Positions 1-64,000 of a stretch of DNA of 64,000 nucleotides are shown piece after piece; positions within the stretch are counted from its first letter, which is position 1, and each line of letters opens with the position of its first letter. Made by a program: the position numbers and the translations under genes. The notes below the pieces were generated by a model. The model ran no database searches. It was not told the origin of the DNA and saw nothing but the letters and a program-made list of their open reading frames with translations. Source of the stretch: an uncultured Acidobacteriaceae bacterium (GTDB lineage Bacteria > Acidobacteriota > Terriglobia > Acidiferrales > UBA7541); NCBI GenBank assembly GCA_963773835.1, contig CAVZCQ010000006.1, positions 46,061 to 110,060 of the forward strand. Direction: 5' to 3'.

Positions 1-1099
1 AGGGAGCGGTGGCGGGCGCGCCCGGCGCGCGCGCCTGGCGCTCCGCAGCGATGCGGCGAAGCTCCCCGAACGTCATTCCCTCGCGCAGCAGCAACGGGAT
101 TCCCACCAGTGAGCAGCTCGCAAAGGTGACCAGCCACAAAGTGACCGCCGCGGCCATGGCCGGCTCCCGCGCCACGCCCAGAAACAGCGTCATGGCCAGG
201 AAAGTTCCCACCCACGAGCCGCCGCCGATTCCCGGCAATTGCAGCGTAGAACCGAGCATCGTGCATGCCAGTGTGAGCACGGCGGCCCGCAATCCGAATG
301 TCGCGAAACTCCCTCCAAAACTCCACGGCACCCAGCAATAAATCGACAGCACCAGAGCCCAGTGCGCAGCCGTCAGTGCGATGGCCGTGGCCAGATCCCC
401 CCAGGTCTGCAGCGCCTGCAATCCTTCCACGAATCCCGCAAACAGTCCCGCCGCGCTACGCCGCCAGCCCGCGGCCTCGCGCCAGCGCACTGCCACGCGG
501 GCCAACGCTCCGCCATTCGTCGCGTGGAGATAAATCAGGAAGACAACGGCGGCAACGAGCCCGGCAAACAGCAGGAATCCGGACTTCTGGAGCAGGGGCA
601 GAAATGACGAAACCGACGAGGATGGAGACTCGCTCTCCCGCTCGCGGAGGATGCCGGGCAGCAATACCAGGCTCCAGCCAGTCATGAAGATGGTCACCGC
701 GATGTCCAGCACGCGTTCCACCACGTAAATCCCGAACATGGCGGACATGGGCAGATGTTCGCGCCGGCCAATCAGCAACGGACGGACCGGTTCGCCGGCA
801 CGTCCCAAGAGCACGATGGCCACAAAGCCCATCAGCGTGGCTTCGAAAACGCTCCACACTCCCGCAGGGCCCAGATTATGGGATAGACGCACCCAGCGAA
901 GGCCGCGAATCCAGTAGCAGACGTAGATGGCGACAAGGGAAAGCAGCAGGAGATCCAGGCGGGCGCCGCGAAGCGCATCGCCCAGGCGGTCCCAACTGAA
1001 CCCCGGTATCCGCACCCTGCCGCGTGCGGCGTAAAGCAGCGCGCCGATGATAACGAGAGCCAGCAGCAGGATGAGGATTTTTCGCGCGGGACGGTTCAT
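1..1099 (-). CDS. Flippase-like / lysylphosphatidylglycerol-synthase-TM-region family (UPF0104-type) integral membrane protein; 3' end runs off the left window edge
   Basis: Absent from the ORF track because it has no in-window stop. My own reverse-strand translation from ATG 1099-1097 is uninterrupted to position 1. It is strongly hydrophobic (MNRPARKILILLLALVIIGALLYAARG...WIRGLRWVRL...GRAGEPVRPLLIGRRE...LQLPGIGGGSWVGTFLAMTLF...). The multi-TM pattern fits this family. Confidence 0.6.
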   Translation of the reverse strand, partial: MNRPARKILILLLALVIIGALLYAARGRVRIPGFSWDRLGDALRGARLDLLLLSLVAIYVCYWIRGLRWVRLSHNLGPAGVWSVFEATLMGFVAIVLLGRAGEPVRPLLIGRREHLPMSAMFGIYVVERVLDIAVTIFMTGWSLVLLPGILRERESESPSSSVSSFLPLLQKSGFLLFAGLVAAVVFLIYLHATNGGALARVAVRWREAAGWRRSAAGLFAGFVEGLQALQTWGDLATAIALTAAHWALVLSIYCWVPWSFGGSFATFGLRAAVLTLACTMLGSTLQLPGIGGGSWVGTFLAMTLFLGVAREPAMAAAVTLWLVTFASCSLVGIPLLLREGMTFGELRRIAAERQARAPGAPATAP

Positions 1100-1389
1100 T
1101 CCTACTGACCGTAGCAACAGGCGCGATGTGGTGTCAAGGAATGCGGTTGGTTGGAGGGTCATGGCGAGGAAGCAGGCTCTTGGCCGCAGAACATGGCGGA
1201 GAGCGCCTGGTGAGTACGTTTGTCGGCCCGAGTCCTGGGCTTGGCAGACTTGAGGATGGCGGAGAGGGCGGCCTGGATATCGGGAGAGGGGCTGCTATCG
1301 ATTTGCTCACAGTGGACGCGCTTAATGGGTGGCGCGCCTACGGCGCGAGAGACGAAGCGAAGAAAGACACGCTCCCGCCTACGCCAAGG

Positions 1390-1647
1390 CTTCGGCGGGC
1401 AGGCGGGATGACAGCGAGACAAGATGGAGACGTGCCTCAGGTCAGACCCCGTTCCGTAGCGTCGGGATCGGGGTCGGGACCTGAGCTACAGGGTCGGGGG
1501 GCGGGCAAGGTGGGCGTGCCCACCAACGCTCTCCGGAGCTTCGGCGGGCGGGCGGGATGACAGCGAGACAAGATGGAGACGTGCCTCAGGTCAGACCCCG
1601 TTCCGTAGCGTCGGGATCGGGGTCGGGACCTGAGCTACAGGGTCGGG
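1390..1647. repeat. Tandem direct repeat: two ~108-nt near-identical copies (1390-1497 and 1539-1647, period ~149 nt), each containing a long imperfect hairpin
   Basis: Both copies read cttcggcggg(c)aggcgggatgacagcgagacaagatggagacgtgcctcaggtcagaccccgttccgtagcgtcgggatcggggtcgggacctgagctacagggtcggg. The hairpin arms are ctcaggtcagaccccg (1436-1451) and cggggtcgggacctgag (1469-1485). Confidence 0.85.
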
Positions 1648-1649
1648 AG

Positions 1650-1702
1650 CGGGCAGGCCAGCCAAAGAGAGGGCACGGCATGCCGTGCCCCTACGGGGAC
1701 CG
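1650..1702. repeat. REP-like intergenic element (subfamily ii) containing the perfect 20-nt palindrome GGGCACGGCATGCCGTGCCC followed by CTACGGGG
   Basis: A 47-nt stretch (1656-1702) is identical to 2312-2358. The palindrome lies at 1671-1690. Confidence 0.85.
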
Positions 1703-1871
1703 GAGGCAGAGCGGGGGGGCGCGGCCCCGGTCCGCCGGATTGGTATCGGCGATAGCCGGAGCATCAGCAACCCGTGAGTCATTTCGCTGAAACTACTTGA
1801 CCCTGAATGGCGGCGGCGCGATATCTGCTAGGGAGAGATTCTGCGCGAGCCAACAAAAGCAGGAGGGACTC

Positions 1872-2297
1872 ATGAGCATCGCAGTGCAGAAATCAAAGGT
1901 CCAGGCTCAACCCCTTATCGCTGTGCGGAATGTAAGAGCGAGCAGCCGCTGGTACGCGGAACTGCTCGGGGCGGACTCGCTCCCCGAGCATCGCCATCGT
2001 GACCTGTACGAGCGGATCTCCTTGTGCGGTCAGCTGATTCTTCAACTCCACGCCTGGGACGAAGAGAATCATCCAAACCTTGTCAACGCGAATGCCGCGC
2101 CTGCCGGGCACGGGGTCCTGCTTTGGTTCCAGGTGGACGACTTTGACTCGGTGGTGGCGCGTGCGCGCGCATTGCGGAGCGAGATCATCGAAGAACCTCA
2201 CGTCAACCCGAGGCCCCAACATAGAGAAATGTGGCTCCGCGACCTCGACGGTTATGTGGTGGTGATTGCGGGTCCAGATGGCGAGTGCAGTTCGTAA
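1872..2297 (+). CDS. VOC (glyoxalase/bleomycin-resistance/dioxygenase) family protein, 141 aa
   Basis: ORF 1797..2297. I prefer ATG 1872, which is preceded by aggaggga. The sequence MSIAVQKSKVQAQPLIAVRNVRASSRWYAELLG...LILQLHAWD...GVLLWFQVDDFDSVVARARAL...REMWLRDLDGYVVVIAG is typical of VOC-fold proteins. Confidence 0.7.
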   Translation: MSIAVQKSKVQAQPLIAVRNVRASSRWYAELLGADSLPEHRHRDLYERISLCGQLILQLHAWDEENHPNLVNANAAPAGHGVLLWFQVDDFDSVVARARALRSEIIEEPHVNPRPQHREMWLRDLDGYVVVIAGPDGECSS

Positions 2298-2304
2298 CCT
2301 GTGC

Positions 2305-2358
2305 GCGGGCTGGCCAGCCAAAGAGAGGGCACGGCATGCCGTGCCCCTACGGGGACCG
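2305..2358. repeat. REP-like element (subfamily ii), second copy; possible terminator hairpin for the VOC gene
   Basis: Same sequence as 1650-1702. The palindrome GGGCACGGCATGCCGTGCCC lies at 2327-2346, 30 nt after the stop at 2297. There is no T-tract. Confidence 0.8.
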
Positions 2359-2523
2359 CAGACAGGGCGGACCGGGTCGCGAAGAGTGTGAGGGGCCGCC
2401 GGGGCCGTCTGACCGCTGCTGCGGAGTCTGGATGCGAGCCAGCCGCGGATACCCGCGATTGCCGGGCGGACTGCAAGATTCGGGAAAAATCTCCTGAGGG
2501 TTTCTGCTTCTGGTTTTCGGCGT

Positions 2524-2751
2524 TCAGTCGGCCGGGGAAAAGATCCAGTTAAAGGGCAGAATCCGGCGGAGTTTGGTTTTGGACGCTTTTCCTTGCCAGC
2601 CGCAATGCGGATTAGAACAGGAAATCTGCTCGCCTCCGAACAGTTCCATCGCTTCGACTTCTGAAAGCCAGGCCCTGGAGCACTTGCGTTGCAGACTGAT
2701 ATCGTGGCCGCCCTTGGGGCAAACGAAGATAAATCGGTAGGCTTTATTCAT
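2524..2751 (-). CDS. Small hypothetical Cys-containing protein (75 aa), possible zinc-ribbon-like
   Basis: ORF-track protein MNKAYRFIFVCPKGGHDISLQRKCSRAWLSEVEAMELFGGEQISCSNPHCGWQGKASKTKLRRILPFNWIFSPAD has non-repetitive, protein-like composition. It sits in a visibly lower-GC pocket. Cysteines are at positions 11, 24, 45 and 50. I recognise no family. Confidence 0.45.
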   Translation of the reverse strand: MNKAYRFIFVCPKGGHDISLQRKCSRAWLSEVEAMELFGGEQISCSNPHCGWQGKASKTKLRRILPFNWIFSPAD

Positions 2752-2940
2752 ACATTATTGTAACACGACCGGCTGAATCGGCCCACAGAGTGTGCCAGGT
2801 GGCGCGAGGCAGGCACCCTCCAAATGGGGGGCGGGCCCCCAGCACGCGGCGAGCAGGCTGCCGGAGGGATCTTGGCGCGAGGTAAGGCTCCTGCCTTGCT
2901 GCACTACACCAACCGGACTAAGATGCGAGGCAGTGGCGAG

Positions 2941-2966
2941 GGAACATTTCAGGCGGCGATTACGTT
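2941..2966 (+). promoter_or_regulatory. Candidate ECF-type (autoregulated) promoter GGAAC-N17-CGTT upstream of the ECF sigma gene
   Basis: GGAAC at 2941-2945, a 17-nt spacer, then CGTT at 2963-2966. The site is about 50 nt upstream of the TTG start at 3017. It resembles the generic ECF -35 GGAAC / -10 CGT motif. Confidence 0.35.
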
Positions 2967-3016
2967 TTGATGAATGAGGGCCGGAGCGGCACGCCGACGA
3001 CGAGGCAGATGGTCAC

Positions 3017-3586
3017 TTGGAGCCGGATTCTCAACTGGTCGGACAGTGCCTGCGCGGCGAGTCTGCGGCCTGGGAGGAATTGGTGAGGCGGCACACGCGG
3101 CGAGTGTACAACCTGGCCTACCGGTTTACGGGAAACCGGCAGGAAGCCGAGGACGTGTCGCAGGAAGTGTTCCTGAGGCTGTACCGTACGCTGGCGAGCT
3201 ACCGCGCGGTGCACGGGGAGTTCACCACCTGGCTGACGAGCGTGACGCGCAACCTGCTGATTGACCATTACCGGCGGACGCGGCGCGACCGGCTGACCGA
3301 TTCGCTGGACGACGAGACGTCTCCGGCGGAGCACAAAGCGTCGCCGGGAAGGCGGCCGGACGAGGCAGCGTCCGCCAGCGAGCTGAGCGTGCAGGTGCAG
3401 CAGGCACTGCAGAAGGTTTCGCCGGAGCTGCGCGAGGCGGTGATCCTGCGCGACCTGCAGGGGCTGGATTACCGGGAAATCCAGCAGGTGCTGAGCGTGC
3501 CGGAAGGAACGGTAAAATCGCGCATCAACCGCGGGAGGATCGAGCTGGCGCGGCTGTTGACGCAGATGGGAGTGCGGACGGAGTGA
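3017..3586 (+). CDS. ECF-family RNA polymerase sigma-70 factor (sigma-24 type), 189 aa
   Basis: Region 2 is AWEELVRRHTRRVYNLAYRFTGNRQEAEDVSQEVFLRLY...FTTWLTSVTRNLLIDHYRR. Region 4 is ELREAVILRDLQGLDYREIQQVLSVPEGTVKSRINRGRIELARLL. Confidence 0.9.
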   Translation: MEPDSQLVGQCLRGESAAWEELVRRHTRRVYNLAYRFTGNRQEAEDVSQEVFLRLYRTLASYRAVHGEFTTWLTSVTRNLLIDHYRRTRRDRLTDSLDDETSPAEHKASPGRRPDEAASASELSVQVQQALQKVSPELREAVILRDLQGLDYREIQQVLSVPEGTVKSRINRGRIELARLLTQMGVRTE

Positions 3587-3598
3587 ATCGCGAAGACT

Positions 3599-3632
3599 GG
3601 GGCACGATCCGCCGCAGGCGGATGCCCCTACG
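3599..3632. repeat. REP-like hairpin (subfamily i) GGGGCAcgATCCGCC-GCA-GGCGGATGCCCCTACG between the sigma and anti-sigma genes
   Basis: Stem ATCCGCC/GGCGGAT with the flanking GGGGCA...TGCCCC. It is closely related to the copy at 13794-13822. Confidence 0.7.
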
Positions 3633-3659
3633 AAGAAGGGAGCAGAATCGGAATAGGCC

Positions 3660-4301
3660 ATGTCGTGGACCTGCCTGAATACGGAAGAAGGGCTGCTGGA
3701 GTATCTGGAAGGCGAGCTGGCCTCTACGGAGCGCGCGCTGTTGGATGCGCATCTGGCGGAGTGCGCGGCCTGCCGGGCGCTGGCCGCACAGGTGCGCTGG
3801 GTGGAGATGCGGCTGCCGCGGCTGGAGCCGGAGATCGAGCCGGTGTGGCTGGTGAAGCGCATCCTGGCGGCGACGACCGCAGCGGAGCGGGAGAAGCGGG
3901 AAAGCACGTGGAAAACGATCCTGGCTGGGCTGTCCTCTCCGCGATTTGCCGTTGGGCTGGGCGCCGTGGCGGCAACCATCTTTATCCTGTTCCAGGCGCT
4001 GGGGATTAATCCGAGGAAAATCACAGCGCAGGATTTGAATCCGGTAAACGTATACCGGGCCGCAGACCGCGCAGCGCACCTGACCTACGCGCGCAGCCTG
4101 CGGTTTGTGAATGATATGCGCGTGGTATACGAAATCCGATCGCGGCTCGAGGAGGCTTCGGCAACGCCGACTCCGCCGGCCCAGCAGGAGGCGCCAAAGA
4201 CGACGCCTTCGCCGCAGTCCGAGCGACAACTAAAGAATGATTTGCTGCGGAAAGGTCCCGCGATGAGCGCGGCCGTGGCGGGGATGGGAGGAGTGCTGTG
4301 A
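3660..4301 (+). CDS. Membrane-anchored ZAS-type (zf-HC2) anti-sigma factor, 213 aa
   Basis: N-terminus MSWTCLNTEEGLLEYLEGELASTERALLDAHLAECAAC carries C5-x25-H31-x3-C35-x2-C38. A single TM segment FAVGLGAVAATIFILFQALGI follows. The gene lies directly downstream of the ECF sigma gene. Confidence 0.8.
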   Translation: MSWTCLNTEEGLLEYLEGELASTERALLDAHLAECAACRALAAQVRWVEMRLPRLEPEIEPVWLVKRILAATTAAEREKRESTWKTILAGLSSPRFAVGLGAVAATIFILFQALGINPRKITAQDLNPVNVYRAADRAAHLTYARSLRFVNDMRVVYEIRSRLEEASATPTPPAQQEAPKTTPSPQSERQLKNDLLRKGPAMSAAVAGMGGVL

Positions 4302-4900
4302 GCGCGCCGGGCGAAGGAGCGCCGGCCGCGGGCCCGAGCCCCGGAACCCCGGGAACAGGCTATTGCCGGCAATGCGGGAAGGCCCTAACACCGGAAACGT
4401 GGCGCGAGGTTGGCGGTGCATTCTACTGCCCGGACTGCCTGGCCACGATGATCGGCCAGGCGCAGGCGCAGCCGCGCAGCAAAAGCGGAGAGAAACGCGC
4501 GGCGACGGCCGCGGCGCTGGGGATCATCCCGGGACTGGGGGCGGTGTACAACGGCGAGTACGTGAAGGCGTTGATCCACGTGCTGGTGTTCGGCACCATC
4601 ATCAGTCTGATCGATCATTCGCCGGGGATCTTTGTGCCCCTGCTGGTGGCCTGGATTTTCTATATGCCGTTCGAGGCCTATCAGACGGCGAAGGCGAAGG
4701 CCGCGCTCGGGGGCGCGCGCCCGAGCGAGGCGGCGGGGCGGCAGCGCGAGACGCTGGGCCCGATCCTGTTGATCGCCGTGGGGACGCTGGCGCTGCTCAA
4801 TGAGCTGAACATCATCGATATCGACAAGATCCTGGATTTCTGGCCGTTGGGATTGATTGCCCTCGGCATCTGGCTGCTGGTGAAACGGCAGGAAAGGTAA
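4298..4900 (+). CDS. Zinc-ribbon membrane protein with a C-terminal LiaI/LiaF-like (DUF5668-type) TM region, 200 aa
   Basis: The GTG start overlaps the upstream stop (GTGA). CRQCGKALTPETWREVGGAFYCPDC is a CxxC...CxxC ribbon. Hydrophobic helices follow, ending in LGPILLIAVGTLALLNELNIIDIDKILDFWPLGLIALGIWLLVKR. Confidence 0.6.
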   Translation: MSAPGEGAPAAGPSPGTPGTGYCRQCGKALTPETWREVGGAFYCPDCLATMIGQAQAQPRSKSGEKRAATAAALGIIPGLGAVYNGEYVKALIHVLVFGTIISLIDHSPGIFVPLLVAWIFYMPFEAYQTAKAKAALGGARPSEAAGRQRETLGPILLIAVGTLALLNELNIIDIDKILDFWPLGLIALGIWLLVKRQER

Positions 4901-4911
4901 AGGCGAAACGC

Positions 4912-5166
4912 ATGGGCATTTACTATCGGCGGCGCGGTCTGGTGGGCCCGGTGGTGCTGATTACCATCGGGGCGATCTTTCTGGCGGACCGCTGGTGGCC
5001 GGGGATGAGCTTCGGACGGCTGTGGCCGCTCATCCTGATTGCGATCGGGCTGGTGCGGCTGCTGGAGATGAGCATGAGCCGGGACGACACCGTGTACCCA
5101 GCGCCGCCGCAGAATCCGCCTTCCCCGCCGCCCAATGCTCCTCCGCCGCCGGGCGGCTCGCAATGA
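4912..5166 (+). CDS. Small DUF5668 / LiaI-LiaF-like TM-region membrane protein, 84 aa, Pro-rich tail
   Basis: MGIYYRRRGLVGPVVLITIGAIFLADRWWPGMSFGRLWPLILIAIGLVRLL forms two TM helices with the same pattern as the neighbouring genes. Confidence 0.55.
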   Translation: MGIYYRRRGLVGPVVLITIGAIFLADRWWPGMSFGRLWPLILIAIGLVRLLEMSMSRDDTVYPAPPQNPPSPPPNAPPPPGGSQ

Positions 5167-6545
5167 ACCCTGATGCAAGGCAGGCGCGCGACCCAAGAGA
5201 AGTCGTAATGCGCAATCGTGGTCCATTCCGGTCGGTGGCCGGCGCGCTGTTTCTGGTGATTATCGGCTCGCTCTTCCTGATCCACAATTTCCGGCCTGAC
5301 CTGATTCAATGGCGGTTCCTGGGGAAGTGGTGGCCGGTACTGCTGATCCTGTGGGGCGTGATCCGCCTGGTGGAGAATCTGAGCGGGAGCGGGAGGCGAG
5401 GACTGCGGGGCGGCGAACTGTTTCTGCTGATTGTGCTGGTGCTGGTGGGAGTGGCTATCTCGTACGGCCCACGGATTCAGCTGCCGGAGGCGGAGCCGGA
5501 GGACATGCCCTTCATGGAGACGGCGGACGCGTCGCAGGAGTTGCCGCCCCGCAACCTGGAACCCGGGGCGGTGGTGCGCATTACGACGGCGATGGGCGAC
5601 ATCAGCGTGGACGCGAGCGGCGACGAGAAACAACTGCGCGTGCTGGTGAGGAAGACGGGCTATGCCATGTCGCAGGACGATGCGCGCTCGCAGGCCGCAG
5701 GGGCGAAGGTGAACGTGCAGCAGTCTGGGCGCGACGTGAGCCTGGAGGCGGAATCCCAGGGGCGGAGCGACAATACGACGCGCGTGAGCTTTGAGGTGCA
5801 TCTGCCGCGCAACGTGGCGCTGGACCTGCGCACCGGGCACGGCGACGTGAAGGTGAATGGGGTGAGCGGGAACGTTGCGGCGAGCGATACGAAGGGCGAC
5901 GTGACACTGCGCGACATCGGCGGCGATGCGCGGGTGGACGTGGGCCGGGGCGACGCGCGCGTTTCGGCGACGAAGGGCAACGTGCACGTCTCGGGAAAAG
6001 GAAGCGAGGTGGAAGTGACGGACGTGGGAGGCGCGGCCACGATTGACGGCGAGTTTTACGGACCGATCACGGCGCGGAACGTGGCCGGGGGCGCGCGCTT
6101 CGTCTCCTCGCACACGGATATGACTATAGGCGCTCTGCCGGGACGGATGACGGTGGAGTCGGGAGACCTGAGCGTATCGAACGCTTCCGGGCCGTTCGTG
6201 CTGACCACCGGCGACAAATCCGTTTCGCTCGAAGACCTTTCCGGGCGCATCCGGGTGCAGGACAAACGCGGCGATATCTCCCTGCGGCTGAAGACGGCGC
6301 CGAAGGAAGAAATCGATCTGAACAACGATTCGGGAGCCATCGAGCTGGCGCTGCCGGCAAAATCGGCGTTCGAGATTTCCGCGCTATCGCGCGGGGGCGA
6401 CATCGACAACGAGCTGGACCCGGCCGCTCTGAAAGTCACGCGGCAGGGGAGCGATTCGAAGCTGGAAGGCAAGGCCGGCGGGAAAGGCCCGAAAATCACG
6501 CTGAACACCTCGTACGGGGCGATCCGGCTGAAGCCGTCGGATTAG
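5163..6545 (+). CDS. DUF4097-family (putative adhesin / LiaF-C-like beta-strand repeat) protein with an N-terminal DUF5668-like TM region, ~460 aa
   Basis: In-frame ATG 5163 overlaps the upstream stop (ATGA); the track ORF from 4995 is over-extended. The N-terminal TM helices are FRSVAGALFLVIIGSLFLIHNF and WWPVLLILWGVIRLV. Repeated strands follow: GDVKVNGVSGNVAASDTKGDVTLRDIGGDARVDVGRGDARVSATKGNVHVSGKGSEVEV... Confidence 0.7.
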   Translation: MNPDARQARDPREVVMRNRGPFRSVAGALFLVIIGSLFLIHNFRPDLIQWRFLGKWWPVLLILWGVIRLVENLSGSGRRGLRGGELFLLIVLVLVGVAISYGPRIQLPEAEPEDMPFMETADASQELPPRNLEPGAVVRITTAMGDISVDASGDEKQLRVLVRKTGYAMSQDDARSQAAGAKVNVQQSGRDVSLEAESQGRSDNTTRVSFEVHLPRNVALDLRTGHGDVKVNGVSGNVAASDTKGDVTLRDIGGDARVDVGRGDARVSATKGNVHVSGKGSEVEVTDVGGAATIDGEFYGPITARNVAGGARFVSSHTDMTIGALPGRMTVESGDLSVSNASGPFVLTTGDKSVSLEDLSGRIRVQDKRGDISLRLKTAPKEEIDLNNDSGAIELALPAKSAFEISALSRGGDIDNELDPAALKVTRQGSDSKLEGKAGGKGPKITLNTSYGAIRLKPSD

Positions 6546-6565
6546 CAGGCAGCGCACCACGGGAA

Positions 6566-6584
6566 GGGCATGCCGCGCCCCTAC
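6566..6584. repeat. Degenerate REP-like copy GGGCATGCCGCGCCCCTAC between convergent genes
   Basis: Shares GGGCA..TGCCG.GCCCCTAC with the copies at 1671 and 2327. It lacks the full palindrome. Confidence 0.45.
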
Positions 6585-6590
6585 TACCTC

Positions 6591-7763
6591 TTAGCGCCGC
6601 GCTACGGAACGTAATTCCTCGAAGAAACCGGGATAGGAAACGCTTGCGCATTCGGCGCCGCGAATTGTGGACTCGGTGCGCGCGCCGAGGGCGGCAATGG
6701 CGAGCGCCATGGCCAGGCGATGGTCGCCCCGCGGGTCCAGTTCCGCGCCGCGCAGGCCCGCTCCGCCGGTTTCGGCGCGTCCGGCCACGCGCAGCCCGTC
6801 GTCGAATTCCTCCACCTGCGCTCCCATGAGCCGCAGATTCTCGGCCAGCACGGCGATGCGGTCGCTTTCCTTTACGCGCAGCTCGCGCGCGTCGCGGATT
6901 TCGATTCCCTGCTCGGTGAATGGCCCCAGCGCGGCCAGCATGGGCAGCTCGTCAATCATACGGGCAACGTCTGCGCCGCGAAACGTGCCGCCGCGGAGCG
7001 GGGCCGTGCCGCTCGGGCCTGCTTCCAGGTCGCCTACGAGTTCGCCCGATTGTTGTTCGAGACGCGAGACGCGAATGGCTGCGCCCATCTGGACCAGGAA
7101 GTCGAGCACGGCGCTTCGCGTGGGATTCAGGCCGACGCCGGGCAGCATCAGCTTCGAGCCGGGAAGGATGGAGGCAGCGGCCAGGAAGAAGACGGCGGAG
7201 GAAAGGTCGCCGGGGACCGCCAGGTCGCGCGCGTGGAGCTGCATGCCGCCGGCAATTTCGATGCGCTGGCCATGGCGATGGACCGCGGCGCCGAATTCGG
7301 CGAGCGCGATTTCCGTGTGGTCGCGCGTGCGCACCGGTTCGATTACTGCGGTGGTGCCCGCAGCATAGAGGCCGGCGAGAAGAATCGCGGATTTCACCTG
7401 CGCGCTGGCGACCGGCAGCGTGTACTCGATAGCGCGGAGAGGAGCGCCGGTGATTTCGAGCGGGGCAAACCCGCCGCCGCGGGCCTGGATGCGCGCGCCC
7501 ATCTCTGTGAGCGGGTCGATGACGCGCCGCATGGGGCGGCTTCGGAGGGAGGCGTCTCCGGTGAGCCGGGAGGAGAAGGACTGGCCGGAGAGCGCTCCGG
7601 CCAGCAGACGGATTGTGGTGCCGGAGTTCTCCGCATCCAGGGCGCGGCGGGGTTTCTGCCAGCCCGCGAGACCGCGGCCGTGGATACGAACCACACGGAG
7701 GCTGGCTGCGGCATCGTCGCGGGAACGGGCTACCCCGCGCGTGTCTTTCACGTCTATCTTCAC
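6591..7763 (-). CDS. aroA: 3-phosphoshikimate 1-carboxyvinyltransferase (EPSP synthase, class II), C-terminal ~390 codons of an apparently frameshifted gene
   Basis: LDAENSGTTIRLLAGAL...LTGDASLRSRPMRRVIDPL...LPVASAQVKSAILLAGL...EPVRTRDHTE...VPGDLSSAVFFLAAA...RVKESDRI...DHRLAMA are class II AroA motifs. The track start (GTG 7763) is an artefact of the frameshift. Confidence 0.9.
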   Translation of the reverse strand: MKIDVKDTRGVARSRDDAAASLRVVRIHGRGLAGWQKPRRALDAENSGTTIRLLAGALSGQSFSSRLTGDASLRSRPMRRVIDPLTEMGARIQARGGGFAPLEITGAPLRAIEYTLPVASAQVKSAILLAGLYAAGTTAVIEPVRTRDHTEIALAEFGAAVHRHGQRIEIAGGMQLHARDLAVPGDLSSAVFFLAAASILPGSKLMLPGVGLNPTRSAVLDFLVQMGAAIRVSRLEQQSGELVGDLEAGPSGTAPLRGGTFRGADVARMIDELPMLAALGPFTEQGIEIRDARELRVKESDRIAVLAENLRLMGAQVEEFDDGLRVAGRAETGGAGLRGAELDPRGDHRLAMALAIAALGARTESTIRGAECASVSYPGFFEELRSVARR

Positions 7764-7945
7764 ACCGAGGCGCTCGAGGCACGCCAGGGTCTCGAGCAGT
7801 CGGCTGCGGGCGAATAGTTCTGGATTTCGCTGGCGCCCTCCGCCAGCGCTGCCAGGATGGCCAGCCGGTGAGAGATGGATTTGTCGCCCGGCACGACGAT
7901 GCCGCCCGTGAGAAGCCGGGCGGGTGCGATGGCCCGTTTCGCCAT
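7760..7945 (-). CDS. aroA: N-terminal fragment of aroA (first ~49 codons in frame, then an out-of-frame tail)
   Basis: MAKRAIAPARLLTGGIVVPGDKSISHRLAILAALAEGASEIQNYSPAADC is the canonical AroA N-terminus (GDKSISHR). The other frame continues LETLACLERLGVKIDVKD into the 390-aa ORF. Confidence 0.85.
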   Translation of the reverse strand: MAKRAIAPARLLTGGIVVPGDKSISHRLAILAALAEGASEIQNYSPAADCSRPWRASSASV

Positions 7946-8048
7946 GGGGCGATTCTACAGCAGGGGCGGGAGGGCTGCGGGGAGCCGGTTAACCCCCAAG
8001 CGGGAAAACCCTGCGAGGGTTAGGCGAATCAAGTAGAATGAGAAGATT

Positions 8049-9992
8049 GTGACTCGCGCCAAGTTCCACTTTCGGCCGCTACGCGCGGTGGTACTCGCGA
8101 CCCTACTGCTGCTCGCCACCCTGGCGGCTACTGTGTTTGCCGCCGGAACGGGGCCCCTGGACAACATCCTGCCGCTGGACCAGGTGAAGCCCGGAATGCG
8201 CGGGGAGATGTACACGATCATCGAAGGCGACAAGATCGAGAAGCTCGATCTCGAAGTGATCGGAATACTGCCCAACCTGATGGGTCCGCAGCAGGACATC
8301 ATCCTCGTGAAACTGGTGGGGGACCGAGCCACGGAAATTGGGGTGGCGGCGGGGATGAGCGGGAGCCCGGTGTACATCGACGGGAAACTGGTGGGAGCGC
8401 TGTCACTGAAGTTCGGGATATTTACGAAGGAGGCGCTGGGCGGAGTGACGCCCATCGCGCACATGCTGGAAGCGGACGCGTCGGACGCCGCGTCGTCCAC
8501 GCCCGCGCAGCGCGCGGAAGCGGGAATGCCGGCGGCGCCTGCGCCTGCAGCCGCTGGCTGGCCTCCAGCGGTTCCTGCACCGATAGGCGCGTGGAATAAT
8601 TCTGCCGCTGGACTGGCGGCCGCTTTTCCGAATGCTGCCATGGCGGAGGGGGCGGCTGCGCCTCCGCAGTATCCGGTGGCGGATCGCTATCTGCAGCAGG
8701 CCGGACTCCCTTCGGGCGCCTACCTTTCGCCGATTGAAACGCCACTGATGTTCTCCGGATTTGCCAAGGAGGCGATAGACCGTTTCGCTCCGGAATTCGC
8801 GAGCTACGGGATGACGACTGTGGAAGGCGGGACAGCGGTGGCGCGACCGGACGACCCGAACCTGAAGCCCGGGGATATGGTGGGGATTGTGCTGGCCACC
8901 GGCGACCTCTCCATTCAGGCGGGATGCACGGTGACGGCGATCGTGGAGGGGCATGTGCTGGTGTGCGGCCACCCCGTCTTCAATTTCGGGAAGATGGCGA
9001 TCCCGATGTCGCGCGGGCGGGTGCTGACCACGATGGTGTCGTCGTATTCCTCGACCAAAATCATGAATTCCGGCGGGGTGATCGGGACGATCGACTACGA
9101 CCGCATCTCCGCGGTGACCGGGAGGCTGGGGGCGCCGCCACGGCTGGTGCCGGTGAGCCTGGAGGTGGTGACGCCGGCGCGCGCGAAGTCGCTGCACTTC
9201 CAGGTGGCGGAAACTCCGAAGCTGACGCCGCTGTTGATCGCCATCGCCACCTACAACGGGCTGGTGGCCAACCCCGTGTACAGCGACGGCACCACACTCC
9301 ACCTTACCGGCCAGGTGAACGTGGAGGGCCATTCGCCGGTCGAGCTGGACAATATGTTCGCGCCGAATGATTTCGGCGTTCCCGACGGGCTGCTTGTGGC
9401 GATGATGATGCAGCAGATGTTCCAGCGGGTTTACACGAATCCGTACGAGATGCCGAAAGTGACGGGCGTGCAGTTGCGTGTGGAAAGCATCCCGGAGCGG
9501 CGCCAGGGGTTTATCGAAAACGCGTGGAGCGACCGCTCAGAGGCGGCGCCGGGAGAGCAGGTGCGGGTCAAAGTGCTGCTGCGGCCCTACCGCGGGACGC
9601 CGTTCCTCGAGGAAGTGCCGATTACGATTCCCATGGCAGCGAGGGGGATGCTACGCGTGCTGGTATCAGACGCGGACACGCTGAACCGCATGAGCAACGG
9701 GCTGGCGTTCAGCCCGTTCGCGCGGCTGGCCGGGCTGGAGCAATTGATCCGCATGCTGAACCGCGAGCGGAGAAACAACCGGCTGTACGTGGCGCTGCTG
9801 CAACCCGCGCCCACGCTCCTGGTGGAGGATAAAGAGCTGCCCAACGCGCCGCTGAGCGAAATCGAAGTGCTCGGGCCGGGACGCACCATGGGGGGCCCGA
9901 CGCTGCTGCGCGAGTCGCTGGCCGGGGAATGGTCGGTGCCCATGAACCAGGTGATTTCCGGCCAGCAATCGCTGCTAATTAAAGTGAAGTAG
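8049..9992 (+). CDS. Secreted SpoIVB-like serine peptidase (MEROPS S55 family), 647 aa
   Basis: Signal-like N-terminus LRAVVLATLLLLATLAATVFA. GVAAGMSGSPVYIDGKLVGALS matches the SpoIVB catalytic-serine context (GMSGSPI). Confidence 0.6.
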   Translation: MTRAKFHFRPLRAVVLATLLLLATLAATVFAAGTGPLDNILPLDQVKPGMRGEMYTIIEGDKIEKLDLEVIGILPNLMGPQQDIILVKLVGDRATEIGVAAGMSGSPVYIDGKLVGALSLKFGIFTKEALGGVTPIAHMLEADASDAASSTPAQRAEAGMPAAPAPAAAGWPPAVPAPIGAWNNSAAGLAAAFPNAAMAEGAAAPPQYPVADRYLQQAGLPSGAYLSPIETPLMFSGFAKEAIDRFAPEFASYGMTTVEGGTAVARPDDPNLKPGDMVGIVLATGDLSIQAGCTVTAIVEGHVLVCGHPVFNFGKMAIPMSRGRVLTTMVSSYSSTKIMNSGGVIGTIDYDRISAVTGRLGAPPRLVPVSLEVVTPARAKSLHFQVAETPKLTPLLIAIATYNGLVANPVYSDGTTLHLTGQVNVEGHSPVELDNMFAPNDFGVPDGLLVAMMMQQMFQRVYTNPYEMPKVTGVQLRVESIPERRQGFIENAWSDRSEAAPGEQVRVKVLLRPYRGTPFLEEVPITIPMAARGMLRVLVSDADTLNRMSNGLAFSPFARLAGLEQLIRMLNRERRNNRLYVALLQPAPTLLVEDKELPNAPLSEIEVLGPGRTMGGPTLLRESLAGEWSVPMNQVISGQQSLLIKVK

Positions 9993-10072
9993 CCGGCTCC
10001 CGGGGACTGAGACGGTGCCAATCCGAATGAGCGATTCGCCGCTGTGCTAACCAAATCCTGAAAGGACGGTCC

Positions 10073-12346
10073 ATGTTTCGAACCCGCAGAAATCCCGCGG
10101 CGGCGTGTGCCGCGGCTATAGCCGCGGCGGCCCTGCTGGCCACTGTGCCCGCCGCGGCCGAACGCATGCGCTTCTGGCGGCAGACGTCGTACGAAGACTT
10201 CGAGAAGGGGACGCCGAAGGGCGTGGCGCTGCGGAGCGACGGGCGGCTGGTGCGGGCGCCGCGCTTCGTTCAGCGAGCCGACCCGAACCTGGCGTATCTG
10301 TGGGCGCTGGCCGCGGACTCGCACGGCCAGGTGTACGCGGCGGGCGGCTCGACTGCGAAGGTGCTGCGCCTGGAAGAAAAGGGCACGGTCACCACGGTGT
10401 TCGAGTCCGCCGAAATGTCGGCGCAGGCACTGGCCGTGGATACGCAGGACAACCTGTACGTGGGCACATCTCCGGATGGGAAGGTGTACCGGGTGACGCC
10501 GAAGGGTGAGAAGAGCGTGTTTTTCGACCCGCAGCGGAAATACATCTGGGCGCTGGTGTTCGGGCGTGATGGAACTCTGTACGTGGGCACCGGAGACAAA
10601 GGCGAGATTTTCGCCGTGGCGCCGGATGGAAAGGGCGCAGTTTTCTATAAAACGCAAGAGACGCACGTGCGGTCGTTGGCCGTGGACTCAAGCGGACGGC
10701 TCTACGCCGGCACCGAGCCGAACGGCCTGGTTCTGCGGGTCGATGCGGACCCGAAAACGAAAACGCCGCGGGGATTTGTAGTCTATGAGACGGCGAAAAA
10801 GGAAGTCACCTCATTGCTCGCGGACAAAGCGGGGAACCTGTACGCGGCAGCGGTGGGCGACAAAACGCCGTCGAATCTGCCGGGGCAGGTTGCGACTCCG
10901 CAGCCGGTGGCACAGGTGGTGCCCGGCGCCACGGGCCCGATGATCACGTTCACCGCGGCTCCGCAGATGGTGTTCACTCCCTTTCCCATGCTGGGGGGCG
11001 GGAGCGATGTGTACCGGTTCGGGCCCGATGGCGCGCCGCAGCGGCTATGGAGCTCGCGCGATGAGCTGGTGTACGCCGTGGCGCTATCGCCGGAAGGAAA
11101 ACTGCTGCTGGGAACGGGCGGGCACGGCATCATCTACCAGCTCGAGGGCAACGAGGTGTACGCCAACATCGCGAAGACGTTTTCGGGGCAGGTGACCTGC
11201 TTCGCCGCGCGGGCGGGAGGAGAAATCCTGGCGGGCGGGGCGAATCCCGGGAAGGTCTTTTCGCTGGGCCCAGAGGCCGAGCCGGAGGGGAGTTACGAAT
11301 CCCAGGTGTTCGACGCCAAACTGTTTTCCACCTGGGGGCGGCTGACGTGGTGGGGCGACAATCATTCGACGGACGGGCACATTGAGTTTTACATGCGCAG
11401 CGGAAACACCTCCGACCCGAGCACGTATTGGAGCTCGTGGGCCGGGCCGTTCCATGATCCCAACGGAGAACCGGTCAACCTGCCGCCCGGGCGGTTTGTG
11501 CAGTGGAAGGCGGTGTTCCGCGACGGAGCGCCGGGAATCAACATCGCCTGGGTGGGTGTGGCCTATCTGCCGAAAAATGTGGCGCCGGTGATCGATTCCG
11601 TCCTGATTCAAAATCCGGGAATCCGCGCGCAGTCGGCGGTGGGGATGGTGATGCCACCGGGACAGGCGCAGCCGGTGCAGCTCCGGATGCCGGCTCCCCC
11701 GCCCCTGCCGGGGCTGAACCTTTTCCCGCAACCCACGCCGCCACCGCAACCGCAGAAGTTCGAGCCGCCGCCTCAGGGCTTCGTACAGCGGGGCTGGCAG
11801 TCGGTTCTCTGGGGCGCGCACGACGACAACGACGACGACCTGGTTTATTCCGTGTATTACCGCGGGGAGCGGGAGACGGTTTGGAAGCTGCTGAAAGAAA
11901 AAGTCGAGGCGCGGTTCTATTCCTGGGACACCACCACGATGCCCGACGGCACGTACTATCTGAAGATTGTGGCCTCGGATTCACCGTCCAATCCTCCGGA
12001 TGAGGCGCTCACGGCAGAACGCGTGAGCGACCGCTTTGTAGTGGACAATGCGCCGCCGGAAATCCTGAACCTGCGCGCGACGGTGACGGGCAACGCCGCC
12101 GAGGCGCGGTTTGAAGCGCGCGATTCGGCCAGCATGCTCAGCCGGGCGGAGTGGAGCCTGGATGGAGGCGACTGGAAGGTGGTGCTGCCCGCGGGAAGGC
12201 TAAGCGACGCGCGCCAGGAAAGCTATAGCATCACACTGCTGGGCCTGGCGTCGGGAGAGCATACTCTGGCCGTGCGGGTGACCGACGAATTCGACAATCA
12301 GTCGGCGGCGAAAGCAGTGTTTCACGTGGGCGCCGCATCGAAGTGA
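10073..12346 (+). CDS. Secreted beta-propeller-repeat protein (hypothetical), 757 aa
   Basis: Signal peptide AAIAAAALLATVPAAA. Repeated roughly 40-aa blades follow (HGQVYAAGGSTAKVLRL, DNLYVGTSPDGKVYRV, DGTLYVGTGDKGEIFAV, SGRLYAGTEPNGLVLRV, GNLYAAAVGD, GKLLLGTGGHGIIYQL). The C-terminus is Ig/FN3-like. Confidence 0.65.
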   Translation: MFRTRRNPAAACAAAIAAAALLATVPAAAERMRFWRQTSYEDFEKGTPKGVALRSDGRLVRAPRFVQRADPNLAYLWALAADSHGQVYAAGGSTAKVLRLEEKGTVTTVFESAEMSAQALAVDTQDNLYVGTSPDGKVYRVTPKGEKSVFFDPQRKYIWALVFGRDGTLYVGTGDKGEIFAVAPDGKGAVFYKTQETHVRSLAVDSSGRLYAGTEPNGLVLRVDADPKTKTPRGFVVYETAKKEVTSLLADKAGNLYAAAVGDKTPSNLPGQVATPQPVAQVVPGATGPMITFTAAPQMVFTPFPMLGGGSDVYRFGPDGAPQRLWSSRDELVYAVALSPEGKLLLGTGGHGIIYQLEGNEVYANIAKTFSGQVTCFAARAGGEILAGGANPGKVFSLGPEAEPEGSYESQVFDAKLFSTWGRLTWWGDNHSTDGHIEFYMRSGNTSDPSTYWSSWAGPFHDPNGEPVNLPPGRFVQWKAVFRDGAPGINIAWVGVAYLPKNVAPVIDSVLIQNPGIRAQSAVGMVMPPGQAQPVQLRMPAPPPLPGLNLFPQPTPPPQPQKFEPPPQGFVQRGWQSVLWGAHDDNDDDLVYSVYYRGERETVWKLLKEKVEARFYSWDTTTMPDGTYYLKIVASDSPSNPPDEALTAERVSDRFVVDNAPPEILNLRATVTGNAAEARFEARDSASMLSRAEWSLDGGDWKVVLPAGRLSDARQESYSITLLGLASGEHTLAVRVTDEFDNQSAAKAVFHVGAASK

Positions 12347-13293
12347 GCGCCGGGCCGAGCCTGGACGACATCCGCGTTGCCGCGCGGCGCATCGCGCCTT
12401 TCATTCATCGCACTCCGGTAATGACCTGCGCCACGCTCGACGCCATGGCGGGGGCACGCCTGTACTTCAAATGCGAGAACCTGCAGAAAACCGGCTCGTT
12501 CAAGATTCGCGGGGCGACCAACGCGGTGCTGCAACTGAGTCCGGCGGAAGCGGCGCGCGGCGTGGTGACGCAATCCTCGGGAAACCATGCGGCAGCCGTG
12601 GCGCGGGCGGCGGCGGCGCGCGGAGCGGCGGCCCACATCGTGATGCCGAAAAACGCTCCGGCGGTCAAATGCCGGGCCGTGGAAGGCTACGGCGGAGTGA
12701 TTACGTTCTGCGAGCCGACGGTGGAAGCGCGTGACGGCGCGATGAAACGCCTCCTGGAGGAAACCGGCGGCGTGCTCATCCATCCGTATAACGACCGCCG
12801 GGTGATCGCAGGACAGGGAACGGCAGCGCTGGAATTGCTGGAAGACGTGCCGGAACTGGATGTGCTGCTGGCGCCGGTGAGCGGCGGAGGACTGTTGAGC
12901 GGCAATGCCATCGCGGCGACGAGCGTGCGGCCGTCGGTGCGGGTGATCGGGTGCGAGCCTGCCAACGCGGATGATGCCTACCGTTCGCTGAAATCCGGCC
13001 ACATTGAAAAGAACGCGACGGCGGATACGATTGCGGACGGGCTGCGCGCGCAGTTGTGCGAGCTGACCTTCGGGATCCTCCGCGAGCGCGTGGACGAAAT
13101 CGTGCGCGTGAGCGAAGAGGAAATTGTGGCGGCGATGCGGCTGGTGTGGGAGCGGATGAAGATTGTAGTCGAACCGTCAGCGGCGGTGGCGCTGGCTCCG
13201 GCGATTGCGCGCAGCATCCGCGCGGACGGAAAGCGCGTGGGGGTGCTGCTTTCGGGCGGAAATGTGGACCTGAGCGCGCTGCCGTTTCACTAA
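12343..13293 (+). CDS. PLP-dependent threonine/serine dehydratase (serine-racemase-like fold type II enzyme), 316 aa
   Basis: IHRTPVMTCATLD...YFKCENLQKTGSFKIRGATNAV contains the PLP-lysine motif. SSGNHAAAVA and PVSGGGLLSG are also present. The GTG start overlaps the upstream stop. Confidence 0.85.
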   Translation: MSAGPSLDDIRVAARRIAPFIHRTPVMTCATLDAMAGARLYFKCENLQKTGSFKIRGATNAVLQLSPAEAARGVVTQSSGNHAAAVARAAAARGAAAHIVMPKNAPAVKCRAVEGYGGVITFCEPTVEARDGAMKRLLEETGGVLIHPYNDRRVIAGQGTAALELLEDVPELDVLLAPVSGGGLLSGNAIAATSVRPSVRVIGCEPANADDAYRSLKSGHIEKNATADTIADGLRAQLCELTFGILRERVDEIVRVSEEEIVAAMRLVWERMKIVVEPSAAVALAPAIARSIRADGKRVGVLLSGGNVDLSALPFH

Positions 13294-13336
13294 GAAGCGA
13301 AAATCAAGAAGTCGGATACGCTCGAATGGGGGGAAC

Positions 13337-13741
13337 ATGAGCGCAGCGGAGAATAAACAGTTGATGCAGGGCATATTTGCGGAGATGGCGAAGGGGAATG
13401 CGCGGCCGCTGGTGGAAGCCATGGCCGATGACTTTCGCTGGACGGTTCCTGGGACTACAAAATGGTCGAGGACCTATGAAGGAAAGCAGGCGGTGCTCGG
13501 CGAGCTGTTCGGGGTCTTGCGGGACAGGATTGAGGGACAGATGCGGACGGCGGCGCAGCGGTTCATCGCCGAAGACGATTACGTGGTCGTGGAAGCCCGC
13601 GGGAACAACACCACGAAGGCGGGAAAACCCTACAACAATTCCTATTGCTTCGTGTTCCGGTTGGCGGGCGGAAAGCTGAAAGAAGTCACAGAGTATATGG
13701 ACACGGAACTGGTGACGGCGGCTTTGGGAGATGCGGGGTGA
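13337..13741 (+). CDS. SnoaL-like / NTF2-fold (ketosteroid-isomerase-like) protein, 134 aa
   Basis: NKQLMQGIFAEMAKGNARPLVEAMADDFRWTVPGTTKWSRTYEGKQAVL...YCFVFRLAGGKLKEVTEYMDT follows the typical SnoaL-like pattern. Confidence 0.7.
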   Translation: MSAAENKQLMQGIFAEMAKGNARPLVEAMADDFRWTVPGTTKWSRTYEGKQAVLGELFGVLRDRIEGQMRTAAQRFIAEDDYVVVEARGNNTTKAGKPYNNSYCFVFRLAGGKLKEVTEYMDTELVTAALGDAG

Positions 13742-13793
13742 GCCGCGCGGGCGGCGCCTCGCACGGCAGCTTCGTGGCGCGATAGACGGTAGC

Positions 13794-13822
13794 GGGGCAT
13801 CCGCCGCGGCGGATGCCCCTCG
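13794..13822. repeat. REP-like hairpin (subfamily i): 26-nt perfect palindrome GGGGCATCCGCCG/CGGCGGATGCCCC followed by TCG; likely bidirectional terminator between convergent genes
   Basis: Palindrome read directly at 13794-13819. It lies between the stop at 13741 (+) and the stop at 13837 (-). Confidence 0.7.
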
Positions 13823-13836
13823 AAAGCCCCCGCCGC

Positions 13837-16572
13837 TTACTTCGGATTGCCGTCGGCGTCGATAAAGCGGATCTCGCCGAGGTTCAACTCACGGATGCCG
13901 GCCTCGATTTTGGCCCGGTCGCCGACCACAACCCACACCAGATGGTCAGGGTGGATCACTTCGTGCGCGGCGGCCTCCAGGTCGGAGGTCTTGAGCGCCA
14001 GAATCCGGCCGGTCATCTTGTCGTAGTAGTCGTCGGGCCAGTGGTATTTGAGCAGGCTGATGATAGAAGTGCCGACGGCGTTCAGCGTCTCGCGCGAGCC
14101 GGGCAGGCGAAGCGTCTCATTGGCCTGGATGCGCGCGAGTTCCTGCGCGGTCACCGGGCGGTCGGAAAGGAATTCGCGCAGTTCCCGGTTGACTTCGGCG
14201 AGGGCTTCCTTGGTCTTGTCGGTCTGGACGGGCGCGAAGACCAGGAAGGGCCGTTGCGCGCGCGCCCCCCACAGCACGCTGCCCGCACCGTAAGCCCAGT
14301 GTTTATCCTCGCGCAAATTCATGTTCAGGCGCGAGCTGAACGTGCCGCCGATGGCGTCGTTCATGGCGTGCACGGCGATTTCCTCGCCGGCATCGGGCGG
14401 CGCGGAGACGTTTCCGGCGAGGATCACGGACTGGCCGGCGTTGGGTTTGTCCACGATGTACACGGCCGGCTTCGCAGGGAGCTGGACGGTGGCCACGTTT
14501 TTTGCCGGCACCTCGCCCGGTTTCCAGGAGGCGAAGGCTTTTTCGAGCCGGGGGATGATTTCAGCGAGGGTGGTGTCGCCGACCACGACGAGAGTGGCGT
14601 TATTGGGGTGGAACCAGACCTCGTGGAATTTGACCAGGTCGGCGCGTGAGATCTTCTCGACGCTGGCCGCGGTTCCCGAGCCGGTGAGCGGGTTCCCGTA
14701 CGCATGGTTGGCGCCGTAGAGGAAACGCGGGAAGACGCGCAGACCCATCGTCACCGGCTCGCTCTGTTCCTGCTGGATGGCGTCGATTTGCAGCTTCTGT
14801 TCGCGCTTGAAGTCCGCCTCGGGGAACACAGGATTCAGGATCACGTCGGCGAACAGATCGAGCGAGGGATCGAGTTTGGCCTTGAGCGCGGAAAGCCGCA
14901 CGTAGGAATAGTCCAAATCGCCGTAGCTCTGCAGTTCGGCGCCGAGCAGTGCGGTTTGATCGTTAATCTCGAGCGCGTTGCGCGTGCGGGTCCCGTCGAC
15001 GAGCAGCGACGAGCCCAGCTTGGCCGTTCCCGGCGAAGCGAACTGGTCGGAGGCAAACCCGGCATTCACGGCCATCCACATGTTCACCAGGCCGGCGCCC
15101 TTGCGTTCCGCCAGAACGATTTTCAGTCCGTTGGGCAGCGTAGCGCGCTCGAGTTTCGGCAGGTTCGCCTCGGGGGCCGGGCCGAGCGCCGGCCCTTTGG
15201 CGTGGTCCACTTCCGCGGAGGCGGCCTTGTAGTCGGGGAACGGCATCACCTCGGCGATGTACACGCCGTCGGAAAGCCAGCGGTCCGCCGCGGAGCGCAG
15301 TTGTTCCGCCGTGGCATTGTGCACGCGAGCGAGTGTGGTCTTGTAGCCGCTCGGGTCGCCGGTGAAGACGGCATACTGCGCGAGCTGGTCCGAAGAGCCG
15401 CCGAAGCCGCCGATGCGTTCAATTCCGCGGAGGAAGCCGGCCAGGTAGGCGGTCTGCACGCGCTCCAGTTCGGTGGGAGCCGGACCGTCCTTCAAAAAGC
15501 GTGCCATCTCCTGGTCCATGGCCTTCTCGATTTCTCCGAGGCTGTGGCCGGGAGCGGCGGTCACCTGCACCACGAATTGGCCGGCGATTTCGCGGGCGTC
15601 GTTGTAGACGGTCACGTCGCTGGCGATTTGATCGTCGTAAACGAGGCGCTTGTAGAGCCGCGAGGTTTTCCCGTCGCCGAGGCAAGAGGCCACCATCGTC
15701 AGGTAGTCGGAGTCCGCGGTCCCGAATGGCGGAATGTTCCAGACCTTGTAGATTCGCGGGAGCGGCACGCGTTCCTCGGTGATTTCGCGATGCGTCCCCG
15801 TCATCTTGGCGATCCAGGCCTTCTGATGGGGCACGGGAGGGCCCGGAGGAATATCGCCGAAATACTTCTCGACTTTCTCCTTGGCAACCTTCGTGTCAAT
15901 GTCGCCGGCGATCACGATGACCACGTTGGACGGGCCGTAATAGGTCTTGAACCACTCCTGGACGTCTTTGAACGCGGCAGCGTCCAAATCGGCCATGTCG
16001 CCGATCACGTCCCAGGAGTAAGGATGTCCCGCGGGAAACGTATTATCGGGGATGTGCTCCTCGGTCGTATCGTACGGCTGGTTTTCGTCCTGCCGTTTTT
16101 CGTTTTCCACCACGCCGCGCTGGAGATCGAGCGTCTTCTGGCTCAGGTCGAGGTAGGCCATACGATCGGCTTCCATCCACAGCGCGTAATCAAACGCCGA
16201 GGCGGGAACGTTTTCGAAGTAATTGGTGCGGTCGAAATTGGTGGTGCCGTTGAGGTCGGTGGCGCCCACGGACTGCAGGGCCTTGACGTAGCTGCCCGGC
16301 GCGTGCTGGCTGCCTCCGAACATCAGGTGCTCGAACAGGTGGGCGAAGCCGGTGTGTCCCGCCCTCTCGTTCTTCGAGCCCACGTGATACCACATGTTGA
16401 TGGCGACGATGGGGGCTTTGTGGTCCTCATGGACGATGAGCGTGAGTCCGTTGCTCAGGACAAATTTTTGATAGCTGATGTCCGGCTCCTGGGCACGCGC
16501 CGGAACCGCGGCGCCGGCTGCGAGCACCAGAACAAACAGCAGAGACAGCAGACGAACGAGATGAATCCTCAT
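13837..16572 (-). CDS. Secreted M16-family (pitrilysin/insulinase) zinc metallopeptidase, double-unit, 911 aa
   Basis: Signal peptide LLSLLFVLVLAAGAAVPARA. The inverted zinc motif HxxEH is present in GFAHLFEHLMFGG. A second inactive-type M16 unit occupies the C-terminal half. Confidence 0.9.
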   Translation of the reverse strand: MRIHLVRLLSLLFVLVLAAGAAVPARAQEPDISYQKFVLSNGLTLIVHEDHKAPIVAINMWYHVGSKNERAGHTGFAHLFEHLMFGGSQHAPGSYVKALQSVGATDLNGTTNFDRTNYFENVPASAFDYALWMEADRMAYLDLSQKTLDLQRGVVENEKRQDENQPYDTTEEHIPDNTFPAGHPYSWDVIGDMADLDAAAFKDVQEWFKTYYGPSNVVIVIAGDIDTKVAKEKVEKYFGDIPPGPPVPHQKAWIAKMTGTHREITEERVPLPRIYKVWNIPPFGTADSDYLTMVASCLGDGKTSRLYKRLVYDDQIASDVTVYNDAREIAGQFVVQVTAAPGHSLGEIEKAMDQEMARFLKDGPAPTELERVQTAYLAGFLRGIERIGGFGGSSDQLAQYAVFTGDPSGYKTTLARVHNATAEQLRSAADRWLSDGVYIAEVMPFPDYKAASAEVDHAKGPALGPAPEANLPKLERATLPNGLKIVLAERKGAGLVNMWMAVNAGFASDQFASPGTAKLGSSLLVDGTRTRNALEINDQTALLGAELQSYGDLDYSYVRLSALKAKLDPSLDLFADVILNPVFPEADFKREQKLQIDAIQQEQSEPVTMGLRVFPRFLYGANHAYGNPLTGSGTAASVEKISRADLVKFHEVWFHPNNATLVVVGDTTLAEIIPRLEKAFASWKPGEVPAKNVATVQLPAKPAVYIVDKPNAGQSVILAGNVSAPPDAGEEIAVHAMNDAIGGTFSSRLNMNLREDKHWAYGAGSVLWGARAQRPFLVFAPVQTDKTKEALAEVNRELREFLSDRPVTAQELARIQANETLRLPGSRETLNAVGTSIISLLKYHWPDDYYDKMTGRILALKTSDLEAAAHEVIHPDHLVWVVVGDRAKIEAGIRELNLGEIRFIDADGNPK

Positions 16573-16775
16573 GGTTCTCCCTCCGAGAGTTTCAGACGGA
16601 ATTTGGAGTTATCCGGTTTCCGGGGCTGGTGCGCGAAGCAGGATGCCGACGCAGGCCAGGGTCGGGCCCCTGCGCCCCGGGAGAGATAGTACCGATTCCG
16701 GAGAGGCAAGGCCAGCCCGAAACTGGCGCGAGGGCTCGCGGACCGGCACAGGAGTGCAGCGGCGGGGAAAAGAAG

Positions 16776-19331
16776 CTACTCCGCGCGGAGCGCTTCAACC
16801 GGCGAAATCGCGGCCGCCCGCCCGGCCGGAATCAGCGCCGCGATCAGCGAGCAGATCGCGAGCGCGACTGCGGCGACGCCGAGCGCGAGCGGGTCCCAGA
16901 ACGCGACGCCATAGAGCTGGGCGGAAATCAGCCGCCCGGCTCCGATGGCGAGAGGCAGGCCCAGAATCAGCCCGGCAACCACGCGTTGAAACGCGCCGCC
17001 GAGGACATGGCGAATCAGCCGGCCGCGGTCGGCTCCGAGGGCCATGCGAATGCCAAATTCGTTGGTACGCTGCGCGACCGTATAAGCGGTAACTCCGTAG
17101 AGGCCGATGGCGGCAAGCGCCAGGGCCACCAGTCCGAACAAACCCGCGAGGCTGGCGACCGCGCGCTCCTGGCTGAACGTGAGTCGGATCTGCTCCTCCA
17201 GCGTGCGGACAGATGTGATCGTGAGATTGGGATCCACGCCGGCCACCGTACGGACAATGACGGGTTCGAGTGCGCCCGGCGGCACGTTGGTGAGCAACAG
17301 AATTCCGCCGATGTAGTGCGAGCTCAGCTCAATCCTCTGCATCAGGGGCTGTGGGTAGGGGACCGTCTGTGCGAGCGGCACGTAGAACATCGGGAAGGCG
17401 GGGCGTCTCAACCCCCATCCGGCGAAACGGGCGTCTCCTACGATTCCGACGATCCGGAAGTCTCCGGCATTCTCTGGCAGATCGAGGCCGAAGTGCTGAT
17501 CGATGGGGTCTTCGCCGGGCTTGAAGAAGCGTTTGACAAACGTTTCATTGACCACCGCCACCAGCGGCGCGGATTCGTTGTCGGACTCGTTGAGCCCGCG
17601 GCCGCGAAGCACAGGAACGCCCAGATTCTGCAGGTAGTGTGCGCTCACGCGGTCCCAGGAAGCGCCTGTTTCGTCGGTCACGTTGCCCACCGGGTGCCCG
17701 GAAACGATGACCATCTCTCCCCAATTGTTCGTCAATGGATTGTAGAGCGACAAACCCGAGCCCTGAACGCCAGGAATGCGGTTGAGCGCGTCTTCAAGAT
17801 GGCGGTAGAGCGCGGCCAGCCTTTCCGGCGTGTAAGTGGCTGGCGGATTGTGGAGCGCTACCAGCACGCGTCCCGAAATCTGGTAGCCGAAATTCTGGTG
17901 TTCGAGATTGCTGAGGCTGCGCGCCAGCATCGCCGCGCCGGCCACCAGGACAACCGAAAGAGCGGCCTGCACCACCAGGAGTCCCTTGCGGGCAAACGAT
18001 CCACGGTCTCGAGTGCCCCGGCCGGCCGCGCGCAGCGCCTCGGCAGGATCCGTGCGCGTGGCCACCCAGGCGGGAGCGGCGCCGAAAATGATGCCGGTGA
18101 CGAGCGCCAATCCAAACGCAATTGCCAGGACCGGGAGTGACGGCGTCACGCGGAACGGCAGGAAGTGCGCGCTCCGGAAGGCCAGCGCCACCAGTAGCCG
18201 CGCCGCAGCCACGGCCACCACGAGTCCGGCGAGGCAACCTCCGATTGCGAGCAACATGCTCTCCGTGAGCGCCTGGGTAATGATCCGTCGCGGGGTGGCG
18301 CCGATGGCGAGACGCACCGCGGTTTGCGGGCGTCGCACCGCCGCTCGGGCCAGCAGCAGATTGGCGACGTTCGCGCACGCGATCAACAGCACCAAGCCGC
18401 AAACAGCCAGCAGAATCTCCAGGCTGCGTCCGTATTCCTCCTTCATCAACTCGACCCCGGCGCCGGCCGGGATCACGTGAATCACCTGTTTCGGAAGCGC
18501 GCGAATCACGTCCGGCATCCAGTTGGAGGGATAGCCGGAATCGGACTGCAGCCACTGGCGGAGCAGGGCGGTGAATCGCGCGGACATGCCGTTCGTCGAA
18601 GCCCCGGGCCGGAGACGGCCCATCATGCGCAGCCAGGCGGATACCGATTGATGCAGGAGCGAACTGCCGCCGGCAATCATGGATTCCTGTTGCAAGGGGA
18701 TCCAGACGTCGGGCGGATCGCTGGTCAGCGTTTCGCCAAAAAAGCCGGGAGGCGCCACTCCGATGATGGTAAACGGATGGCCCTCGACGATGAAGGTTCC
18801 GCCCACAACGGAAGTGTCACTGCCATAGGTGGTCTGCCAGGCGTGGTGGCTGAGGACCGCGACCGGCGCTGAAGCTGGCCTGTCATCCTCCGGAGTCAGC
18901 ACGCGGCCGCCAAACGCGCGCACTCCAAGCATCGAGAAATAGCCGCCGGAGACGTACTCGGAACGCAGCGGCCGCGCGGCTTGCTCGCCCTCGCGACGAA
19001 CGCTCAACAGGCCCCGCCCGGCCTGAAACGCCGCGGTCTGTTCAAATTCGGGCGCTGCGGCCTTCAGTCGCTCGTAGAGGGGGAAGGAATAGAAGCCCCA
19101 GACGTCCTGCGGCCCCCCTTCCACGCAGCAATCGTCGCCCTCACCGACCCGGTACAGGCTGGCTGGATCGGTCACAGGGAGCGACCGGAGCATGACCTCG
19201 TGGATGAGTGTGAAGATGGCCGTCGTGCCCCCGATGCCGAGGGCCAACGTGAGGATGGCCGCGGCGGTGAACACCGGCGAGTGGCGGAACTGACGCAGGG
19301 CGTAGCGCAGGTTGCCGAATAGATTTCGCAT
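16776..19331 (-). CDS. ADOP-family duplicated orphan permease (MacB-like periplasmic domain + FtsX, twice), 851 aa
   Basis: The N-terminus MRNLFGNLRYALRQFRHSPVFTAAAILTLALGIGGTTAIF is diagnostic of this acidobacterial family. Two MacB_PCD/FtsX halves are present and no adjacent ATPase. Confidence 0.85.
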   Translation of the reverse strand: MRNLFGNLRYALRQFRHSPVFTAAAILTLALGIGGTTAIFTLIHEVMLRSLPVTDPASLYRVGEGDDCCVEGGPQDVWGFYSFPLYERLKAAAPEFEQTAAFQAGRGLLSVRREGEQAARPLRSEYVSGGYFSMLGVRAFGGRVLTPEDDRPASAPVAVLSHHAWQTTYGSDTSVVGGTFIVEGHPFTIIGVAPPGFFGETLTSDPPDVWIPLQQESMIAGGSSLLHQSVSAWLRMMGRLRPGASTNGMSARFTALLRQWLQSDSGYPSNWMPDVIRALPKQVIHVIPAGAGVELMKEEYGRSLEILLAVCGLVLLIACANVANLLLARAAVRRPQTAVRLAIGATPRRIITQALTESMLLAIGGCLAGLVVAVAAARLLVALAFRSAHFLPFRVTPSLPVLAIAFGLALVTGIIFGAAPAWVATRTDPAEALRAAGRGTRDRGSFARKGLLVVQAALSVVLVAGAAMLARSLSNLEHQNFGYQISGRVLVALHNPPATYTPERLAALYRHLEDALNRIPGVQGSGLSLYNPLTNNWGEMVIVSGHPVGNVTDETGASWDRVSAHYLQNLGVPVLRGRGLNESDNESAPLVAVVNETFVKRFFKPGEDPIDQHFGLDLPENAGDFRIVGIVGDARFAGWGLRRPAFPMFYVPLAQTVPYPQPLMQRIELSSHYIGGILLLTNVPPGALEPVIVRTVAGVDPNLTITSVRTLEEQIRLTFSQERAVASLAGLFGLVALALAAIGLYGVTAYTVAQRTNEFGIRMALGADRGRLIRHVLGGAFQRVVAGLILGLPLAIGAGRLISAQLYGVAFWDPLALGVAAVALAICSLIAALIPAGRAAAISPVEALRAE

Positions 19332-19531
19332 GCCTCCCCCCCTCGAACAATTACGAACTCCGGGCGCCCCGGGTTCCCTACTTTCGACGGATTGGCGCGC
19401 CGCTGGTTAGGAGGGAAATCCGATACTCGCCAACGGAGAAGCTATGCTCAGGAGCCGGAGATTCAGCGGCAGAATGGAAGGGGCGCAAATCGAGAACCAG
19501 TAGAGCGCTCTCCGGCCTCCGGGGCGGTTCC

Positions 19532-20521
19532 TCACCGTCTCACGGGCAGGCTGCGCGCGAGCAGTGTGGAAATTTGCGATTGGGTAAGGCTGAGATTCAG
19601 CTCCACGCGCTCGCCTGACTGCTGCACCACGGCGGCATGGAGCGCCGCGGCCAGGTCCGGATTCTGATTGGATTCGGCAGTGGAGTAGAGCGCGAATCCT
19701 GCCTGGGCCACGGCGGCAAGCAGAGCGGCCTGGCTCGCGTCGGTGCAGATGAAACTGGCGGAGGCGGTAAGGTCGTTGCCCAGCGTGGCGCGCGCCACGG
19801 CGGCGCGCAGATTGTTGAGCAGCGTCTGCGCCTCAGGCCGGGCGGCTGCGTCGGGCGCGATCGTGCGGATTTCGAGGGCCGCGAATCGCTGGTCCATCAC
19901 GGACCAGATGGCACTGCGGCCATTGGCCTCGGCGAGGAGCGGAGAAAGGGTCTGGTTCTGGCGGAAGCCGGGAGCGCCCGTGGAAGCGCGGTTCAACAGT
20001 GCCTCCACCTGGTCGCGGGTGCCGAACACCAGCTTGCTGGAATCGGGAAACGCGAGGGCGAAAGCCTGGCCGGCTTCGTTCTCCCCCATCCCGATCACGT
20101 GTATCCCGGCAACTTCGGAGCTGGGCAGCCGCAGAGCGCGGGCGCGCTCCGCGACGGTGGACGGCGCAAAACTGCCCTCGGCAATGCTGATCAGTTCGAT
20201 GCCTCCGCTCGGGGAAACCAGATAAGCCCAGCTCAGTTGCTGCGCCTGGGCTTCAAAATCGACCCCCAGGGAGAGAGCCTGCGATTCGAGCTGGCGGAGC
20301 CGCGGCGGGAAATAGGAATCGTGGATGATGCGATAGTGCGGCGACTGCCGGAGGGTGTGGAGGTCGGCAAAGGCGAGTTCGCCGGCTTCGGGGGGATAGA
20401 GAGCGAGAGTGGAGTCGGGCAGGGACTGCGCGCGTGCGGGGGCCGCAAAGAACGGCACGAAGATTGCAGCGCAAAACAGCAGGCCCGCGCATCGGGCGAG
20501 GTTCCGGTGGAAGTTCATCAT
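19532..20521 (-). CDS. Secreted hypothetical protein, 329 aa
   Basis: Signal peptide LARCAGLLFCAAIFVPFFAAPARAQ. The composition is non-repetitive and protein-like. I recognise no family. Confidence 0.55.
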   Translation of the reverse strand: MMNFHRNLARCAGLLFCAAIFVPFFAAPARAQSLPDSTLALYPPEAGELAFADLHTLRQSPHYRIIHDSYFPPRLRQLESQALSLGVDFEAQAQQLSWAYLVSPSGGIELISIAEGSFAPSTVAERARALRLPSSEVAGIHVIGMGENEAGQAFALAFPDSSKLVFGTRDQVEALLNRASTGAPGFRQNQTLSPLLAEANGRSAIWSVMDQRFAALEIRTIAPDAAARPEAQTLLNNLRAAVARATLGNDLTASASFICTDASQAALLAAVAQAGFALYSTAESNQNPDLAAALHAAVVQQSGERVELNLSLTQSQISTLLARSLPVRR

Positions 20522-20806
20522 CTTGGAATCCTTGGTTCCGAAAGGTTTAGACGCCTACAGGGTGCGGGGGTATGCCGGGAGTTCCCCCAAATGCCCAGCA
20601 AATACAATGGGCGTCGGGCAGGAGTTTGTCAATTCGGCCGGCTCCGCCGCGTGGCCGATGGGAGCCCCGGTCAGCGAGGTGCGGGGTGTAGTGTCCGGCG
20701 GGAATCACGGCTGGGACGAACTCTTGACAGAGTAGTCTTTGGAAACGAGAATAAACACCTGTTTTGCGGGCACCCCCTTCCGCCCGCGCATGAACGCGAG
20801 GTTCAC

Positions 20807-21601
20807 ATGCGCATCCTGCTGGCGGAAGGCGATCCATCACTCGCCTCATTTGTACGCAAGGGTCTCGAAGCGGAACACTATGCCGTGGATACGTGTGCCG
20901 ACGGGCCGGAGACGGCCTTCCTGTGGCAGCAATTCGGCTACGATCTGCTGGTGCTGGACCTGGGCCTGAGCCCGGCCGCCGGCATGCGCGGGCACGATCT
21001 TCTCGGCGCCACGCGGGAAGCCAAGCCTGCCGTACCCATCCTGGCGCTCTGCAGCTCCTCGCGGGCCGAGGACCGGGCGCGGGCGCTGGACCATGGTGCG
21101 GACGACGTGCTCACGCGCCCCTTTTCGTTCTGTGAGCTGGCGGCGCGCGTTCGAGCCCTGTTGCGGCGAGGGGCCGGCCCTGCCGAGTCTGTGCTCCAGG
21201 TGGCCGACCTCGCCCTGGACCGGCTGGAACGCACGGTGGAACGCGCCGGACGCAAGGTTCCGCTGACGGCAAAGGAGTTTGCTCTTCTCGAATACCTCAT
21301 GCGCAATCGCGGGCGGGCGCTCAGCCGCGCCATGATCGTCGAACACGTTTGGAATCTGTGCTTCGACACTTCTACGAACGTCGTGGATGTGTATATCAAC
21401 TACCTGCGCCGAAAATTGGACGATGGATTCGATCCCCCGTTGATCCATACGGTACGGGGCGTGGGCTACCGCCTGGAAGTCCCCGACGACGCTGAAGCCA
21501 TGCTCACTCACCGGCGCAATCCCGCCACGATTCCGCTCGAGCCCCGGCGCTATCAGCCCGTTCAGGCTGCAGCAGTGGGCGCACGCGGGCCCCGGCGATA
21601 G
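20807..21601 (+). CDS. OmpR/PhoB-type response regulator (receiver + winged-helix), 264 aa, no cognate kinase nearby
   Basis: In-frame ATG 20807 lies within the over-long track ORF 19637..21601. MRILLAEGDPSLASFVRKGLEAEHYAVD...DLLVLDLGL is the receiver domain. LTAKEFALLEYLMRNRGRALSRAMIVEHVW...VDVYINYLRRKLD...IHTVRGVGYRL is the winged helix. Confidence 0.85.
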   Translation: MRILLAEGDPSLASFVRKGLEAEHYAVDTCADGPETAFLWQQFGYDLLVLDLGLSPAAGMRGHDLLGATREAKPAVPILALCSSSRAEDRARALDHGADDVLTRPFSFCELAARVRALLRRGAGPAESVLQVADLALDRLERTVERAGRKVPLTAKEFALLEYLMRNRGRALSRAMIVEHVWNLCFDTSTNVVDVYINYLRRKLDDGFDPPLIHTVRGVGYRLEVPDDAEAMLTHRRNPATIPLEPRRYQPVQAAAVGARGPRR

Positions 21602-21882
21602 CCGGAAAGGGCCCGGGCCAGGGGCCGCTCCTTAGTCATGCTTCGCTCATAGCAGCAGCAACTCCCTCATCACAGCGCATCTGCACAATTTTCGCTTGAA
21701 CGATGGCGATATGACCGTGTTCCGTTCCGAAACGGGAAGCGTCCGCGCTGTTTCAGGAAGAACACTTTCCCGCTATTTCGAGAAAAATCTAATCGCCAGC
21801 TAACGCCTTTCTAAGCCGTCTTCCCTAGCGTGTTTCATGTCGAAGCGGGCAGTGTGCCGAGGCGACGCAGCGTTCCGAACGC

Positions 21883-22812
21883 ATGGAACAGCATTCGAAA
21901 CGAACTCCAGAGAGCAAGGGGAAGAACCCGGCCATGAATCGCACATGCGTTGGCATTTCGAACAGCAGGCGGCTGAAAAATTCAACGCCCCCGCCCCTGC
22001 GGCGCCCCAGCCGCCCCGTGGCGATGGCCACGGCGGGAGACGACCGGCTGATGGAACTGCTGCCCCAGGTGCGTTTCATCGCGCGACGAATCCACAGCCG
22101 GCTGCCGGCGCACGTGCCGTTTGACGATTTGCTCCAGGCGGGAGTACTGGGCCTGCTGGACGCGCTGCGCAAATTCGATCCCCGGCGAAAGGTACAGCTC
22201 GAGTCGTACATGAAGTTCCGGATCCGCGGAGCGATTCTGGATGAGCTGCGCTCGCTGGATTGGAGCCCGAGGGAGCTGCGGCGGAAGGCTCGGCGGCTGG
22301 AGGAAGCCGAGCAGCAACTGCGCGGCCGGCTGGGGCGCGAGCCGGTGGCCGCGGAGCTGGCGAAAGTCACGGGAATGTCGCTGTCGCAATATCATCGCCT
22401 GGCGGGAGAGCTTCGCGGGCTGGATTTGGGAAGCCTGCAGGAAGTAGCGATGTCATCCGAGGAGGGAACGGAGCAGGATCTCTCTTCCCGGCTGGCTTCA
22501 CCGGAGGCCACCAGTCCGCTGGTAATGTGCACGAGCCAGGAGCAGCGGGGGCGTCTGGAAGAGGCAATCCGGAGGCTGCCGGAGCGGGAACGGCTGGCGC
22601 TCACTCTGTATTACTACGAAGAGCTGACGATGAAAGAGGTGGGCGAGGTGCTGGCGGTGGGGGAATCGCGGGTCAGCCAGCTCCACTCCTCGGCGTTGGT
22701 TCGGCTGCGGCAATATATGCAAGGGCAACCGGAGGCGCAGGGCGCGGGGCCAGGCACCGGCGAGCCTACCGCGCGTGGGGGTGTGCGGGCGTGCGGCTCG
22801 CCCATGGCCTAG
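21883..22812 (+). CDS. fliA: FliA/WhiG-family RNA polymerase sigma factor (sigma-28 type)
   Basis: LPQVRFIARRIHSRLPAHVPFDDLLQAGVLGLLDALRKFDP...ESYMKFRIRGAILDELRSLDW...RERLALTLYYYEELTMKEVGEVLAVGESRVSQLHSSALVRLR. The start is uncertain: alternative in-frame ATGs at 21934 and 22024. Confidence 0.8.
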   Translation: MEQHSKRTPESKGKNPAMNRTCVGISNSRRLKNSTPPPLRRPSRPVAMATAGDDRLMELLPQVRFIARRIHSRLPAHVPFDDLLQAGVLGLLDALRKFDPRRKVQLESYMKFRIRGAILDELRSLDWSPRELRRKARRLEEAEQQLRGRLGREPVAAELAKVTGMSLSQYHRLAGELRGLDLGSLQEVAMSSEEGTEQDLSSRLASPEATSPLVMCTSQEQRGRLEEAIRRLPERERLALTLYYYEELTMKEVGEVLAVGESRVSQLHSSALVRLRQYMQGQPEAQGAGPGTGEPTARGGVRACGSPMA

Positions 22813-22891
22813 GCTGGTTGACGACGGAACCCGCCACAGTGCGGCGGGCGGCTGCCTTCCTGCCTCAGGGCTGGCCGGCGCCCCCGGGTGC

Positions 22892-22918
22892 TAATGTATT
22901 TGCGGCAACTGCCGATTA
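22892..22918 (+). promoter_or_regulatory. Sigma-28 (FliA)-type promoter TAAT-N15-GCCGATTA upstream of flgM
   Basis: ctaatgtatttgcggcaactgccgattac contains TAAT at 22892-22895, a 15-nt spacer and GCCGATTA at 22911-22918. The enterobacterial/Bacillus consensus is TAAA-N15-GCCGAT(A/T)(A/T). The motif ends 43 nt before the flgM ATG. Confidence 0.6.
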
Positions 22919-22961
22919 CTTACGTCAGGGTGCCACCGGAAATCGGCGGCTGAACAATTAA

Positions 22962-23264
22962 ATGGCTGGACGCCCGCGAGATACACGAAAGAGAATCCCG
23001 GAAAATCAGGCCGCTAATCGTTCCATCCACAGTACGTTGCCGCTATTCCCCTCCCCAGAAGAAATCTCAATCTGTGACGCGTTGGCACGTTTCTGCCCGG
23101 GCCTGGATCAGGGGAAGATTCTCCAACGCCTTCGGGAAGACGAGGCTCGCCGCCGGGAGCGGGTGGATGAGCTACGGAGGCAGGTGATTGCCGGAACCTA
23201 CCACGTTTCGCCCCGTGCGGTCGCAGCCGCAATCCTGCTGGAAGGCGATCTGCTGGTCCAATAG
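22962..23264 (+). CDS. flgM: Anti-sigma-28 factor FlgM family, 100 aa
   Basis: C-terminal RRERVDELRRQVIAGTYHVSPRAVAAAILLEG matches the FlgM signature (RV..LK..I..G.Y.V....IA..LL). The size and the position directly after fliA fit. Confidence 0.7.
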   Translation: MAGRPRDTRKRIPENQAANRSIHSTLPLFPSPEEISICDALARFCPGLDQGKILQRLREDEARRRERVDELRRQVIAGTYHVSPRAVAAAILLEGDLLVQ

Positions 23265-23359
23265 GGCGACAGCGCGTGGAGCGGGCGCATCCAACCGTGC
23301 ATTGCTGGTGGTCAACGGCGAGCGCCCTCGGCACACGCGAAGGCGCCTGCCAAACCGCC

Positions 23360-23388
23360 TTGACACTCTGGGAGCGGGTTGCTAGCTT
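23360..23388 (+). promoter_or_regulatory. Candidate sigma-70-like promoter TTGACA-N17-TAGCTT for the giant surface-protein gene
   Basis: TTGACA at 23360-23365, a 17-nt spacer, TAGCTT at 23383-23388. It lies about 190 nt upstream of ATG 23580. Confidence 0.35.
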
Positions 23389-23579
23389 TGCCTCTGGCGT
23401 GGTCACAATTCCTTGGGTGGATGGCCCTCGAACCGGCGCCCGGTACGACGGTCCCAGCAGTATTCCGTGAGAAAGTTGCGCGACCTCTCTGTCTCCCGCC
23501 CGGCCTGTGCTGTCGTCATGGTTGAGGAATGCGGCTGCCCCGCCGCCAATCGGAGCCATTGCGGGGCAAGGGGAACTCG

Positions 23580-26500
23580 ATGAGACGCACCTGTTCGATG
23601 GTCTTTCCTCTTGCCGTAGCCGGCATGCTCTTCTACGGCTGCCTCTTCTCCCCGCCGCTCCGCGCGCAGACCTCAGGTAAAACGCCCGCGGCCGGGTCGT
23701 CCGGCGCGCAGGACGCGGAGACCGCCTCCGGGCGGCGTAAGGAACCCGACGAAGTTAGCCGCCGGCAGGAATGGTTCTACCACCAGCGGCGCTACCCACT
23801 CGCTCGCATCCCAGCCGGCGCGCGGCAGCAGGCCCTGCAGCAGCGCGAGGCCAGCCGCAGGGAGCAGGTCAATCGGGGAATGATAGCCGGAAACCAGAAC
23901 CCGGACCCGCCAATCATCTTCAATCCCTGGACGGCCATCGGGCCGCAGCCCACGGCGGCGAACGGATTCGACTTCCTGCAGCAGATCACAAACACCTCGA
24001 ACATCACCGATTTTTCGGGACGGATCAACGCCATCGCCGTGGATCCGAAGAACAACAACATCGTGTATCTCGGCGGCGCGGATGGAGGTCTGTGGAAGTC
24101 CACAGATGCCGGGGCGCATTGGTTGCCGCTCACGGACGCTCAGGCCTCGCTGGCCATGGGCGCCATCGCAATCGACCCGGGAAGTTGCGGCGGGGCCTCC
24201 TGCACGACGATCTACGCGGGCACAGGCGAGGCAAACTTTGCGGGAGACAGTTACTTCGGCGCGGGGGTTCTGAAATCCATCGATGGAGGGATGACCTTCA
24301 CGCAACTGGGCGCCACCGCGGGCTCGGTCACTTTCCTTAGCGCCGTGATCCCGACCAGCTTCGTGGGGCCGTTCGACAGCCAGACGGGCGGCGCCTTCTT
24401 CAGCGACATCGTAGTGAACCCGACGAACTCGCTCCAACTGCTCGCCAGCGTGGACTTCGGAGCAGAGACCAAAGCTTCAGGGATCTTCTGTTCGGACAAC
24501 GGCGGGATGAACTGGAAGCAGGTGGTGGCTGGAGCGGCAGGCACCGCGGTGGTGATCGCTGCGGACGGCAAAACCGCTTTCGGGGCATTGGGCGATCCCG
24601 GGGGCCTGGCCGCAAACGGGATTTATCGATCCACGACTGCCAACAACACATGCGCGACCCAGACCTGGACGCTGCTGAACGCGGCTCCACTGCCCTCGGG
24701 AACGGCCGCGGGCCGGATCTCGCTCGGGCTGGCTCCGAGCATCGCAACCAGCCCCTTCACGCTTTACGCAGCCATCGCGAATCCCTTGAATCAGTCGAGC
24801 ACCTTTCTGGATGTTTTCAAATCGGCGAACACCGGCACGACATGGAGCGCGACGCATGCGCCGGACATCTGCCAGATGCAGTGCTTCTACGACATGGTAA
24901 TCAAGGTGCACCCGAACAACTCGAGCGTGGTGTTCCTCGGCGGCTCGGCAGTCACCAACAGCAACAAAATGGATATATTCCTCCTGCGCTCGACCAACGG
25001 GGGTGGTACGTGGGACGCCGGCAACCTCACTACTGACATAGCCTTCGACGGCACCAACGAAATCCACGTGGACCAGCACGCCATCGCTTTTTCGCCGCCG
25101 ACGCCCGGCGCAGGAAGCTACACCATGTATGTGGGGAACGATGGTGGCGCCTGGGACACGCCCATGACCTGCAACACCATCAACCCCGGGACCTGCTCCA
25201 CGGTAGCCTGGACGGATTTGAACTTGACGCTGTCGCTCTCCCAGCACTATGCCGGAGTCTCGATGCACCCGGCCAGCCAACTGGTGGTTATGGGCGGATT
25301 CCAGGACAACGGCTCGCAGAAATACGACGCCGGGACGTTCCCCGGCTCGACCGCCTGGACCATGATCAACGGTTCCGATGGGGGAGCCACGTACATTGAC
25401 CGTGGAGTTCCCAGCACGGTCTATGCCACCACGGAATTCATTCCCAACTTTTCCTTCATCACGAAATCGGTGACCAACGGCGACCTGGACTCGACGAACG
25501 CGATCACGTTTTCGCAAGCCACGAACGGGATCGACGCCAACGGCACCGGCTCGGACTATTCCGAATTCATCCCGCAGCTCGCCAGCGACCCCACGCCGGG
25601 GAATAACCGGGTGCTTTACTATCCCACCTGCAATCTGTACCAGTCGCGGGATGGCGCGGGGAACTGGACGGCTATGACCGCCGCTTCGCTTTGTGCGGCC
25701 GGGCTGGCGGACTATACGACGATTGCTCCCGCGGCCGACGGAAATACCGTGTACGCCGGAGACAGTAATGGCGGCGTGCACGTAACCACGAATGCGATTC
25801 GCGCGGCCAACGCGGCGTGGACGAACGTAACGAAAGCGCCGCTTCCGGGCCGCTTTATCACCAAAATCGCCGTGTCGCCCACGAACCCGCAATTCGCTCT
25901 GGTAGCCTATTCCGGTTTTTGTGGCTTCAACGCCGGCGACAACGTGGGGCACGTGTTCGAGACCGCGAATGGCGGCACGAGTTGGACGGACATCAGCGGC
26001 GGCTGCAATGGGGTTGTCGGCCAGGCCCTGCCCAACACGCCTGTGAACGACATCGTGATCGACCCGGCGGACAACACGAACCAGACCTTTTATGTGGCCA
26101 CGGACGTGGGCGTGTTTATCACCTCGAATGGCGGGGGCGTATGGCTGCAACTCGACCAGCAGCCCCGGACGCTGCCGGACGGCGTGGTGCTTTCCCTCAC
26201 GCTGCGGAATGAATCGCGGACGCTGGTGGCCGGGCTGCACGGGCGGGGCGCCTGGGCGATGCAGTTGCAGTCGTTCATGCCGGCGTACGGGCTGGCCTCG
26301 CTTACGCCGGTGTTTGCAGCGCAGGGCAGCGCGGCAGACGTGATGCTGACGGCGAACGGAGAGGGGTTTGTGTCGGGCGACACAGTGCAATTCAACGGCG
26401 TGGGGCTGGTGACGACTTTCGTTTCGCCAACGAAACTGACGGCGACAATCCCGGCGGCAATGCTGGCGAACCGGGGCACCGCCTCGATCACCGTCTTTGA

Positions 26501-29500
26501 TGCGACGAACATGTCGAGTAATGCCCTGCCCTTCAGCGTGGTGCTTATCTACAGCGCCGCGGCGGCGGCGCCGCCGAACGACCTGTTTATGAACGCCATC
26601 GCCGTCCCCGCGAGCATGACCTCGTTCACGGATATCCAGAACACCTTTGCCGCCACGATGACCCCGACCGACCCGAATCCCAGTAGCGTCAACGGCTGCA
26701 TTCTCATGGGTGCGAATATTCCGCCACCGGCCAGCAACGGCGCGGCCAACAGCATCTGGTATTCCTACACCCCGACGACGAACGCGATGGTCGAGGCCGA
26801 TACCGTCGGCAGCACCGTGCCGTTAAATAACCAGGGCCTGTTCGGGACCGCGGATACGATCCTCGAGGTGGTCACCGGATCGCCGGTAGCCTTCACCGCA
26901 GTGGCGTGCAACGACGACATCGTCTCCGGAAACTTCATCACCTCAGAGGTCAAGTTCTTGGCCGCGGCAAATACGACGTACTTCTTTATGGTGTCGCAGT
27001 ATGAGGGTGTGGGCGGGATCACGGTGTTCAACCTGAACGCCACGCCCATGCCCACGTTGACGTCTATCACGCCGAACAGTGGATTGACCGGAAGTTCCTT
27101 CATGGTCACCCTCATGGGCTCAGGCTTCACCGCTCCTGTCACGCTCAACTTCAATGGCACGGGAGGTTCGTTCTCCAACGTGCAGGTGGTCAGCAGCACG
27201 ATGATTACGGCCACGCTTACCCTCGCGTCGGGCTTGATGACGGCGACCGATACGGTCTCGGTGACGAACAGCGAGGCTACCAGCAATACGGTGAACTTCC
27301 AGGTCACCAACGGTCCGCCCACGCTGACTTCCATTGCGCCCTCCATGGGCGCGCAGGGCGCAGCGATTCCTGTAACCCTCACCGGAACCAATTTCGACAA
27401 TTCGAGCGCCATTGTGTTCGGCGGGACGGGAATCACGTCGTCGACTCCGGTAGTGGTGAACAGCACCCAGATCACCGCCACGTTCACCATCTCCGGCACC
27501 GCCGCGACGCAAACCGTGATGGTCACCACCATGGCCGGAATGAGCGGGACGGTGCAGTTCACTGTGAATCCGGCGCCGACCATCTCCTCGATCAGCCCCG
27601 CCACGGGCGGCCAGAACAGCGCCATCACGGTAACCATCATCGGCACCAATTTCTTCTCTCCCGCCACCGTGACCGTGAGCGGAACGGGCGTGACGGTGAC
27701 CAATGCGACGGTAACTAGCCCGACGACCATTACGGCCACGTTTACCATCGCCTCGAACGCCACGATCTCCGGGCGCACGGTTTCCGTCACCACGGACGGA
27801 TTCACCGTCAACAGCCCCACCATGTTTACCGTCACTGCGCCGGTGCCGACCTTGAATTCCATCAGTCCGGCGAGCGGAGTCCTCGGGGTAGGCGGCGCCA
27901 CGCAGATGGAATCAGTAACCCTCACGGGTTCCAACTTCGTCGCCCCGGTCACGATCAACTTCAGCGGCACGGGCATCACGGCGACGAGCGTCACGCTGCA
28001 GAGCAGCACTACCATCACCGCAGTTTTCAATATTGCCCCGACCACCGCGCTGGGGACGCAGAATGTGACGGTGACGGCCGGAGGCCAGACCTCGGGGAGC
28101 CAGACGTTTACGGTCGCCTCGCCGCCCACGCTCACTTCGATCAGCCCGACGAGCGGGGTAGTGGGTACCAGCGTTCCCGTCACGCTCACGGGGACAAACT
28201 TCTTCAGCCCGGCCACGATCAACTTTAGCGGGACGGGAATCACCGCAAACAGCGTGACGGTGACCAGCGGGACCACGATCACCGCGACGTTTGTCATCGC
28301 GGCGAATGCGCCCCTGGGCGGCCAGACGATCTCTGTGACCACGAGCGGCGTGACCACTTCCTCCATGGCCGTGCAGTTCACCGTGAATCCCCCGGCGCCC
28401 ACGCTGACCAGCTTGAGCTTGCCGATGGGCGCTCAGGGCGCGGCTTCGATCAGCGAAACGCTGACAGGGACGAATTTCCAAACCGGCGCCGGGAACACAA
28501 CCATCAGTTTCAGTGGGACGGGCATCACGGCGTCGAACATCAACGTGACCAGTTCGACCTCGCTCACGGCCACCTTTATGGTCGCTGCGGGCGCCTCACC
28601 GGGCGCTCAGACCGTGTTCGTGACCACCGCCGGTGGCGCTTCGGCAAACATGACCACTTTCACCGTGGAAGCTGCTCCGACATTGACGATGCTCAGCCAG
28701 ACCACGGGCGTTCAGGGCACTACCACCTCCACGATCACGCTGACGGGGATGAACTTCTTCAGCCCGGCCTCGATTTCCTTCAGCGGGAGCGGCATCACGG
28801 CCAACAGCGTCACCGTGACCAGCACGACCACGATTACGGCAACCTTTACGATTGCCGCCAATGCTCCGCTCGGCCCGCAAACCGTCTTCGTCACCACTGA
28901 CGGCGTGACCACTTCCAACGTGGTGCAGTTCACCGTCAATCCTCCAGTGCCAACGCTCACATCGCTGAGCGTCACGATGGGCGCTCAGGGCGGGACCGTG
29001 AATGAGACGCTGACAGGAACGAATTTTGTGTCCGGAGCCACGATCCAGTTCAGCGGCTCGGGCATCACCGCGTCCAACGTGGTGGTCGTGAGCGCGACGA
29101 GCATTACGGCCACGTTTACGATTTTGGGCACAGCCACGCCGGGGGCGCAAAACGTGACGGTGATGACCTCGGGCGGCACTTCGGGGAGCAAACCGTTCAC
29201 GGTGGAAAGTGCGCCCAGCCTCACCTCGCTCAGCCAGACCATGGGCGCGCAGGGAACCACCACCGGCACGATTACGCTCACGGGCATGAATTTCTTCAGC
29301 CCGGCTTCGATTTCTTTCAGCGCCTCCGGCATCACGGCCAACAGCGTGACGGTGACGAGCGGGACCACGATTACGGCGACCTTCACGATCGCGGCGGGCG
29401 CGACGCTGGGGCCGCAGACCGTCTTTGTGACCACCGACGGCGTGACCACGGCCAATGTGGTGCAGTTTACCGTTGAAGCGCCCCCAACACTGGGCATGAT

Positions 29501-32500
29501 CAGCCCGGCGGGCGGCGATCAGGGCGCGGCCGTGCCGGTGACGCTCACCGGGACCAACTTCTTCTCTCCCGCCATGGTGGCCGTGAGCGGGACCGGCGTA
29601 ACCGTGAGCAATGTGGTGGTGATGAATTCGACGACCATCACGGCAACGTTCACCATCGCCGCGAATGCCACCCTTTCCTCCCGGACGGTCTCGGTCACCT
29701 CGGACGGAGTGACCACCGGGACGGTGATGTTTGGCGTGAACCCGCCGGCGCCCACGCTCACGGCGCTGAGCGTCACGATGGGGGCACAGGGCGCGGTGAT
29801 CAATGAAACGCTCACGGGGACGAACTTCGTCACCGGAGCCGGGAACACGACCATCAGTTTCAGCGGCGCGGGCGTCACGCCATCGAACATCAACGTGACC
29901 AGCGCGACCTCGCTCACGGCCACGTTTACCGTCGCTGCGGGCGCTTCGCCGGGCGCTCAGACGGTGTTTGTGACGACCTCGGGCGGCACGTCCACCAACA
30001 TGACCACGTTCACCGTCGAGGCTGCTCCTACGCTGACCATGCTGAGCGTGACCGCCGGCGATGAAGGCACCACCACCGGCACGATTACTCTCACGGGCGC
30101 CAATTTCTTCACTCCGGCCAGCATCACGTTCAGCGGAACTGGAATCACAGCCAACAGCGTGACGGTAACGAGCCCGACCACGATTACGGCCACGTTCACG
30201 GTCGCGGCGAACGCGACGCTGGGTGCCCAGACCGTGTTCGTGACCACCGACGGCGTGACCACTTCCAACGTGGTGCAGTTCACCGTCAACCCGCCTGCGC
30301 CCACCCTCACCGCGCTCAGCACCACGATGGGAGCCCAGGGCGCGGTGATCATGGAAACCCTGACCGGGACGAACTTCCAGATGGGCGCCGGGACCACCAC
30401 CATCAGCTTCAGCGGGGCGGGGATCGTAGCGTCGAATATCAACGTGACCAGCGCGACCTCGCTCACCGCCACCTTTACGGTCGCTGCCAACGCCGCGGCG
30501 GGCGCTCAGACCGTGTTCGTGACCACCGCGGGCGGCAAATCGGCCAACATGACCACCTTCACGGTCAACGCCGCGCCCACGCTCACCATGCTCAGCCAGA
30601 CCATGGGCGCCCAGGGCACCACCACCGGCAGCATCACGCTGACGGGCACGAATTTCTTCACTCCGGCCAGCATTTCGTTCAGCGCCATGGGCATCACCGC
30701 GAACAACGTGACGGTGACGAGCGCGACCACGATTACGGCGACCTTCACGATCGCGGCGGGCGCGACGCTGGGGCCGCAGACCGTCTTTGTGACCACCGAC
30801 GGCGTGACCACGGCCAACGTGGTGACCTTTACCGTGGACGCTCCGCCTACGGTGACCATGATCAGCCCGGCCATGGGGGGCCAGAACACGGCGACCAACG
30901 TGACCATCACCGGAACCAACTTCTTCTCTCCCGCGGTGGTCAATATCACCGGAACGGGAGTCACGGTGAGCAGCGTGATGGTGACGAGCCCGACGACCAT
31001 CACCGCGACGTTTACCATCGCTTCCGGCGCTACGCTTTCCGGACGAACCGTAACGGTGATGACCAACGGGGCCACCACGGCCACGGGAGTCACGTTTACC
31101 GTAATTCCGCCCGTTCCCAACATCACCATGCTCAGCCCGACGATTGGGGCGCAGGGCACCACCGTCAACCTCACGATTACGGGCACGAATTTCCTGGTTG
31201 GAGCCGGCAACACGGTCAACTTCGGCGGCGCGGGCGTGACGGTGATGAACACCAATGGCACGAGCGCGACCACGATCACGACGCAACTGGTGATCGCCGC
31301 CGGGGCCGCTCTGGGCGCTCAGAACATTTCGGTGACCACTTCCGGCGGAACCTCGAACAACTCTCCATTTACGGTGGAGGCGCCACCGACGCTGACCATG
31401 CTGAGCCAGACCAGCGGCAATCAGGGCACCACTACGCCCACGATTACGCTGACGGGCACCAATTTCTTCTCGCCGGCCACGATTTCGTTCAGCGGGACGG
31501 GGATCACGGCGAACAGCGTGATGGTGACCAGCACGACCACCATCACGGCGACGTTCACGATTGCGGCAAACGCAACGCTGGGTCCGCAGACCGTTTTCGT
31601 GACCACCGACGGGGTGACCACTTCCAACGTCGTCCAGTTCACCGTCAATCCGCCCGTGCCCACCCTCACCCTGCTCAGCCAGACCCAGGGCGCCCAGGGA
31701 ACTACCGTCAGCCTCACGCTGACGGGCGCCAACTTCATCATGGGCGCGACGACGGTGAACTTCAGCGGCGCGGGCGTCACGGTCCAGAACACCATGGTCA
31801 CCAGCGCCACCACCCTCACCACACAGTTTGTAATCGGCGCCGGGGCCGCGCTGGGCGCGCAGAACGTTTCGGTGACCACGGCGGGAGGCACTTCGGGGAA
31901 CCAGACCTTCACGGTCGAAGCCCCGCCCACCCTCACCATGCTCAGTCTGACCACGGGCGTTCAGGGCACCACCACGTCCACGATTACGCTGACGGGAACG
32001 GGCTTCTTCACTCCGGCCACAATCAGCTTCAGCGGCACGGGCATCACCGCAAATAGCGTGACAGTGACCAGCACGACCACCATCACGGCCACATTCACGA
32101 TCGCGGCCGGCGCCGCGCTGGGACCACAGACCGTCTTTGTGACCACCGACGGGGTGACCACTTCCAACGTCGTGCAGTTCACCGTCAACCCGCCTGCGCC
32201 CACCCTCACCGCGCTCAGCACCACGATGGGAGCCCAGGGCGCGGTGATCATGGAAACCCTGACCGGGACGAACTTCCAGATGGGCGCCGGGACCACCACC
32301 ATCAGCTTCAGCGGGGCGGGGATCGTAGCGTCGAATATCAACGTGACCAGCGCGACCTCGCTCACCGCCACGTTCACCATCGCTGCCAACGCCGCGGCGG
32401 GCGCTCAGACCGTGTTCGTGACCACCGCGGGCGGCAAATCGGCCAACATGACGAATTTCACGGTCGAGGCCGCGCCCACGCTCACCTCGCTCAGCCAGAC

Positions 32501-35489
32501 TATGGGCGCCCAGGGCACCACCACCGGCACCATCACGCTGACGGGCACCAGTTTCTTCACTCCGGCCAGCATTTCGTTCAGCGCCATGGGCATCACGGCG
32601 AACAACGTGACGGTGACGAGCGCGACCACGATTACGGCCACCTTCACGATCGCAGGAAACGCAACGCTGGGGCCGCAGACCGTCTTTGTGACCACCGACG
32701 GCGTGACCACGGCCAACGTGGTGACCTTCACCGTGGACGCTCCGCCTACGGTGACCACGATCAGCCCGGGGATGGGCGGCCAGAACACCATGGTGTCGGA
32801 GACCATTACCGGGACCAACTTCTTCTCTCCCGCCACGGTGGCCGTGAGCGGGACCGGGGTGACGGTGAGCAACGTGATGGTGACGAGCCCGACGACCATC
32901 ACGGCCACGTTCACCATCGCCTCCAATGCCACGCTCTCCGGGCGTACCGTGTCCGTCACGACGAACGGAGTGACGGCCAACAGCCCGACGATGTTTACCG
33001 TGACGCCGCCGGTTCCCAACATCACCATGCTCAGCCAGACGATGGGAGCACAGGGGACGACCGTCAACCTGACCATCACGGGCACGAACTTTGTGACCGG
33101 GGCCGGCGGCAGCACAGTGAATTTCAGCGGCGCGGGCGTGAACGTATTGAACACGAACGCCACCAGCACGACAACAATTACGACGCAACTGATGATCACC
33201 GCCGGGGCCGCCCTGGGCATGCAGAACATCTCTGTGACCACATCCGGCGGAACCTCGAACAACGCCGCGTTTACCGTGGAGGCTCCGCCCACACTGACCA
33301 TGTTGAGTGTGACGAGCGGGGACGAGGGCACTACCACTCCAACGATTACTCTCACGGGGACGAATTTCTTCTCGCCCGCCACGATTTCATTCAGCGGGAC
33401 GGGGATCACGGCGAACAGCGTGATGGTGACCAGCACGACCACCATCACGGCAACGTTTACGATCGCGGCGAACGCAACGCTGGGTCCGCAGACCGTCTTC
33501 GTGACCACGGACGGCGTGACCACCTCGAACGTGGTGCAGTTCACCGTCAATCCGCCCGCGCCCACCCTCACCGCGCTCAGCCAGACCATGGGCGCGCGGG
33601 GAACTACCGTCAACCTCACGCTGACAGGCACGAATTTCCAGACTGGCGCCACGACGGTGAACTTCAGCGGCGCGGGCGTCACGGTCCAGAACACGATGGT
33701 GACCAGCGCCACCAGCCTCACCACGCAGTTTGTAATCGGCGCCGGGGCCGCGCTGGGCGCGCAGAACGTTTCGGTGACGACTGCGGGAGGCACTTCGGGG
33801 AACCAGTCCTTCACGGTGGAAGCCCCGCCCACCCTCACCATGCTCAGCCAGACGAGTGGGGATGAGGGCGCCACCACCGGCACGATCACGCTCACGGGCA
33901 CGAATTTCTTCACTCCGGCCAGCATTTCGTTCAGCGGCACCGGAATCACGGCCAACAGCGTGATGGTGACCAGCACGACAACGATTACGGCCACCTTTAC
34001 GATCGCCGCCAATGCCCCGCTCGGGGCGCAAACGGTCTTCGTGACCACCGACGGCGTGACCACTTCCAACGTGGTGCAGTTCACCGTCAACCCGCCCGCG
34101 CCCACGCTGACCATGCTCAGCGCGACTTCCGGGGTGCAGGGCAACACGGTGATGGAGACGCTCACGGGGACCAACTTCCAGATGGGAGCCGGGGCCACCA
34201 CGGTCAACATCACCGGGGCGAACATCATGGTGACCGGCACGAACGTGACCAGCTCCACGACGCTCACGGTGAATTTTGTGCTCGCGGCCAACGCCTCGCT
34301 CGGCGCTCAAAACGTAACGGTGACCACGGCCGGCGGCACGTCCGGTACGCAGACGTTCACCGTGCTTCCGCCGCCACCAACGCTCACCATGCTGAGCGCG
34401 TCCACCGGCGTGCAGGGCAACACTGTGGCAGAGACGCTGACCGGGACGAATTTCGTCGCCGGCGCGACGACCATCTTGTTCAGCGGCTCCGGAATCACCA
34501 CCACGAACGTGATGGTGACCAGCCCGACGACCCTGACGGCGAACTTCGTGATCAGCGCCACGGCCACGCTGGGCATTCAAAACGTATCCGTGATGACCGC
34601 CGGAGGGACATCGGGGACACAGCCGTTTACGGTGTTTCCGCCGCCGCCGACGATTACTGCCATCAGCCCGACAGGCGCCACGCTGGGAACTGCGAATCTG
34701 ATGGTGACGATCACGGGCACGAACTTCGTTACCGGGCCGCTCTTCAAGGTCAACGTGCCCGCCGGCCAGGGCATCACTGTGACGAACGCTACGGTGGTGA
34801 GCAGCACCATGATTACGGCGACGTTCACGATTGCGGCGAACGCCACCACGCCATTGCAGAACGTGACCGTGACCACGGCAGGCGGGACCAGCAACAACCA
34901 GCCCTTCGGCGTGGGCACGAACTTCACGATGACGGAGAATCCCTCCTCCAGCACGGTCATGGCAGGGGGAATGGCCGGCACCACGCTCACGATTATGTCC
35001 ACGACGCCAAACACTCAGTTCCCGGCCAACGTGCAGTTCTCCGCATCGGGACTGCCCAATCTTTCCACGTGCAACTTCACCAGCACGGCAGCCGGATTCA
35101 TGGGAGGCGCGACGGGAATCCTGCCGGCAGCCGACGGGACCGCGGCCATGACGCAGGTGATGTTCATGTGCACGACCACCAAGGCGTCATTCGTGGCGCC
35201 GCGCACGCCTGCACCCTGGGCACCGCTGGGCGCCTCGCCGCTCGTCGCTCTGGCCTGGGGAACGCTGCTGATGGCGCTCGGCGCAGGATTGGTCGCCGCC
35301 AGGCAGCAGCGCGGCCGCCGGCTGCAGTGGGCGCTCGCCGCCTTCCTGATCCTGGCCTTCGCAGGCTTCTCGAGCGCCTGCCACAACATGGGCATGCCGG
35401 GCACCATGCCGGGACCGTACAACATCACTGTGAAGGCCACCTCCGGCAACGCCACGCAGACCGTCACCTACACGCTGACGGTGCAGTAG
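23580..35489 (+). CDS. Giant secreted surface protein (~3969 aa): signal peptide, BNR/Asp-box beta-propeller, 1 IPT/TIG, PPC-like jelly-roll, ~29 tandem IPT/TIG domains, C-terminal split Ig-like module with TM hairpin
   Basis: Track ORF 23529..35489. I prefer ATG 23580 (RBS aagggga; the same start context ctcgATGAGACGC as the paralogue). About 9 Asp-box-like motifs are present (STDAGAHW, SIDGGMTF, SRDGAGNW, TANGGTSW...). The repeated unit is P.LT.[IL]S...G.QG.....LTGTNF....I.FSG.GIT...V.V.S.TTITATF.I...A.LG.Q.V.V.T.G.....FTV. Confidence 0.9.
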   Translation: MRRTCSMVFPLAVAGMLFYGCLFSPPLRAQTSGKTPAAGSSGAQDAETASGRRKEPDEVSRRQEWFYHQRRYPLARIPAGARQQALQQREASRREQVNRGMIAGNQNPDPPIIFNPWTAIGPQPTAANGFDFLQQITNTSNITDFSGRINAIAVDPKNNNIVYLGGADGGLWKSTDAGAHWLPLTDAQASLAMGAIAIDPGSCGGASCTTIYAGTGEANFAGDSYFGAGVLKSIDGGMTFTQLGATAGSVTFLSAVIPTSFVGPFDSQTGGAFFSDIVVNPTNSLQLLASVDFGAETKASGIFCSDNGGMNWKQVVAGAAGTAVVIAADGKTAFGALGDPGGLAANGIYRSTTANNTCATQTWTLLNAAPLPSGTAAGRISLGLAPSIATSPFTLYAAIANPLNQSSTFLDVFKSANTGTTWSATHAPDICQMQCFYDMVIKVHPNNSSVVFLGGSAVTNSNKMDIFLLRSTNGGGTWDAGNLTTDIAFDGTNEIHVDQHAIAFSPPTPGAGSYTMYVGNDGGAWDTPMTCNTINPGTCSTVAWTDLNLTLSLSQHYAGVSMHPASQLVVMGGFQDNGSQKYDAGTFPGSTAWTMINGSDGGATYIDRGVPSTVYATTEFIPNFSFITKSVTNGDLDSTNAITFSQATNGIDANGTGSDYSEFIPQLASDPTPGNNRVLYYPTCNLYQSRDGAGNWTAMTAASLCAAGLADYTTIAPAADGNTVYAGDSNGGVHVTTNAIRAANAAWTNVTKAPLPGRFITKIAVSPTNPQFALVAYSGFCGFNAGDNVGHVFETANGGTSWTDISGGCNGVVGQALPNTPVNDIVIDPADNTNQTFYVATDVGVFITSNGGGVWLQLDQQPRTLPDGVVLSLTLRNESRTLVAGLHGRGAWAMQLQSFMPAYGLASLTPVFAAQGSAADVMLTANGEGFVSGDTVQFNGVGLVTTFVSPTKLTATIPAAMLANRGTASITVFDATNMSSNALPFSVVLIYSAAAAAPPNDLFMNAIAVPASMTSFTDIQNTFAATMTPTDPNPSSVNGCILMGANIPPPASNGAANSIWYSYTPTTNAMVEADTVGSTVPLNNQGLFGTADTILEVVTGSPVAFTAVACNDDIVSGNFITSEVKFLAAANTTYFFMVSQYEGVGGITVFNLNATPMPTLTSITPNSGLTGSSFMVTLMGSGFTAPVTLNFNGTGGSFSNVQVVSSTMITATLTLASGLMTATDTVSVTNSEATSNTVNFQVTNGPPTLTSIAPSMGAQGAAIPVTLTGTNFDNSSAIVFGGTGITSSTPVVVNSTQITATFTISGTAATQTVMVTTMAGMSGTVQFTVNPAPTISSISPATGGQNSAITVTIIGTNFFSPATVTVSGTGVTVTNATVTSPTTITATFTIASNATISGRTVSVTTDGFTVNSPTMFTVTAPVPTLNSISPASGVLGVGGATQMESVTLTGSNFVAPVTINFSGTGITATSVTLQSSTTITAVFNIAPTTALGTQNVTVTAGGQTSGSQTFTVASPPTLTSISPTSGVVGTSVPVTLTGTNFFSPATINFSGTGITANSVTVTSGTTITATFVIAANAPLGGQTISVTTSGVTTSSMAVQFTVNPPAPTLTSLSLPMGAQGAASISETLTGTNFQTGAGNTTISFSGTGITASNINVTSSTSLTATFMVAAGASPGAQTVFVTTAGGASANMTTFTVEAAPTLTMLSQTTGVQGTTTSTITLTGMNFFSPASISFSGSGITANSVTVTSTTTITATFTIAANAPLGPQTVFVTTDGVTTSNVVQFTVNPPVPTLTSLSVTMGAQGGTVNETLTGTNFVSGATIQFSGSGITASNVVVVSATSITATFTILGTATPGAQNVTVMTSGGTSGSKPFTVESAPSLTSLSQTMGAQGTTTGTITLTGMNFFSPASISFSASGITANSVTVTSGTTITATFTIAAGATLGPQTVFVTTDGVTTANVVQFTVEAPPTLGMISPAGGDQGAAVPVTLTGTNFFSPAMVAVSGTGVTVSNVVVMNSTTITATFTIAANATLSSRTVSVTSDGVTTGTVMFGVNPPAPTLTALSVTMGAQGAVINETLTGTNFVTGAGNTTISFSGAGVTPSNINVTSATSLTATFTVAAGASPGAQTVFVTTSGGTSTNMTTFTVEAAPTLTMLSVTAGDEGTTTGTITLTGANFFTPASITFSGTGITANSVTVTSPTTITATFTVAANATLGAQTVFVTTDGVTTSNVVQFTVNPPAPTLTALSTTMGAQGAVIMETLTGTNFQMGAGTTTISFSGAGIVASNINVTSATSLTATFTVAANAAAGAQTVFVTTAGGKSANMTTFTVNAAPTLTMLSQTMGAQGTTTGSITLTGTNFFTPASISFSAMGITANNVTVTSATTITATFTIAAGATLGPQTVFVTTDGVTTANVVTFTVDAPPTVTMISPAMGGQNTATNVTITGTNFFSPAVVNITGTGVTVSSVMVTSPTTITATFTIASGATLSGRTVTVMTNGATTATGVTFTVIPPVPNITMLSPTIGAQGTTVNLTITGTNFLVGAGNTVNFGGAGVTVMNTNGTSATTITTQLVIAAGAALGAQNISVTTSGGTSNNSPFTVEAPPTLTMLSQTSGNQGTTTPTITLTGTNFFSPATISFSGTGITANSVMVTSTTTITATFTIAANATLGPQTVFVTTDGVTTSNVVQFTVNPPVPTLTLLSQTQGAQGTTVSLTLTGANFIMGATTVNFSGAGVTVQNTMVTSATTLTTQFVIGAGAALGAQNVSVTTAGGTSGNQTFTVEAPPTLTMLSLTTGVQGTTTSTITLTGTGFFTPATISFSGTGITANSVTVTSTTTITATFTIAAGAALGPQTVFVTTDGVTTSNVVQFTVNPPAPTLTALSTTMGAQGAVIMETLTGTNFQMGAGTTTISFSGAGIVASNINVTSATSLTATFTIAANAAAGAQTVFVTTAGGKSANMTNFTVEAAPTLTSLSQTMGAQGTTTGTITLTGTSFFTPASISFSAMGITANNVTVTSATTITATFTIAGNATLGPQTVFVTTDGVTTANVVTFTVDAPPTVTTISPGMGGQNTMVSETITGTNFFSPATVAVSGTGVTVSNVMVTSPTTITATFTIASNATLSGRTVSVTTNGVTANSPTMFTVTPPVPNITMLSQTMGAQGTTVNLTITGTNFVTGAGGSTVNFSGAGVNVLNTNATSTTTITTQLMITAGAALGMQNISVTTSGGTSNNAAFTVEAPPTLTMLSVTSGDEGTTTPTITLTGTNFFSPATISFSGTGITANSVMVTSTTTITATFTIAANATLGPQTVFVTTDGVTTSNVVQFTVNPPAPTLTALSQTMGARGTTVNLTLTGTNFQTGATTVNFSGAGVTVQNTMVTSATSLTTQFVIGAGAALGAQNVSVTTAGGTSGNQSFTVEAPPTLTMLSQTSGDEGATTGTITLTGTNFFTPASISFSGTGITANSVMVTSTTTITATFTIAANAPLGAQTVFVTTDGVTTSNVVQFTVNPPAPTLTMLSATSGVQGNTVMETLTGTNFQMGAGATTVNITGANIMVTGTNVTSSTTLTVNFVLAANASLGAQNVTVTTAGGTSGTQTFTVLPPPPTLTMLSASTGVQGNTVAETLTGTNFVAGATTILFSGSGITTTNVMVTSPTTLTANFVISATATLGIQNVSVMTAGGTSGTQPFTVFPPPPTITAISPTGATLGTANLMVTITGTNFVTGPLFKVNVPAGQGITVTNATVVSSTMITATFTIAANATTPLQNVTVTTAGGTSNNQPFGVGTNFTMTENPSSSTVMAGGMAGTTLTIMSTTPNTQFPANVQFSASGLPNLSTCNFTSTAAGFMGGATGILPAADGTAAMTQVMFMCTTTKASFVAPRTPAPWAPLGASPLVALAWGTLLMALGAGLVAARQQRGRRLQWALAAFLILAFAGFSSACHNMGMPGTMPGPYNITVKATSGNATQTVTYTLTVQ
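27042..34919 (+). repeat. In-frame tandem array of ~29 IPT/TIG-domain coding repeats (unit ~270-285 nt)
   Basis: Counted by eye from the translation, one unit per ...FTV[NEDT][PA] boundary. Several alternating subtypes are visible (NINVTS type, FF[ST]PA[ST]ISF type, GQN...VTS type, PNITMLS type). Confidence 0.85.
30291..34091 (+). repeat. Two consecutive ~1.9-kb super-repeats (7 IPT domains each; 30291-32189 and 32190-34091) that are near-identical at nucleotide level
   Basis: Offsets of 1899 and 1902 nt. The stretches I compared by eye (about 30241-30860 vs 32141-32760, and 31381-31690 vs 33281-33590) differ at only a few percent of positions. Confidence 0.8.
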
Positions 35490-35495
35490 GGGCGG

Positions 35496-35514
35496 CCTGC
35501 CTGCCGCAGGCAGG
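35496..35514 (+). terminator. Hairpin CCTGCCTGC-C-GCAGGCAGG just after the giant gene stop (weak terminator or attenuator; only a CTTT tail)
   Basis: Inverted repeat read directly, 7 nt after the stop codon. Confidence 0.3.
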
Positions 35515-35619
35515 CTTTACGCGGCCATTTCGGAACGCCGCACGACGGCCGCGCGTGTCAACCGGGCGGGATTAACCCGCCCCGACACTCTCGGAGCAGT
35601 GGCCCGGCCAGGGAGCTCG

Positions 35620-38600
35620 ATGAGACGCGGTCCTTCGGTGGTCTTTCTTTTTGGGGTGGCCAGCCTGGTACTGGCCGGATGGCTCATCTCCCTTCCGCTC
35701 CGGGGGCAATCCACGGGGGACCGTCCGCCAACAGCGAATCCGCGGGATGACGGAGACGAAAATTCCGCCTCGGGCCCTGAGAGTGAACGCGACGACGTCC
35801 GCGGCCGGGAGGAGTGGTTCTATCGCCAGCGGCGGTATCCGCTGGCGGCGATTCCGGGTGGCGCGCGACTGAAGGCGCTCGAGCGAAAAGAGGAGATGCG
35901 CCGCGCGCAGCGCGAACAGCGCAACGGCTCCGGCGGCGCGAATGCGAGCACCTTCATCGCCCTCCGAATGCTGGCCAGTGCCACGGCGTGGACTCCCATC
36001 GGTCCGACGCCGACCGCAGATGCCGACCCTGCCGTGGGGCTGGTATCGGGCCGGGTCACTGCGATCGCGGTGGACCCCACGAACTCCAACATTGTTTTTG
36101 TGGGTGGCGCCCAGGGCGGTGTGTGGAAGTCCACCGACGGGGGAGCGCACTGGCTGCCCATGTTCGACACGGAAAAAACGCTGGCCATCGGCTCGATCGC
36201 CATCGACCCTTCGAGCTGCGCTCCGGCGCCTTGCACAACCCTGTATGTGGGCACCGGCGAGCAGAATTTCTCCGGCGATTCCTACTATGGAGCGGGCATC
36301 TATAAATCCACAGATGGCGGCATGACCTGGGCCCAGGTCCTGGGCGAAACCATCCTGAACCCGCAGCCCGCCGCGCCGGATTCCTTTCTTCCGCCGGCAG
36401 CGCCGTTCAACCAGGCTGTCGGCGGCGCGCGCATCGGCGCATTGGTTGTGCATCCGGCGACGCCAACGCGAATTTTCGCTGCCGTGCAGATCTTCGAGAA
36501 CGTGGGAGGCGGCGCCAGCTCCGGCATCTATTGCTCGGATGATGAAGGCTCAACGTGGACGCAAGTAATTTCCGGCGCCATCGGAACCGACGTGGCCATC
36601 AATGCGACGGCAGGGATTGGCTATGCGGCGCTGGGATCAAACAATGGGGACACAGACAACCGCGACACGACAGGCCAGAACGGCGTGTACAAGTCCGTCA
36701 ATGTCAATGCGGCTTGCGCGAGCCAAACCTGGACGCTGGTGAGCAAGGCGCCCGTCCCACTGGCCACCGCTGCGGGGACGATCCGGCTGGGACTGGCCCC
36801 CTCCGACGCCAGCGGCAATACCTTGTACGCCGCGGTCACCAATCCCATCTCCTCGACCCCGCCTTTCAATACCACGCTCGCCGGCGTGTTCAAGACGGTC
36901 AATGGGGGGACGACGTGGACCGTCGTCACTCCTTCCCAGGATTTCTGCATGAACCAATGCGATTACGACCTGGCGCTGAAGGTTCACCCCAACGACGCCA
37001 ATACCGTATTTGCCGGCGGGTCGGCGGTCCGCGACAACGGCGGCCAGCCTTTCTTCCTGCTGCGAACGAACGACGGCGGCGCCACCTGGACGCAGATCGC
37101 GCAGGATTCAGGCGGCACGCTGCTGCACGTGGATCAGCATGCCATCGCATTTGGATTTACTGGTGCGAATGTGAGCTCGATCTTTGTGGGCAACGATGGG
37201 GGAATCTGGCGCTCGCCGCTGGCTGCGCCCATGAGCCCCATTGCCTGGACGAACCGGAACCAGACTCTGCAGCTCTCTCAGTTCTATCCCGGGATTTCGA
37301 TGGATCCGGCGACGGCGAATCTCGGCTTCGGAGGCACACAGGACAACGGCACGCAGAAATATGACGTCGCGGCCAACCCTCCGAACCAGTGGATTGAGCA
37401 GGCCCCGTGCGGGGACGGCGGCTACACGGCGATTGATCCGGCTTCGCCGAGCACCATTTATGCGGCTTGCCAGAAGATCCGTATTCGCAAGTCATTCAAC
37501 GACGGGGCGGACAATTTCTTCACCGCCGCGGACAGCGGCATCGCGCAATCCGACCGGTCTGAGTTCATCCCCCCGCTGGTGATTGATCCGAATCCGGCCA
37601 GCTCCAACCGGCTGTACTTCGGTACGTACCGCGTGTGGCAGACCGCCAACGGAGGAGGAAGCTGGATCGCGATTTCCCCCGATCTGACCGCCGGTCCTGC
37701 GAACTCCCCCGATTTGACCAGCCTCTCTGTGTCTCCCGTGAATTCCGACGTAGTTTACGCAGGAACGTTTGACAGCAAAGTGTGGCGCACCACAAATGCC
37801 AGCTCCGGGAGCGGAGCCACATGGACGGAACTGGACGGGGGTACGCTCCCGCCGCGAGCCATCACCGAGGTTGTCGCCGACCCCAACCGTGCGGATTCCG
37901 TGTTCGTCACCGTTTCGGGTTTCAGTGGATTCCAGATCAACCCGCCGGCGACGGACACGCAGGGGCACGTGTTCCGTTGCTCCGCCACCCAGTCCTCCTG
38001 CACGGACATCAGCGGCGCTGGGGCCGGCGCTTTGCCTAACGTGCCGGTCAACGCCATCGTGGTGGACCCGATTGACGCCATCAGCGACACCCTGTACATC
38101 GGCACCGACGTCGGCGTGTTTGCGAGCCTGGACGGAGGCACCACCTGGCAGCCCGATTTTCCCGGGGCGCCGAATGGGCTGCCCAACGTGGCCGTACTTT
38201 CATTGACGCTGCAGCCCACGGTGCGAATTCTGCGGGCCGGCACGCACGGGCGCGGCGCCTGGGACCTGCAGCTTTCCAATGTGGCGCCTCTCCGGCTGGC
38301 CTCCCTGGCGCCGAACACCGCGCCGGTGACCACGATGAGCCTGTTGCTGACGTTGACCGGAGGGGGTTTCACATCGAACTCCACGGTATTGTTCAACGGC
38401 GTCACGCACACGCCGTCGTTGCAGAGCTCGATGCAGATGACGGCCACGCTGAATGCGGGCGACTTTTCGAGCGTCGGCCCGGTGAACGTGCAGGTATCCG
38501 ACCCGGTGGGCGGCCTCTCCGACACGATGACTTTCACGATCACGAACGACTTCAAGTTCTGTGTGGGTGTGAGCGCGGGCATGGCGTGCCCCATCACGGG

Positions 38601-39165
38601 CTCTGGTTCCACACCCCGCGGGGTTGCGCTGGCCACCCCGCTCACGATTATGCCTGCCCAGAGCGCTCCCTTCCCTGCCAACGTGCTGTTCTCCTGTTTG
38701 GGATTGCCGAACGAGTCGTCGTGCAACTTCACGAGCACCGCGCCTGGATTCAGCGCCAATCCGCCGACGTTGCCAGCCTCCGCTGGAACGATGGGGAACA
38801 CGCAGGTGACCGTATCGTTCATGACCACCGCCCCGTCGCTCGTGGCGCCGCGAGGGCGCCGGCGGGGGCCCCCGGTGGCCGCGCCGCCGGTCGTAGTCTT
38901 TGCCTGGGGCTCGCTGCTGGCCGCACTGAGCGCCGGGCTGATCGCCGCTGCTCGCCAGCGCCGCACACGGCTGCGTTGGGTATTCGCGGTCCTGCTGCTC
39001 CTGGCGTTCGCGGGGATGACCGGCGGCTGCGGAGGCAGCAGCGGGAATGGAGGCGGAGGAGGCGGGGGAAATCCAGGGACCATGCCGGGAACATATCCCA
39101 TCACAGTGATGGCCACGTCCGGCAGCGTGTCTCACAGCGTCACGTACACGCTGACGGTGCAGTAG
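35620..39165 (+). CDS. Paralogue of the giant gene without the IPT array (~1181 aa): signal peptide, BNR/Asp-box propeller, one IPT/TIG, the same C-terminal split Ig/TM-hairpin module
   Basis: Track ORF 35599..39165; ATG 35620 has RBS agggag. The N-terminus is collinear with the giant protein (GRVTAIAVDPTNSNIVFVGGAQGGVWKSTDGGAHWLPMFD vs [40 protein letters not shown]). The last 9 aa, VTYTLTVQ plus stop, are identical. Confidence 0.9.
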   Translation: MRRGPSVVFLFGVASLVLAGWLISLPLRGQSTGDRPPTANPRDDGDENSASGPESERDDVRGREEWFYRQRRYPLAAIPGGARLKALERKEEMRRAQREQRNGSGGANASTFIALRMLASATAWTPIGPTPTADADPAVGLVSGRVTAIAVDPTNSNIVFVGGAQGGVWKSTDGGAHWLPMFDTEKTLAIGSIAIDPSSCAPAPCTTLYVGTGEQNFSGDSYYGAGIYKSTDGGMTWAQVLGETILNPQPAAPDSFLPPAAPFNQAVGGARIGALVVHPATPTRIFAAVQIFENVGGGASSGIYCSDDEGSTWTQVISGAIGTDVAINATAGIGYAALGSNNGDTDNRDTTGQNGVYKSVNVNAACASQTWTLVSKAPVPLATAAGTIRLGLAPSDASGNTLYAAVTNPISSTPPFNTTLAGVFKTVNGGTTWTVVTPSQDFCMNQCDYDLALKVHPNDANTVFAGGSAVRDNGGQPFFLLRTNDGGATWTQIAQDSGGTLLHVDQHAIAFGFTGANVSSIFVGNDGGIWRSPLAAPMSPIAWTNRNQTLQLSQFYPGISMDPATANLGFGGTQDNGTQKYDVAANPPNQWIEQAPCGDGGYTAIDPASPSTIYAACQKIRIRKSFNDGADNFFTAADSGIAQSDRSEFIPPLVIDPNPASSNRLYFGTYRVWQTANGGGSWIAISPDLTAGPANSPDLTSLSVSPVNSDVVYAGTFDSKVWRTTNASSGSGATWTELDGGTLPPRAITEVVADPNRADSVFVTVSGFSGFQINPPATDTQGHVFRCSATQSSCTDISGAGAGALPNVPVNAIVVDPIDAISDTLYIGTDVGVFASLDGGTTWQPDFPGAPNGLPNVAVLSLTLQPTVRILRAGTHGRGAWDLQLSNVAPLRLASLAPNTAPVTTMSLLLTLTGGGFTSNSTVLFNGVTHTPSLQSSMQMTATLNAGDFSSVGPVNVQVSDPVGGLSDTMTFTITNDFKFCVGVSAGMACPITGSGSTPRGVALATPLTIMPAQSAPFPANVLFSCLGLPNESSCNFTSTAPGFSANPPTLPASAGTMGNTQVTVSFMTTAPSLVAPRGRRRGPPVAAPPVVVFAWGSLLAALSAGLIAAARQRRTRLRWVFAVLLLLAFAGMTGGCGGSSGNGGGGGGGNPGTMPGTYPITVMATSGSVSHSVTYTLTVQ

Positions 39166-39184
39166 GGGCGGCTTTATGCCGCCC
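39166..39184. terminator. Hairpin GGGCGGC-TTTAT-GCCGCCC between convergent genes
   Basis: Read directly. It starts immediately after the TAG stop at 39163-39165. Confidence 0.35.
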
Positions 39185-39272
39185 TGCCCGGAGCTTAGCC
39201 GCCAATGAAAAGGCCCGGAACCGATCACATCGGCTCCAGGCCTCTTGCTTGAAAGCTGGCCAGGACTGGAAC

Positions 39273-41696
39273 CTAGGGCACAATCGGAATCGTAAAGTTC
39301 CGCTCCACGAACTGCCCCGCGGGAGTCGCTGGAAGAACCGAGGCATCGGTCACCCGGATGATGAATCCATTGACGCCGCCGCAGGTGGTCCCGGCCGTGC
39401 CAGCGGCAGTTCCGGAGATCTCGCCCGAAGTCGGGTTCAGCGTCAGACCGGCACAATTCGGATCCGACGCCAGGACGCCGTCCGGATTGCTCCAGGTGCG
39501 CTTCACGGCTCCGGTGGAGTCCACGACCGTGCCGCCGGCTGCCACGATAAAAGTGGCGTAGGGGTTTGCCGCCAGCGAAGCCGACGGAAGAGCGAATGGA
39601 GAGGCCGGGGCAAAGCCACCGGTGGTGAAATGGAGCGCCGGATCCACCATCAGGTCGAGTAGCTGCGGGCAGGAGCCTCCGTTGCCGCAAGGGTTTGTCG
39701 GAGCAGCGGAGAGCGGCGCCGGGTCAGTTGAGATGGCCGGGTCGATCACGGCTACGTCGGTCGCAATGTTGTACTCGATGGGGATGATGGTGTCCGAATC
39801 TTGGCAGCTCACGAATAAACGAGTGCCGGAGGGGGCGCCCGTCAATCGGGCCTTGATATCAACCGGCGTTTCGCAGCCCGATATCTGCGGGTTGGTACCG
39901 GGAGGCACGGGCAGGCTGATTGTGGCCACGGGAGCGGTGAAGTTGACCGTGCTGAGGTCCCCTGCCGAGATGTCGTACACCTGCACCGCGTTGTTGATCT
40001 GAGGCGTATTTGTGACGTCAAGACAATTGACAAACAGGCGATTGCCATCCGGCGAGGCGGTGAGGCCGGACACCACGTCGCCGTTCGCGCAGACATTGGC
40101 CGGCACGGTCGGGATCGTGTTGACCTGGGTGGAACCCGCCGACGCCGTAGTGATGGAGACAAAAATAAAGGCCCCGGTATTGTCGCGTGTGGCCGTATAC
40201 ACGTAATTCCCGCGCGGGTCCGTCGCGATTCCTCCTGCTCGCAGCCCGTTGCTCAGTGTGGTGGCCACGGTGGGAGCGGCGGCAATAGGTGTAGTGGGAA
40301 GACTCAGCACGCTGAACGTCGTGCACGGGGGGTTAGCTCCGACACAAGTTCCCGAGGGCAGATAATTCAAGGACAGGAAAGCCAAGCTGCCATCCGTGCT
40401 CAACGAAATGTTGTTGGCGTTGGGGACGATAAGGGCATCAGCTCCCGACAGGGTAGTCGGCACGAGTCCCGGATCTTCGGCGTCCGGAATCGGCTCCACA
40501 GTGGCTGAAGCCTGAGCACCGTCCGTGGGCTCGGACAGCCAGGCGTCATACCGGAAATTCCTCTGGACGGAGCAGGGAGGCGTTCCGCACGCAAACGCAG
40601 TGGAAAAGAACTTCTGGTTCCCGATATCAATCGCGCTGGGGTTGAACGTACCCGTGTTCGATACCACGATGGAATTGACCGCCAAGTCGCTGGCTGCGCA
40701 TCCCGGCGCCACGCACCCCGTGACCGTCGAGATCGAGTCAACCACCGAAACGTCGTGAGTATTCCCCTGTTTAGGCGCGTACACCCACTCGCCATCCGGT
40801 GAAACGCGGGCCGCAACCGGGTTGGCAGGGTTGACCGCGCTCGTTCTCAAGGAGATGAAGTTGACGGGGCTGAAGCCGTTGCTGTCGAAAGACACCACCG
40901 TGGAACCCATCTCTGCAGCACCCGATGCAAAGGTGGCTACGAAACCGTACTCCGGGAGAACTTTGTTGGTGGTGGTAAAGGTCGGGCAAGTGGTGGCGGT
41001 GGTGCAATTGGGCGTGGTGGGGTTGCTCGAATCGGTCACCGTAAAGGTGGTGGAGATCGTCGGCGTGCCCGGGGTGGAAGCCGTCGTGGGCGTTCCAACG
41101 TAATATCCCCTCTGTTGGGTCGCATCGTCGGTGGGCAGCGGAGAGGGATTGACGAACACGACTCCAGCTATCCCGCCCGCTGTCGTGGACCATGTGTAAG
41201 CAGGAGGAGGAGCGGCAGACGGGATTCCCCCGTTGTTGCTATAGAAAATCGCGCTATAGGGCTCGCCCACCGTGCCGTTCTCCAGGAACGTGTTTCCGAT
41301 CGTCAGCTCGGGAACTACGGTGATCGAGTCGGTGTTCCTCACACTGGCCGGGTCAGTGGCCACGGTGGCTGCCGGGGTGGTGGCATCGGCCGTATCCGCG
41401 AGGGTTATGGTGCCGGTCGCAGTGCTCCCCGTCACCCCGGCGCCTCCGCTATTGCAAGTCAACGTCAGCGTGGAATCCGCAGCGTTCGCTTGCGTGGGGC
41501 AGGTAATCGGCGTGGGGAAGCCCGAGCCCATGATCATCACGGTCGGCAGCCCTTCGCCGGCTGCCACCATGTAAGTCAGGTCCTGACTACCCTGCGGCGT
41601 GCCGTACTGCCGCCCGGTGACGGCATTCGTCACAGGGTTGGGACTCGGCAGGCTGATCGCCAATTGAAGACGGATGGTGATCGTTTTGGAAACCAC
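39273..41696 (-). CDS. C-terminal part (~815 codons) of a large lipoprotein adhesin: cadherin-like/He_PIG-type Ig modules + YVTN/lactonase-like beta-propeller + terminal Ig module; joined to the upstream ORF by a frameshift
   Basis: The apparent GTG start is an artefact. The frame is open upstream and reads ...SSTGTTAVVSKTITIRLQLAISLPSPNPVT, continuing the repeat pattern of the upstream ORF. Propeller-like blades include GNYVYTATRDNTGAFIFVSI, NRLFVNCLDVTN and GTRLFVSCQDSDTIIPI. Confidence 0.8.
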   Translation of the reverse strand: MVSKTITIRLQLAISLPSPNPVTNAVTGRQYGTPQGSQDLTYMVAAGEGLPTVMIMGSGFPTPITCPTQANAADSTLTLTCNSGGAGVTGSTATGTITLADTADATTPAATVATDPASVRNTDSITVVPELTIGNTFLENGTVGEPYSAIFYSNNGGIPSAAPPPAYTWSTTAGGIAGVVFVNPSPLPTDDATQQRGYYVGTPTTASTPGTPTISTTFTVTDSSNPTTPNCTTATTCPTFTTTNKVLPEYGFVATFASGAAEMGSTVVSFDSNGFSPVNFISLRTSAVNPANPVAARVSPDGEWVYAPKQGNTHDVSVVDSISTVTGCVAPGCAASDLAVNSIVVSNTGTFNPSAIDIGNQKFFSTAFACGTPPCSVQRNFRYDAWLSEPTDGAQASATVEPIPDAEDPGLVPTTLSGADALIVPNANNISLSTDGSLAFLSLNYLPSGTCVGANPPCTTFSVLSLPTTPIAAAPTVATTLSNGLRAGGIATDPRGNYVYTATRDNTGAFIFVSITTASAGSTQVNTIPTVPANVCANGDVVSGLTASPDGNRLFVNCLDVTNTPQINNAVQVYDISAGDLSTVNFTAPVATISLPVPPGTNPQISGCETPVDIKARLTGAPSGTRLFVSCQDSDTIIPIEYNIATDVAVIDPAISTDPAPLSAAPTNPCGNGGSCPQLLDLMVDPALHFTTGGFAPASPFALPSASLAANPYATFIVAAGGTVVDSTGAVKRTWSNPDGVLASDPNCAGLTLNPTSGEISGTAAGTAGTTCGGVNGFIIRVTDASVLPATPAGQFVERNFTIPIVP

Positions 41697-44600
41697 GGCT
41701 GTGGTTCCGGTGCTCGAATCCGCTGGGCGTCGTCGCGTTGGCCGTATCGTCGAAAGTGATCATGAATGGGTATGCCCCGGCTGTGGCCCCAATTGGCGTA
41801 GTCCCGCCAGTGCAGGTAACCACAGTGTTCGCGCCGTTGGCAGTGCAAGCCACCGCGCTGGGAACGCCGTTTACTGCGGGAGCACCCACGGTAGCCGGCA
41901 GGGTGATCGTGTACCCAGTTGCGCCGGGAATACCGCCCATGGCGTCGTAAATCAAAGCCTTGAAGCCGGCCATGGTATTGCCGTAGGTCCGGTTGACGAC
42001 GCCGAACGGTGGCGGGTCAACGCTCGCTGCATCCACGGTGAACGACAGGGCGGCGTTAACCGTGAGCGAGTCCATCCTCTGGCTGGCAGGGTCGGTGCCC
42101 GTGGTGGCGGCCGGAGTGGTGGCGTTTGCCGTATCGGTAGCGGTGACCGTACCGGTGGCAGTGGCTCCGGTGACGTTCATGTTGCTGCTGTTGCAATGCA
42201 TCGTCAGCGTGGAATCTGCTGCGTTGTTTACCGTGGTGCAGGTAATGGGGGCGGGGAAGCCCGCGCCCATCAGGGTGACGGTCGGCAACCCCTCGCCCGC
42301 CGACAGGCTATACAGCAGGTCCTGACTGCCCGCAGGAGTGCCGTACGGGCGTCCGTTGACCGCGGGGGTCACAGGATTCGGACTCGGCGCGTTGATTGCC
42401 AGTTGCTTCCGGATGGTGATGGTCCGGGCAATATTGGAGGTGGTGCCGGACTGCGAACCGCTGGGCGTTGTTGGGTTGGCCGTGTCGTCCAGAACGATCT
42501 GGAACGGGTACGCACCGAACGCCGCCGTAATTACCGCGGCCCCGCTCGTACACGTGTCCACCGTGCCGGCGGCGTTGGGAGTACAGGCCACATTCTGGGG
42601 AACGCCGTTCGCCGCAGGGGCAGCCACCGAAGGCGGCTGCGTAAACGTGTAGCCCGTCACTGCGTTCGGAATTCCGCCCGTGGCGTCATAGATGAGAGCT
42701 TTGAAACCAGCGCCTACGTTGCCGTATGTCCGGTTGACCACCCCGTTGGTCGGCGGGTCTTGTCCCGCCGCATCCGGAGCGAGCGCCAGCGGCAGATTCA
42801 CGGTGATCGAGCCGGGAATGGCGGCCGGCTGGGTCCCCGAGGTCATGGCGCTCGGCGTGGTGGCGTTTGCAGTGTCATTCAGCGTGATCGAGAAACTATA
42901 TAGGCCCATGCCCGCCGAAACCGTTGAGGCGCCGCTAGTGCACTCCTCTTTTGTCGCGCTCGTCATGGTGCAAGCTACGGCATTCGGCACCCCGGTGCCC
43001 GGCGCGTTGATCGTCGCCGGGAGTCCAAATATGTAAGCCGGCAATCCGCCCGTGGCATCAAAGGCCAAATCCTTGAATCCAGCCCCCGTATTTCCATAGC
43101 TCCGGCCCATTACCGCAGGGGGCGCGGGATTCACTGCGGCAGAGTTGACATCGACGGCCAGGGCCAGCACTGCATTCACGTTGATCGAGGCAGGTGTGGA
43201 AGGTTGCGTCCCCGAGGCCATGGCGCTGGGCGTGGCCGTGTTGCCCGTGTCATTCGGCGTGATCGTGAAGGAATACAACCCGGGGCTCGCCGATACCGTG
43301 GAGGCGCCGCTGGTGCACTCCTCCTTTGTCGCAGCCGTCTGGGAGCAGGCCACCGCATTCGGCACACCGGTGCCGGGAGCGTTGAGCTGTGTCACCGCCG
43401 CAAAGGTATAGGGAGTCAGCCCTCCGGCAACATCGAACGCCAAATCCTTGAAGCCCGCAGCAGTGTTCCCGTAGGTCCTGCCCATGACGGCCGCAGGCGC
43501 GGGATTAACAGCCGGCACCCCCGCGGGGTCCAGCGACAGCGTCAGCGCCGGGTGGATCGTCAGCGCCACCGCTGCGGACGCCGGGATCGTGTTGGCCGGA
43601 ACGACCACCACCATCATCCCAGGCAGCAAATTCGGATCGAAAATCGGCGAATCCTTACCCGTAACGGTCAAGCTCAACGAGCCCGGGGACGTCGCCATAC
43701 TCAAGTTGCCCGTGCTCGCCAGGTCGCAAGTTGCCGGCGCTGCAACGGTCTCCCCCAGCGGGTTCCCCATCAAATTGGTACCCGCCGTGAATCCACAGGC
43801 TGTCAGCGGCATGTTGCCGACGGTCGCGGATACGTTCGTCGTCAGCGGGGGAGGCGCAAGAGGAGCATTGCCGTACGTGCGCCCCACCACTCCGTCGGGA
43901 AACGCAGCAGGCAGGGGGGTGTTGAAACTGAACTCCGAGCGCACCATCAAGTTGTTGGCGAAAGCGCCCGCCGCACTGGTACCGGAAGGCACCACCAGCA
44001 GATCCCCCGCTGGCACAGCGGCACCCGCAGCAAGGGGAATGACGGCTCCCGAGGGGAATGTCTCGACGAGTTGGGTATCCGTTGCCGTGACTGCCACCTG
44101 CGTCGGATCGGACACCGGGGGCATCCCGGACATCAGCCCGGCAGCGTTCGCCGGCCCGTTAATCGTGAAGGTGCACGCCGCGGTCGTGGCGGCGGGGGCC
44201 GTGCTGGCAAGCCCATCGAAGGGCAGCCCGACAACCATGCAGGTATATGGAGCTCCAGCCATAGCAAGTTGAGTTCCGCCCGTGATCGCGACCGAGAGAT
44301 TCTGCGTGTAGGCGCGGCCATTCACGGCATTGGCCAGGGAGAGCGCGGAGGCGTTTGTCGCCAGCGCCGGATTGATCGTGAGAGTAAGGGACGGCGAGAA
44401 AGCTACCTGTGGCGTCGGCGTGCCACTGTCCGTCACCTTGACGGATACCGCGCTGGAGCTCGCTACCGTGGCCATGCCCGTAACCTGACAGGACGTTCCG
44501 CCACCGGGAGTCGCGCTGAACGTTGCGGAAGCGCCAGAGAGGGGTCCCGCCGCTTGGAGGACACACGTGAATGGCGCCGTCCCTCCGGTGAAAACAAAAT

Positions 44601-44850
44601 CGTACGTATACGAGCGTCCAGCAACTCCGTTCGCCAATGCTGAGGTTGTAAACACCAATCCGCCCGGGTTCGGAATGGGGAGCCCGGAGGGCAGACCATG
44701 CGAGCCGCTCGCGCAGCCGGACAGGCCGCCCAGCGCGGCGAGCATCAGCACAAGGGCGCAGGCGCTTGCCACCCAGGAAATCTTCGAATGGGGAGTTGAG
44801 GCAGACCCTGCCAACCCCGCAGTTTCTACGTGCGATCTGGAAAGAAACAT
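41587..44850 (-). CDS. N-terminal part of the same lipoprotein adhesin: lipoprotein signal peptide + ~9 Thr/Ala/Gly-rich Ig-like (He_PIG/cadherin-like) modules; the true reading frame leaves this ORF near 41719
   Basis: ATG 44850 has RBS gggagga 6 nt upstream (the track ORF starts at GTG 44907). The signal is HSKISWVASACALVLMLAALGGLSGC with lipobox LSGC. The ~125-aa modules repeat as ...NPAP.AVMGR.YGN..AGFK.L.[FY]D..GG...Y.F... Confidence 0.8.
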   Translation of the reverse strand: MFLSRSHVETAGLAGSASTPHSKISWVASACALVLMLAALGGLSGCASGSHGLPSGLPIPNPGGLVFTTSALANGVAGRSYTYDFVFTGGTAPFTCVLQAAGPLSGASATFSATPGGGTSCQVTGMATVASSSAVSVKVTDSGTPTPQVAFSPSLTLTINPALATNASALSLANAVNGRAYTQNLSVAITGGTQLAMAGAPYTCMVVGLPFDGLASTAPAATTAACTFTINGPANAAGLMSGMPPVSDPTQVAVTATDTQLVETFPSGAVIPLAAGAAVPAGDLLVVPSGTSAAGAFANNLMVRSEFSFNTPLPAAFPDGVVGRTYGNAPLAPPPLTTNVSATVGNMPLTACGFTAGTNLMGNPLGETVAAPATCDLASTGNLSMATSPGSLSLTVTGKDSPIFDPNLLPGMMVVVVPANTIPASAAVALTIHPALTLSLDPAGVPAVNPAPAAVMGRTYGNTAAGFKDLAFDVAGGLTPYTFAAVTQLNAPGTGVPNAVACSQTAATKEECTSGASTVSASPGLYSFTITPNDTGNTATPSAMASGTQPSTPASINVNAVLALAVDVNSAAVNPAPPAVMGRSYGNTGAGFKDLAFDATGGLPAYIFGLPATINAPGTGVPNAVACTMTSATKEECTSGASTVSAGMGLYSFSITLNDTANATTPSAMTSGTQPAAIPGSITVNLPLALAPDAAGQDPPTNGVVNRTYGNVGAGFKALIYDATGGIPNAVTGYTFTQPPSVAAPAANGVPQNVACTPNAAGTVDTCTSGAAVITAAFGAYPFQIVLDDTANPTTPSGSQSGTTSNIARTITIRKQLAINAPSPNPVTPAVNGRPYGTPAGSQDLLYSLSAGEGLPTVTLMGAGFPAPITCTTVNNAADSTLTMHCNSSNMNVTGATATGTVTATDTANATTPAATTGTDPASQRMDSLTVNAALSFTVDAASVDPPPFGVVNRTYGNTMAGFKALIYDAMGGIPGATGYTITLPATVGAPAVNGVPSAVACTANGANTVVTCTGGTTPIGATAGAYPFMITFDDTANATTPSGFEHRNHSRGFQNDHHPSSIGDQPAESQPCDECRHRAAVRHAAG

Positions 44851-44946
44851 ACACGTCCTCCCATGAGTACGGAGTGCGAAGACAAAGTGGCCCGACCCCA
44901 AATACACGACGACCCCTCAGCGTCCGTCGTTTTGGCAAGCTACTAC

Positions 44947-44975
44947 GCGGCTTGGTTATCGTCAAGGCAAAACAA
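44947..44975 (-). promoter_or_regulatory. Candidate sigma-70-like promoter TTGACG-N17-TAGCTT (minus strand) for the lipoprotein adhesin
   Basis: The minus strand reads ttgccTTGACGataaccaagccgcgtagTAGCTTgcc. The -35 is at 44975-44970 and the -10 at 44952-44947. Confidence 0.35.
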
Positions 44976-45029
44976 ACCAGGGAGCGCGCAGCGTGTCCGA
45001 TGGTTCACTCCCTTTTTTGGAAGAAATCC

Positions 45030-45059
45030 TTGACGGCTCGTGTAGCTTGTGAGTAGAGT
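45030..45059 (+). promoter_or_regulatory. Candidate sigma-70-like promoter TTGACG-N18-TAGAGT for the TonB-dependent receptor
   Basis: TTGACG at 45030-45035 and TAGAGT at 45054-45059. A ~145-nt lower-GC leader follows, containing the hairpin GCATTCGT-cgtgat-ACGAATGC. Confidence 0.3.
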
Positions 45060-45205
45060 CATGGCATTCGTCGTGATACGAATGCGGGGAGATGGGTATT
45101 TCTCCCGGGGGGAATTTTGGGTGCGTGTCTCAGCGGCGAGCGGTTGAACCACCCCGGGTCTGTCCTTCCAGGATGCTGGAATTTTCCACGCGAGGTGTCG
45201 AGAAC

Positions 45206-48200
45206 ATGAGAGTGCGCCTGCCCAGCTGTATACTGATTTTTGCTGCCGCTATGCTGCTGTTTGCCGGGACGCTCCCTGGCCAGACGATCAGCGGGATCAT
45301 TGCCGGCCGGGTGACGGACGCCAATGGAAAGCCCCAGGCCGCCGTGGCCATCGTCGTCAGCAGCGAGGAATCTGGCCTCAAGTTCACCGGAAATACGGAC
45401 TCCCAAGGATTTTACCGGATCTTGGAGGTTCCGCCCGGCCTGTATGAAGCCCGGGCCATCAGCAGCATGCCCACCGCCATTCACTCTAACGTGCGCGTGG
45501 ACGTGAACCGTACGACGGCCGAAAATTTTGTCCTTCAGCCCGAGGAACAGCGGCCGGTGGGTTCGAGCGCGCCGGAAACGGATCTGTACAGCCCCACGCT
45601 GAGCACCGCCTTCCTGGGCGCGCCAGTGGTCGAGATTCCGGTGGTTACGCGCGACGTCAATAACCTGGCCCTGCTGGCCCCCGGAGTGGAGAGCGTGCGC
45701 ACCTTCAGCTTCGCGAGCACGCTGGTTCCCTTCTCGGTGAACGGTTCGCGGGGCCGCGATAACAACTTCACGATTGATAGCGTGGACAACAACGAGCCGC
45801 TGTTCGGCGGAGCCGCCACACAGTTCACCAACAACGAAATCTTCCAGGAGTATTCGATCTCGACTGGCCAGCTCAAGGCCGAATTCGGGCGCAACAGCGG
45901 CGCGACGGTCAACGCCATCACCAAGAGCGGCTCCAACAACTGGCACGGAACGCTCTTCGGCTTCGGGCAGGACGACCTGACGAACGCCATGAATAACGTC
46001 CAGAAGCAGGCCCTGTTGAACTCTCCGGAAACCTTCTACGATACGACGCTCGGCGGCACGCTGGGCGGACCGGTCAAAAAAGGCAAGTCATTCTTCTTCC
46101 TCTCCTACCAGTGGGACCGAATTACCGACAACTTGAGCGACGTCTACCCGGTGCTGGCGAATTATCCCGCCACTCCGGCGGACCTGGCCACGCTGAAGGG
46201 CTTGCCGACCACGCCGGCGCTTCAAGCCTATCTGGGCACTCCGTCAGTCAATGTGGTCCCCGGGGTGGGGGGCGTCACGCCCTGCTTCACCGGAACCAGC
46301 GCCGAAATTAAGAATAACCAGCAGGGCCTCTATCAGGCTCCCAACCCGTGCCTAGTCACCTCCACGGCCGTCAACGCCGGCTCCCTCTTCGGCACGGTGG
46401 TCCCTGTGAATTTTAACGTCTTCAATGTTCCCAATGCCAACACCTTCAATCTGCGCGATCATGAAGTTTCCGGACGTTTCGACCAGAAGTTGAACGATTC
46501 CAACGACATTTACGCCCGCTATCTGTTCGACGACCTGGCTTCGCCGCAATCCCCGCTGGAAACGCCGGGCGTGAGCGCGTTTTCGGACATCGGGCTTCTG
46601 CCCGATTGGAAAACGCTCCTCCGCCAGCGCACCCAGAGCTTTCTGCTGGATCATCGTTACCGGCGGCCAGGCGGTTCGCTTAACGAATTCCGAATCTCTT
46701 ACAGCCGCGTTTCCCAGCGCCAGGGAGCGTTTAACGCGCCAGCCGACTCGCTGCATCTCCCGGCAGCGATTATTAGCGACTGCTTTGCCGGCAACGGCAC
46801 GGCGCCTTTCTTTGGAATCGCGAACAGCGGTTGCGCCTCAACGGGCGTTGGTGCCAACGTTGCTGGCGCCAACACCCTCGGCGGACTCGGGGGCCAGGGG
46901 ACCTACCCCAGTTCACTCGGCCAGACGCAAGTCCCGGCGGGAATCTTTCCCTCGGTGGGCAATCTGATCACCGTAGGGACAGACTCCGGCCCCGCCCGCG
47001 TCACCAGCAACACCTACCAGATCCAGGACAATTATTCGTACACGGTTGGCAGGCATAACATCAAGCTGGGCGCCAACTTCGCCAAGATCGACACCAACTC
47101 CCTCGGCATGCCCGATGACAATGGCTTCTACCTCTTCACCGGGTTCGGTTTTCTCAACGGCTTTCAGACCTTCGCGACCGAACCGAGCGCCGTCCCGAAC
47201 TGCTCGTTTAGCATGGCCCCGTTCTGCCCGTTTACGGATGCTGCCCTGACCAGCCAGCGCCTCGTAAACGTGCGCACGAACGCCAGCGGAGCGATAACCG
47301 GCCAGGGTCCCAACGAAATCAAGATCAAGGAATTCGACCAGTTTTACTTTGCCCAGGACGACTGGCGCGCCCGCAGCAACCTGACGTTCAACTTCGGCGT
47401 GCGCTATGAGAATTTCGGCCAGCCCATCAATTCCGTGCACGACATCAATCCCAACGCACCCTTCGTCAATACGGACAACAAGGATTTCGCTCCCCGTATC
47501 GGCTTTGCTTACTCGCCTTGGGGCAGGCAAGATTGGGTGATCCGGGGGGGCTATGGAATTGAATACGATCCCCCGATCCTGAATCTCCCCTTGCTCATCT
47601 GGCAGAGTGGACCGGTCTCTCCGCTCATTACGACCGATGCGTTCTTTATCGCGCCAACGCAACCCACCGGCGTATACCCGAATCCGCCGTATGCCGTGAA
47701 TGGGAACCCGCTTGCTGCTGTCCAAGGCACGAACCCCTTCAGCGGTCTGCCGGCTGGATTCGTCGGCGGCTGCAGCCAGTATTACGATCTCTTCGATAGA
47801 ATCAACGGCACGACCGTATTCCCCGGCCGGGCGGATACGGGCAAGGTCCCGATCGTGAACTGCTCCGACCAGAACACCGTGTCGAAGAACCTGAAGAATC
47901 CCTATGTGCAGCAGTGGTCGTTGGGCGTGCAGCACGAGCTGCCGGGCAAATTCCTGGCAGAGGTGGATTACGTGGGCAGCAAAGGCACCCGGCTGTTCCA
48001 ACGCATCGAGACCAACCCCTTCCAGGGCTGGGACAGCACCTGCGTGGCAAATATCGCAACCTTGTACGAGTCAGTGGGAATAGGCAACCTCCAGCAGCCC
48101 GGTCAGTGCCGCTTCCCGCGCATCGATAACACCCATGGCGACGTCACGCAGGTGACCAACGGCGGCAGCTCCGTCTATCATGCGCTGCAAGCCAGCCTGG

Positions 48201-49243
48201 TAAAGCGCCAGATGCATACGCGCTACGTCGGCGACCTTACGTTCACGGCCTCCTACACCTGGAGCCATCTCATTGACAATACCAGCGAGATTTTCGGGCC
48301 TGGCTTCCGCACCTTCGGCAAAAGCGATCTTCAGCAGGGCGGTACAGGGGCGGTGCCGGTCGGTTTCCTGTTCGACCCCCTGGCCACAGCGCCGGTCGAG
48401 GCCATTACTCCTCTCGCGCAATCCTTTAACTCGACAACCGGTGCCGAACGGGGAAATTCCTCGTTCGACCGGCGGCATCGATTCGCCGCGAGTTTTGTGT
48501 GGCAGCCGTTTACCACCAAGAATGTCTGGGCGGGGGGCTGGGAATTGGGCGGCGTATTCACCTACCAGTCCGGCCAGCCGTTCAGTCCTCTCAACGCTTC
48601 TCCCTCCAGCACTTGCGCCGACACCAACGGAGACGGGAGCTTGAGCAACGACCGTCCCAACATCGGAAACGCCTCACTCCCCAAGAATCTGGTCGCGCTG
48701 GTGGCCGACCCGCAATGCCTCAGCGCCGCGGCCTACAATATCTTCAATACAAAGACGGGAACCACCGTGGCGTCGGGGGTCACCCAGGCGCAGGCTATGA
48801 CCATGGCCCACTTCGTGCAACGGCCGCTGTTTGCCAATGCCGCTCCTCCGGGGGCTGCGGGCCTCTCCGGCCCCACGACCTACGCCGGCGATATAGGACG
48901 CAATAGCCTGGTCGGTCCCGCAATCACCGACTTGGATCTGGCGCTCTATAAGACCTTCACGTTCGCCGAGCATTACCATCTGCAGTTCCGCTGGGAAGTC
49001 TACGATGTTTTTAACCACCCCAATCTGGGAGGGTTTAACGGCAATCCGTACATCGGCAATGCGTCCGCGGCGCCCGCGTTCGGGTTTGCGTCCACACGCA
49101 CCGGCGCCGCGATCACGGGCGGCATCCCGGAGAATGCCATCGATGCGCAGAACAACGTAACCGGAGCCCATACCTTCCTCAGCACCACTTCGATGAACAC
49201 CGGCAGCCGGCGTATGCAGTTCGGCCTGCGGTTCATCTTCTAA
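45206..49243 (+). CDS. TonB-dependent outer-membrane receptor with N-terminal carboxypeptidase-regulatory-like domain (acidobacterial type), 1345 aa
   Basis: In-frame ATG 45206. Signal peptide MRVRLPSCILIFAAAMLLFAGTLPGQ. TISGIIAGRVTDANGKPQAAVAIVVSSEESGLKFTGNTDSQGFYRILEVPPGLYE is the CarboxypepD_reg domain. The plug region is FSVNGSRGRDNNFTIDSVDNNE. The C-terminal barrel ends in ...RRMQFGLRFIF. Confidence 0.85.
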   Translation: MRVRLPSCILIFAAAMLLFAGTLPGQTISGIIAGRVTDANGKPQAAVAIVVSSEESGLKFTGNTDSQGFYRILEVPPGLYEARAISSMPTAIHSNVRVDVNRTTAENFVLQPEEQRPVGSSAPETDLYSPTLSTAFLGAPVVEIPVVTRDVNNLALLAPGVESVRTFSFASTLVPFSVNGSRGRDNNFTIDSVDNNEPLFGGAATQFTNNEIFQEYSISTGQLKAEFGRNSGATVNAITKSGSNNWHGTLFGFGQDDLTNAMNNVQKQALLNSPETFYDTTLGGTLGGPVKKGKSFFFLSYQWDRITDNLSDVYPVLANYPATPADLATLKGLPTTPALQAYLGTPSVNVVPGVGGVTPCFTGTSAEIKNNQQGLYQAPNPCLVTSTAVNAGSLFGTVVPVNFNVFNVPNANTFNLRDHEVSGRFDQKLNDSNDIYARYLFDDLASPQSPLETPGVSAFSDIGLLPDWKTLLRQRTQSFLLDHRYRRPGGSLNEFRISYSRVSQRQGAFNAPADSLHLPAAIISDCFAGNGTAPFFGIANSGCASTGVGANVAGANTLGGLGGQGTYPSSLGQTQVPAGIFPSVGNLITVGTDSGPARVTSNTYQIQDNYSYTVGRHNIKLGANFAKIDTNSLGMPDDNGFYLFTGFGFLNGFQTFATEPSAVPNCSFSMAPFCPFTDAALTSQRLVNVRTNASGAITGQGPNEIKIKEFDQFYFAQDDWRARSNLTFNFGVRYENFGQPINSVHDINPNAPFVNTDNKDFAPRIGFAYSPWGRQDWVIRGGYGIEYDPPILNLPLLIWQSGPVSPLITTDAFFIAPTQPTGVYPNPPYAVNGNPLAAVQGTNPFSGLPAGFVGGCSQYYDLFDRINGTTVFPGRADTGKVPIVNCSDQNTVSKNLKNPYVQQWSLGVQHELPGKFLAEVDYVGSKGTRLFQRIETNPFQGWDSTCVANIATLYESVGIGNLQQPGQCRFPRIDNTHGDVTQVTNGGSSVYHALQASLVKRQMHTRYVGDLTFTASYTWSHLIDNTSEIFGPGFRTFGKSDLQQGGTGAVPVGFLFDPLATAPVEAITPLAQSFNSTTGAERGNSSFDRRHRFAASFVWQPFTTKNVWAGGWELGGVFTYQSGQPFSPLNASPSSTCADTNGDGSLSNDRPNIGNASLPKNLVALVADPQCLSAAAYNIFNTKTGTTVASGVTQAQAMTMAHFVQRPLFANAAPPGAAGLSGPTTYAGDIGRNSLVGPAITDLDLALYKTFTFAEHYHLQFRWEVYDVFNHPNLGGFNGNPYIGNASAAPAFGFASTRTGAAITGGIPENAIDAQNNVTGAHTFLSTTSMNTGSRRMQFGLRFIF

Positions 49244-49273
49244 GCTGGAGCCATTACCCTTTTCTTTCGAAAG

Positions 49274-49305
49274 GCCCGCGGCGCCCGAGCGCCGCGGGCT
49301 TTTTT
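49274..49305 (+). terminator. Rho-independent terminator GCCCGCGGCGC-CCGA-GCGCCGCGGGC-TTTTTT
   Basis: An 11-bp GC stem, a 4-nt loop and a T6 tract, 30 nt after the receptor stop. Confidence 0.75.
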
Positions 49306-49553
49306 GCTGGGCAGCCAGCCCTCGCTGACCGCCCGGACGGCGGCTTGGATCGTCCTCCGTCGAATCACTCCTGGGTCCCGCGCTGGCGGCCATTGCTGGC
49401 CATCCGCTGTCCTGGCGTGGCTCGCACCGTTGCACTGGCCCGGCGTCGGCACCCCTGGGGGGCGCATGCCCGAGGCGGCCACCGCTGCGGTTGGCGGGCG
49501 AAAAAACTGGCCGGACGGAAGGATTGCGACGATCAGGAAATCTCGCGCAGGGA

Positions 49554-52500
49554 TTACTTGAAGTGAATGGAAACTGTGACTCTGGTCTTGACCGGCTTGC
49601 CCTTGACTGTGGGAGCGCTGAAGTGCCAGCCGCCCTTGGCCGCGGCGACTGCGCCCGCTCCCGGGCTGGGGAACCCGGCCACGGGCTGAGCGTCGGTGAC
49701 GTTGCCGCTAGTGTCCACCACGACCTGGAGTCTGGCTTCGCCGCCCTTCTGCCCGGACTGCAGGACATCGCCCGGCAGCCCGCAATTTGCGCCCGTGGTC
49801 AGCTTCAGTTCGTTATCCAGGAACACCTCATTGAGCTCCTGGCCGGCGGTGACGGGATTCGTCCACGGCTCGCGAGATTTCGCAACCACCTGGCACACGG
49901 CACCGCGCTCGGAAGCGGCATGCACCTTTTCCGCACGGTCGATTTCCGCGCCCAATGAGCTTGTGTTTTCGCCCAGAGCCTGCAGGTCGGACAGCTTGGC
50001 GCGCGCGCCGGCATAATCGTTGGCGCCTTCCAGGCGTTTGATCTCCCCGGTAATCTGGCCGATCTTCTCCGTCTTCTCCCTCGCCTGCTGCGCCACCGCC
50101 GCCCTCTGCGCTTCGGCCTTCAGATTATTGATCTTGGTTTCCAGCAGCCGTGAAGCGTTGCGCGCCTCACTCGAGTGGCGCCCGTTGGCATTGGCGATGG
50201 CGTCCATCGTGGCCTTGGCGCTGATCAGCGCCCCTTCGTCGTTGCTGTTGGCCTGCGACTGCGCCTGGGCAAACTGCGCGTCCAGCTTCTTCCCGCCCTC
50301 AATCTGATTGCGCAGACTCGGGACCTCATCCTTGTGCGCCGCCCCTTCCCCGAGGCCCTGCAGTTGGTCCAGAGCCTGGCTGGCGCGATCCCACTGTCCG
50401 CTGGCGACTGCCGCGTTCGCGGAATCGAACAAATCGTTGGACTTGGCGAGTATGGCCGCGAGATCCTTGTTTTTCTCCACATTGTCGATCTGCGTCCTGT
50501 CCGTCTGAATCGTGGACAGGAATGACGCGTTCAGGTTCTTCGATTTGATGAAGCTCTCCGCATCGGTCAGCTTCTTCCGCCCGCCGTTATAGTCGCCCTT
50601 GGCCGCCACCTTCATGGCCTGCTGGATCATCTCGGTGGCCTTCTTCTCATCCGGTGAAGGGCCGGTCTGGATCACGGGCGGCGGCGGCTGAACCACGGGA
50701 TTGGTGGCAGTGGTCGACGTCCCACCGGCGGGCTGCGTGACCGCAGGATTTTCCGGCTGGGTGGTGGTGTTGGGCTGATTGCTACCTCGGCCCATGAACA
50801 TGTAAACGCCCACGCCGATCACCACGACAGCCGCCACGCCTCCGATAATCATCCCCATACCGCCCTTTTTGGCAGCGGGTGCGGGCTCGAATGTAACCGC
50901 CGGGGGGGAAGGCGCCTTGCGTTCCTCGACCGAGGGCTTCAGCGGCGGTTCTTTGACCGGCGGAGCGGCGGCAGCGGCCATGGGCTGTGCCGCCGGTTTG
51001 GGCGCAGGCGGTGGCGGAGGAGGAGGTGCCTTGACCTCCGGCTTCGGTTCCACCTTGGGCGGAGCCGGCGGTACCACCACCGTGCTCGTGCTCACCGCAG
51101 CGGGCTCTTCGACGTGTCTGCCCTTCTCTTTCTCTTTCTGCTTCTTTTTCTCTTCCTTGGTCTTCGGAGGAGCGATGGCGGTCTTTTCTTCCACCGGCGG
51201 AATTACCGTCGTCTTTTCGCCGATCGGCGGAATCACCGTCGTCTTTTCCTCAACGGGCGTGGGGGGCGCAACCGCAGCGGCATTCATGCCCGCCGGAACG
51301 GCCGCCGGGGGCGCCGGCGCAACCACTGGCGGAGTCTTGAACTTGGTCGTCTCTTCGCCGATTTCGGGCCGGAACACGCGCGTCGCTCCGCCGGCGTCTC
51401 CGCTGGGAACCGCGGCCGGCGCGGGTTTTACACCCAGCCCGCCAATGCCTCCCACGCGCGTCTTGTCGCCCTCGCCCTCGGCCGGCTGCACCGGCTTGCT
51501 GCGCATCAGGGTGAGTTCTTCTTTTGTGGGCACGCGGTGGTCTTCCGCGGCGCGCAGCAGCGCCGGAACGCGCGCATCGATCATGTCGTCGCGATCGAGG
51601 ACGCGCAGAATCTTCGCGGCCTCGTCGAACTTCTTGTCTTCAATCAGCCCAATGGCCTTCAGCGTCTGCTCGTCGTGGTTGCGGCGCTGATCGCGGAGCG
51701 AGCGCTCCTGCTTGGCCATTTCGATCAGCTTGGTGAGGTCCGTGTCCTTCCCCGCCTGCACCACGGTGCGGTTGCCCAGATCGATGGCCCCGGTCAGGTC
51801 CCCGCGCTCGATGGCCTGCCGCATGGTGCGCAGCCGCTCATCCAGCAGCCTCTGGCGCTCGCGGTTCTTGAATTCCTTCTGCTGCGAGGTCACCTGCTCC
51901 AGGCGCTGCCTGAACTCCGCGTCGCCGGGGAACTCCTTCACCGCCTCCTGGCAGGCGGTCAGCGCCGCGTCGAAGTTGTTGGCCTGGACGTGATTGTTGA
52001 TTTCCTGGTTGCGCGACTGCCGCCGCTTCAGTACGTCCTGCTGCGAGCGCTGCGTCCTGGCGAATTCCACCAGGCGGCTCAACTCGAAGTCGTCGGGAAA
52101 CTCCTTCAGCAGCGCCTCGCCGTTGGAGATGGCATCCGCGAACTTCTCTTCGTTCACCTGGCGCTTCAGGCTTTCCAGTTCCTTCTGCAGGCGAAGCTGC
52201 TTCGCGTGCTCGCTGCGCTCCTGCAGCACCAATTCGCGCAGCTTTACCGCCGCGGACTCGTTGGGATAGCGCTGCAGCAACTTGTCCAGAGTGCCCAGGG
52301 CTTCGTTGAACGACTGCGCGCCCAGCTGTTTGCGCGCTTCCGCCAGCGACCGCTGGATTTCGTCCTGGGCCTTGTCCGCGCGGACGGCTTCGAGCAGCTT
52401 TACCACTTCGGATTCGTTCGGGTATTCCTGCTCGAGGGTGCCGAGAACCTTCAGCGCCTCATCGAACTGCTGCGCCGTCCACAACTGCCGGGCCCGCTGT

Positions 52501-53849
52501 ACCCCGTCGGTAAGCTGCTTGCGCTTTCCCCGCCGTTCCTTCTCCTCCGCGATCTGCTTCCGCAGCGACTGCGCTTCCTGGTTGTCGGGCGCGGCCTGCA
52601 GGATGCGGTCCAGCGACTGCTCCGCGTTGGTCAGGCTGCCTTCGGCCAGGTGCTGGCGGGCTTCCCTCATGCCCGTCTGCACCATCTTGAACTGCATCTC
52701 CGCTTCTTGGACTTTGCCCAGCAGCTCGCGGGCGGGCACGAAATTCGAGTCCAGGTGCAGGGCCGCGTCCGCCTCGCGGCGGGCATCGTCCAGATTGCCC
52801 GCCTGGAAGTGCTTCTCCGCCGAAGCCACCATGTCGTTCAGCTTCGGCATCACTTCGCTGCGGCGGATTTCGGAGTTGACGCGGTCCAGCAGCGTCTTGG
52901 CGTGCGTGTGCGAGGTGTCCAGCACCAGCGCTTGTTTCAGTAGTTCCTTGGCGCGCTGCAAATCCCCCTTGTTCAGCAGCGTTTCGCTTTGCGTCACCAG
53001 CAGGCCCACGCTCTCCTGCTGCATCTTCCGCGCCACCGGCTCCAGCTCGTTCAGCAGCTCTTCCATGCTCTGGTAGCGCTCGCCGGGTTCCTTCCTGAAA
53101 ATCCGGCGCATGATGTCGTCCACTTCGGGCGGCAGGTCGGGGCGGAGATCGCGGATGGACTTCGGTTCCTGGCTGACGATGGCGAACATCACCGCGGTGA
53201 TGTTGCCCCCCTGGAACGGTTTCGTGTAGGTCAGGATTTCATACGTCATCACACCTACGGCCCAGATGTCGGAGCGCCCGTCCACCTTCTCGCCCCGAAT
53301 CTGTTCCGGCGACATGTAGTCGATCGTCCCGATGAGCATGCCCGAGGACGTGGAGGAGGTGTCCGTCAACCGCGCGATGCCGAAGTCCACCACCTTCACC
53401 GTGCCGTCGTGGGTCACCACGATGTTCCCGGGCTTGATGTCGCGGTGGACGATGTTCCGCTTGTGCGCGTATTCCAGCGCGCGGCACACCTGCACGATGT
53501 AGCTCAGTTTGATGGAGGCCGGAAGCGGGTTCTGTCCGCCCTCTTCCTTTTCCTTGTCCACCATGTGGCCCAGGTCATCGCCATCGAGCAATTCCATGGC
53601 GATATAGGGGATCCCGCTGTCTTCTCCCATGTCGTAAATCGTGACGATGTTGGGATGTTGCAGCGCGCCCGCGGCCCGCGCCTCGCGATAGAACCGCTCC
53701 AGCAAATCCGGGTTGTCGGTGAAATTTCCGGTGATCGTCTTGATCGCTACCGTGCGGCCGATGAACGGATCCTTGCCGCGGTACACCACGCCCATAGCTC
53801 CGCGACCGAGCTCTCCAAGGATCTCGAATTTGCCGATCTTCTTTTGGAT
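49554..53849 (-). CDS. Hanks-type Ser/Thr protein kinase with long TPR/coiled-coil region, Pro-rich linker, one TM helix, extracytoplasmic coiled-coil region and C-terminal TonB_C-like domain (~1430 aa)
   Basis: The track ORF starts at ATG 53795 (MGVVYRGKD...AIKT...HRDIKPGNIV...DFGIA...GTIDYMSPEQ). The frame is open upstream and encodes the missing beta-1/G-loop residues (IQKKIGKFEILGELGRGA). I therefore extend to ATC 53849, which follows an AGGAG box. The TM helix is MGMIIGGVAAVVVIGVGVYMFM at ~50793-50858. The C-terminus is GEARLQVVVDTSGNVTDAQPVAGFPSPGAGAVAAAKGGWHFSAPTVKGKPVKTRVTVSIHF. Confidence 0.85.
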   Translation of the reverse strand: MQKKIGKFEILGELGRGAMGVVYRGKDPFIGRTVAIKTITGNFTDNPDLLERFYREARAAGALQHPNIVTIYDMGEDSGIPYIAMELLDGDDLGHMVDKEKEEGGQNPLPASIKLSYIVQVCRALEYAHKRNIVHRDIKPGNIVVTHDGTVKVVDFGIARLTDTSSTSSGMLIGTIDYMSPEQIRGEKVDGRSDIWAVGVMTYEILTYTKPFQGGNITAVMFAIVSQEPKSIRDLRPDLPPEVDDIMRRIFRKEPGERYQSMEELLNELEPVARKMQQESVGLLVTQSETLLNKGDLQRAKELLKQALVLDTSHTHAKTLLDRVNSEIRRSEVMPKLNDMVASAEKHFQAGNLDDARREADAALHLDSNFVPARELLGKVQEAEMQFKMVQTGMREARQHLAEGSLTNAEQSLDRILQAAPDNQEAQSLRKQIAEEKERRGKRKQLTDGVQRARQLWTAQQFDEALKVLGTLEQEYPNESEVVKLLEAVRADKAQDEIQRSLAEARKQLGAQSFNEALGTLDKLLQRYPNESAAVKLRELVLQERSEHAKQLRLQKELESLKRQVNEEKFADAISNGEALLKEFPDDFELSRLVEFARTQRSQQDVLKRRQSRNQEINNHVQANNFDAALTACQEAVKEFPGDAEFRQRLEQVTSQQKEFKNRERQRLLDERLRTMRQAIERGDLTGAIDLGNRTVVQAGKDTDLTKLIEMAKQERSLRDQRRNHDEQTLKAIGLIEDKKFDEAAKILRVLDRDDMIDARVPALLRAAEDHRVPTKEELTLMRSKPVQPAEGEGDKTRVGGIGGLGVKPAPAAVPSGDAGGATRVFRPEIGEETTKFKTPPVVAPAPPAAVPAGMNAAAVAPPTPVEEKTTVIPPIGEKTTVIPPVEEKTAIAPPKTKEEKKKQKEKEKGRHVEEPAAVSTSTVVVPPAPPKVEPKPEVKAPPPPPPPAPKPAAQPMAAAAAPPVKEPPLKPSVEERKAPSPPAVTFEPAPAAKKGGMGMIIGGVAAVVVIGVGVYMFMGRGSNQPNTTTQPENPAVTQPAGGTSTTATNPVVQPPPPVIQTGPSPDEKKATEMIQQAMKVAAKGDYNGGRKKLTDAESFIKSKNLNASFLSTIQTDRTQIDNVEKNKDLAAILAKSNDLFDSANAAVASGQWDRASQALDQLQGLGEGAAHKDEVPSLRNQIEGGKKLDAQFAQAQSQANSNDEGALISAKATMDAIANANGRHSSEARNASRLLETKINNLKAEAQRAAVAQQAREKTEKIGQITGEIKRLEGANDYAGARAKLSDLQALGENTSSLGAEIDRAEKVHAASERGAVCQVVAKSREPWTNPVTAGQELNEVFLDNELKLTTGANCGLPGDVLQSGQKGGEARLQVVVDTSGNVTDAQPVAGFPSPGAGAVAAAKGGWHFSAPTVKGKPVKTRVTVSIHFK

Positions 53850-54113
53850 GGCCGCTAACTCCTGCCCTCGAAAAGTCGCGGTCCGTTAGCCCACACGCCT
53901 AGCCGTGCGGGCAGACGAATACACCCACACCCTGCGCAGAAACACTGCGCCGGAAACCTCATCCTAAGTTCGATAGTGTCAAATGGATGGAGGGGTGTCA
54001 ATGGCCCCATCTGGGCCTGTACGATGGTGCCACTACACGCTGTCCCCGTCGAACTCCCGTACTGGTACCGGTTATCGCCCTGCCTTCCGTCTCCACGCCG
54101 GCCTGCCCCGGAT

Positions 54114-54359
54114 TCACGCCTTCGTCCACTCCCGAAACGCCTTGCGAAATGCCTCGAGTGCTTCCGGCGCCACCTCTCCTGCCCGAAGCCTTCCTGTGGC
54201 CCGCAGGGTCAGCCGCATTTGTTCCAGGTAGTCGCGGCAACTCCCGCAAAGCGAGAGATGCTTCTCAAACCGCGCCCGATCTTCTACGCTGATCTGGCCT
54301 TCCAGGTAGGCCGTCACCAGCTCCACCAGCTCGATGCAGTCCATGCCCCACGGGTTCAT
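54114..54359 (-). CDS. Small soluble ZAS-family (zf-HC2, RsrA-like) anti-sigma factor, 81 aa
   Basis: MNPWGMDCIELVELVTAYLEGQISVEDRARFEKHLSLCGSC carries C8-x25-H34-x3-C38-x2-C41. There is no TM segment. The gene overlaps the sigma gene stop by 4 nt. Confidence 0.75.
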   Translation of the reverse strand: MNPWGMDCIELVELVTAYLEGQISVEDRARFEKHLSLCGSCRDYLEQMRLTLRATGRLRAGEVAPEALEAFRKAFREWTKA

Positions 54360-55180
54360 GGCCGCCTTCCCTTCCCTTGAAAATGCCCTTCCACCGCCTT
54401 ACGCAGCTTCGAGCGCCCGCGGTGCAGCAGCACCCGCTGATTCGCCTCCGTGAGGCCCAGCGCCTCGCATACCTCTTCCGAAGTCCACTCCTGAGCGTCC
54501 CGCAGCATCACCACGCTTCGTTGCACGGGCGGAAGCTGCTCCATGGCGCCGCTCAGGAACTCCAGCGTCTCGTTCGAGCTGACCCACTGTTCCGGATCGT
54601 CGCCCCAGCGCTGGAGCGGCACGGTCCAGTGCCCGGGATACTCGCCTGCCGCGTCCTGGAAACGATCCGCAGCCACCGCCGGGTCAGCCCGGCCGGCCTC
54701 GTCATCGGCCAGCGCGGAAAATGCCACGGTTCGCCCTTCCCGTTCGCCCCGAGTGCGCGCACGGTTCATCAGAATGCGCACAATCCAGGTCTTCAGCGAC
54801 GCGCGCCCTTCAAACCGGTCTATCCCCTGGAACACGCCCAACCACGTCTCCTGCACCACCTCCTCCGCCACGGCGTCGCTGCGCACATAGACCCGCGCCA
54901 CCCGCTTCAGCACAGCCTGGTGCCGCTGCACCAGTTCAACGTAAGCCGCTTCGTCCTTCCGCCGCAGCCCTTCCAGCAGCGCGAGTTCGTCCCCTGTAGG
55001 GCCGCCCTTTAGGGTGGCCTCCGCGCCCCTCGAAGCGGACTCTGGCGGCGCCGAGCCACGACCGCCTGACTGGCCCGCGTTCACCCCCGAACCTCGCCCG
55101 CTCCAATCATTTAGTCTCCCCAGCCCTCCAACTGTTTCAGCCGCAATCGCGCCCGGCCCGCGGAGCCCGCAGAGAACCAT
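54356..55180 (-). CDS. ECF-family sigma-70 factor (start uncertain; long Gly/Ser/Arg-rich N-terminal extension in the longest ORF)
   Basis: Region 2 is DELALLEGLRRKDEAAYVELVQRHQAVLKRVARVYVRSDAVAEEVVQETWLGVFQGIDRFEGRASLKTWIVRILMNRARTR. Region 4 is LPPVQRSVVMLRDAQEWTSEEVCEALGLTEANQRVLLHRGRSKLRKAV. The only in-frame canonical starts are ATG 55180 and one GTG about 32 codons downstream. Confidence 0.8.
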   Translation of the reverse strand: MVLCGLRGPGAIAAETVGGLGRLNDWSGRGSGVNAGQSGGRGSAPPESASRGAEATLKGGPTGDELALLEGLRRKDEAAYVELVQRHQAVLKRVARVYVRSDAVAEEVVQETWLGVFQGIDRFEGRASLKTWIVRILMNRARTRGEREGRTVAFSALADDEAGRADPAVAADRFQDAAGEYPGHWTVPLQRWGDDPEQWVSSNETLEFLSGAMEQLPPVQRSVVMLRDAQEWTSEEVCEALGLTEANQRVLLHRGRSKLRKAVEGHFQGKGRRP

Positions 55181-55481
55181 GAGCCTACCGGAGACCCAAT
55201 CCTGCTTCCATTAAGGACGACGCATGGGGCACCTTAGAGCCTGCCGCCGCCCGTTAGTTGCGGAAGTGGTATCCTCTCATCGGTCCGCGCCGGTAGGCAG
55301 AGAAAAAACACAACATCCGGGCCACCCGTCCTGTCCGCCGATCCTAATCTCGGGCCACTGGCTTTCTGGCGTGTACCCACGGGCCTTCCCCCTGTACAAT
55401 GGCGCGTCGCGGGGGGAGGGATAGCCCCCAGACCGCCCAAGCGGTCCAACCTCTTTCCCATTGCAGAGGACAAATCAACCG

Positions 55482-58142
55482 ATGCCCAGCAACGCTCCAC
55501 TCATCCCGGAAGAAGAACGGCTGGAAAGCGCGCGCGACCATAAGTCGCACTGGAAACGCTGGGGGCCATATCTCTCCGAGCGGCAATGGGGCACGGTGCG
55601 CGAAGATTACAGCCCGGGCGGTACCGCCTGGGACTACTTTCCCCACGACCATGCCCGCTCCCGCGCCTACCGCTGGGGTGAGGATGGCATTGGCGGCATC
55701 TGCGACCGCCACGGGCTGATCTGCTTCGCACTGGCGCTGTGGAACGGCCGCGATCCCATCCTGAAGGAGCGCCTCTTCGGCCTCACCGGGAGCGAGGGAA
55801 ATCACAGCGAAGACGTCAAAGAATATTATTTCTACCTCGACTGCACGCCCACCCACTCCTACATGAAGATGCTGTACAAATACCCGCATCGCGAGTTCCC
55901 CTACAAATGGCTGGTGGAGGAAAATCGCCGGCGGTCCCGCCAAGACCCGGAATTCGAACTGGTGGACACCGGCGTGTTCAACGAGGACCGCTGCTTCGAC
56001 GTGATTGTCGAGTACGCCAAAGCCACTTCGGAAGACATCCTGGTGCGCATCACGGTGGAAAACCGCGGCCCGGAACCGGCCGAGCTGGACCTGCTCCCCA
56101 CCCTCTGGCTGCGAAACACCTGGACGTGGAACGACCTCCCGAAAACTTCCGGTATTTCCCTGGTCGAAAAGAGAGAAGGCGCCGAGGTTCTCGGGGTCCA
56201 CGACGACTATTACGGGCGACGTTGGCTGTACTGCGAGGGCGAGCCCACGCTCCTGTTCACCGAAAACGAAACGAACAACGAGCGCGTCTGGGGAGTGCCC
56301 AATCACTCGCCTTATGTGAAGGACGCCTTCCACAACTACATCATCCACGGCCGCAAGGACGCGGTGAACCCGGCCCTGACGGGCACCAAGGCCGCCGCGC
56401 ACTATCACCTCACCGTGCCGCCGGGTGGATTTGAGATGGTCCGCCTGCGGTTTACCGACCAGCCGGACGCCAGCCCCATTTTTGGCCCCTGGTTCGAGGA
56501 GATGTTTGTCCGCCGCGTGGACGAGGCCGACGACTTCTTCCACAAACGCACCGGGAAAAGCCAAATGGACGACGTCTGCGAGGTCCAGCGGCAGGCCTTT
56601 GCCGGAATGCTGTGGTCGAAACAGTTCTACGGCTACGACGTGCGCACCTGGCTCGAGGGCGATACCGCGGTTCCCCCGCCGCCGCCGGAACGCAAACGCG
56701 GGCGCAACCGCACCTGGTCGCACCTCTACAACGCAGACGTCATTTCCATGCCCGACAAGTGGGAATACCCCTGGTATGCGGCCTGGGACCTCGCCTTCCA
56801 CTGCATCCCGCTCGCGCAGATCGATCCCGACTATGCCAAGGAAATGCTGATTCTCCTTCTGCGCGAATGGTACATGCACCCCAACGGCCAGTTGCCGGCC
56901 TACGAATGGGCCTTCAGCGACGTGAACCCGCCCGTGCATGCCTGGGCCGCCATGCGCGTCTACAAGATCGAAAAGCGCATCCGGGGCGTCGCCGACTACG
57001 AGTTTCTCGAACGCGTCTTCCACAAACTCATGCTGAATTTCACCTGGTGGGTCAACCGCAAAGACCCCGACGGCATGAACGTATTCGAAGGCGGCTTCCT
57101 GGGGCTGGACAACATCGGTGTGTTCGACCGCTCCGCCCCGCTGCCCACCGGCGGCCACATCGAACAATCCGACGGCACCAGTTGGATGGGCATGTACTGC
57201 CTGAACATGCTGAATATCGCCTCGGAGCTTGCCCTGCGCGATCCCGCCTATGAGGACGTCGCCAGCAAATTCTTCGAGCATTTCATCTATATCGCGCATG
57301 CCATGCACGACATGGGCAGCGAGGGCCTGGCTCTGTGGGACGATGAGGACGGCTTTTATTACGATGTCCTGCATCTCCCCGATGGCCGCCACCACCCCCT
57401 GAAAGTCCGCTCCATGGTGGGGCTCACGCCGCTGTTCGCCGTGCTGACCATCGAACCGCAAATCCTGGAAAAATTCCCCGGGTTCAAGCGCCGAATGCAG
57501 TGGTTCCTGGACAATCACCCGGACGTGCCGGACCACATTGAAGCCACGCGTTCTTCCAAGCACGGCGTGCGGCGCCTGCTCTCCCTGGTCAATCGCGGCC
57601 GCCTGGAGCGCATGGCGCGCTACCTGCTGGACGAGAGCGAGTTTCTATCCCCCTACGGCGTTCGCGCTCTTTCCCGCTTCCACCACGACCACCCCTATGA
57701 GCTCACCGTGAACAACTCGATCCACCGCGTGCGCTACGAGCCCGCGGAATCCTCCACCGGTCTTTTCGGCGGCAACTCGAATTGGCGCGGGCCCATCTGG
57801 TTTCCCGTCAACTACCTGCTGATCGAATCCCTGCAGAAATTCCACCACTATTTTGGAGACGATCTGAAGGTGGAATGCCCCGTTGGCTCCGGGCGCATGA
57901 TGAATCTGTGGGACGTAGCCACCGAGCTTTCCCGGCGGCTCATCCGCATTTTCCTCCGCGACTCCAATGGCCAGCGCGCCGTTTTCGGGAGCAGCGAGCT
58001 GTTCAACCAAAATCACTCCTGGCAGCACCTGATTCCCTTCTACGAGTACTTCCACGGAGACACCGGTGCGGGCCTCGGCGCCAGCCACCAGACGGGCTGG
58101 ACCGGGCTGGTGGCCAAACTCATTGAACAGAGCGGCGAGTAA
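55482..58142 (+). CDS. GH63-like / MGH1-like glycoside hydrolase (glucosidase), 886 aa
   Basis: ATG 55482 has RBS gagga upstream; the track start is TTG 55461. [53 protein letters not shown]...[37 protein letters not shown] is the conserved N-terminus of this family as I remember it. Confidence 0.7.
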
Positions 58143-58147
58143 GCGAT

Positions 58148-60199
58148 ATGCGCTCCGCAGGTGAGTTCCTTCCTCCGCTGCCCTCGGCGGCGGACTTCGG
58201 CCGCGAGGTGTGTGGCGACCCCGCAGCGGCGGAAGCGCGGGAGTGGCTGGTGACCAACGGCCTGGGCGGATTCGCCTGCGGAACGCTCGCCGGCAACGTT
58301 ACCCGGCGCTATCACGGACTGCTGATGGCTGCGCTGCATCCCCCCGTGGGCCGCACTCTGCTGGTCTCCAATCTGGACGGCACCGCCGAGTACGACGGCC
58401 AGCACTACCCGCTGACCACGCAGCGGTGGTGGAACGCGGGACACCCATCGCTGGTGCCCGAAGGCGGCCACCGGCACATCGAACGCTTCCGGCTCGAGGG
58501 CTCGACACCGGTGTGGACCTACGCGCTGGCCGATGCCCAGCTCGAAAAGCGCGTGTGGATGCGCCAGAGCGAAAACACCACCTATGTCGCGTTCACCTTC
58601 GTTCGCGGCAGCGGGCCGCTGCGGCTGGCGCTCAAGGCCCTGGTGAATTACCGCGACTATCACGCCGCCACCCACGCCGGCGACTGGTGGATGAACGTGG
58701 AGACGGTGCCGAATGGTCTGCGCGTCACCGCCTTTGACGGCGCGGTTCCCTTCTATCTGCTGAGCGCTGGGGCCGCGGCCGAGACCGCGCACGACTGGTA
58801 CCACGACTTCGACCTTCCCGCCGAGCGCGAACGCGGCCTCGAAGACCATGAGGACCACCTGCATGCGGGAACCTTTCGCGCCACGCTCGTCGCGGGCGAT
58901 TCCATCGCCATCGTGCTGTCCACGCGCCCCGATCCCGAGATGGACCACGCGCGCGCGTCAGCCGAACGGCTGGACGCCCAACGCACGCTGCTCTCCCAGT
59001 GGCGCGCCGCGGATACAAGCCTGGCGGACGAAGCCCCGGAATGGATCCGGCAACTCGTGCTGGCCGCGGACCAGTTCATCGCGCAGCGTCCCCTCACCGG
59101 CGATCCCGGCGCAAAAACCGTGATTGCGGGTTACCCCTGGTTCTGCGACTGGGGGCGCGACACCATGATTTCGCTGCCCGGCCTGACGCTTTCCACCGGC
59201 CGGCCGGAAATCGCGCGCAATGTCCTGCACACGTATGCGCGCTTTGTGGATGGCGGCATGCTTCCCAACTGCTTCACCGATGCGGGCACGGCGCCAGAAT
59301 ACAACACCGTGGATGCGGCGCTGTGGTTCTTCGAGGCGGCGCGGCAGTACTACGCCGCCGCAGCCGACAATGAATTCCTGGCTCATCTATTTCCCGTCCT
59401 GGAAGGCATTCTGGAGCATCACCAGCGCGGTACGCGGCACAACATCCACGTGGACGATACCGATGGCCTGCTGTATGCCGGCGCGCCCGGCGTGCAGCTT
59501 ACCTGGATGGACGCGCGCGTGGGCGACCGCGTGATCACCCCGCGCATGGGAAAGCCCGTCGAGATCAATGCCCTCTGGTACAACGCTCTGCTCACCATGG
59601 CGAGATTCGCCAAAAAGCTCAACAAACCAGCGGATCCATACACCGAAATGGCCGCACGTGTGCGCGCGAGTTTCCCGCGGTTCTGGAACGCCACGCAAAG
59701 CTGCTGCTTCGACGTGCTCGACGGGCCGGCCGGAAACGAAGCCGCCATTCGGCCCAATCAGATTTTTGCCGTGTCGTTGCCGGAGAGCCCGCTCCCGGCG
59801 CAACAGCAGGCGGCCGTGGTGGAAACGTGCGCGCGGCTCCTGCTCACTTCCTTCGGCCTGCGCAGCCTGGGGCCGTACGATTCGGCATATGCCGGACGGT
59901 ACGAGGGTGGGCCGGCCGCGCGCGACTCCGTGTATCACCAGGGAACGGTGTGGGGCTGGCTGCTGGGTCCATTCGCTCTGGCCTGGATGCGGGTGCATGA
60001 CGATCCGGCCGGAGCGCTCGCCCTGCTCGAACCCATGGCGCATCACCTCCAAGCCGGCTGCGTCGGCTCGGTGAACGAAATTTTCGACGGAGATCCGCCG
60101 TTCACCCCGCGCGGCTGCTTCGCCCAGGCCTGGAGCGTAGCGGAAGTGCTGCGCGCCTGGACGGAAATTTCCCGGGCTTTGCGCGCGCACCCCTCCTGA
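58148..60199 (+). CDS. Amylo-alpha-1,6-glucosidase / glycogen-debranching-enzyme family protein (GDE_N + GDE_C), 683 aa
   Basis: EWLVTNGLGGFACGTLAGNVTRRYHGLL is the N-terminal domain. IAGYPWFCDWGRDTMISLPGLTLSTGRPEIARNVL...EYNTVDAALWFFEA...FAVSL...SLGP...YHQGTVWGWLLGPF is the (alpha/alpha)6 catalytic domain. Confidence 0.8.
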   Translation: MRSAGEFLPPLPSAADFGREVCGDPAAAEAREWLVTNGLGGFACGTLAGNVTRRYHGLLMAALHPPVGRTLLVSNLDGTAEYDGQHYPLTTQRWWNAGHPSLVPEGGHRHIERFRLEGSTPVWTYALADAQLEKRVWMRQSENTTYVAFTFVRGSGPLRLALKALVNYRDYHAATHAGDWWMNVETVPNGLRVTAFDGAVPFYLLSAGAAAETAHDWYHDFDLPAERERGLEDHEDHLHAGTFRATLVAGDSIAIVLSTRPDPEMDHARASAERLDAQRTLLSQWRAADTSLADEAPEWIRQLVLAADQFIAQRPLTGDPGAKTVIAGYPWFCDWGRDTMISLPGLTLSTGRPEIARNVLHTYARFVDGGMLPNCFTDAGTAPEYNTVDAALWFFEAARQYYAAAADNEFLAHLFPVLEGILEHHQRGTRHNIHVDDTDGLLYAGAPGVQLTWMDARVGDRVITPRMGKPVEINALWYNALLTMARFAKKLNKPADPYTEMAARVRASFPRFWNATQSCCFDVLDGPAGNEAAIRPNQIFAVSLPESPLPAQQQAAVVETCARLLLTSFGLRSLGPYDSAYAGRYEGGPAARDSVYHQGTVWGWLLGPFALAWMRVHDDPAGALALLEPMAHHLQAGCVGSVNEIFDGDPPFTPRGCFAQAWSVAEVLRAWTEISRALRAHPS

Positions 60200-60218
60200 T
60201 AGGGACGGAAGGGCGAGA

Positions 60219-63200
60219 TTACACGGCACGCTGGCGAGGCTCGGTGAGCGAGTAGAAAACTGGGACCATCAGCAGCGTGATAAACGTGGAGAGCGAAAGC
60301 CCGCCAATCACAGCCAGCGCCAGCGGCTTCTGCAACTCCGCTCCCGATCCGATGCCCAGCGCCAGCGGCAGGAGGCCGAACAGGGTGCACAGCGTGGTCA
60401 TCAGGATGGGCCGCAGGCGGATGGTTCCCGCTTTAACCAGGGCCTCTTCGAGCGCCAGCCCGCCCTCTTCATGCAACTGGAGGACGTACTGCATCAGGAT
60501 GATGCCGTTTTTCACAACCAGCCCGACCATCAGGATAATGCCCATGTAGGACGAGACGTTCAGTGCAGTCCGTGTGGCCCACAGCAGCAGGAACACACCG
60601 AGCAGCGAGAGCGGAGCGGCGGAAAGGATGAGAAACGCGGGCCGGAAGCGCCGGAACTGAACCACCAGCACAGTAAAGACCGCGGCGATGGCCAGCGCCA
60701 GCACGCCGAGCAAACTGTGGAACGCGGTCTGCTGGCTTTCGTACTGGCCGCCGAGTTCCCAGGTGACGCCAACAGGGAAATGTGTGGATTGCAAAACCTT
60801 GCGGACGTCGCCGACCACGCTGCCAAGGTCGCGGTTTTCCAGGCGCGCGGTGAGAGCAACCATCAATCGCTGGTTTTCGCGCAACAACTGGCTCTGGCTT
60901 TGCGCCATCTCGACAGTTGCGAGCGCGGTGAGCGGCACGATCTGGCGGGCCGGGGTAACGATGGGAAATTGCTCGATGTGGGTTTGGTTGTAACGGAATG
61001 CATCGGGGAAACGGACGCGGACATCCACGGTGCGGTCGCTCTGCCGATAGGGGGTTGCCACGGCCCCGAGCAGTCCCGCCTGCGCCTGCTGGGAGACCTG
61101 CTCAACGGTCATTCCGAGCCGTCCTGCGGCCACCGGATCCACGTGAATCACGATTTCCGGGTTGCCTTTCTGGATGCCTTTGTAATCCACGAGGCCGGGG
61201 ATTTTCACGAGCCGGGGCTCGAGTTCGTTCGCCACGCGTTCGAGATCGCCGGGACTGTTGCCGAACAGTTTGACTTCCACCGGCTCCGGCGAACCTTCCA
61301 GGTCGCCCAGCATATCCTGCAGAATCTGGACGAATTCCACGTCGATTCCCGGGATACTGGCTTTGATCTGGCGGCGCAGTCCGCTGATGATGTCGTCGAT
61401 GGCCGGGCGCGAGCTGCGCGGCTTCAATTTGACCAGGATGTCGCCTTTGTTCTGCTGGGTGGCGTAGAGGCCCATTTCGGCGCCGGTGCGGCGGGAGAAC
61501 GCGGCGACGCCGGCCGTCTTCGCCACCATCGCCTCGATCTCGCGCACCAGCCGGTCCGTTTCGGAGAGCGAGGTGCCGGGCGCTGTGAGGTAGTCGATGA
61601 CGAAGCCGCCTTCATCCATTTCCGGCAGGAATCCATTCTCCAGCCTCGTATAAAGGAATACACAGGCCACAAGCACTCCCGCCGCCACTCCTGCCAGCAG
61701 CCAGCCGCGTGCCAGGGACCAGCGCAGCGCGCGCTCGTACACCCGGTTCAGCGGCGCGATGAAGGAGGCCGATTCGTGGCGGTAACTCTTCGCCGAGAGG
61801 AACCGCTCGGAAAGCAGCGGAATCAGCGTAACCGCAAAGACGAGCGAGAGCAGGACCGAGCTGATGAGGGTGAGGCTGAGGGCAGAGAAAAAATCTCCGA
61901 CCACTCCGGTGAGCAATCCGAGCGGGAGGAAGACGACCACGGTGGTCAGCGTAGAGCCGAGCACAGGACCGAACAATTCCTGGGTGCCGAGCTCCGCGGC
62001 ACTCGCAGGCATCCCGCCCAGACCCAGGTGGCGGTAAATATTTTCCAGGATGACCACGGCGTCGTCGATGATCAGTCCGATGGAGATGGCCAGACCGCCG
62101 AGAGACATCAGATTGAGCGTGCCGCCAAACAGGTACACGAAGAAGAAGGTGCTGACCACAGTCACCGGCAGAGAGATGGAGGCCACCAGTGTGGTTTTCA
62201 CCTCGCGCAGGAATACGAAGAGGATCAGCACGGCCAGCAGCGCCCCGATCAGAATGGCATCGCGAACGCTGCCCATCGCCTCTTCGACGAACGCCGCGAG
62301 GTCGTAAACGATGCTCAGGCGCAGCGTGGAGGGAATCGCCGATCCAGGGTTGATGGCCATCTGGCGCACCTGGCTGGCAATATCCAGGATGTTGCCGCCG
62401 ATCTGCCGGGCGATGTTGATGAGCGCGGCGGGACGCCCGTTTCCGGTGACGAGGATGCGCCGGTCCAGCGTCCCTTCGCGCACCTCGGCGAGATCGCGGA
62501 GACGCACGGGCACGCCGTTCTCCACGGCGACCACCGTGTCACGGATCTGGTCCAGGCTGGTGAACAGCCCGGAAGTCACCACCAGGTACTGCGAGTAGTC
62601 TTTGTCCAGCCGCCCCACGGCAGTTACGGCATTGGTGGCGCGCAGGCGTTCGGCAATGTCGGTGAGGGCTAGTCGGTGAGCCAGCGCACGCTGTGGATCA
62701 ACGATCACGGAGATTTCGCGCGTGTCGGTGGTCTGCACCTCGACGCGGCTGACGCCGGGAACGCGCGTGAACATCGGACGCAGGTTGTAGTAGGCGTAGT
62801 CCCGCAGATCCGCTCCGGGGGCGTTGCCGGAAAGGATCAGGCTGAGAATAGGAAAAACAGCGGGCGTGACCCGCTCGACCTGGATCTCCGTCTCCGGAGG
62901 CATCCCGCTGCGAACTTCGCTGACGCGCGCCTGGACGAGTTGCAGGGCGTATTGCATGTCCATCTGCGGGCTGAAGAGGACGGAGATCTCACTGGCCCCG
63001 CGAATGGTGGAGGAACGCACGCGGCGCACGCCAAGCACCGTGCTGACGGATTCCTCGATGGGCCGCGTGACGCCGAGCAGCACGTTTTCCTGCGGGTCGT
63101 CTCCTGCATGCACCAGGATCAGGATGCGTGGGAAGGTCAGCTCGGGATAAATGTTGCTGGGCAGGAAGAACATCGCCACGGCGCCGGCGACCACCAGAAA

Positions 63201-63257
63201 GGCGCTCAAAAGCCAGACGGCGCGGCTGTTTTCTCGTACGAAGCGGACGATATTCAT
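60219..63257 (-). CDS. RND efflux transporter permease subunit (AcrB/CzcA superfamily), 1012 aa
   Basis: MNIVRFVRENSRAVWLLSAFLVVAGAVAMFFLPSNIYPELTFPRILILV... A 12-TM, two-large-loop layout with motifs GLIIDDAVVILENIYRH and GIILMVGLVVKNGIILM. Confidence 0.9.
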   Translation of the reverse strand: MNIVRFVRENSRAVWLLSAFLVVAGAVAMFFLPSNIYPELTFPRILILVHAGDDPQENVLLGVTRPIEESVSTVLGVRRVRSSTIRGASEISVLFSPQMDMQYALQLVQARVSEVRSGMPPETEIQVERVTPAVFPILSLILSGNAPGADLRDYAYYNLRPMFTRVPGVSRVEVQTTDTREISVIVDPQRALAHRLALTDIAERLRATNAVTAVGRLDKDYSQYLVVTSGLFTSLDQIRDTVVAVENGVPVRLRDLAEVREGTLDRRILVTGNGRPAALINIARQIGGNILDIASQVRQMAINPGSAIPSTLRLSIVYDLAAFVEEAMGSVRDAILIGALLAVLILFVFLREVKTTLVASISLPVTVVSTFFFVYLFGGTLNLMSLGGLAISIGLIIDDAVVILENIYRHLGLGGMPASAAELGTQELFGPVLGSTLTTVVVFLPLGLLTGVVGDFFSALSLTLISSVLLSLVFAVTLIPLLSERFLSAKSYRHESASFIAPLNRVYERALRWSLARGWLLAGVAAGVLVACVFLYTRLENGFLPEMDEGGFVIDYLTAPGTSLSETDRLVREIEAMVAKTAGVAAFSRRTGAEMGLYATQQNKGDILVKLKPRSSRPAIDDIISGLRRQIKASIPGIDVEFVQILQDMLGDLEGSPEPVEVKLFGNSPGDLERVANELEPRLVKIPGLVDYKGIQKGNPEIVIHVDPVAAGRLGMTVEQVSQQAQAGLLGAVATPYRQSDRTVDVRVRFPDAFRYNQTHIEQFPIVTPARQIVPLTALATVEMAQSQSQLLRENQRLMVALTARLENRDLGSVVGDVRKVLQSTHFPVGVTWELGGQYESQQTAFHSLLGVLALAIAAVFTVLVVQFRRFRPAFLILSAAPLSLLGVFLLLWATRTALNVSSYMGIILMVGLVVKNGIILMQYVLQLHEEGGLALEEALVKAGTIRLRPILMTTLCTLFGLLPLALGIGSGAELQKPLALAVIGGLSLSTFITLLMVPVFYSLTEPRQRAV

Positions 63258-64000
63258 GGACCAGTTTTGATTTTGATGTGCGCGCCATCAGGCAGTCCGT
63301 AGCCCCCGGCGTGGACGACGATGTCACCCGGTTGGACGGCGCCCATCACTTCCACCCGGTCTCCCTCCTGGATGCCGCGCGTGACCGGGACGGCCGACAC
63401 GGTATCGCCCTTCACCTTGTAAACCAGCGTGTTGCCTTCTTCGTTCCGGTAAACTGCGTTCTGCGGGACCACCAGCGCATTCTCATGCGTTTCGACAGGT
63501 AATTCGACGGTGAGATACATTCCATAGCGCAGGCGCGCGCCGGGATTCGGCAGCTCGATGCGCACCAGTCCCATGTTAGTGGCGGCATCCACAGCGGGCG
63601 AAACGGCCACCACCCGCCCTTCCCATTTGGCCCCGGGGATGGCGCCGCTGGTGACTTCCATTTTCTGGCCCACCCGGATACGGCCCAGGTACTCAGCGGG
63701 AACGTTTCCGAACAGCTCGACGGAGGAAAGGTTGGCCACCTGAAAAATGGGCTGGGCGGCGGTCCCGTCCACGGCCTCACCGGCGCTCTGCAGGCGTTTC
63801 ACGACTGTGCCGGCGAGCGGAGAGCGGACCTCTGTGCGGGCGAGTTGCAGCCGCGCCAGCGCCACCGCGGCTTCCGCCTGGCGCACGGCGGCTTCGCCCA
63901 CCTTTTCCTGCGTGCGCGCGTCTTCCAAATCTTTGCGCGCAGAGATGCCGCGGTCGAAGAGGGTTTCTTCCCGCTGGCGCGCCAGGCGCGCATTGGCGAG
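63254..64000 (-). CDS. RND efflux periplasmic adaptor (membrane-fusion protein, HlyD family); 5' end runs off the right window edge
   Basis: The frame is open to position 64000 (...LANARLARQREETLFDRGISARKDLEDARTQEKVGEA...). The track start at 63928 is an internal TTG. The beta-barrel/MPD region reads LTVELPVETHENALVVPQNAVYRNEEGNTLVYKVKGDTVSAVPVTRGIQEGDRVEV. The stop overlaps the permease start. Confidence 0.85.
   Translation of the reverse strand, partial: LANARLARQREETLFDRGISARKDLEDARTQEKVGEAAVRQAEAAVALARLQLARTEVRSPLAGTVVKRLQSAGEAVDGTAAQPIFQVANLSSVELFGNVPAEYLGRIRVGQKMEVTSGAIPGAKWEGRVVAVSPAVDAATNMGLVRIELPNPGARLRYGMYLTVELPVETHENALVVPQNAVYRNEEGNTLVYKVKGDTVSAVPVTRGIQEGDRVEVMGAVQPGDIVVHAGGYGLPDGAHIKIKTGP

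Follow-up and report, generated by a model that had tools for sequence, protein, structure and literature searches.

A probable giant fibrillar-adhesin-type protein of Acidobacteriota with a 29-unit IPT/TIG stalk of old duplications and a putative lipo-invert tail

Giant adhesins with near-identical repeats include the RTX adhesins LapA and MpIBP, and SiiE. Proteins of this type are very long, carry tens of tandem Ig-like domains, and show higher-order repeats. In the fibrillar adhesins and FA-like proteins (Monzon et al. 2021, PMC8286594), a putative binding region is located at one terminus and an anchor module at the other, a long stalk of tandem Ig-like domains lies in the same single chain, and the number of repeats varies within a family.

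The gene described here lies on the + strand of the window, i.e., the whole 64,000-nucleotide stretch of DNA that was analysed. Its product, from a soil-type Acidobacteriota bacterium, is probably a very large protein of the fibrillar-adhesin type that is secreted and tethered to a membrane and whose stalk arose by old duplication with occasional homogenisation; it is an ordinary representative of a known protein kind. As in the fibrillar adhesins, the putative binding and anchor regions are at opposite termini, 29 consecutive IPT/TIG units form the stalk, and the repeat number differs among relatives. However, the head is a 770-aa Asp-box propeller with a presumed binding role rather than a classical adhesive domain, and the putative anchor is not an LPXTG motif, a T1SS retention module, or an autotransporter barrel. 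The protein resembles the LapA/MpIBP/SiiE-type adhesins in length, in its tens of Ig-like domains, and in its higher-order repeats, whereas its stalk units are 53–97% identical in DNA instead of nearly identical, T1SS signal and RTX repeats are absent, and the head is N-terminal and the anchor C-terminal. A literature search for papers combining Acidobacteria, Sortilin, BNR, and TIG domain (three of the four) found none. The features first needed are as follows.

23580..35489, + strand: whole gene, 3,969 aa, ~397 kDa, stop codon counted in
23580..23666, + strand: predicted Sec-type signal peptide (MRR, hydrophobic core, cleavage between LRA and Q placed by eye), aligning with the N-termini of P0001, P0002, and P0016
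23955..26264, + strand: Asp-box (BNR) beta-propeller head, ~770 aa, GH74-like and Sortilin/Vps10-like (Pfam, motifs, family profile)
26289..26546, + strand: U1, the first IPT/TIG unit, between head and jelly-roll (Pfam TIG 1.3e-6; NCBIfam CoaZ_rpt_PGGG 6.2e-19)
26571..27044, + strand: putative PPC-like / collagen-binding-domain-like jelly-roll (motifs P-x-ND-x-F, DP, SxWY, ACNDD, TTYFFMVS)
27051..34937, + strand: stalk of 29 tandem IPT/TIG (CoaZ-type) units, U2–U30, 86–97 aa each
35620..39165, + strand: tandem paralogue, 1,181 aa, with head (43% identical), one IPT, and the same tail, without jelly-roll or stalk

In the translated window, an uninterrupted single ORF frame spans 23529..35489 on the + strand, which bears out the original prediction of a single ORF of 3,969 aa starting at 23580. 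An alternative in-frame ATG at 23529 gives 17 extra amino acids; the start at 23580 is favoured by the N-termini of homologues and by an identical start context in the tandem paralogue. The predicted order of signal peptide, Asp-box propeller, one IPT, PPC-like jelly-roll, and further IPT units holds as well. The N-terminus resembles a signal peptide and aligns with the homologue N-termini, and this Sec signal peptide would export the giant protein. A gene for a presumed surface protein carrying about 30 IPT/TIG domains is supported as an architecture. A promoter and terminator scan of 22800–39400 gave no promoter-like sites and fewer terminator-like sites than shuffled sequence.

The repeats were mapped by repeat finding, BLAST, and custom scripts. 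Beyond the single IPT directly after the propeller, which both Pfam and NCBIfam place at 26289–26546, about 29 further units had been expected, and exactly 29 are present at 27051–34937, giving 30 IPT/TIG units in all (U1 and U2–U30). The stalk is composed of 25% Thr, contains no Cys, and is nearly devoid of charged residues. Its unit family was checked with HMMs. The whole protein scores 127.7 bits against Pfam TIG (PF01833; cutoff 20.9), and 17 of the 30 units match TIG singly at E < 0.01; the only other recurrent match is the Ig-like Qn_am_d_aIII domain (14 of 30 units), so the IPT/TIG assignment stands. The NCBIfam choice-of-anchor Z repeat, CoaZ_rpt_PGGG (NF058597), matches all 30 units, in 30 stretches with a total of 533.4 bits (cutoff 30, E 3.5e-164). 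The PGGG motif that gives this family its name was absent from the stalk in a motif search, and the present units carry GG[TAKQ]S or DGVTT where NF058597 has PGGG. Tandem Repeats Finder reported nothing on the array because the identity between units is mostly below 70–75% and the super-repeat period exceeds 500, although the unit period is within its limit. On the assumption of about 3.5–4 nm per Ig-like domain, the 29 domains would make a stalk of roughly 100 nm.

The copy number of the stalk rests on a single assembly, and the earlier remark that the region is prone to misassembly was reasonable. An independent Logan short-read contig (ERR11523662), 100% identical to the window, begins at 34067, exactly at the 3′ edge of the array; this position is the first unique 31-mer past a 59-nt exact repeat at 34038–34096, which indicates that short reads alone leave the array unresolved. 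Moreover, exact look-up of the giant protein from each of its two possible starts gave no match in the public gene collection, where only the downstream paralogue is recorded. Both observations would fit an array that is partly an artefact of assembly or polishing, with a wrong copy number, chimeric units, or patches introduced by short-read polishing of a long-read assembly. Such an origin is nevertheless unlikely: the frame stays open over its entire 11.9 kb, each of the 29 units is distinct and of full length, and dN/dS is below 0.5 in every tested pair, which is not expected from random chimeras or sequencing errors. In addition, exact repeats reach no more than 200 nt, so that ordinary long reads can place every unit.

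The duplicated blocks within the stalk are given below.

30300..32198, + strand: super-repeat copy A, U14–U20, unit types f e c h e h e
32199..34100, + strand: super-repeat copy B, U21–U27, unit order as in copy A; 86.8% nt and 88.9% aa identical to A
30273..30472, + strand: 200-nt exact repeat, the longest of the gene, equal to 32172–32371; interpreted as the mark of a recent gene conversion or crossover

The seven-unit register proposed in the original prediction was recovered, with an offset of 1899–1902 nt and the same order of unit types in U14–20 and U21–27. The nucleotide identity of 95% or more, estimated by eye, was not: global alignment of 30291–32189 with 32190–34091 gave 86.8% overall. 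The seven positional unit pairs are 97, 94, 74, 82, 88, 91, and 81% identical, and an identity of 92–100% is confined to about the first 600 nt and to short patches. Stretches identical at the protein level do exist, as the 62-aa peptide quoted earlier is present twice, at aa 2239 and 2872. The values of dS for the positional pairs range from 0.07 to 0.78, reaching 0.53–0.78 in four of the seven, and those of dN/dS range from 0.05 to 0.41. Together with the identity of 74–97%, these values indicate, at the level of sequence divergence, that the seven-unit duplication is old and that the protein has been held under purifying selection.

The divergence is heterogeneous among the unit pairs (chi-square p = 2e-17), and the longest identical run within the two copies is 182 nt, compared with a maximum of 105 in 10,000 permutations. 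The heterogeneity and the overlong run indicate that recombination between units has occurred. A further exact tract of 93 nt is found at the five-unit offset. By this pattern, patchy recent gene conversion is seen to overlie the old duplication. The earlier claim of unequal recombination is therefore retained for past exchange between units, to which the 200-nt tract also points, and is given up for a very recent duplication of the whole 1.9-kb block.

That claim in its full form, in which the super-repeats are a very recent duplication and ongoing unequal recombination varies the stalk length between strains or cells in the manner of a contingency locus, is quite unlikely. The 200-nt exact tract, the 97 and 94% identity of U14/U21 and U15/U22, the statistically significant mosaic, and the strong expansion of the array relative to its orthologues agree with it. 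However, the overall identity and the dS of four of the seven pairs are at variance with a recent event, and U23 shares 80% identity with U4 against 74% with U16, the unit that corresponds to it by position. Furthermore, every unit differs from all others and the exact repeats in the array mostly fall short of 100 nt, which makes them poor substrates for frequent slippage or unequal crossover. The 88.9% protein similarity of the repeats masked an old duplication with saturated synonymous sites, and the corrected record is a caution against labelling such arrays "recent" or "hypervariable" by eye.

A lineage-specific growth of the stalk is in line with the array lengths of related proteins, whose comparison had been proposed as a check. 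The heads of the closest orthologues, P0001 and P0002, are 61% identical to the present one, and their stalks have one or two units, either U2-like and U30-like or U30-like alone, compared with 29 here; this indicates that 27 units arose in the present lineage. At most eight units are found among the 120 best head homologues. The order of unit types reveals blocks of five and seven units, and the stalk would have grown from 1–2 to 29 units by tandem duplication of such multi-unit blocks, at offsets of five and seven units. The copies of the old seven-unit duplication would then have been kept by purifying selection on the protein, with gene conversion or unequal exchange now and then homogenising them across stretches of a few hundred bases. 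The length of the array was considered as a unique property and rejected, since many longer arrays were found in a search of a representative library, with 40–59 CoaZ-type units in other proteins. One of these, P0241, has 59 CoaZ-type units and carries PGGG; its C-terminus resembles a T9SS sorting domain and scores below the model cutoff. Array length by itself is unexceptional, as giant repeat-stalk surface proteins are common. A contig scan with the head found relatives of only 28–37% identity in GTDB representative genomes, so that no close strain is present among these representatives; the closest JGI relatives, from a search of 5.8 billion proteins, are 54–55% identical.

The head was correctly recognised as a BNR/Asp-box propeller. 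It scores 39.0 bits against Pfam Sortilin-Vps10 (PF15902), above the gathering score of 33, and contains seven Asp-box motifs; nearly all head homologues carry the precomputed Sortilin-Vps10 annotation. The family profile of the head matches GH74 xyloglucanases at E 4e-16 to 1e-8, and the best structures are 2cn3, 6p2k, 4lgn, 5fkr, and 6mgj (E 4e-16 to 1e-13). Like the GH74 xyloglucanases, of which Clostridium thermocellum Xgh74A (2cn2/2cn3) is an example, the head comprises about 750 aa and Asp-box blades; unlike them, it is mounted on a stalk and a membrane tail. The catalytic pair of Xgh74A, which we take to be Asp70 and Asp480, could be compared at one of its two positions, as the Asp480 region gave no alignment with the head. 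Asp70, the residue that differs between PDB 2cn2 and its mutant 2cn3, aligns to Ala167, which is invariant across the head family, and the residue adjoining Ala167 is Asp in the present protein and Gln in most family members. Judging from these residues, the GH74-like propeller at the distal end probably serves ligand binding rather than cleavage.

The PPC-like jelly-roll was upheld at the fold level and not at the sequence level. The region 26571–27080 matches no Pfam or NCBIfam family at E ≤ 1, PF04151 included, and the PPC-like character is suggested by an AlphaFold2 model (pLDDT 77.6). The top PDB matches of the model in Foldseek are 1nqd, 3jqw, and 5sv5; the top five are ColG/ColH collagen-binding domains and a B. 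anthracis PPC domain, with a probability of 1.00 and E of 1.4e-3 to 2.5e-3, and the matches are borderline at target TM-scores of 0.49–0.58. The ColG/ColH collagen-binding/PPC domain (1nqd, 3jqw; PF04151) is thus the best fold match of the model, and a borderline PPC-like fold is assigned. The jelly-roll opens with an N-D-x-F segment, which we take to be a trait of PPC domains. It differs from the PPC/ColG/ColH domain of ~110–120 aa in being ~160 aa long with extra loops and in having no sequence-level HMM match to the PPC domain. At least 68 of the 120 best head homologues retain it, some in two copies. The propeller, the first IPT, and the jelly-roll are candidate ligand-binding modules. That the head is instead an active GH74-type glycoside hydrolase, presented on a stalk to plant or fungal polysaccharide by a PPC-like carbohydrate-binding module, is very unlikely: the GH74 matches down to E 4e-16, a partial match to NCBIfam F510_1955 glycosylhydrolase, and CBM6 and CBM35 among the fold matches of the jelly-roll accord with an enzyme, but F510_1955 reaches only 70 bits against a cutoff of 175, the GH74 matches rest largely on Asp-box blades, and the catalytic Asp70 is replaced as described above.

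The C-terminal region beyond the stalk consists of the following segments.

34938..35189, + strand: N-terminal part of the terminal Ig-like domain, strands preceding the hairpin (AF2 pLDDT 94–97; Foldseek Ig-like matches cover both halves)
35238..35300, + strand: hydrophobic helix 1, predicted stop-transfer transmembrane segment (hydropathy; AF2 helix 107–129; invert_tail match)
35301..35321, + strand: Arg cluster RQQRGRR between the helices, predicted cytoplasmic loop (sequence, alignment)
35322..35381, + strand: hydrophobic helix 2, lipoprotein-signal-peptide-like, ending in the invariant Cys at 35379–35381 (box SSAC, non-canonical)
35412..35486, + strand: last two beta-strands (GPYNITVKATSGNATQTVTYTLTVQ), predicted to complete the split Ig-like domain (pLDDT 96–98)

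The extreme C-terminus of the giant protein scores 58.4 bits against NCBIfam invert_tail (NF058595, lipo-invert putative C-terminal anchoring domain; cutoff 37), and the paralogue scores 86.9 bits, so that both are above the cutoff. The layout of NF058595, namely two hydrophobic helices, an Arg cluster, an invariant Cys, and a terminal beta-hairpin, is common to the present tail. In the AF2 model, the pLDDT is 87 overall, two helices are formed, and the terminal strands reach 96–98; in Foldseek, Ig-like PDB domains of 100–123 aa are aligned across about 190–200 columns of the query. As modelled, the tail is a putative lipo-invert module, which is curated and unpublished: a membrane hairpin of two helices, ending in a lipobox-type Cys, interrupts an Ig-like domain. 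This tail, the downstream paralogue, and the GH74-like character of the head go beyond the original prediction. A "CLIPPER domain" match of the tail model was dropped, being merely another Ig-like stalk domain. No published paper naming "lipo-invert" or "invert_tail" was found in the literature search.

All 33 aligned tails share this Cys, and a lipobox-like Cys, defined by our own rule, is present in 93 of 120 tail homologues, usually followed by GG; canonical LSGC, LAGC, or IAGC boxes with GG are common among them. The box of the giant protein, SSAC, does not conform to [LVI][ASTVI][GAS]C, and that of the paralogue, TGGC, is likewise non-canonical. The present tail thus differs from NF058595 in its degenerate lipobox, and also in that HNMGMPG stands after the Cys where most members have a run of Gly. 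Among the 120 head homologues, the tail is found at the extreme C-terminus in full length in 63 and at least partially in about 85. It also occurs on unrelated passengers, including Big_3_5, peptidase S8, phosphoesterase, FG-GAP, and He_PIG, where the profile search matches are mostly short C-terminal fragments that bear on the diversity of passengers and not on full architectures.

The lipo-invert tail would tether the protein to the membrane, with its last two strands folding back into the Ig domain. If the hairpin stayed in the inner membrane, the ~100-nm stalk would be kept from the surface of a diderm cell unless a further export or release step took place. It is conceivable, though unlikely, that the tail is an uncharacterised anchoring route for large secreted proteins of Acidobacteriota, in which an internal lipoprotein signal creates an inverted lipoprotein. 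The hairpin would then be an insertion in the Ig-like domain, with its second helix serving as a lipoprotein signal peptide inside the chain; lipidation would take place on the invariant Cys, and signal peptidase II would cleave just before it. The giant passenger would be held by beta-strand complementation alone on a lipidated peptide of ~35 residues, and the lipid anchor at the C-terminal end could permit transfer to the outer membrane or regulated release. In that event, the 29-unit protein and its stalk-less paralogue would present heads of one kind at two widely differing heights above the membrane. This widespread C-terminal module may represent a new route of sorting or anchoring in a soil phylum that has been little studied.

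With one head family and one type of tail, and with 29 stalk units in one protein and none in the other, the two neighbouring genes offer a natural comparison that could serve for testing the effects of stalk length. The paralogue is the next gene downstream and is 100% identical to the public protein P0016.

A single unbroken open reading frame extends from 23529 to 35489 on the forward strand of the window, the G+C content of which is about 64%. Within this frame, the start at 23580, which gives a protein of 3,969 aa (about 397 kDa) as originally predicted, is the better one as judged from the N-termini of homologues and from the start context. The nearest homologues begin, as does the adjacent paralogue, with a shared signal-peptide-like N-terminus of the form MRx...VFP.AVAG, and a purine-rich stretch followed by CTCGATGAGACGC forms the start context of both the giant gene and the paralogue gene. 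Reading frames of up to 1,530 aa also run antisense across the array (for example, 28596-33188 on the reverse strand); no domain match supports them, and they are best regarded as by-products of the G+C-rich repeats. The domain order of the original prediction is correct, and a C-terminal module absent from that description follows the stalk.

Features of the giant gene and of its downstream paralogue
26289-26546, + strand: first IPT unit (U1), after the propeller head
27051-34937, + strand: stalk, units U2-U30, each of 86-97 aa
from 34938, + strand: Ig-like domain of the tail, assigned from sequence
35238-35300, + strand: hydrophobic helix 1, followed by the cluster RQQRGRR
up to 35379-35381, + strand: hydrophobic helix 2, ending in the Cys at these positions and followed by a short linker
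from the linker to the protein end (35486), + strand: two final beta-strands, completing the split Ig-like domain
35620-39165, + strand: tandem paralogue of 1,181 aa, the next gene, with the same head, one IPT and the same tail

The stalk contains exactly 29 units, where about 29 IPT/TIG units had been expected. The NCBIfam model NF058597 ('choice-of-anchor Z' repeat) covers all 30 units of the protein in 30 stretches (E 3.5e-164), and Pfam TIG gives 127.7 bits on the whole protein and matches 17 of the 30 units singly. The only other family among the recurrent unit matches is the Ig-like Qn_am_d_aIII, and the units are IPT/TIG rather than members of a different Ig-like family. In its 2,629 aa, the stalk has 25% Thr, no Cys, nine basic residues (4 Lys and 5 Arg) and 42 acidic residues; this extreme composition makes it Thr-rich and nearly devoid of charge. 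It also carries 59 N-x-S/T sequons, and glycosylation of the stalk is a possibility. When the units are clustered into types by DNA identity, type 'e' (...FFSPA..GITANSVTVTS..TTDGVTT..) occupies every second position from U6 to U27 with more variable types between, and type 'c' recurs every 5 or 7 units. The alternation suggests a two-domain structural period.

The seven-unit register that had been proposed for U14-U20 and U21-U27 was reproduced, with offsets of 1899-1902 nt and an identical succession of unit types (f e c h e h e) in both copies, and the 62-aa peptide quoted as duplicated is present twice. The nucleotide identity of the two copies, however, is 86.8% (88.9% for the protein) instead of the 95% or more estimated by eye. 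The identity of the seven unit pairs in order is 97, 94, 74, 82, 88, 91 and 81%, with Nei-Gojobori dS values of 0.07, 0.12, 0.78, 0.64, 0.53, 0.18 and 0.64 and dN/dS from 0.05 to 0.41. The overall identity and dS values of up to 0.78 indicate an old history in place of the "very recent" duplications that had been suggested. The copies look nearly identical because protein conservation is high, not because they are recent, so that visual identity overstated recency in this array; on the simplest reading, purifying selection on the protein maintains the copies.

The divergence is uneven across the seven pairs (chi-square p = 2e-17), and U23 shares 80% identity with U4 and 74% with U16, the unit at the corresponding position of the other copy. 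The longest identical run within the two copies is 182 nt, a length that 10,000 permutations of the differences never reached (maximum 105); extended upstream, this run becomes a 200-nt exact tract (30273-30472 = 32172-32371). A 93-nt exact tract joins U10 and U15 at a five-unit offset. The unit types follow the block pattern c d e f e g e, c f e f e, c h e h e f e, c h e h e, the simplest reading of which is an old history of multi-unit duplication in blocks of 5 and 7 units. On the same reading, these old duplications are overlain by a small number of recent tracts, some hundreds of bases in length, that arose by conversion or crossover.

The head of the tandem paralogue is 43% identical to the giant head over 1,022 aligned positions and its tail scores 86.9 bits against NF058595, while the jelly-roll and stalk are absent from it. 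A public protein, P0016, is 100% identical to the paralogue; it is listed on a 133-kb NCBI/ENA contig and is also encoded by a short-read contig of 6,414 nt (L007; Logan ERR11523662_295023, from run ERR11523662) that matches window positions 34067-40480 at 100%. L007 begins at 34067, where the first 31-mer to leave the 59-nt exact repeat 34038-34096 starts, a position that fits the k=31 assembler assumed for Logan. The 3' flank of the array is thus independently confirmed and the array is not crossed by short reads alone; the short-read assembly breaks at the array edge. A gross artefact is disfavoured by the intact frame, by the 29 of 29 units that are full length and distinct, by dN/dS below 0.5 throughout and by the longest exact repeat of only 200 nt. 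The copy number is that of one assembly, and the near-identical patches could contain polishing artefacts.

The head family comprises 2,916 proteins at E <= 1e-5 among the candidates examined, typically of 1.0-1.7 thousand aa and nearly all from Acidobacteriota-type metagenomes. In the two closest orthologues (P0001 and P0002), the heads are 61% identical to the giant head, and the segment from jelly-roll to tail holds just a U2-like and a U30-like unit in P0001 and a U30-like unit alone in P0002. With one or two stalk units in these orthologues, the 27 internal units represent either an expansion in this lineage or a loss in the others. Units per protein number at most 8 among the 120 best head homologues and at most 10 among the 120 best matches to a seven-unit query. 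The unit profile matched 26,211 proteins among 1.84 billion representatives, among them proteins of 4,000-6,200 aa whose arrays comprise 38-59 units. The 30-unit array is thus unusual within the head family but not among proteins generally. The top match (P0241; 5,962 aa) has 59 units with a literal PGGG motif and a different N-terminal domain; its C-terminus resembles a T9SS sorting domain at a score below cutoffs, and the unit family of the giant stalk appears to occur also with this different, better-known kind of surface-sorting tail. The giant IPT-repeat surface protein belongs to a known kind of protein, and its repeat identity had been overestimated.

The head matches Pfam Sortilin-Vps10 at 39.0 bits (gathering score 33), BNR models score weaker, and seven Asp-box motifs are present. 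A head profile built from 27 family members and run against the PDB matched GH74 xyloglucanases (E 4e-16 to 1e-8), enzymes of about 730-790 aa that are built as tandem seven-bladed propellers; their size agrees with that of the head. In the HMM alignment, a family-invariant Ala lies opposite the catalytic Asp70 of C. thermocellum Xgh74A, the one residue at which 2cn2 (ARADIGG) differs from its mutant 2cn3 (ARAAIGG); the giant head reads YLGGADGG locally (24078-24101, aa 167-174 region) against the family consensus GGAQGG. The invariant Ala suggests a non-catalytic propeller, so that the head is read as GH74-like in fold and probably not a GH74 enzyme, as judged from one of the two catalytic positions.

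The jelly-roll (26571-27044) has no match in Pfam or NCBIfam. At least 68 of the 120 top-scoring head homologues conserve it, and in some of them it is present twice. The five best PDB matches of an AlphaFold2 model from 29 sequences (mean pLDDT 77.6) are collagen-binding domains of ColG and ColH and one pre-peptidase C-terminal domain (prob 1.00, E about 1e-3, target TM-score 0.49-0.56). The "PPC-like" assignment is therefore supported by the model at the level of fold, with borderline scores, and not as family membership.

NF058595 ('lipo-invert putative C-terminal anchoring domain') covers the final 189 aa with a score of 58.4 bits (cutoff 37). An AlphaFold2 model of this tail (pLDDT 87) has first strands at 94-97, two central helices and last two strands at 96-98, and its alignments to small Ig-like domains of the PDB, 100-123 aa long, extend over about 190-200 columns of the 189-residue query. 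Since these domains align across the whole tail, the last strands are predicted to belong to the same Ig fold, with the helices as an insertion. The Arg cluster, helix 2 and Cys are laid out like a lipoprotein signal peptide, with its n-region, h-region and lipobox. All 33 aligned tails have the Cys; many homologues of the tail have a canonical box (LSGC, LAGC, IAGC, VSGC) with GG after it, and in the giant protein the box is SSAC. The passengers of tail-bearing proteins are unrelated (Big_3_5, peptidase S8, phosphoesterase, FG-GAP, He_PIG), a behaviour characteristic of sorting signals. The predicted topology of the tail has the passenger and the last strands outside and the Arg loop inside; lipidation, cleavage and final location are presumed. 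A curated NCBIfam model of the tail exists, and a literature search found no publication on it; in a more novel but less likely reading, the tail would be an inverted-lipoprotein anchor.

The giant protein, whose anatomy, family membership of parts and evolutionary pattern are established, is most likely fibrillar-adhesin-like. After Sec export it would be held by the C-terminal membrane tether, and a stalk of roughly 100 nm would bear the propeller and jelly-roll at its tip for ligand binding; surface exposure, and binding rather than catalysis by the head, are what we infer. Export across the outer membrane is the weak point: if the hairpin is kept in the inner membrane, so long a stalk has nowhere to go, which makes the lipobox and a possible second cleavage of interest.

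Just upstream on the forward strand lie a 654-aa ORF with an OmpR-type response regulator (19637-21601), the receiver domain of which begins near aa 390, and, at 21883-22812, a gene of the sigma-70 family that contains regions 2, 3 and 4. Farther downstream are a 1,383-aa outer-membrane barrel protein with CarboxypepD_reg and OMP_b-brl_4 (45092-49243, + strand) and a Ser/Thr kinase of 1,412 aa that carries TPR repeats and a TonB_C domain (49554-53795, - strand), a gene content presumably as expected for Acidobacteriota. Strongly negative AT skew marks the window at 50-54 kb.

Follow-up and report, generated by a model that had tools for sequence, protein, structure and literature searches.

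Two adjacent genes in the window (the whole 64,000-nt stretch of DNA analysed here) encode proteins that end in the same, already catalogued C-terminal module. This is the 'lipo-invert' putative C-terminal anchoring domain of NCBIfam (NF058595.1, 'invert_tail'). Its model, with a curated cut-off of 37 bits, matched the giant protein of the window at 57.9 bits (model positions 4-113) and the tandem paralogue of this protein at 86.9 bits (positions 2-113), and both matches reach the last residue. The first-pass annotation had known of no named family for this arrangement and had itself held that an existing family would count against it; since one exists, most of the novelty is gone.

Two proteins with a lipo-invert C-terminus

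The giant gene (23529-35489; all features described here lie on the + strand) is a continuous ORF of 3986 aa, with its stop codon at 35487-35489. Between its N-terminal signal sequence and the lipo-invert module, the encoded protein has a Sortilin/BNR-type propeller and about 30 'choice-of-anchor Z' repeats, each roughly 90 aa long. The signal sequence (23580-23666), MRRTCSMVFPLAVAGMLFYGCLFSPPLRA, is a probable Sec signal peptide with a putative cleavage site and a hydropathy peak centred on residue 31, so the passenger is probably exported. In a Kyte-Doolittle (KD) scan with a window of 19 residues, the clear peaks of the giant protein were this signal sequence and the two helices of the C-terminal hairpin. 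Note that a repeat segment centred on residue 1860 was barely over the hydropathy threshold, at 1.70.

The next gene (35599-39165; 1188 aa, likely start Met at 35620) encodes the paralogue, which has the propeller type of the giant protein, one choice-of-anchor Z repeat and the lipo-invert module. Its C-terminus is the second of the two copies that had been noticed, and is closer to the family type than the copy in the giant protein.

Eight more Acidobacteriota proteins matched NF058595.1 at their C-termini (51-97 bits), with S8 subtilase, pro-kumamolisin, FG-GAP, SBBP propeller, choice-of-anchor D and Big_3_5 passengers. An exhaustive HMMER search returned 6235 cluster representatives at E <= 1e-3, 729 of them at E <= 1e-10. 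The module match ended <=3 residues from the C-terminus in 140 of the 144 top representatives, and the Cys was kept in 143. All taxonomically named examples but one come from Acidobacteriota. A lineage-specific accident, which would have been suspected had no homologues shared the arrangement, is not what the search gave: the order and spacing of the elements recur in thousands of proteins, and by these sequence comparisons the arrangement is far beyond chance. Our literature search found no paper or experiment on the module; the family stands on a model and a name, in which anchoring is 'putative', and we infer lipidation and cleavage from the sequences.

A predicted Ig-like sandwich split by a membrane hairpin

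The proposal of an Ig-like sandwich into which a membrane hairpin breaks, with the last two strands supplied by the tail, holds in the AlphaFold2 (AF2) models of both copies and in the comparison with uninterrupted copies from relatives. The translation of 34920-35486 is exactly the 189 aa originally described, at the C-terminus of the 3986-aa ORF. Strands A-E of the giant copy (34920-35204; module residues 2-86, pLDDT mostly 80-97) end in TTTKASFVAPR, with VAPR at 35193-35204, and are followed by a Pro/Ala-rich linker (35205-35237) modelled as coil (pLDDT 61-64). Helix 1, PLVALAWGTLLMALGAGLVAA (35238-35300; KD peak 2.07; AF2 helix 107-129), is a predicted stop-transfer TM segment running from outside to inside; its annotated end stands, while its start moves from ~35220 to 35238. 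The turn RQQRGRR (35301-35321; four Arg, no acidic residues) is predicted to be cytoplasmic. Helix 2, LQWALAAFLILAFAGFSSAC (35322-35381; KD peak 1.71; AF2 helix 135-150), a predicted re-entrant, signal-peptide-II-like segment, ends in FSSA-C, has 19 uncharged residues before the Cys and matches the lipobox pattern; the annotated position of the Cys codon, 35379-35381, is correct. The 35-aa tail (35382-35486) consists of a HNMGM linker and strands F and G (~35412-35483), predicted at module residues 165-175 and 178-188 with pLDDT 95-98, in a model with an overall pLDDT of 84.9.

The second copy has the same layout (overall pLDDT 79.4). Strands A-E (38596-38853), placed by hydropathy, the hairpin-deleted profile described below and AF2, end in SLVAPR, with VAPR at 38842-38853. 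Helix 1 (38890-38952; KD peak 2.15; AF2 helix 99-120) is followed by the Arg-rich turn RQRRTR (38953-38970, from translation and charge count), with LR next to it, and by helix 2 (38971-39030), which by hydropathy, AF2 and the lipobox pattern ends in a lipobox-like MTGG-C. The remainder (39031-39162) is a Gly-rich tether, GGSSGNGGGGGGGN (pLDDT 51-63), and strands F and G, PGTMPGTYPITVMATSGSVSHSVTYTLTVQ (residues 165-188, pLDDT 93-94). Foldseek matches of the module were Ig-like sandwiches with weak E-values (3e-3, 0.16); the alignments span ~180-187 columns and thus include the tail.

In support of the split domain, a profile built from the module minus the hairpin found 11 uninterrupted internal copies in related proteins. 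Strands A-E of the giant copy align with positions 5-89 of this profile and the giant tail with positions 82-114. The hairpin, of ~60-70 residues, sits between the fifth strand and the last two. The relative P0215 carries both forms side by side: a contiguous copy (aa 24-132, 80 bits) and then a split one (aa 138-226 and 285-317). By sequence, this uninterrupted Ig-like repeat of Acidobacteriota exoproteins is the same domain as the split module, except that its loop has 3-10 residues, whereas the anchor form has ~60-70 (hairpin, Cys and tether). The domain consensus is ...SCSG-P-STC-F-P..TLTITTTA..PGTPAGTYT-TVTATSGS..H....LTV. No Pfam family matched the uninterrupted repeat above threshold; weak similarity to Big_3_5, He_PIG and Cadherin-like domains was seen.

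The giant copy is atypical in its lipobox (S-S-A-C, against L-A-[GAS]-C in the family), in the His that follows the Cys and in the short HNMGM where the family usually has a Gly-rich tether. Moreover, its tail has 35 aa, compared to a minimum of 39 among the 120 relatives measured. From these sequence features, the lipobox of the giant copy may be decaying.

The lipobox Cys and the mode of anchoring

Among family sequences, the helix 1 uncharged run has a median of 20 residues and the uncharged run before the Cys a median of 17 (IQR 17-18.75). The loop between the helices has a median of 8 residues with 4 K/R and 0 D/E, a charge of ~+4. The Cys is preceded by A, S or G in 117/120 sequences and followed by Gly in 117/120; the corresponding frequencies are given as about 98% and 96%. 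As proposed, helix 2 and the Cys are arranged like a substrate of signal peptidase II: a PROSITE-type lipobox pattern matches both window copies and 235 of 267 family sequences. The predicted topology, with ectodomain and tail both outside, also agrees with the data, since it fits the positive loop and the relative P0166, in which a whole FN3-like domain follows the Cys tether and precedes the last strands, implying that this side is exported.

The explanation that we favour, and consider probable, is a lipo-invert hairpin anchor built into an Ig-like sandwich. The passenger would be exported by Sec via its N-terminal signal sequence until helix 1 halts transfer; the Arg-rich turn would be kept in the cytoplasm by the positive-inside rule; and helix 2, which has the layout of a lipoprotein signal peptide, would re-enter N-in/C-out, bringing the lipobox Cys to the outer face. 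The exported short tail would then fold back as strands F and G, as AF2 and homology suggest, and complete the sandwich. The result would be a membrane-proximal Ig-like 'foot' holding large exported enzymes and adhesin-like rods by their C-terminus to the cytoplasmic membrane. Against this explanation, the anchoring of a rod of ~30 repeats to a diderm's inner membrane puts the place of the passenger in question. Since the lipobox is near-invariant, Lgt is somewhat more likely than not to attach diacylglyceryl to the Cys. Cleavage at the Cys by LspA is possible but less likely; it would split the domain, leaving a lipopeptide held in it by strand complementation.

Two TM helices are enough to anchor a protein, and the Cys could then be neither lipidated nor cleaved but kept for another cause, such as interface packing or a different modification. 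The giant copy, retained with its weak lipobox and without the Gly tether, and the ~12% of family sequences that fail the strict lipobox pattern are consistent with this. However, a simple anchor does not need the traits of a lipobox: the Cys in 143/144 representatives with its small and Gly neighbours, a tightly constrained, signal-peptide-like run of 17 residues, shorter than that of helix 1, and the Gly/Ser tether after the Cys. Such tethers are typical of lipoproteins. We consider the plain hairpin unlikely, though it survives better than the other alternatives.

Lgt, LspA and Lnt might instead process the internal lipobox, with the hairpin then clipped in the Pro-rich linker. The passenger would be tied only by the lipopeptide, a C-terminal lipid anchor via strand complementation, and might be carried by Lol to the outer membrane. 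The lipobox statistics suit this scheme exactly as they suit the hairpin anchor, homology makes the tail strands an integral part of the fold, strand E is joined to helix 1 by 10-25 Pro/Arg-rich residues modelled at low confidence, and the passengers, proteases and adhesin-like repeats, are of the surface type. Nevertheless, no protease candidate was linked to the family, no conserved cleavage motif precedes helix 1, no natural split into two genes turned up (the small database ORFs were frameshifts or internal start calls) and the scheme is inferential throughout; we regard it as improbable.

VAPR, helix 1 and the Arg cluster had also been likened to a PEP-CTERM/LPXTG-style signal, which a sortase or exosortase would cleave and transfer, with an unrelated extension behind it. 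The resemblance (motif, TM helix and Arg cluster near the C-terminus) is superficial, and this reading fails because VAPR was found in only 5/210 relatives. What is conserved is a TTTAP-like stretch, which is the end of strand E and also occurs in the uninterrupted copies; upstream of helix 1 there is no invariant motif, and the region is never terminal. Apart from invert_tail, the window proteins matched no sorting-signal model at E <= 1, whether PEP-CTERM, LPXTG or another, and neither an exosortase nor a sortase or rhombosortase came up when 20 of the larger window ORFs were scanned against Pfam. A tripartite sorting signal is effectively refuted. Finally, fusion or frameshifting of a large secreted protein with a separate small lipoprotein is a negligible prospect: public metagenome gene calls often give 77-150-aa 'proteins' starting inside helix 1, but the inspected ones were frameshifted or truncated long forms, the reading frame runs unbroken through both window copies and nine independent MAG loci, and without the tail the upstream half-domain is incomplete.

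Comparison with known anchoring systems

Both window proteins share with NF058595.1 the two helices, the Arg-rich turn, the lipobox Cys and the two-strand tail at the extreme C-terminus; the giant copy departs from it in lacking the Gly-rich tether and in its off-consensus SSAC-H lipobox. Like the Sec/SPII signal peptides of lipoproteins (processed by Lgt, LspA and Lnt), the module has a positive n-region, a hydrophobic run of ~17 residues and an invariant Cys that is preceded by a small residue and followed by a Gly/Ser tether. Unlike them, the signal of the giant protein lies ~3950 residues in rather than at the N-terminus, a stop-transfer helix precedes it and would set its orientation, the 'mature' part is two beta-strands only, and processing is putative.

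With the tripartite signals (LPXTG/sortase, PEP-CTERM/exosortase and MYXO-CTERM/myxosortase), lipo-invert shares its nature as a portable C-terminal module on many unrelated exported passengers, a TM helix with an Arg cluster behind it, and co-occurrence with 'choice-of-anchor' domains. In contrast to these signals, it continues into another helix and then a folded tail, its Cys comes after the membrane segment, not before, there is no signature motif before helix 1, and it has no known dedicated sorting enzyme, nor was one seen. The description of MYXO-CTERM/myxosortase, which has an invariant Cys, makes no mention of a lipobox or of Acidobacteria (Haft, bioRxiv 10.1101/2023.06.07.544157).

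If, and only if, LspA cleaves, the module would resemble autoproteolysed SEA and GAIN domains and the donor-strand complementation of chaperone-usher pili, in that two chains would hold together through the terminal beta-strands that the membrane-tethered one gives to the domain of the other. The likeness would be an analogy of mechanism, with no homology, and the cut would come from a membrane signal peptidase, whereas SEA and GAIN domains cleave themselves.

C-terminal modules of the two tandem proteins

As a description of the sequence, the first-pass annotation proved accurate. The 189 residues that it quoted are the exact translation of 34920-35486 and form the C-terminus of the giant ORF (23529-35489, +), and its placing of the individual elements was borne out. 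On the forward strand, the VAPR motif lies at 35193-35204, helix 1 at 35238-35300, the RQQRGRR loop at 35301-35321 and helix 2 at 35322-35381, the last codon of which (35379-35381) encodes the Cys, residue 3951 of 3986. The tail that follows the Cys has 35 residues and runs to the stop codon at 35487-35489. A second copy, with its parts in the same order plus a Gly-rich stretch after the Cys (residue 1144), closes the 1188-aa product of the paralogous gene 35599-39165 (+). When all six-frame ORFs were scanned with the HMM and no filters, these two copies and no third were detected in the window; with default filters the scan did not detect the copy of the giant. In both copies the helices are Kyte-Doolittle peaks and AlphaFold2 (AF2) helices, and the loops between them (RQQRGRR in the giant, RQRRTRLR in the second protein) are rich in basic residues and contain no acidic ones.

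Most of the giant consists of about 30 tandem repeats of about 90 aa, spaced by 86-98 aa, at 26000-34900 (aa ~920-3790), which match NF058597.1, the "choice-of-anchor Z repeating domain", and Pfam TIG. By its name, NF058597.1 is one of the domains placed before alternative C-terminal anchors. Many of the repeat blocks are near-identical, so their number could reflect assembly collapse or expansion. In a 19-residue Kyte-Doolittle scan of the giant, the clear hydrophobic peaks were the N-terminal signal sequence and the two helices of the module, a repeat segment centred on residue 1860 being barely over the threshold (1.70).

The first-pass annotation knew of no named family for the module, but NCBIfam release 20.0 contains one, NF058595.1 ("invert_tail", lipo-invert putative C-terminal anchoring domain-containing protein), which covers both copies above its curated cut-off of 37 bits. 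The giant scored 57.9 bits (positions 4-113 of the 113-position model) and the second protein 86.9 bits (positions 2-113), so that in each case essentially the whole model is matched, and both matches run to the last residue of the protein. The two copies are further members of an existing curated family, annotated as a putative anchor; "invert" in its name presumably refers to the orientation of helix 2, set by helix 1. Note that the last 34 positions of the model alone score 42 bits on the consensus of an uninterrupted Ig-like domain lacking the hairpin, that is, above the cut-off. NF058595.1 calls consequently need full-length coverage and can otherwise yield false lipo-invert assignments. 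Pfam gave nothing significant, either for the module or for its hairpin-deleted consensus. Literature searches for lipo-invert, NF058595, choice-of-anchor Z and an internal or C-terminal lipobox found no published description of the module, the "C-terminal lipobox" of the papers found being the end of ordinary signal peptides. The preprint of Haft on myxosortase (bioRxiv 10.1101/2023.06.07.544157), the most relevant on Cys-containing C-terminal sorting signals, does not mention it. With a curated model and no paper found, the arrangement is catalogued but uncharacterised.

A profile running from strand E to the C-terminal end found 213 matches in a word-indexed database, and an exhaustive HMMER search of 1.84 billion representatives returned 6235 proteins at E <= 1e-3, of which 729 reached E <= 1e-10. 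Among the 144 representatives listed and re-scored, the match ended within three residues of the C-terminus in 140 and the Cys was present in 143; the proteins that carry the module vary in length from about 200 to over 2000 residues. A genome scan gave 11 loci, all in Acidobacteriota MAGs (Terriglobia, Acidobacteriaceae, Acidoferrales, Terracidiphilus and Acidipila), in a search that used three close sequences as query and was biased to close relatives. Eight full-length proteins from these loci all match NF058595 at the C-terminus (51-97 bits), with passengers of no common origin: S8 subtilase, pro-kumamolisin, FG-GAP, SBBP propeller, choice-of-anchor D and Big_3_5. Such sharing among exported passengers of different kinds is the behaviour of a device for sorting or anchoring.

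One protein in the cluster of the relative P0128, HVN07539.1, carries the label "Patescibacteria group bacterium" while every other named relative is from Acidobacteriota; the label is probably a binning error. P0128 itself (1185 aa) is probably close to the second protein of the window, as judged by its length and the position of its module only.

The small database ORFs inspected included no clean two-gene version of the module, such as would have supported function in trans. Of two on long contigs, P0041 and P0068, the first is a locus that is degenerate or frameshifted and the second a frameshift, and five others (P0194, P0209, P0213, P0239 and P0252) are internal start calls, all beginning inside helix 1. 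Apparent small lipoproteins of 77-150 aa called in public metagenomes (L013:3890-4300, L014:1-603 and L015:1-749) are fragments of lipo-invert tails. L015 has a frameshift within the Ig-like domain, and L013 and L014 represent a degenerate locus behind an FG-GAP gene, where the frame is kept in strand E, the hairpin and the tail alone. Gene callers often mis-split these tails, so that small ORFs are spuriously reported as "hypothetical" or as a "small lipoprotein".

The interrupted Ig-like domain

The proposal that the membrane segments split an Ig-like domain was upheld by structure prediction, structural comparison and contiguous homologues, in keeping with a predicted seven-strand sandwich whose last two strands come from the tail. 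AF2, run on a 75-sequence alignment, modelled the module of the giant with a mean pLDDT of 84.9, with strands across residues 2-86, helices at 107-129 and 135-150, and tail strands at 165-175 and 178-188 (pLDDT 95-98). For the second copy the mean pLDDT was 79.4, with 93-94 for the tail strands and 51-63 for the Gly linker. In both models the order is strands A-E, the two helices, then strands F-G. Foldseek searches of the PDB returned mainly Ig-like beta-sandwich domains, such as the linker domain of the Micromonospora viridifaciens sialidase, in alignments of about 180-187 columns that continue through the tail, with weak E-values (3e-3 for the giant model and 0.16 for the second); the alignments of the giant model cover the whole query. 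A sequence search of the PDB with the hairpin-deleted consensus gave no match at E <= 1.

Evidence independent of these predictions, and stronger, comes from homology to uninterrupted copies of the domain. When the hairpin columns were removed from the family alignment, the resulting 114-position profile found, inside family members, 11 copies of this domain with no interruption. Clearest is the relative P0215, which carries a contiguous copy at residues 24-132 (80 bits) followed directly by a split copy at 138-226 and 285-317, around the hairpin. The uninterrupted copies and the P0215 pair identify the tail as the F and G strands of an ordinary domain, in which hairpin, Cys and tether form an insertion in the E-F loop. 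Strand E ends in the TTTAP-like stretch that precedes helix 1, and the uninterrupted copies have this stretch too.

In P0166, a metagenomic protein of 267 aa, an FN3-like domain of about 95 aa stands between the Gly tether after the Cys and the last two strands. This supports the export of the post-Cys side and means that this part is able to carry its own cargo.

Lipoprotein and sorting-signal readings of the hairpin

The suggestion that helix 2 is organised like a signal peptidase II substrate, with n-region, h-region and lipobox, was confirmed family-wide by sequence statistics. The median loop length is 8 residues, with medians of 4 Lys/Arg and 0 Asp/Glu; the uncharged run from its last charged residue to the Cys has a median of 17 (IQR 17-18.75), and that of helix 1 a median of 20. 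Ala, Ser or Gly precedes the Cys in 117 of 120 relatives (141 of the 143 listed representatives that have the Cys), and Gly follows it in 117 of 120 (138 of 143). A PROSITE-type lipobox pattern, {DERK}(6)-[LIVMFWSTAG](2)-[LIVMFYSTAGCQ]-[AGS]-C (after PS51257), was satisfied by 235 of 267 sequences. These include both window copies, through ILAFAGFSSAC in the giant and LLAFAGMTGGC in the second protein, with the Arg clusters 19 and 17 residues upstream of the Cys, respectively. As occurs in Sec/SPII lipoprotein signals, the window modules thus combine a positive n-region, an uncharged h-region and a lipobox; unlike in those signals, the Cys lies near the C-terminus and not about 15-35 residues from the start of the precursor. 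On these grounds the helix may be read as an internal lipobox, an interpretation that is well supported.

The copy of the giant is atypical. A small residue precedes the Cys in both window copies, but where the second protein continues with a Gly tether the giant reads HNMGM, its lipobox being S-S-A-C followed by His instead of Gly. Its 35-residue tail compares with a minimum of 39 among the 120 relatives measured. P0209, a close relative with a near-identical helix 2 (LEWALAAVLVFTFAGFASAC), retains CGGGGSS, so that the giant appears to have lost its tether secondarily. The copy nonetheless scores above the NF058595.1 cut-off. If only one of the window copies undergoes lipoprotein processing, that of the second gene would be the better candidate.

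The module is not a signal of the PEP-CTERM/exosortase type, and VAPR is not a sorting signature. VAPR is present in only 5 of 210 relatives, no column from strand E to helix 1 is conserved in the family alignment, and a further 55-68 residues follow the Arg cluster; no PEP-CTERM, LPXTG or other sorting-signal model of NCBIfam matched at E <= 1. An LPXTG/sortase signal is dismissed by the lack of the motif in both C-termini and of any model match. Pfam detected no exosortase, sortase, rhombosortase or CPBP protease among 20 of the larger window ORFs, and an NCBIfam scan of five flanking ORFs found no sorting enzyme.

Proposed anchoring mechanism and neighbouring genes

In the mechanism that we propose, Sec would export the passenger, helix 1 would act as a stop-transfer segment, the Arg loop would be retained in the cytoplasm and helix 2 would re-enter the membrane in the orientation set by helix 1. 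Export of the tail would then complete the sandwich, giving a membrane-proximal Ig-like foot and a protein anchored via its C-terminal end. Since the lipobox is conserved, lipidation of the Cys by Lgt is, on balance, probable. Cleavage by LspA, which would split the domain into two chains joined by strand complementation, is possible but rather doubtful, and after it the hairpin would still hold the passenger unless it were also removed. The complete scheme, in which Lgt and LspA truly act on the internal lipobox, the cleaved Ig-like domain persists as two chains joined by beta-strand complementation and a triacylated 40-residue lipopeptide tethers the protein C-terminally, seems to us unlikely.

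If the module works in the way its layout implies, one portable C-terminal device would keep thousands of Acidobacteriota exoproteins cell-bound, among them subtilases, sedolisins and propeller proteins as well as very long rods of the adhesin type. This would have a bearing on surface attachment and on the use of degradative enzymes in these abundant soil bacteria. The lipoprotein pathway, as a rule, lipidates N-termini only. Use of Lgt and LspA here would provide a way around that rule and a bacterial counterpart of SEA/GAIN-type non-covalent tethers, with force-dependent or protease-dependent release, or Lol-dependent relocation, as possible consequences. It would be the first known case of this pathway using an internal, near-C-terminal signal, and one in which a domain is deliberately split around the membrane.

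Immediately upstream of the giant, the Pfam scans identified a FliA/WhiG-type sigma factor (21883-22812, +), which also matches TIGR02479 (244 bits), and, before it, an OmpR-type response regulator (19637-21601, +) with about 390 unexplained N-terminal residues; these two regulators may be dedicated to the pair of surface-protein genes. Further upstream still are genes of the MacB/FtsX and M16 peptidase types.

Downstream, at 39273-44907, two large reverse-strand ORFs without family match (41587-44907 and 39273-41696) overlap by about 110 nt and may represent one gene that a frameshift has interrupted. The first begins with a classical N-terminal lipoprotein signal (...LMLAALGGLSGC-ASGSHG), a host lipobox for comparison with the internal ones. 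Beyond them, 45092-49243 (+) encodes a protein that combines CarboxypepD_reg with an 838-position outer-membrane beta-barrel, and 49554-53795 (-) a Ser/Thr kinase with TPR repeats and a TonB_C domain. Such gene types are associated with Acidobacteriota, in agreement with the taxonomy of the module relatives.

Follow-up and report, generated by a model that had tools for sequence, protein, structure and literature searches.

Two paralogous genes in the window (the whole 64,000-nucleotide stretch of DNA analysed here) end in one and the same module, which, as judged by sequence comparison, is an Ig-like domain carrying about 80 residues inserted in the loop before its last two strands. Both copies are almost certainly members of the NCBIfam family invert_tail (NF058595.1, “lipo-invert putative C-terminal anchoring domain”) and examples of a conserved anchoring module that arose through an insertion within an Ig-like domain. 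Sec export, hairpin insertion, lipidation by Lgt, cleavage by LspA and a strand-complemented tail together provide what we consider the best explanation of this architecture, with a probability of roughly 0.6.

Anatomy of the two copies

The short-paralogue gene (35599..39165, + strand; 1188 aa), taken from the ORF list and its translation, encodes a signal peptide, a BNR/sortilin-type beta-propeller (Pfam Sortilin-Vps10, E=1.3e-10), one choice-of-anchor Z repeat (NCBIfam CoaZ_rpt_PGGG, 60.7 bits) and the invert_tail module, in this order. The N-terminal Sec-type signal peptide (35599..35706, +), read from the translation, ends in MRRGPSVVFLFGVASLVLAGWLISLPLRG with the putative cleavage site just before QS; the true start may be the ATG at 35620. 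The protein is secreted. The module comprises the last 205 residues (38548-39162, +), for which the protein string quoted in the first-pass annotation matches the translation exactly. Its Ig-like body (38548..38835, +) holds the strands before the insertion (AF2 strands 4-92, pLDDT mostly 86-96) and ends in the family-conserved TTAP, of which TTA is nearly invariant across the invert_tail family. A Pro/Arg-rich linker, SLVAPRGRRRGPPVAAPP (38836..38889, +), carries the weak family motif TTAPSxxAPR and leads into TM helix 1, VVVFAWGSLLAALSAGLIAAA (38890..38952, +; AF2 helix 114-136), an uncharged hydrophobic run that is presumed to be a stop-transfer helix directed from the outside to the cytoplasm. 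The Arg cluster RQRRTRLR (38953..38976, +) between helix 1 and helix 2 is presumed to form a cytoplasmic loop that doubles as the n-region of an internal signal, for which TM helix 2, WVFAVLLLLAFAGMTGG (38977..39027, +; AF2 helix 140-160), would provide h-region and lipobox. The Cys at 39028..39030 (+), whose codon had been placed correctly, is invariant in the family and a candidate site for diacylglyceryl attachment and LspA cleavage. It is directly followed by a Gly/Ser tether, GGSSGNGGGGGGGN (39031..39072, +), and then by the two-beta-strand tail PGTMPGTYPITVMATSGSVSHSVTYTLTVQ (39073..39162, +; AF2 strands 181-191 and 194-204, pLDDT 94-97), which completes the Ig-like domain and directly precedes the stop codon (39163-39165, +).

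The long-paralogue gene (23529..35489, +; 3986 aa; ORF list) encodes a signal peptide, a propeller region with 43% identity to that of the short copy, 29 choice-of-anchor Z repeats and, at the C-terminus, its own invert_tail module (34920..35489, +); the sequence quoted earlier for 34920-35486 is the translation of that stretch. On the + strand, its elements are the Ig-like body (34920-35186), the linker (35187-35240), TM1 (35241-35300), the Arg cluster (35301-35321), TM2 (35322-35378), the Cys (35379-35381), a short linker after it (35382-35396) and the tail (35397-35486). The claim that both paralogues share one order of elements is borne out by translations, alignment and element coordinates, and AF2 predicts a helical hairpin and the same layout in each copy (pLDDT 85.2 for the short and 87.4 for the long one).

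A split Ig-like domain

The description of the module as a split Ig domain was likewise upheld. A module profile of 106 positions from which the hairpin had been deleted aligns over positions 2-105, end to end, to uninterrupted tandem Ig-like repeats of about 98 aa in large surface proteins of Acidobacteriota such as P0080 (13 repeats), P0010 (9) and P0064 (about 10); single repeats are matched with E-values of 1e-17 to 1e-25. These repeats belong to the same domain family as the module, but have a loop of only 3-6 residues at the site where the module has its insert of about 80 residues. Aligned to the intact proteins of the window, this hairpin-deleted profile breaks at the insertion point, position 75/76, into body and tail; in the short copy, the body covers positions 10-81 and the tail, which is homologous to the last strands of the uninterrupted repeats, positions 76-106. 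The structural comparisons agree. The tail strands are modelled with pLDDT values of 94-98 in both copies, and in Foldseek alignments single Ig domains of 103-123 residues extend over about 200 columns of a 189-residue query, an extent showing that the alignment bridges the hairpin and uses body and tail; the 205-residue model gave the same picture. From the pLDDT values and the extent of these alignments we infer that the tail packs against the body. The domain is distinct from the CoaZ repeats of the same proteins and has no Pfam family of its own, the matches to DUF5980, NPCBM_assoc, CARDB, He_PIG and others being weak.

Selection on the module

An alignment of the two modules covers 187 codons, of which 96 encode identical residues (51%), and VAPR, the Arg cluster, LAFAG..C, PGTMPG.Y.ITV.ATSG and VTYTLTVQ are conserved between them. 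This similarity is far beyond chance: a tblastn search of the window with one tail returned the other tail at E=5e-32 and nothing else convincing, and detected no third copy besides 34920-35486 and 38548-39162. With dS values of 0.5-1.4 between the modules, the duplication must be old. The dN/dS is 0.22 for helix 1, 0.47 for helix 2 with the lipobox, 0.35 for the tail and 0.49 for the Ig body, values above 1 being confined to the 7-codon Arg cluster and the two short linkers. The ratio is thus not close to 1 across the module, which refutes a recent neutral duplication. Comparison with an orthologue at a syntenic locus (P0009), 69% identical to the short paralogue, gave a whole-gene dN/dS of 0.18, with segment values of 0.17 for the body, 0.32 for TM1, 0.19 for the Arg cluster, 0.20 for TM2 with the lipobox and 0.10 for the tail, the most constrained segment; the Pro/Arg linker is the least constrained (0.58). 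The structured parts of the module are shown by these values to be under purifying selection. The earlier proposal that selection acts on the arrangement, as opposed to a read-through artefact, is supported by the orthologue ratios of 0.10-0.32 and by the in-frame, terminal recurrence of the module in 141 of 150 listed representatives.

Family membership and distribution

In NCBIfam release 20.0 (June 2026), the curated cut-off of invert_tail is 37 bits. The short protein scores 86.9 bits as a whole and 91.5 bits as the module alone (E=4e-26 for the short-copy region), and the long copy, searched as its C-terminal 429 aa, scores 56.1 bits; the 113-position model is matched nearly end to end (profile positions 2-113 and 4-113). 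The window copies share their C-terminal position and element order with the 141 module-bearing representatives described below, and since nothing structurally different from that family was found, we regard them as members. A literature search found no publication or experiment on the family; the module is already curated by NCBIfam, yet unpublished.

A full HMMER scan returned 7361 cluster representatives at E<=1e-3, of which 964 reach E<=1e-10. Among 150 listed representatives, 141 carry the module, most of them matching the whole 125-position profile, and 140 of these 141 have it at the very C-terminus, the exception (P0068) having extra sequence after the tail. Nine independent contigs from genomes or metagenomes of Acidobacteriota show the same in-frame C-terminal arrangement. 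All genome matches fall within Acidobacteriota, where the module is common. The passenger domains ahead of it are diverse (sedolisin, BNR/sortilin propellers, SBBP+DUF7948, NHL and ASH-type Ig), and 41 of 62 sequences of at least 600 aa, cluster duplicates included, pass a threshold for a hydrophobic N-terminus, most of the others appearing truncated. Diverse passengers with N-terminal signal peptides are the behaviour of a sorting signal, which we count in favour of anchoring.

Lipobox geometry

In the alignments A1, A2, A3 and A6 the Cys is invariant, and it is present in every module-bearing match that was read. Among 136 parsed modules, the residue at -1 is A, S or G in 132 and H, T or Q in four, Leu is the commonest residue at -3, and Pro stands at -2 in 13. 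Gly occupies +1 and +2 in 129 modules and +3 in 114, Asp directly after the Cys occurs in none of the 136, and G and S make up 86% of the first 10 tether residues across the family. Median values are 18 aa for the uncharged run ahead of the Cys, and 8 aa with a net charge of +4 for the loop that precedes helix 2. A PROSITE-like lipobox core fits 106 of the 136 modules and is missed by 30 (22%). The family linkers consist of 20% Pro and 10% Arg, with P at +8 in 54 of 111 and R at +9 in 37 of 111. A neighbouring gene (41587..44907, -) encodes an ordinary N-terminal signal ending in LSGC, which suggests that the host organism uses the ordinary lipoprotein pathway and is counted in favour of lipidation. 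Based on these sequence features, the module Cys is probably lipidated.

Proposed mechanism and alternatives

The following sequence of events is hypothetical with regard to topology, lipidation, LspA cleavage and what becomes of the hairpin. The N-terminal signal peptide would route the large ectodomain through Sec; the insert, composed of the Pro/Arg linker, a stop-transfer helix, the cytoplasmic Arg cluster, a helix 2 resembling a lipoprotein signal and the Gly-rich tether, would then enter the membrane, with helix 1 halting transfer and helix 2 re-inserting so that its C-terminal end lies outside. This would bring both Ig halves to the periplasmic side, where they would fold with each other. 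The helix 2 region, with its Arg n-region, h-region of about 18 residues and [A/S/G]-Cys lipobox, could serve as a lipoprotein signal: Lgt would add diacylglycerol to the Cys and LspA would cut just before it. The product would be a lipidated tail of 35-49 residues whose two strands are locked in the Ig sandwich; the C-terminus of the ectodomain would thereby be attached to a lipid through non-covalent contacts, making an “inverted” lipoprotein, and the residual hairpin might either stay as a second anchor or be removed. That the Cys is both lipidated and cleaved, with the tail holding on by strand complementation, has in our estimate somewhat less than an even chance.

Several points count against this mechanism. 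We know of Lgt and LspA acting on N-terminal signals only, and an internal signal at residue ~1140 behind another TM helix lies outside the tested range. The 30 modules that miss the lipobox core are a further such point. After an LspA cut the ectodomain would keep the hairpin, so the lipid would add little unless a second cut removed it, and the family linkers give no sign of such a site beyond the weak TTAPSxxAPR motif. In the short copy, four Arg in the linker before helix 1 face five in the loop, and this Arg-rich linker weakens the positive-inside contrast. The long copy leaves just 5 residues between the Cys and the first tail strand, so that its geometry is tight.

If the chain stayed uncut, the hairpin would simply hold the protein in the cytoplasmic membrane as a two-pass anchor, the Ig-like domain tolerating it as a long loop and the Cys being lipidated without LspA cleavage, as an extra anchor, or conserved otherwise. 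Such an arrangement would account for the two confident helices with a basic loop between them in both AF2 models, for the modules deviating from the lipobox core and for the absence of an evident second cleavage site; moreover, folding of the Ig-like domain needs both ends of the insert on one side, which a hairpin alone achieves. We nevertheless consider it unlikely, because it has no need for an invariant Cys, for A, S or G at -1 in 97% of modules or for Gly at +1/+2 (129/136) and +3 (114/136). A single C-terminal TM helix would also be simpler than a hairpin threaded through a domain loop, and the uncharged run of helix 2 (median 18 aa, lipobox included) has a length typical of signal-peptide h-regions and short for a stable TM span.

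The involvement of a dedicated sorting enzyme appears distinctly improbable. LPXTG, PEP-CTERM, GlyGly-CTERM and MYXO-CTERM signals are tripartite, consisting of a motif, a TM helix and an Arg cluster (10.1101/2023.06.07.544157). The module presents TTAPSxxAPR, helix 1 and the Arg cluster in that order, the motif is moderately conserved and the passengers are diverse, so that a sortase-like or intramembrane protease might cut there, with or without transfer to another acceptor, lipobox and tail acting as co-anchor or recognition element. However, this signal is not C-terminal, about 60-70 conserved residues coming after it; TTA also occurs in the uninterrupted repeats and therefore belongs to an Ig strand; and only about one third to one half of the members have APR. 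No known CTERM model matched at E<=0.1, and neither the window nor the syntenic locus yielded a candidate enzyme. Hardly credible, finally, is an artefact, in which a large secreted protein gene would be joined to that of a small lipoprotein by read-through or fusion, or one copy would be a recent duplicate under neutral drift. High-GC DNA does contain many long spurious ORFs, and the two copies have 28 identical nucleotides in common across the stop codon. Such a reading is refuted by the in-frame, terminal recurrence in 141 listed carriers and nine independent genomic loci, by the homology of the halves flanking the insert to one Ig-like domain, by paralogues that are only 51% identical with dS of 0.5-1.4 and dN/dS below 0.5 in structured parts, and by the low orthologue ratios.

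Relation to known systems

The proposed lipidated module mirrors lipoprotein signal peptides (Lgt/LspA/Lnt), its Arg cluster, hydrophobic run of ~18 residues, [A/S/G]-Cys and Gly/Ser tether corresponding to n-region, h-region, lipobox and tether, and its internal signal resembles the N-terminal one of the neighbour at 41587..44907. A classical lipoprotein has its signal at the N-terminus and the whole mature protein after it, whereas the module signal lies ~1140 residues in, behind a TM helix, with 35-49 residues following the Cys. To our knowledge, processing of such an internal lipoprotein signal has not been documented. With C-terminal sorting signals of the LPXTG/CTERM type, the module has in common the local order of motif, TM helix and Arg cluster and probably the purpose of anchoring diverse secreted passengers at the C-terminus. 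Those signals, however, are the last ~25-35 residues and are removed by a dedicated enzyme, and where they contain a Cys it precedes the TM helix; in the module, the Arg cluster is followed by another helix, a lipobox Cys and a folded tail of two strands, and the general lipoprotein machinery could suffice for its anchoring.

Strand complementation in Ig-like folds is known from engineered split proteins and from chaperone-usher pilins, in which the donor strand belongs to the product of another gene and is used for polymerisation. Should LspA cleave the module, its last Ig strands would likewise be provided by a separate polypeptide, but, unlike in pilins, both parts would derive from a single chain and serve lipid anchoring. 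Pilin subunits are among the weaker Foldseek matches of the 205-residue model.

Paired C-terminal modules in adjacent genes

The module at 38548-39162 (+) forms the C-terminus of ORF 35599..39165 (+, 1188 aa; the short protein), and its counterpart at 34920-35486 forms that of the preceding ORF 23529..35489 (+, 3986 aa; the long protein). The first-pass annotation had described them as two copies of one split arrangement of an Ig-like domain, a transmembrane (TM) hairpin and a lipobox, and the translations of both intervals are exactly the strings quoted there. In the short copy, an Ig-like body (38548-38835) is followed by a Pro/Arg linker containing VAPR (38836-38889), helix 1 (38890-38952), the basic cluster RQRRTRLR (38953-38976), helix 2 (38977-39027), a Cys whose codon lies, as annotated, at 39028-39030, a Gly/Ser linker (39031-39072) and a tail (39073-39162), all on the forward strand. 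The order of elements is equal in the long copy, and both modules run right up to the stop codon. Pairwise alignment gave 96 identities over 187 aligned residues, with every motif singled out in the annotation kept. A tblastn search of the window with one tail returned the other as its sole match (E=5e-32), so that the window holds exactly two copies of the module.

The short protein begins with a signal peptide (..LISLPLRG/QS), continues with a BNR/sortilin-type propeller (Pfam Sortilin-Vps10, E=1.3e-10) and carries one choice-of-anchor Z repeat between the propeller and the module. The long protein has a signal peptide resembling that of the short one, is 43% identical to the short protein over its N-terminal approximately 1000 residues, and bears 29 choice-of-anchor Z repeats plus the module. 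The sequence MLFYGC in the long protein's signal peptide (23529-23680) also matches a lipobox-like pattern; we regard this match as coincidental because neither the short paralogue nor its orthologue has a Cys at this place.

The module belongs to a curated NCBIfam family

Both copies match the NCBIfam model NF058595 "invert_tail" (release 20.0; 113 positions; curated cut-off 37 bits), described as "lipo-invert putative C-terminal anchoring domain". The short copy scores 86.9 bits within the whole protein and 91.5 bits as the module alone (model positions 2-113), and the long copy scores 56.1 bits (positions 4-113). Since these scores lie above the curated cut-off, the module belongs to the invert_tail family. 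The family layout, as read from its members (alignments A1, A2, A3 and A6 and 136 parsed modules), comprises a TM helix, a basic cluster, a second hydrophobic helix, an invariant Cys, a Gly-rich stretch and a G.Y..T...G....LTV tail, and both copies fit it. With default HMMER filters the match is dropped from the full-length 3986-aa protein, in the NCBIfam hmmscan as well as in our own hmmsearch; it is recovered with --max (E=4e-43) or when the C-terminal 429 aa are used. The module is thus easily missed, and annotation pipelines may overlook it where a repeat protein is very long.

Queried with the 205-aa module, a word-indexed homology search yielded four relatives, all with the same element order and the invariant Cys. 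An exhaustive HMMER scan with the alignment of these relatives matched 7361 cluster representatives (50% identity) at E<=1e-3, of which 964 reached E<=1e-10. The module is borne by 141 of the 150 matches listed, most of which cover the full profile (positions 2-125), and the Cys is present in each module-bearing match that was read. In 140 of these 141 proteins the module ends 0-5 residues from the C-terminus, the exception (P0068) having extra sequence after the tail. The listed module-bearing proteins range from about 100 residues (contig-edge fragments) to more than 2000 residues; N-terminal signal peptides are present in the apparently complete members, and the passengers are diverse, including sedolisin-type peptidases, BNR/sortilin propellers, SBBP propellers with DUF7948, NHL repeats and ASH/Cep192-type Ig domains. 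Three short matches (P0063, P0099 and P0100) were considered as free-standing mini-lipoprotein genes and rejected: their sequences start within helix 1 or the basic loop that immediately follows, and they resemble contig-edge fragments.

A genome scan returned no fewer than 11 loci, all in Acidobacteriota (Terriglobia, Acidobacteriaceae, Acidoferrales, Acidipila and Terracidiphilus), a number that is a minimum and no survey because the search patterns, derived from a four-sequence alignment, were narrow. At nine loci, including a metagenome contig, the module sits in frame and closes a stop-to-stop reading frame, of 681-1283 codons in seven cases and only 248-305 codons in two. Public records of members carry generic names or the label hypothetical protein. 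Our literature search found no paper on the lipo-invert family, its NCBIfam accessions, choice-of-anchor Z or an internal lipobox, and nothing relevant on a C-terminal lipobox or transmembrane arrangement in Acidobacteria. As far as found, the module is a further member of a kind already curated in NCBIfam for which the literature holds neither publication nor experimental test.

A helical hairpin inserted into an Ig-like domain

Several of the top family-profile matches cover only the last approximately 40 positions and do so repeatedly within one protein (26, 16, 13, 10 and 9 stretches), a pattern that pointed to homology between the tail and the final part of an ordinary tandem repeat. We built a profile of 106 positions from 52 modules from which everything between TTAP and the tail had been removed. 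Over positions 2-105, this hairpin-deleted profile matches each of 13 repeats of P0080 and nine of P0010, and most repeats of P0064, all homologous database proteins, with E-values of 1e-17 to 1e-25 per repeat; in these uninterrupted repeats, 3-6 residues stand in place of the approximately 80-residue insert (...LTVSTAAN TPTGNYTLTITGTSGS...). Against the intact proteins of the window, this profile aligns in two pieces that abut at profile position 75/76, namely residues 1000-1085 plus 1158-1188 of the short protein and residues 3797-3886 plus 3956-3986 of the long protein. In evolutionary terms we take it as shown that the hairpin was inserted into the loop preceding the final two strands of an Ig-like domain, which the annotation had described as split. 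The possibility that the interrupted domain is itself a choice-of-anchor Z repeat was rejected, as none of the 29 such repeats matches the hairpin-deleted profile.

AlphaFold2 models of both copies contain the body strands, two helices and two tail strands. For the short copy (60 sequences, mean pLDDT 85.2), body strands span residues 4-92, helices 114-136 and 140-160, and tail strands 181-191 and 194-204 (pLDDT 94-97); for the long copy (61 sequences, mean pLDDT 87.4), the corresponding elements are 2-85, 107-129 and 133-151, and 165-175 and 178-188 (pLDDT 96-98). Foldseek against the PDB retrieved Ig-like beta-sandwiches, among them a GH123 N-terminal domain, a sialidase linker domain, the S-layer protein SbsC, an adhesin CLIPPER domain, a BIgI domain and antibody V domains, at modest E-values of 3e-4 to 1e-2. 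Single domains of 103-123 residues were aligned across about 200 columns of the 189-residue query, meaning that the alignments cross the hairpin and use body and tail together; the 205-residue model gave the same picture. Judged from these predictions and modest scores, the tail probably packs with the body. A sequence search of the PDB with the hairpin-deleted profile gave a best E-value of 0.15 and hence no solved close relative, and Pfam likewise has no family specific to the hairpin-deleted domain, its weak matches being scattered over Ig-like families. The domain is therefore not assignable to a named Ig family.

Selection on the arrangement and conservation of the tandem pair

The first-pass annotation had argued for selection on the arrangement over a read-through artefact, with neutral divergence after a very recent duplication as a further alternative. 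Nei–Gojobori estimates of dN/dS for the two paralogues are 0.49 for the Ig body, 1.17 for the linker before helix 1, 0.22 for helix 1, 1.51 for the Arg cluster (7 codons), 0.47 for helix 2 plus lipobox, 0.35 for the tail and 0.375 for the N-terminal region, values that are weak standing alone given segments of 7-74 codons and partly saturated dS (0.5-1.4; 1.4 in the N-terminal region). For this reason we added a comparison of the short paralogue with its orthologue P0009 (1185 aa, 69% identical, whole-gene dN/dS 0.18), which gave, in the same order, 0.17, 0.58, 0.32, 0.19, 0.20, 0.10 and 0.18; as dS is saturated here too (1.1-2.3), these ratios are upper-bound-like indicators of constraint and not precise values. 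A dN/dS of about 1 across the whole module is seen in neither comparison, and the annotation's argument for selection holds.

The orthologue's locus (L013:5576-9862 and L013:10001-13558) is syntenic with the window, both having in common the order MacB/FtsX permease, response regulator, sigma factor, large secreted protein, propeller protein, large minus-strand gene and CarboxypepD_reg outer-membrane barrel. Upstream of the orthologue, in the place held in the window by the 3986-aa choice-of-anchor Z giant, lies a gene for a sedolisin + Big_3_5 protein of 1428 aa whose C-terminus is likewise an invert_tail module. Since both genes bear the tail, the tandem pair is conserved while its upstream passenger has been swapped.

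Resemblance to lipoprotein signal peptides

A lipobox rule of the PROSITE PS51257 type requires six uncharged residues followed by the core [LIVMFWSTAG](2)-[LIVMFYSTAGCQ]-[AGS]-C. In both copies a positively charged n-region precedes an uncharged h-region (RQRRTRLR then WVFAVLLLLAFAGMTGG in the short copy, RQQRGRR then LQWALAAFLILAFAGFSSA in the long copy), and both match the lipobox core, with MTGG-C and FSSA-C, neither being the classical L-A-G-C. Of 136 family modules, 106 match this core. Across the 136 parsed modules, position -1 to the Cys is occupied by A, S or G in 132, Leu is commonest at -3, and Gly follows the Cys at +1 and +2 (129 each) and at +3 (114); Asp directly after the Cys occurs in none. 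Median lengths are 18 residues for the uncharged stretch leading up to the Cys and 8 for the loop joining the two helices (median net charge +4), and tails of 35-49 residues follow the Cys.

The module is therefore alike to lipoprotein signal peptides in composition and geometry, but it fails their defining N-terminal position. The Cys, expected within about the first 40 residues, lies at residue 1144 of 1188 in the short protein and at 3951 of 3986 in the long one, which makes the module lipoprotein-signal-like at most and neither protein a classical prolipoprotein. An ordinary N-terminal lipoprotein signal is found in the same organism (..LAALGGLSGC, gene 41587..44907 (-), an ORF without a Pfam domain).

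Proposed anchoring mechanism and alternative explanations

We are confident, at a probability of roughly 95%, that the window holds a conserved invert_tail anchoring module made by insertion into an Ig-like domain. Considering Sec export and the Lgt/LspA/Lnt pathway, both well established, we infer the following multistep mechanism in which (i) the N-terminal signal peptide would start export; (ii) helix 1 would stop transfer, the Arg cluster remaining cytoplasmic; (iii) helix 2 would re-insert with its end outside, an out-in-out hairpin topology being required because the two Ig halves must meet; (iv) the Arg cluster and helix 2 would then resemble a prolipoprotein signal to the cell; and (v) Lgt would lipidate the Cys and LspA would cut before it. 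The resulting lipidated, Gly-tethered beta-hairpin, locked in the ectodomain's Ig sandwich, would give the protein a lipid anchor at its C-terminal end, in keeping with "lipo-invert", the name chosen by the curators. The Cys is probably lipidated, whereas for LspA cleavage with the tail held by strand complementation we would put the chances slightly below even. Strand complementation is known from chaperone-usher pili; the arrangement proposed here recalls it, but within one gene product.

Such a cut would leave the hairpin attached to the ectodomain unless a second cleavage followed, and the sole hint of one is a weak TTAPSxxAPR motif in the linker between TTAP and helix 1 (38836-38889 and family-wide), which consists of 20% Pro and 10% Arg. 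The linker's Arg residues, on the side of helix 1 presumed to be periplasmic, could be the mark of a protease site. Quite tentatively, we extend the proposal to a full pathway in which, after LspA cleavage at the internal lipobox, a triacylated beta-hairpin of about 40 residues would be held by strand complementation, the TM hairpin would be clipped or degraded, and Lol would deliver to the outer membrane or the cell surface both the lipid and its non-covalently bound passenger (1000-4000 residues); Lol transport would be possible because no Asp directly follows the Cys.

Besides the retained hairpin, several points count against the proposed lipidation and cleavage: 22% of modules deviate from the lipobox core, the linker before helix 1 is itself Arg-rich, the Cys and the first tail strand are separated by a mere five residues in the long copy, and we know of no internal signal of this kind that serves as a substrate of Lgt or LspA. 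The main rival, an anchor that stays uncut and spans the membrane twice, is in our view unlikely, though a serious contender. Still less probable is a dedicated sorting enzyme of an unknown kind acting on TTAPSxxAPR, helix 1 and the Arg cluster. The tripartite signals LPXTG, PEP-CTERM, GlyGly-CTERM, PGF-CTERM and MYXO-CTERM share the likely purpose of the module and, locally, its succession of motif, TM helix and Arg cluster; in contrast to these, the signal in the module is not terminal, as the Arg cluster is followed by another 62 residues in the short copy and 52 in the long one, and its Cys comes after the second helix, while theirs, where there is one, precedes the first. No CTERM model matches, invert_tail being the sole NCBIfam match to the module at E<=0.1, and the genes scanned in the 64-kb window included no sortase, exosortase, rhombosortase or CPBP-type gene. 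That the module is a read-through artefact or a neutral duplicate is very hard to credit, given the dN/dS estimates and its in-frame, C-terminal position in the nine loci and in 140 of the 141 module-bearing relatives. We thus find the observation real and its interpretation in the first-pass annotation confirmed.

Acidobacteriota are among the most abundant soil bacteria and possess many very large secreted enzymes and repeat proteins. In at least several hundred protein clusters (50% identity) the representative ends with this module, among them sedolisin peptidases, BNR, NHL and SBBP propellers and the 3986-residue repeat protein. If the lipobox is used, C-terminal lipid anchoring would proceed without a dedicated sortase-like enzyme, the housekeeping lipoprotein machinery being sufficient, and this would be, to our knowledge, the first natural lipoprotein signal acting from inside a folded domain. 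If true, the split-domain, non-covalent "inverted lipoprotein" would represent a new protein-sorting principle serving, on current data, hundreds of large enzymes and adhesin-like proteins of Acidobacteriota. The split-domain evidence sharpens this hypothesis and makes it directly testable.

Additional observations

A scan for terminators and promoters around both genes was uninformative. The two paralogues share 28 identical nucleotides (35469-35496 and 39145-39172; ACGCTGACGGTGCAGTAGGGGCGGC...) that cross the stop codon into the 3' flank, whereas the remainder of the module is far more diverged; this identity may reflect local gene conversion or the shared start of a 3' hairpin. ORFs 39273..41696 and 41587..44907 (-) overlap by 110 nt and correspond to a single 1316-aa gene in the syntenic locus, and may represent a frameshift or two genes. 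On the metagenome contig L001 (790 kb), four consecutive same-strand gene calls at L001:6867-10735 (a pro-kumamolisin activation domain, an unknown protein, Big_3_5 and the tail-bearing P0003) look like one sedolisin-invert_tail gene broken by frameshifts. P0156, a member of the P0009 cluster (same length, >=90% identical), is deposited as a protein of a "Patescibacteria group bacterium" MAG (HVN07539.1); its contig is probably mis-binned, as its relatives and gene context look acidobacterial. Elsewhere in the window, 49554-53795 (-) encodes a 1413-aa protein with an unusual fusion of a Ser/Thr kinase domain, TPR repeats and a C-terminal TonB_C domain.
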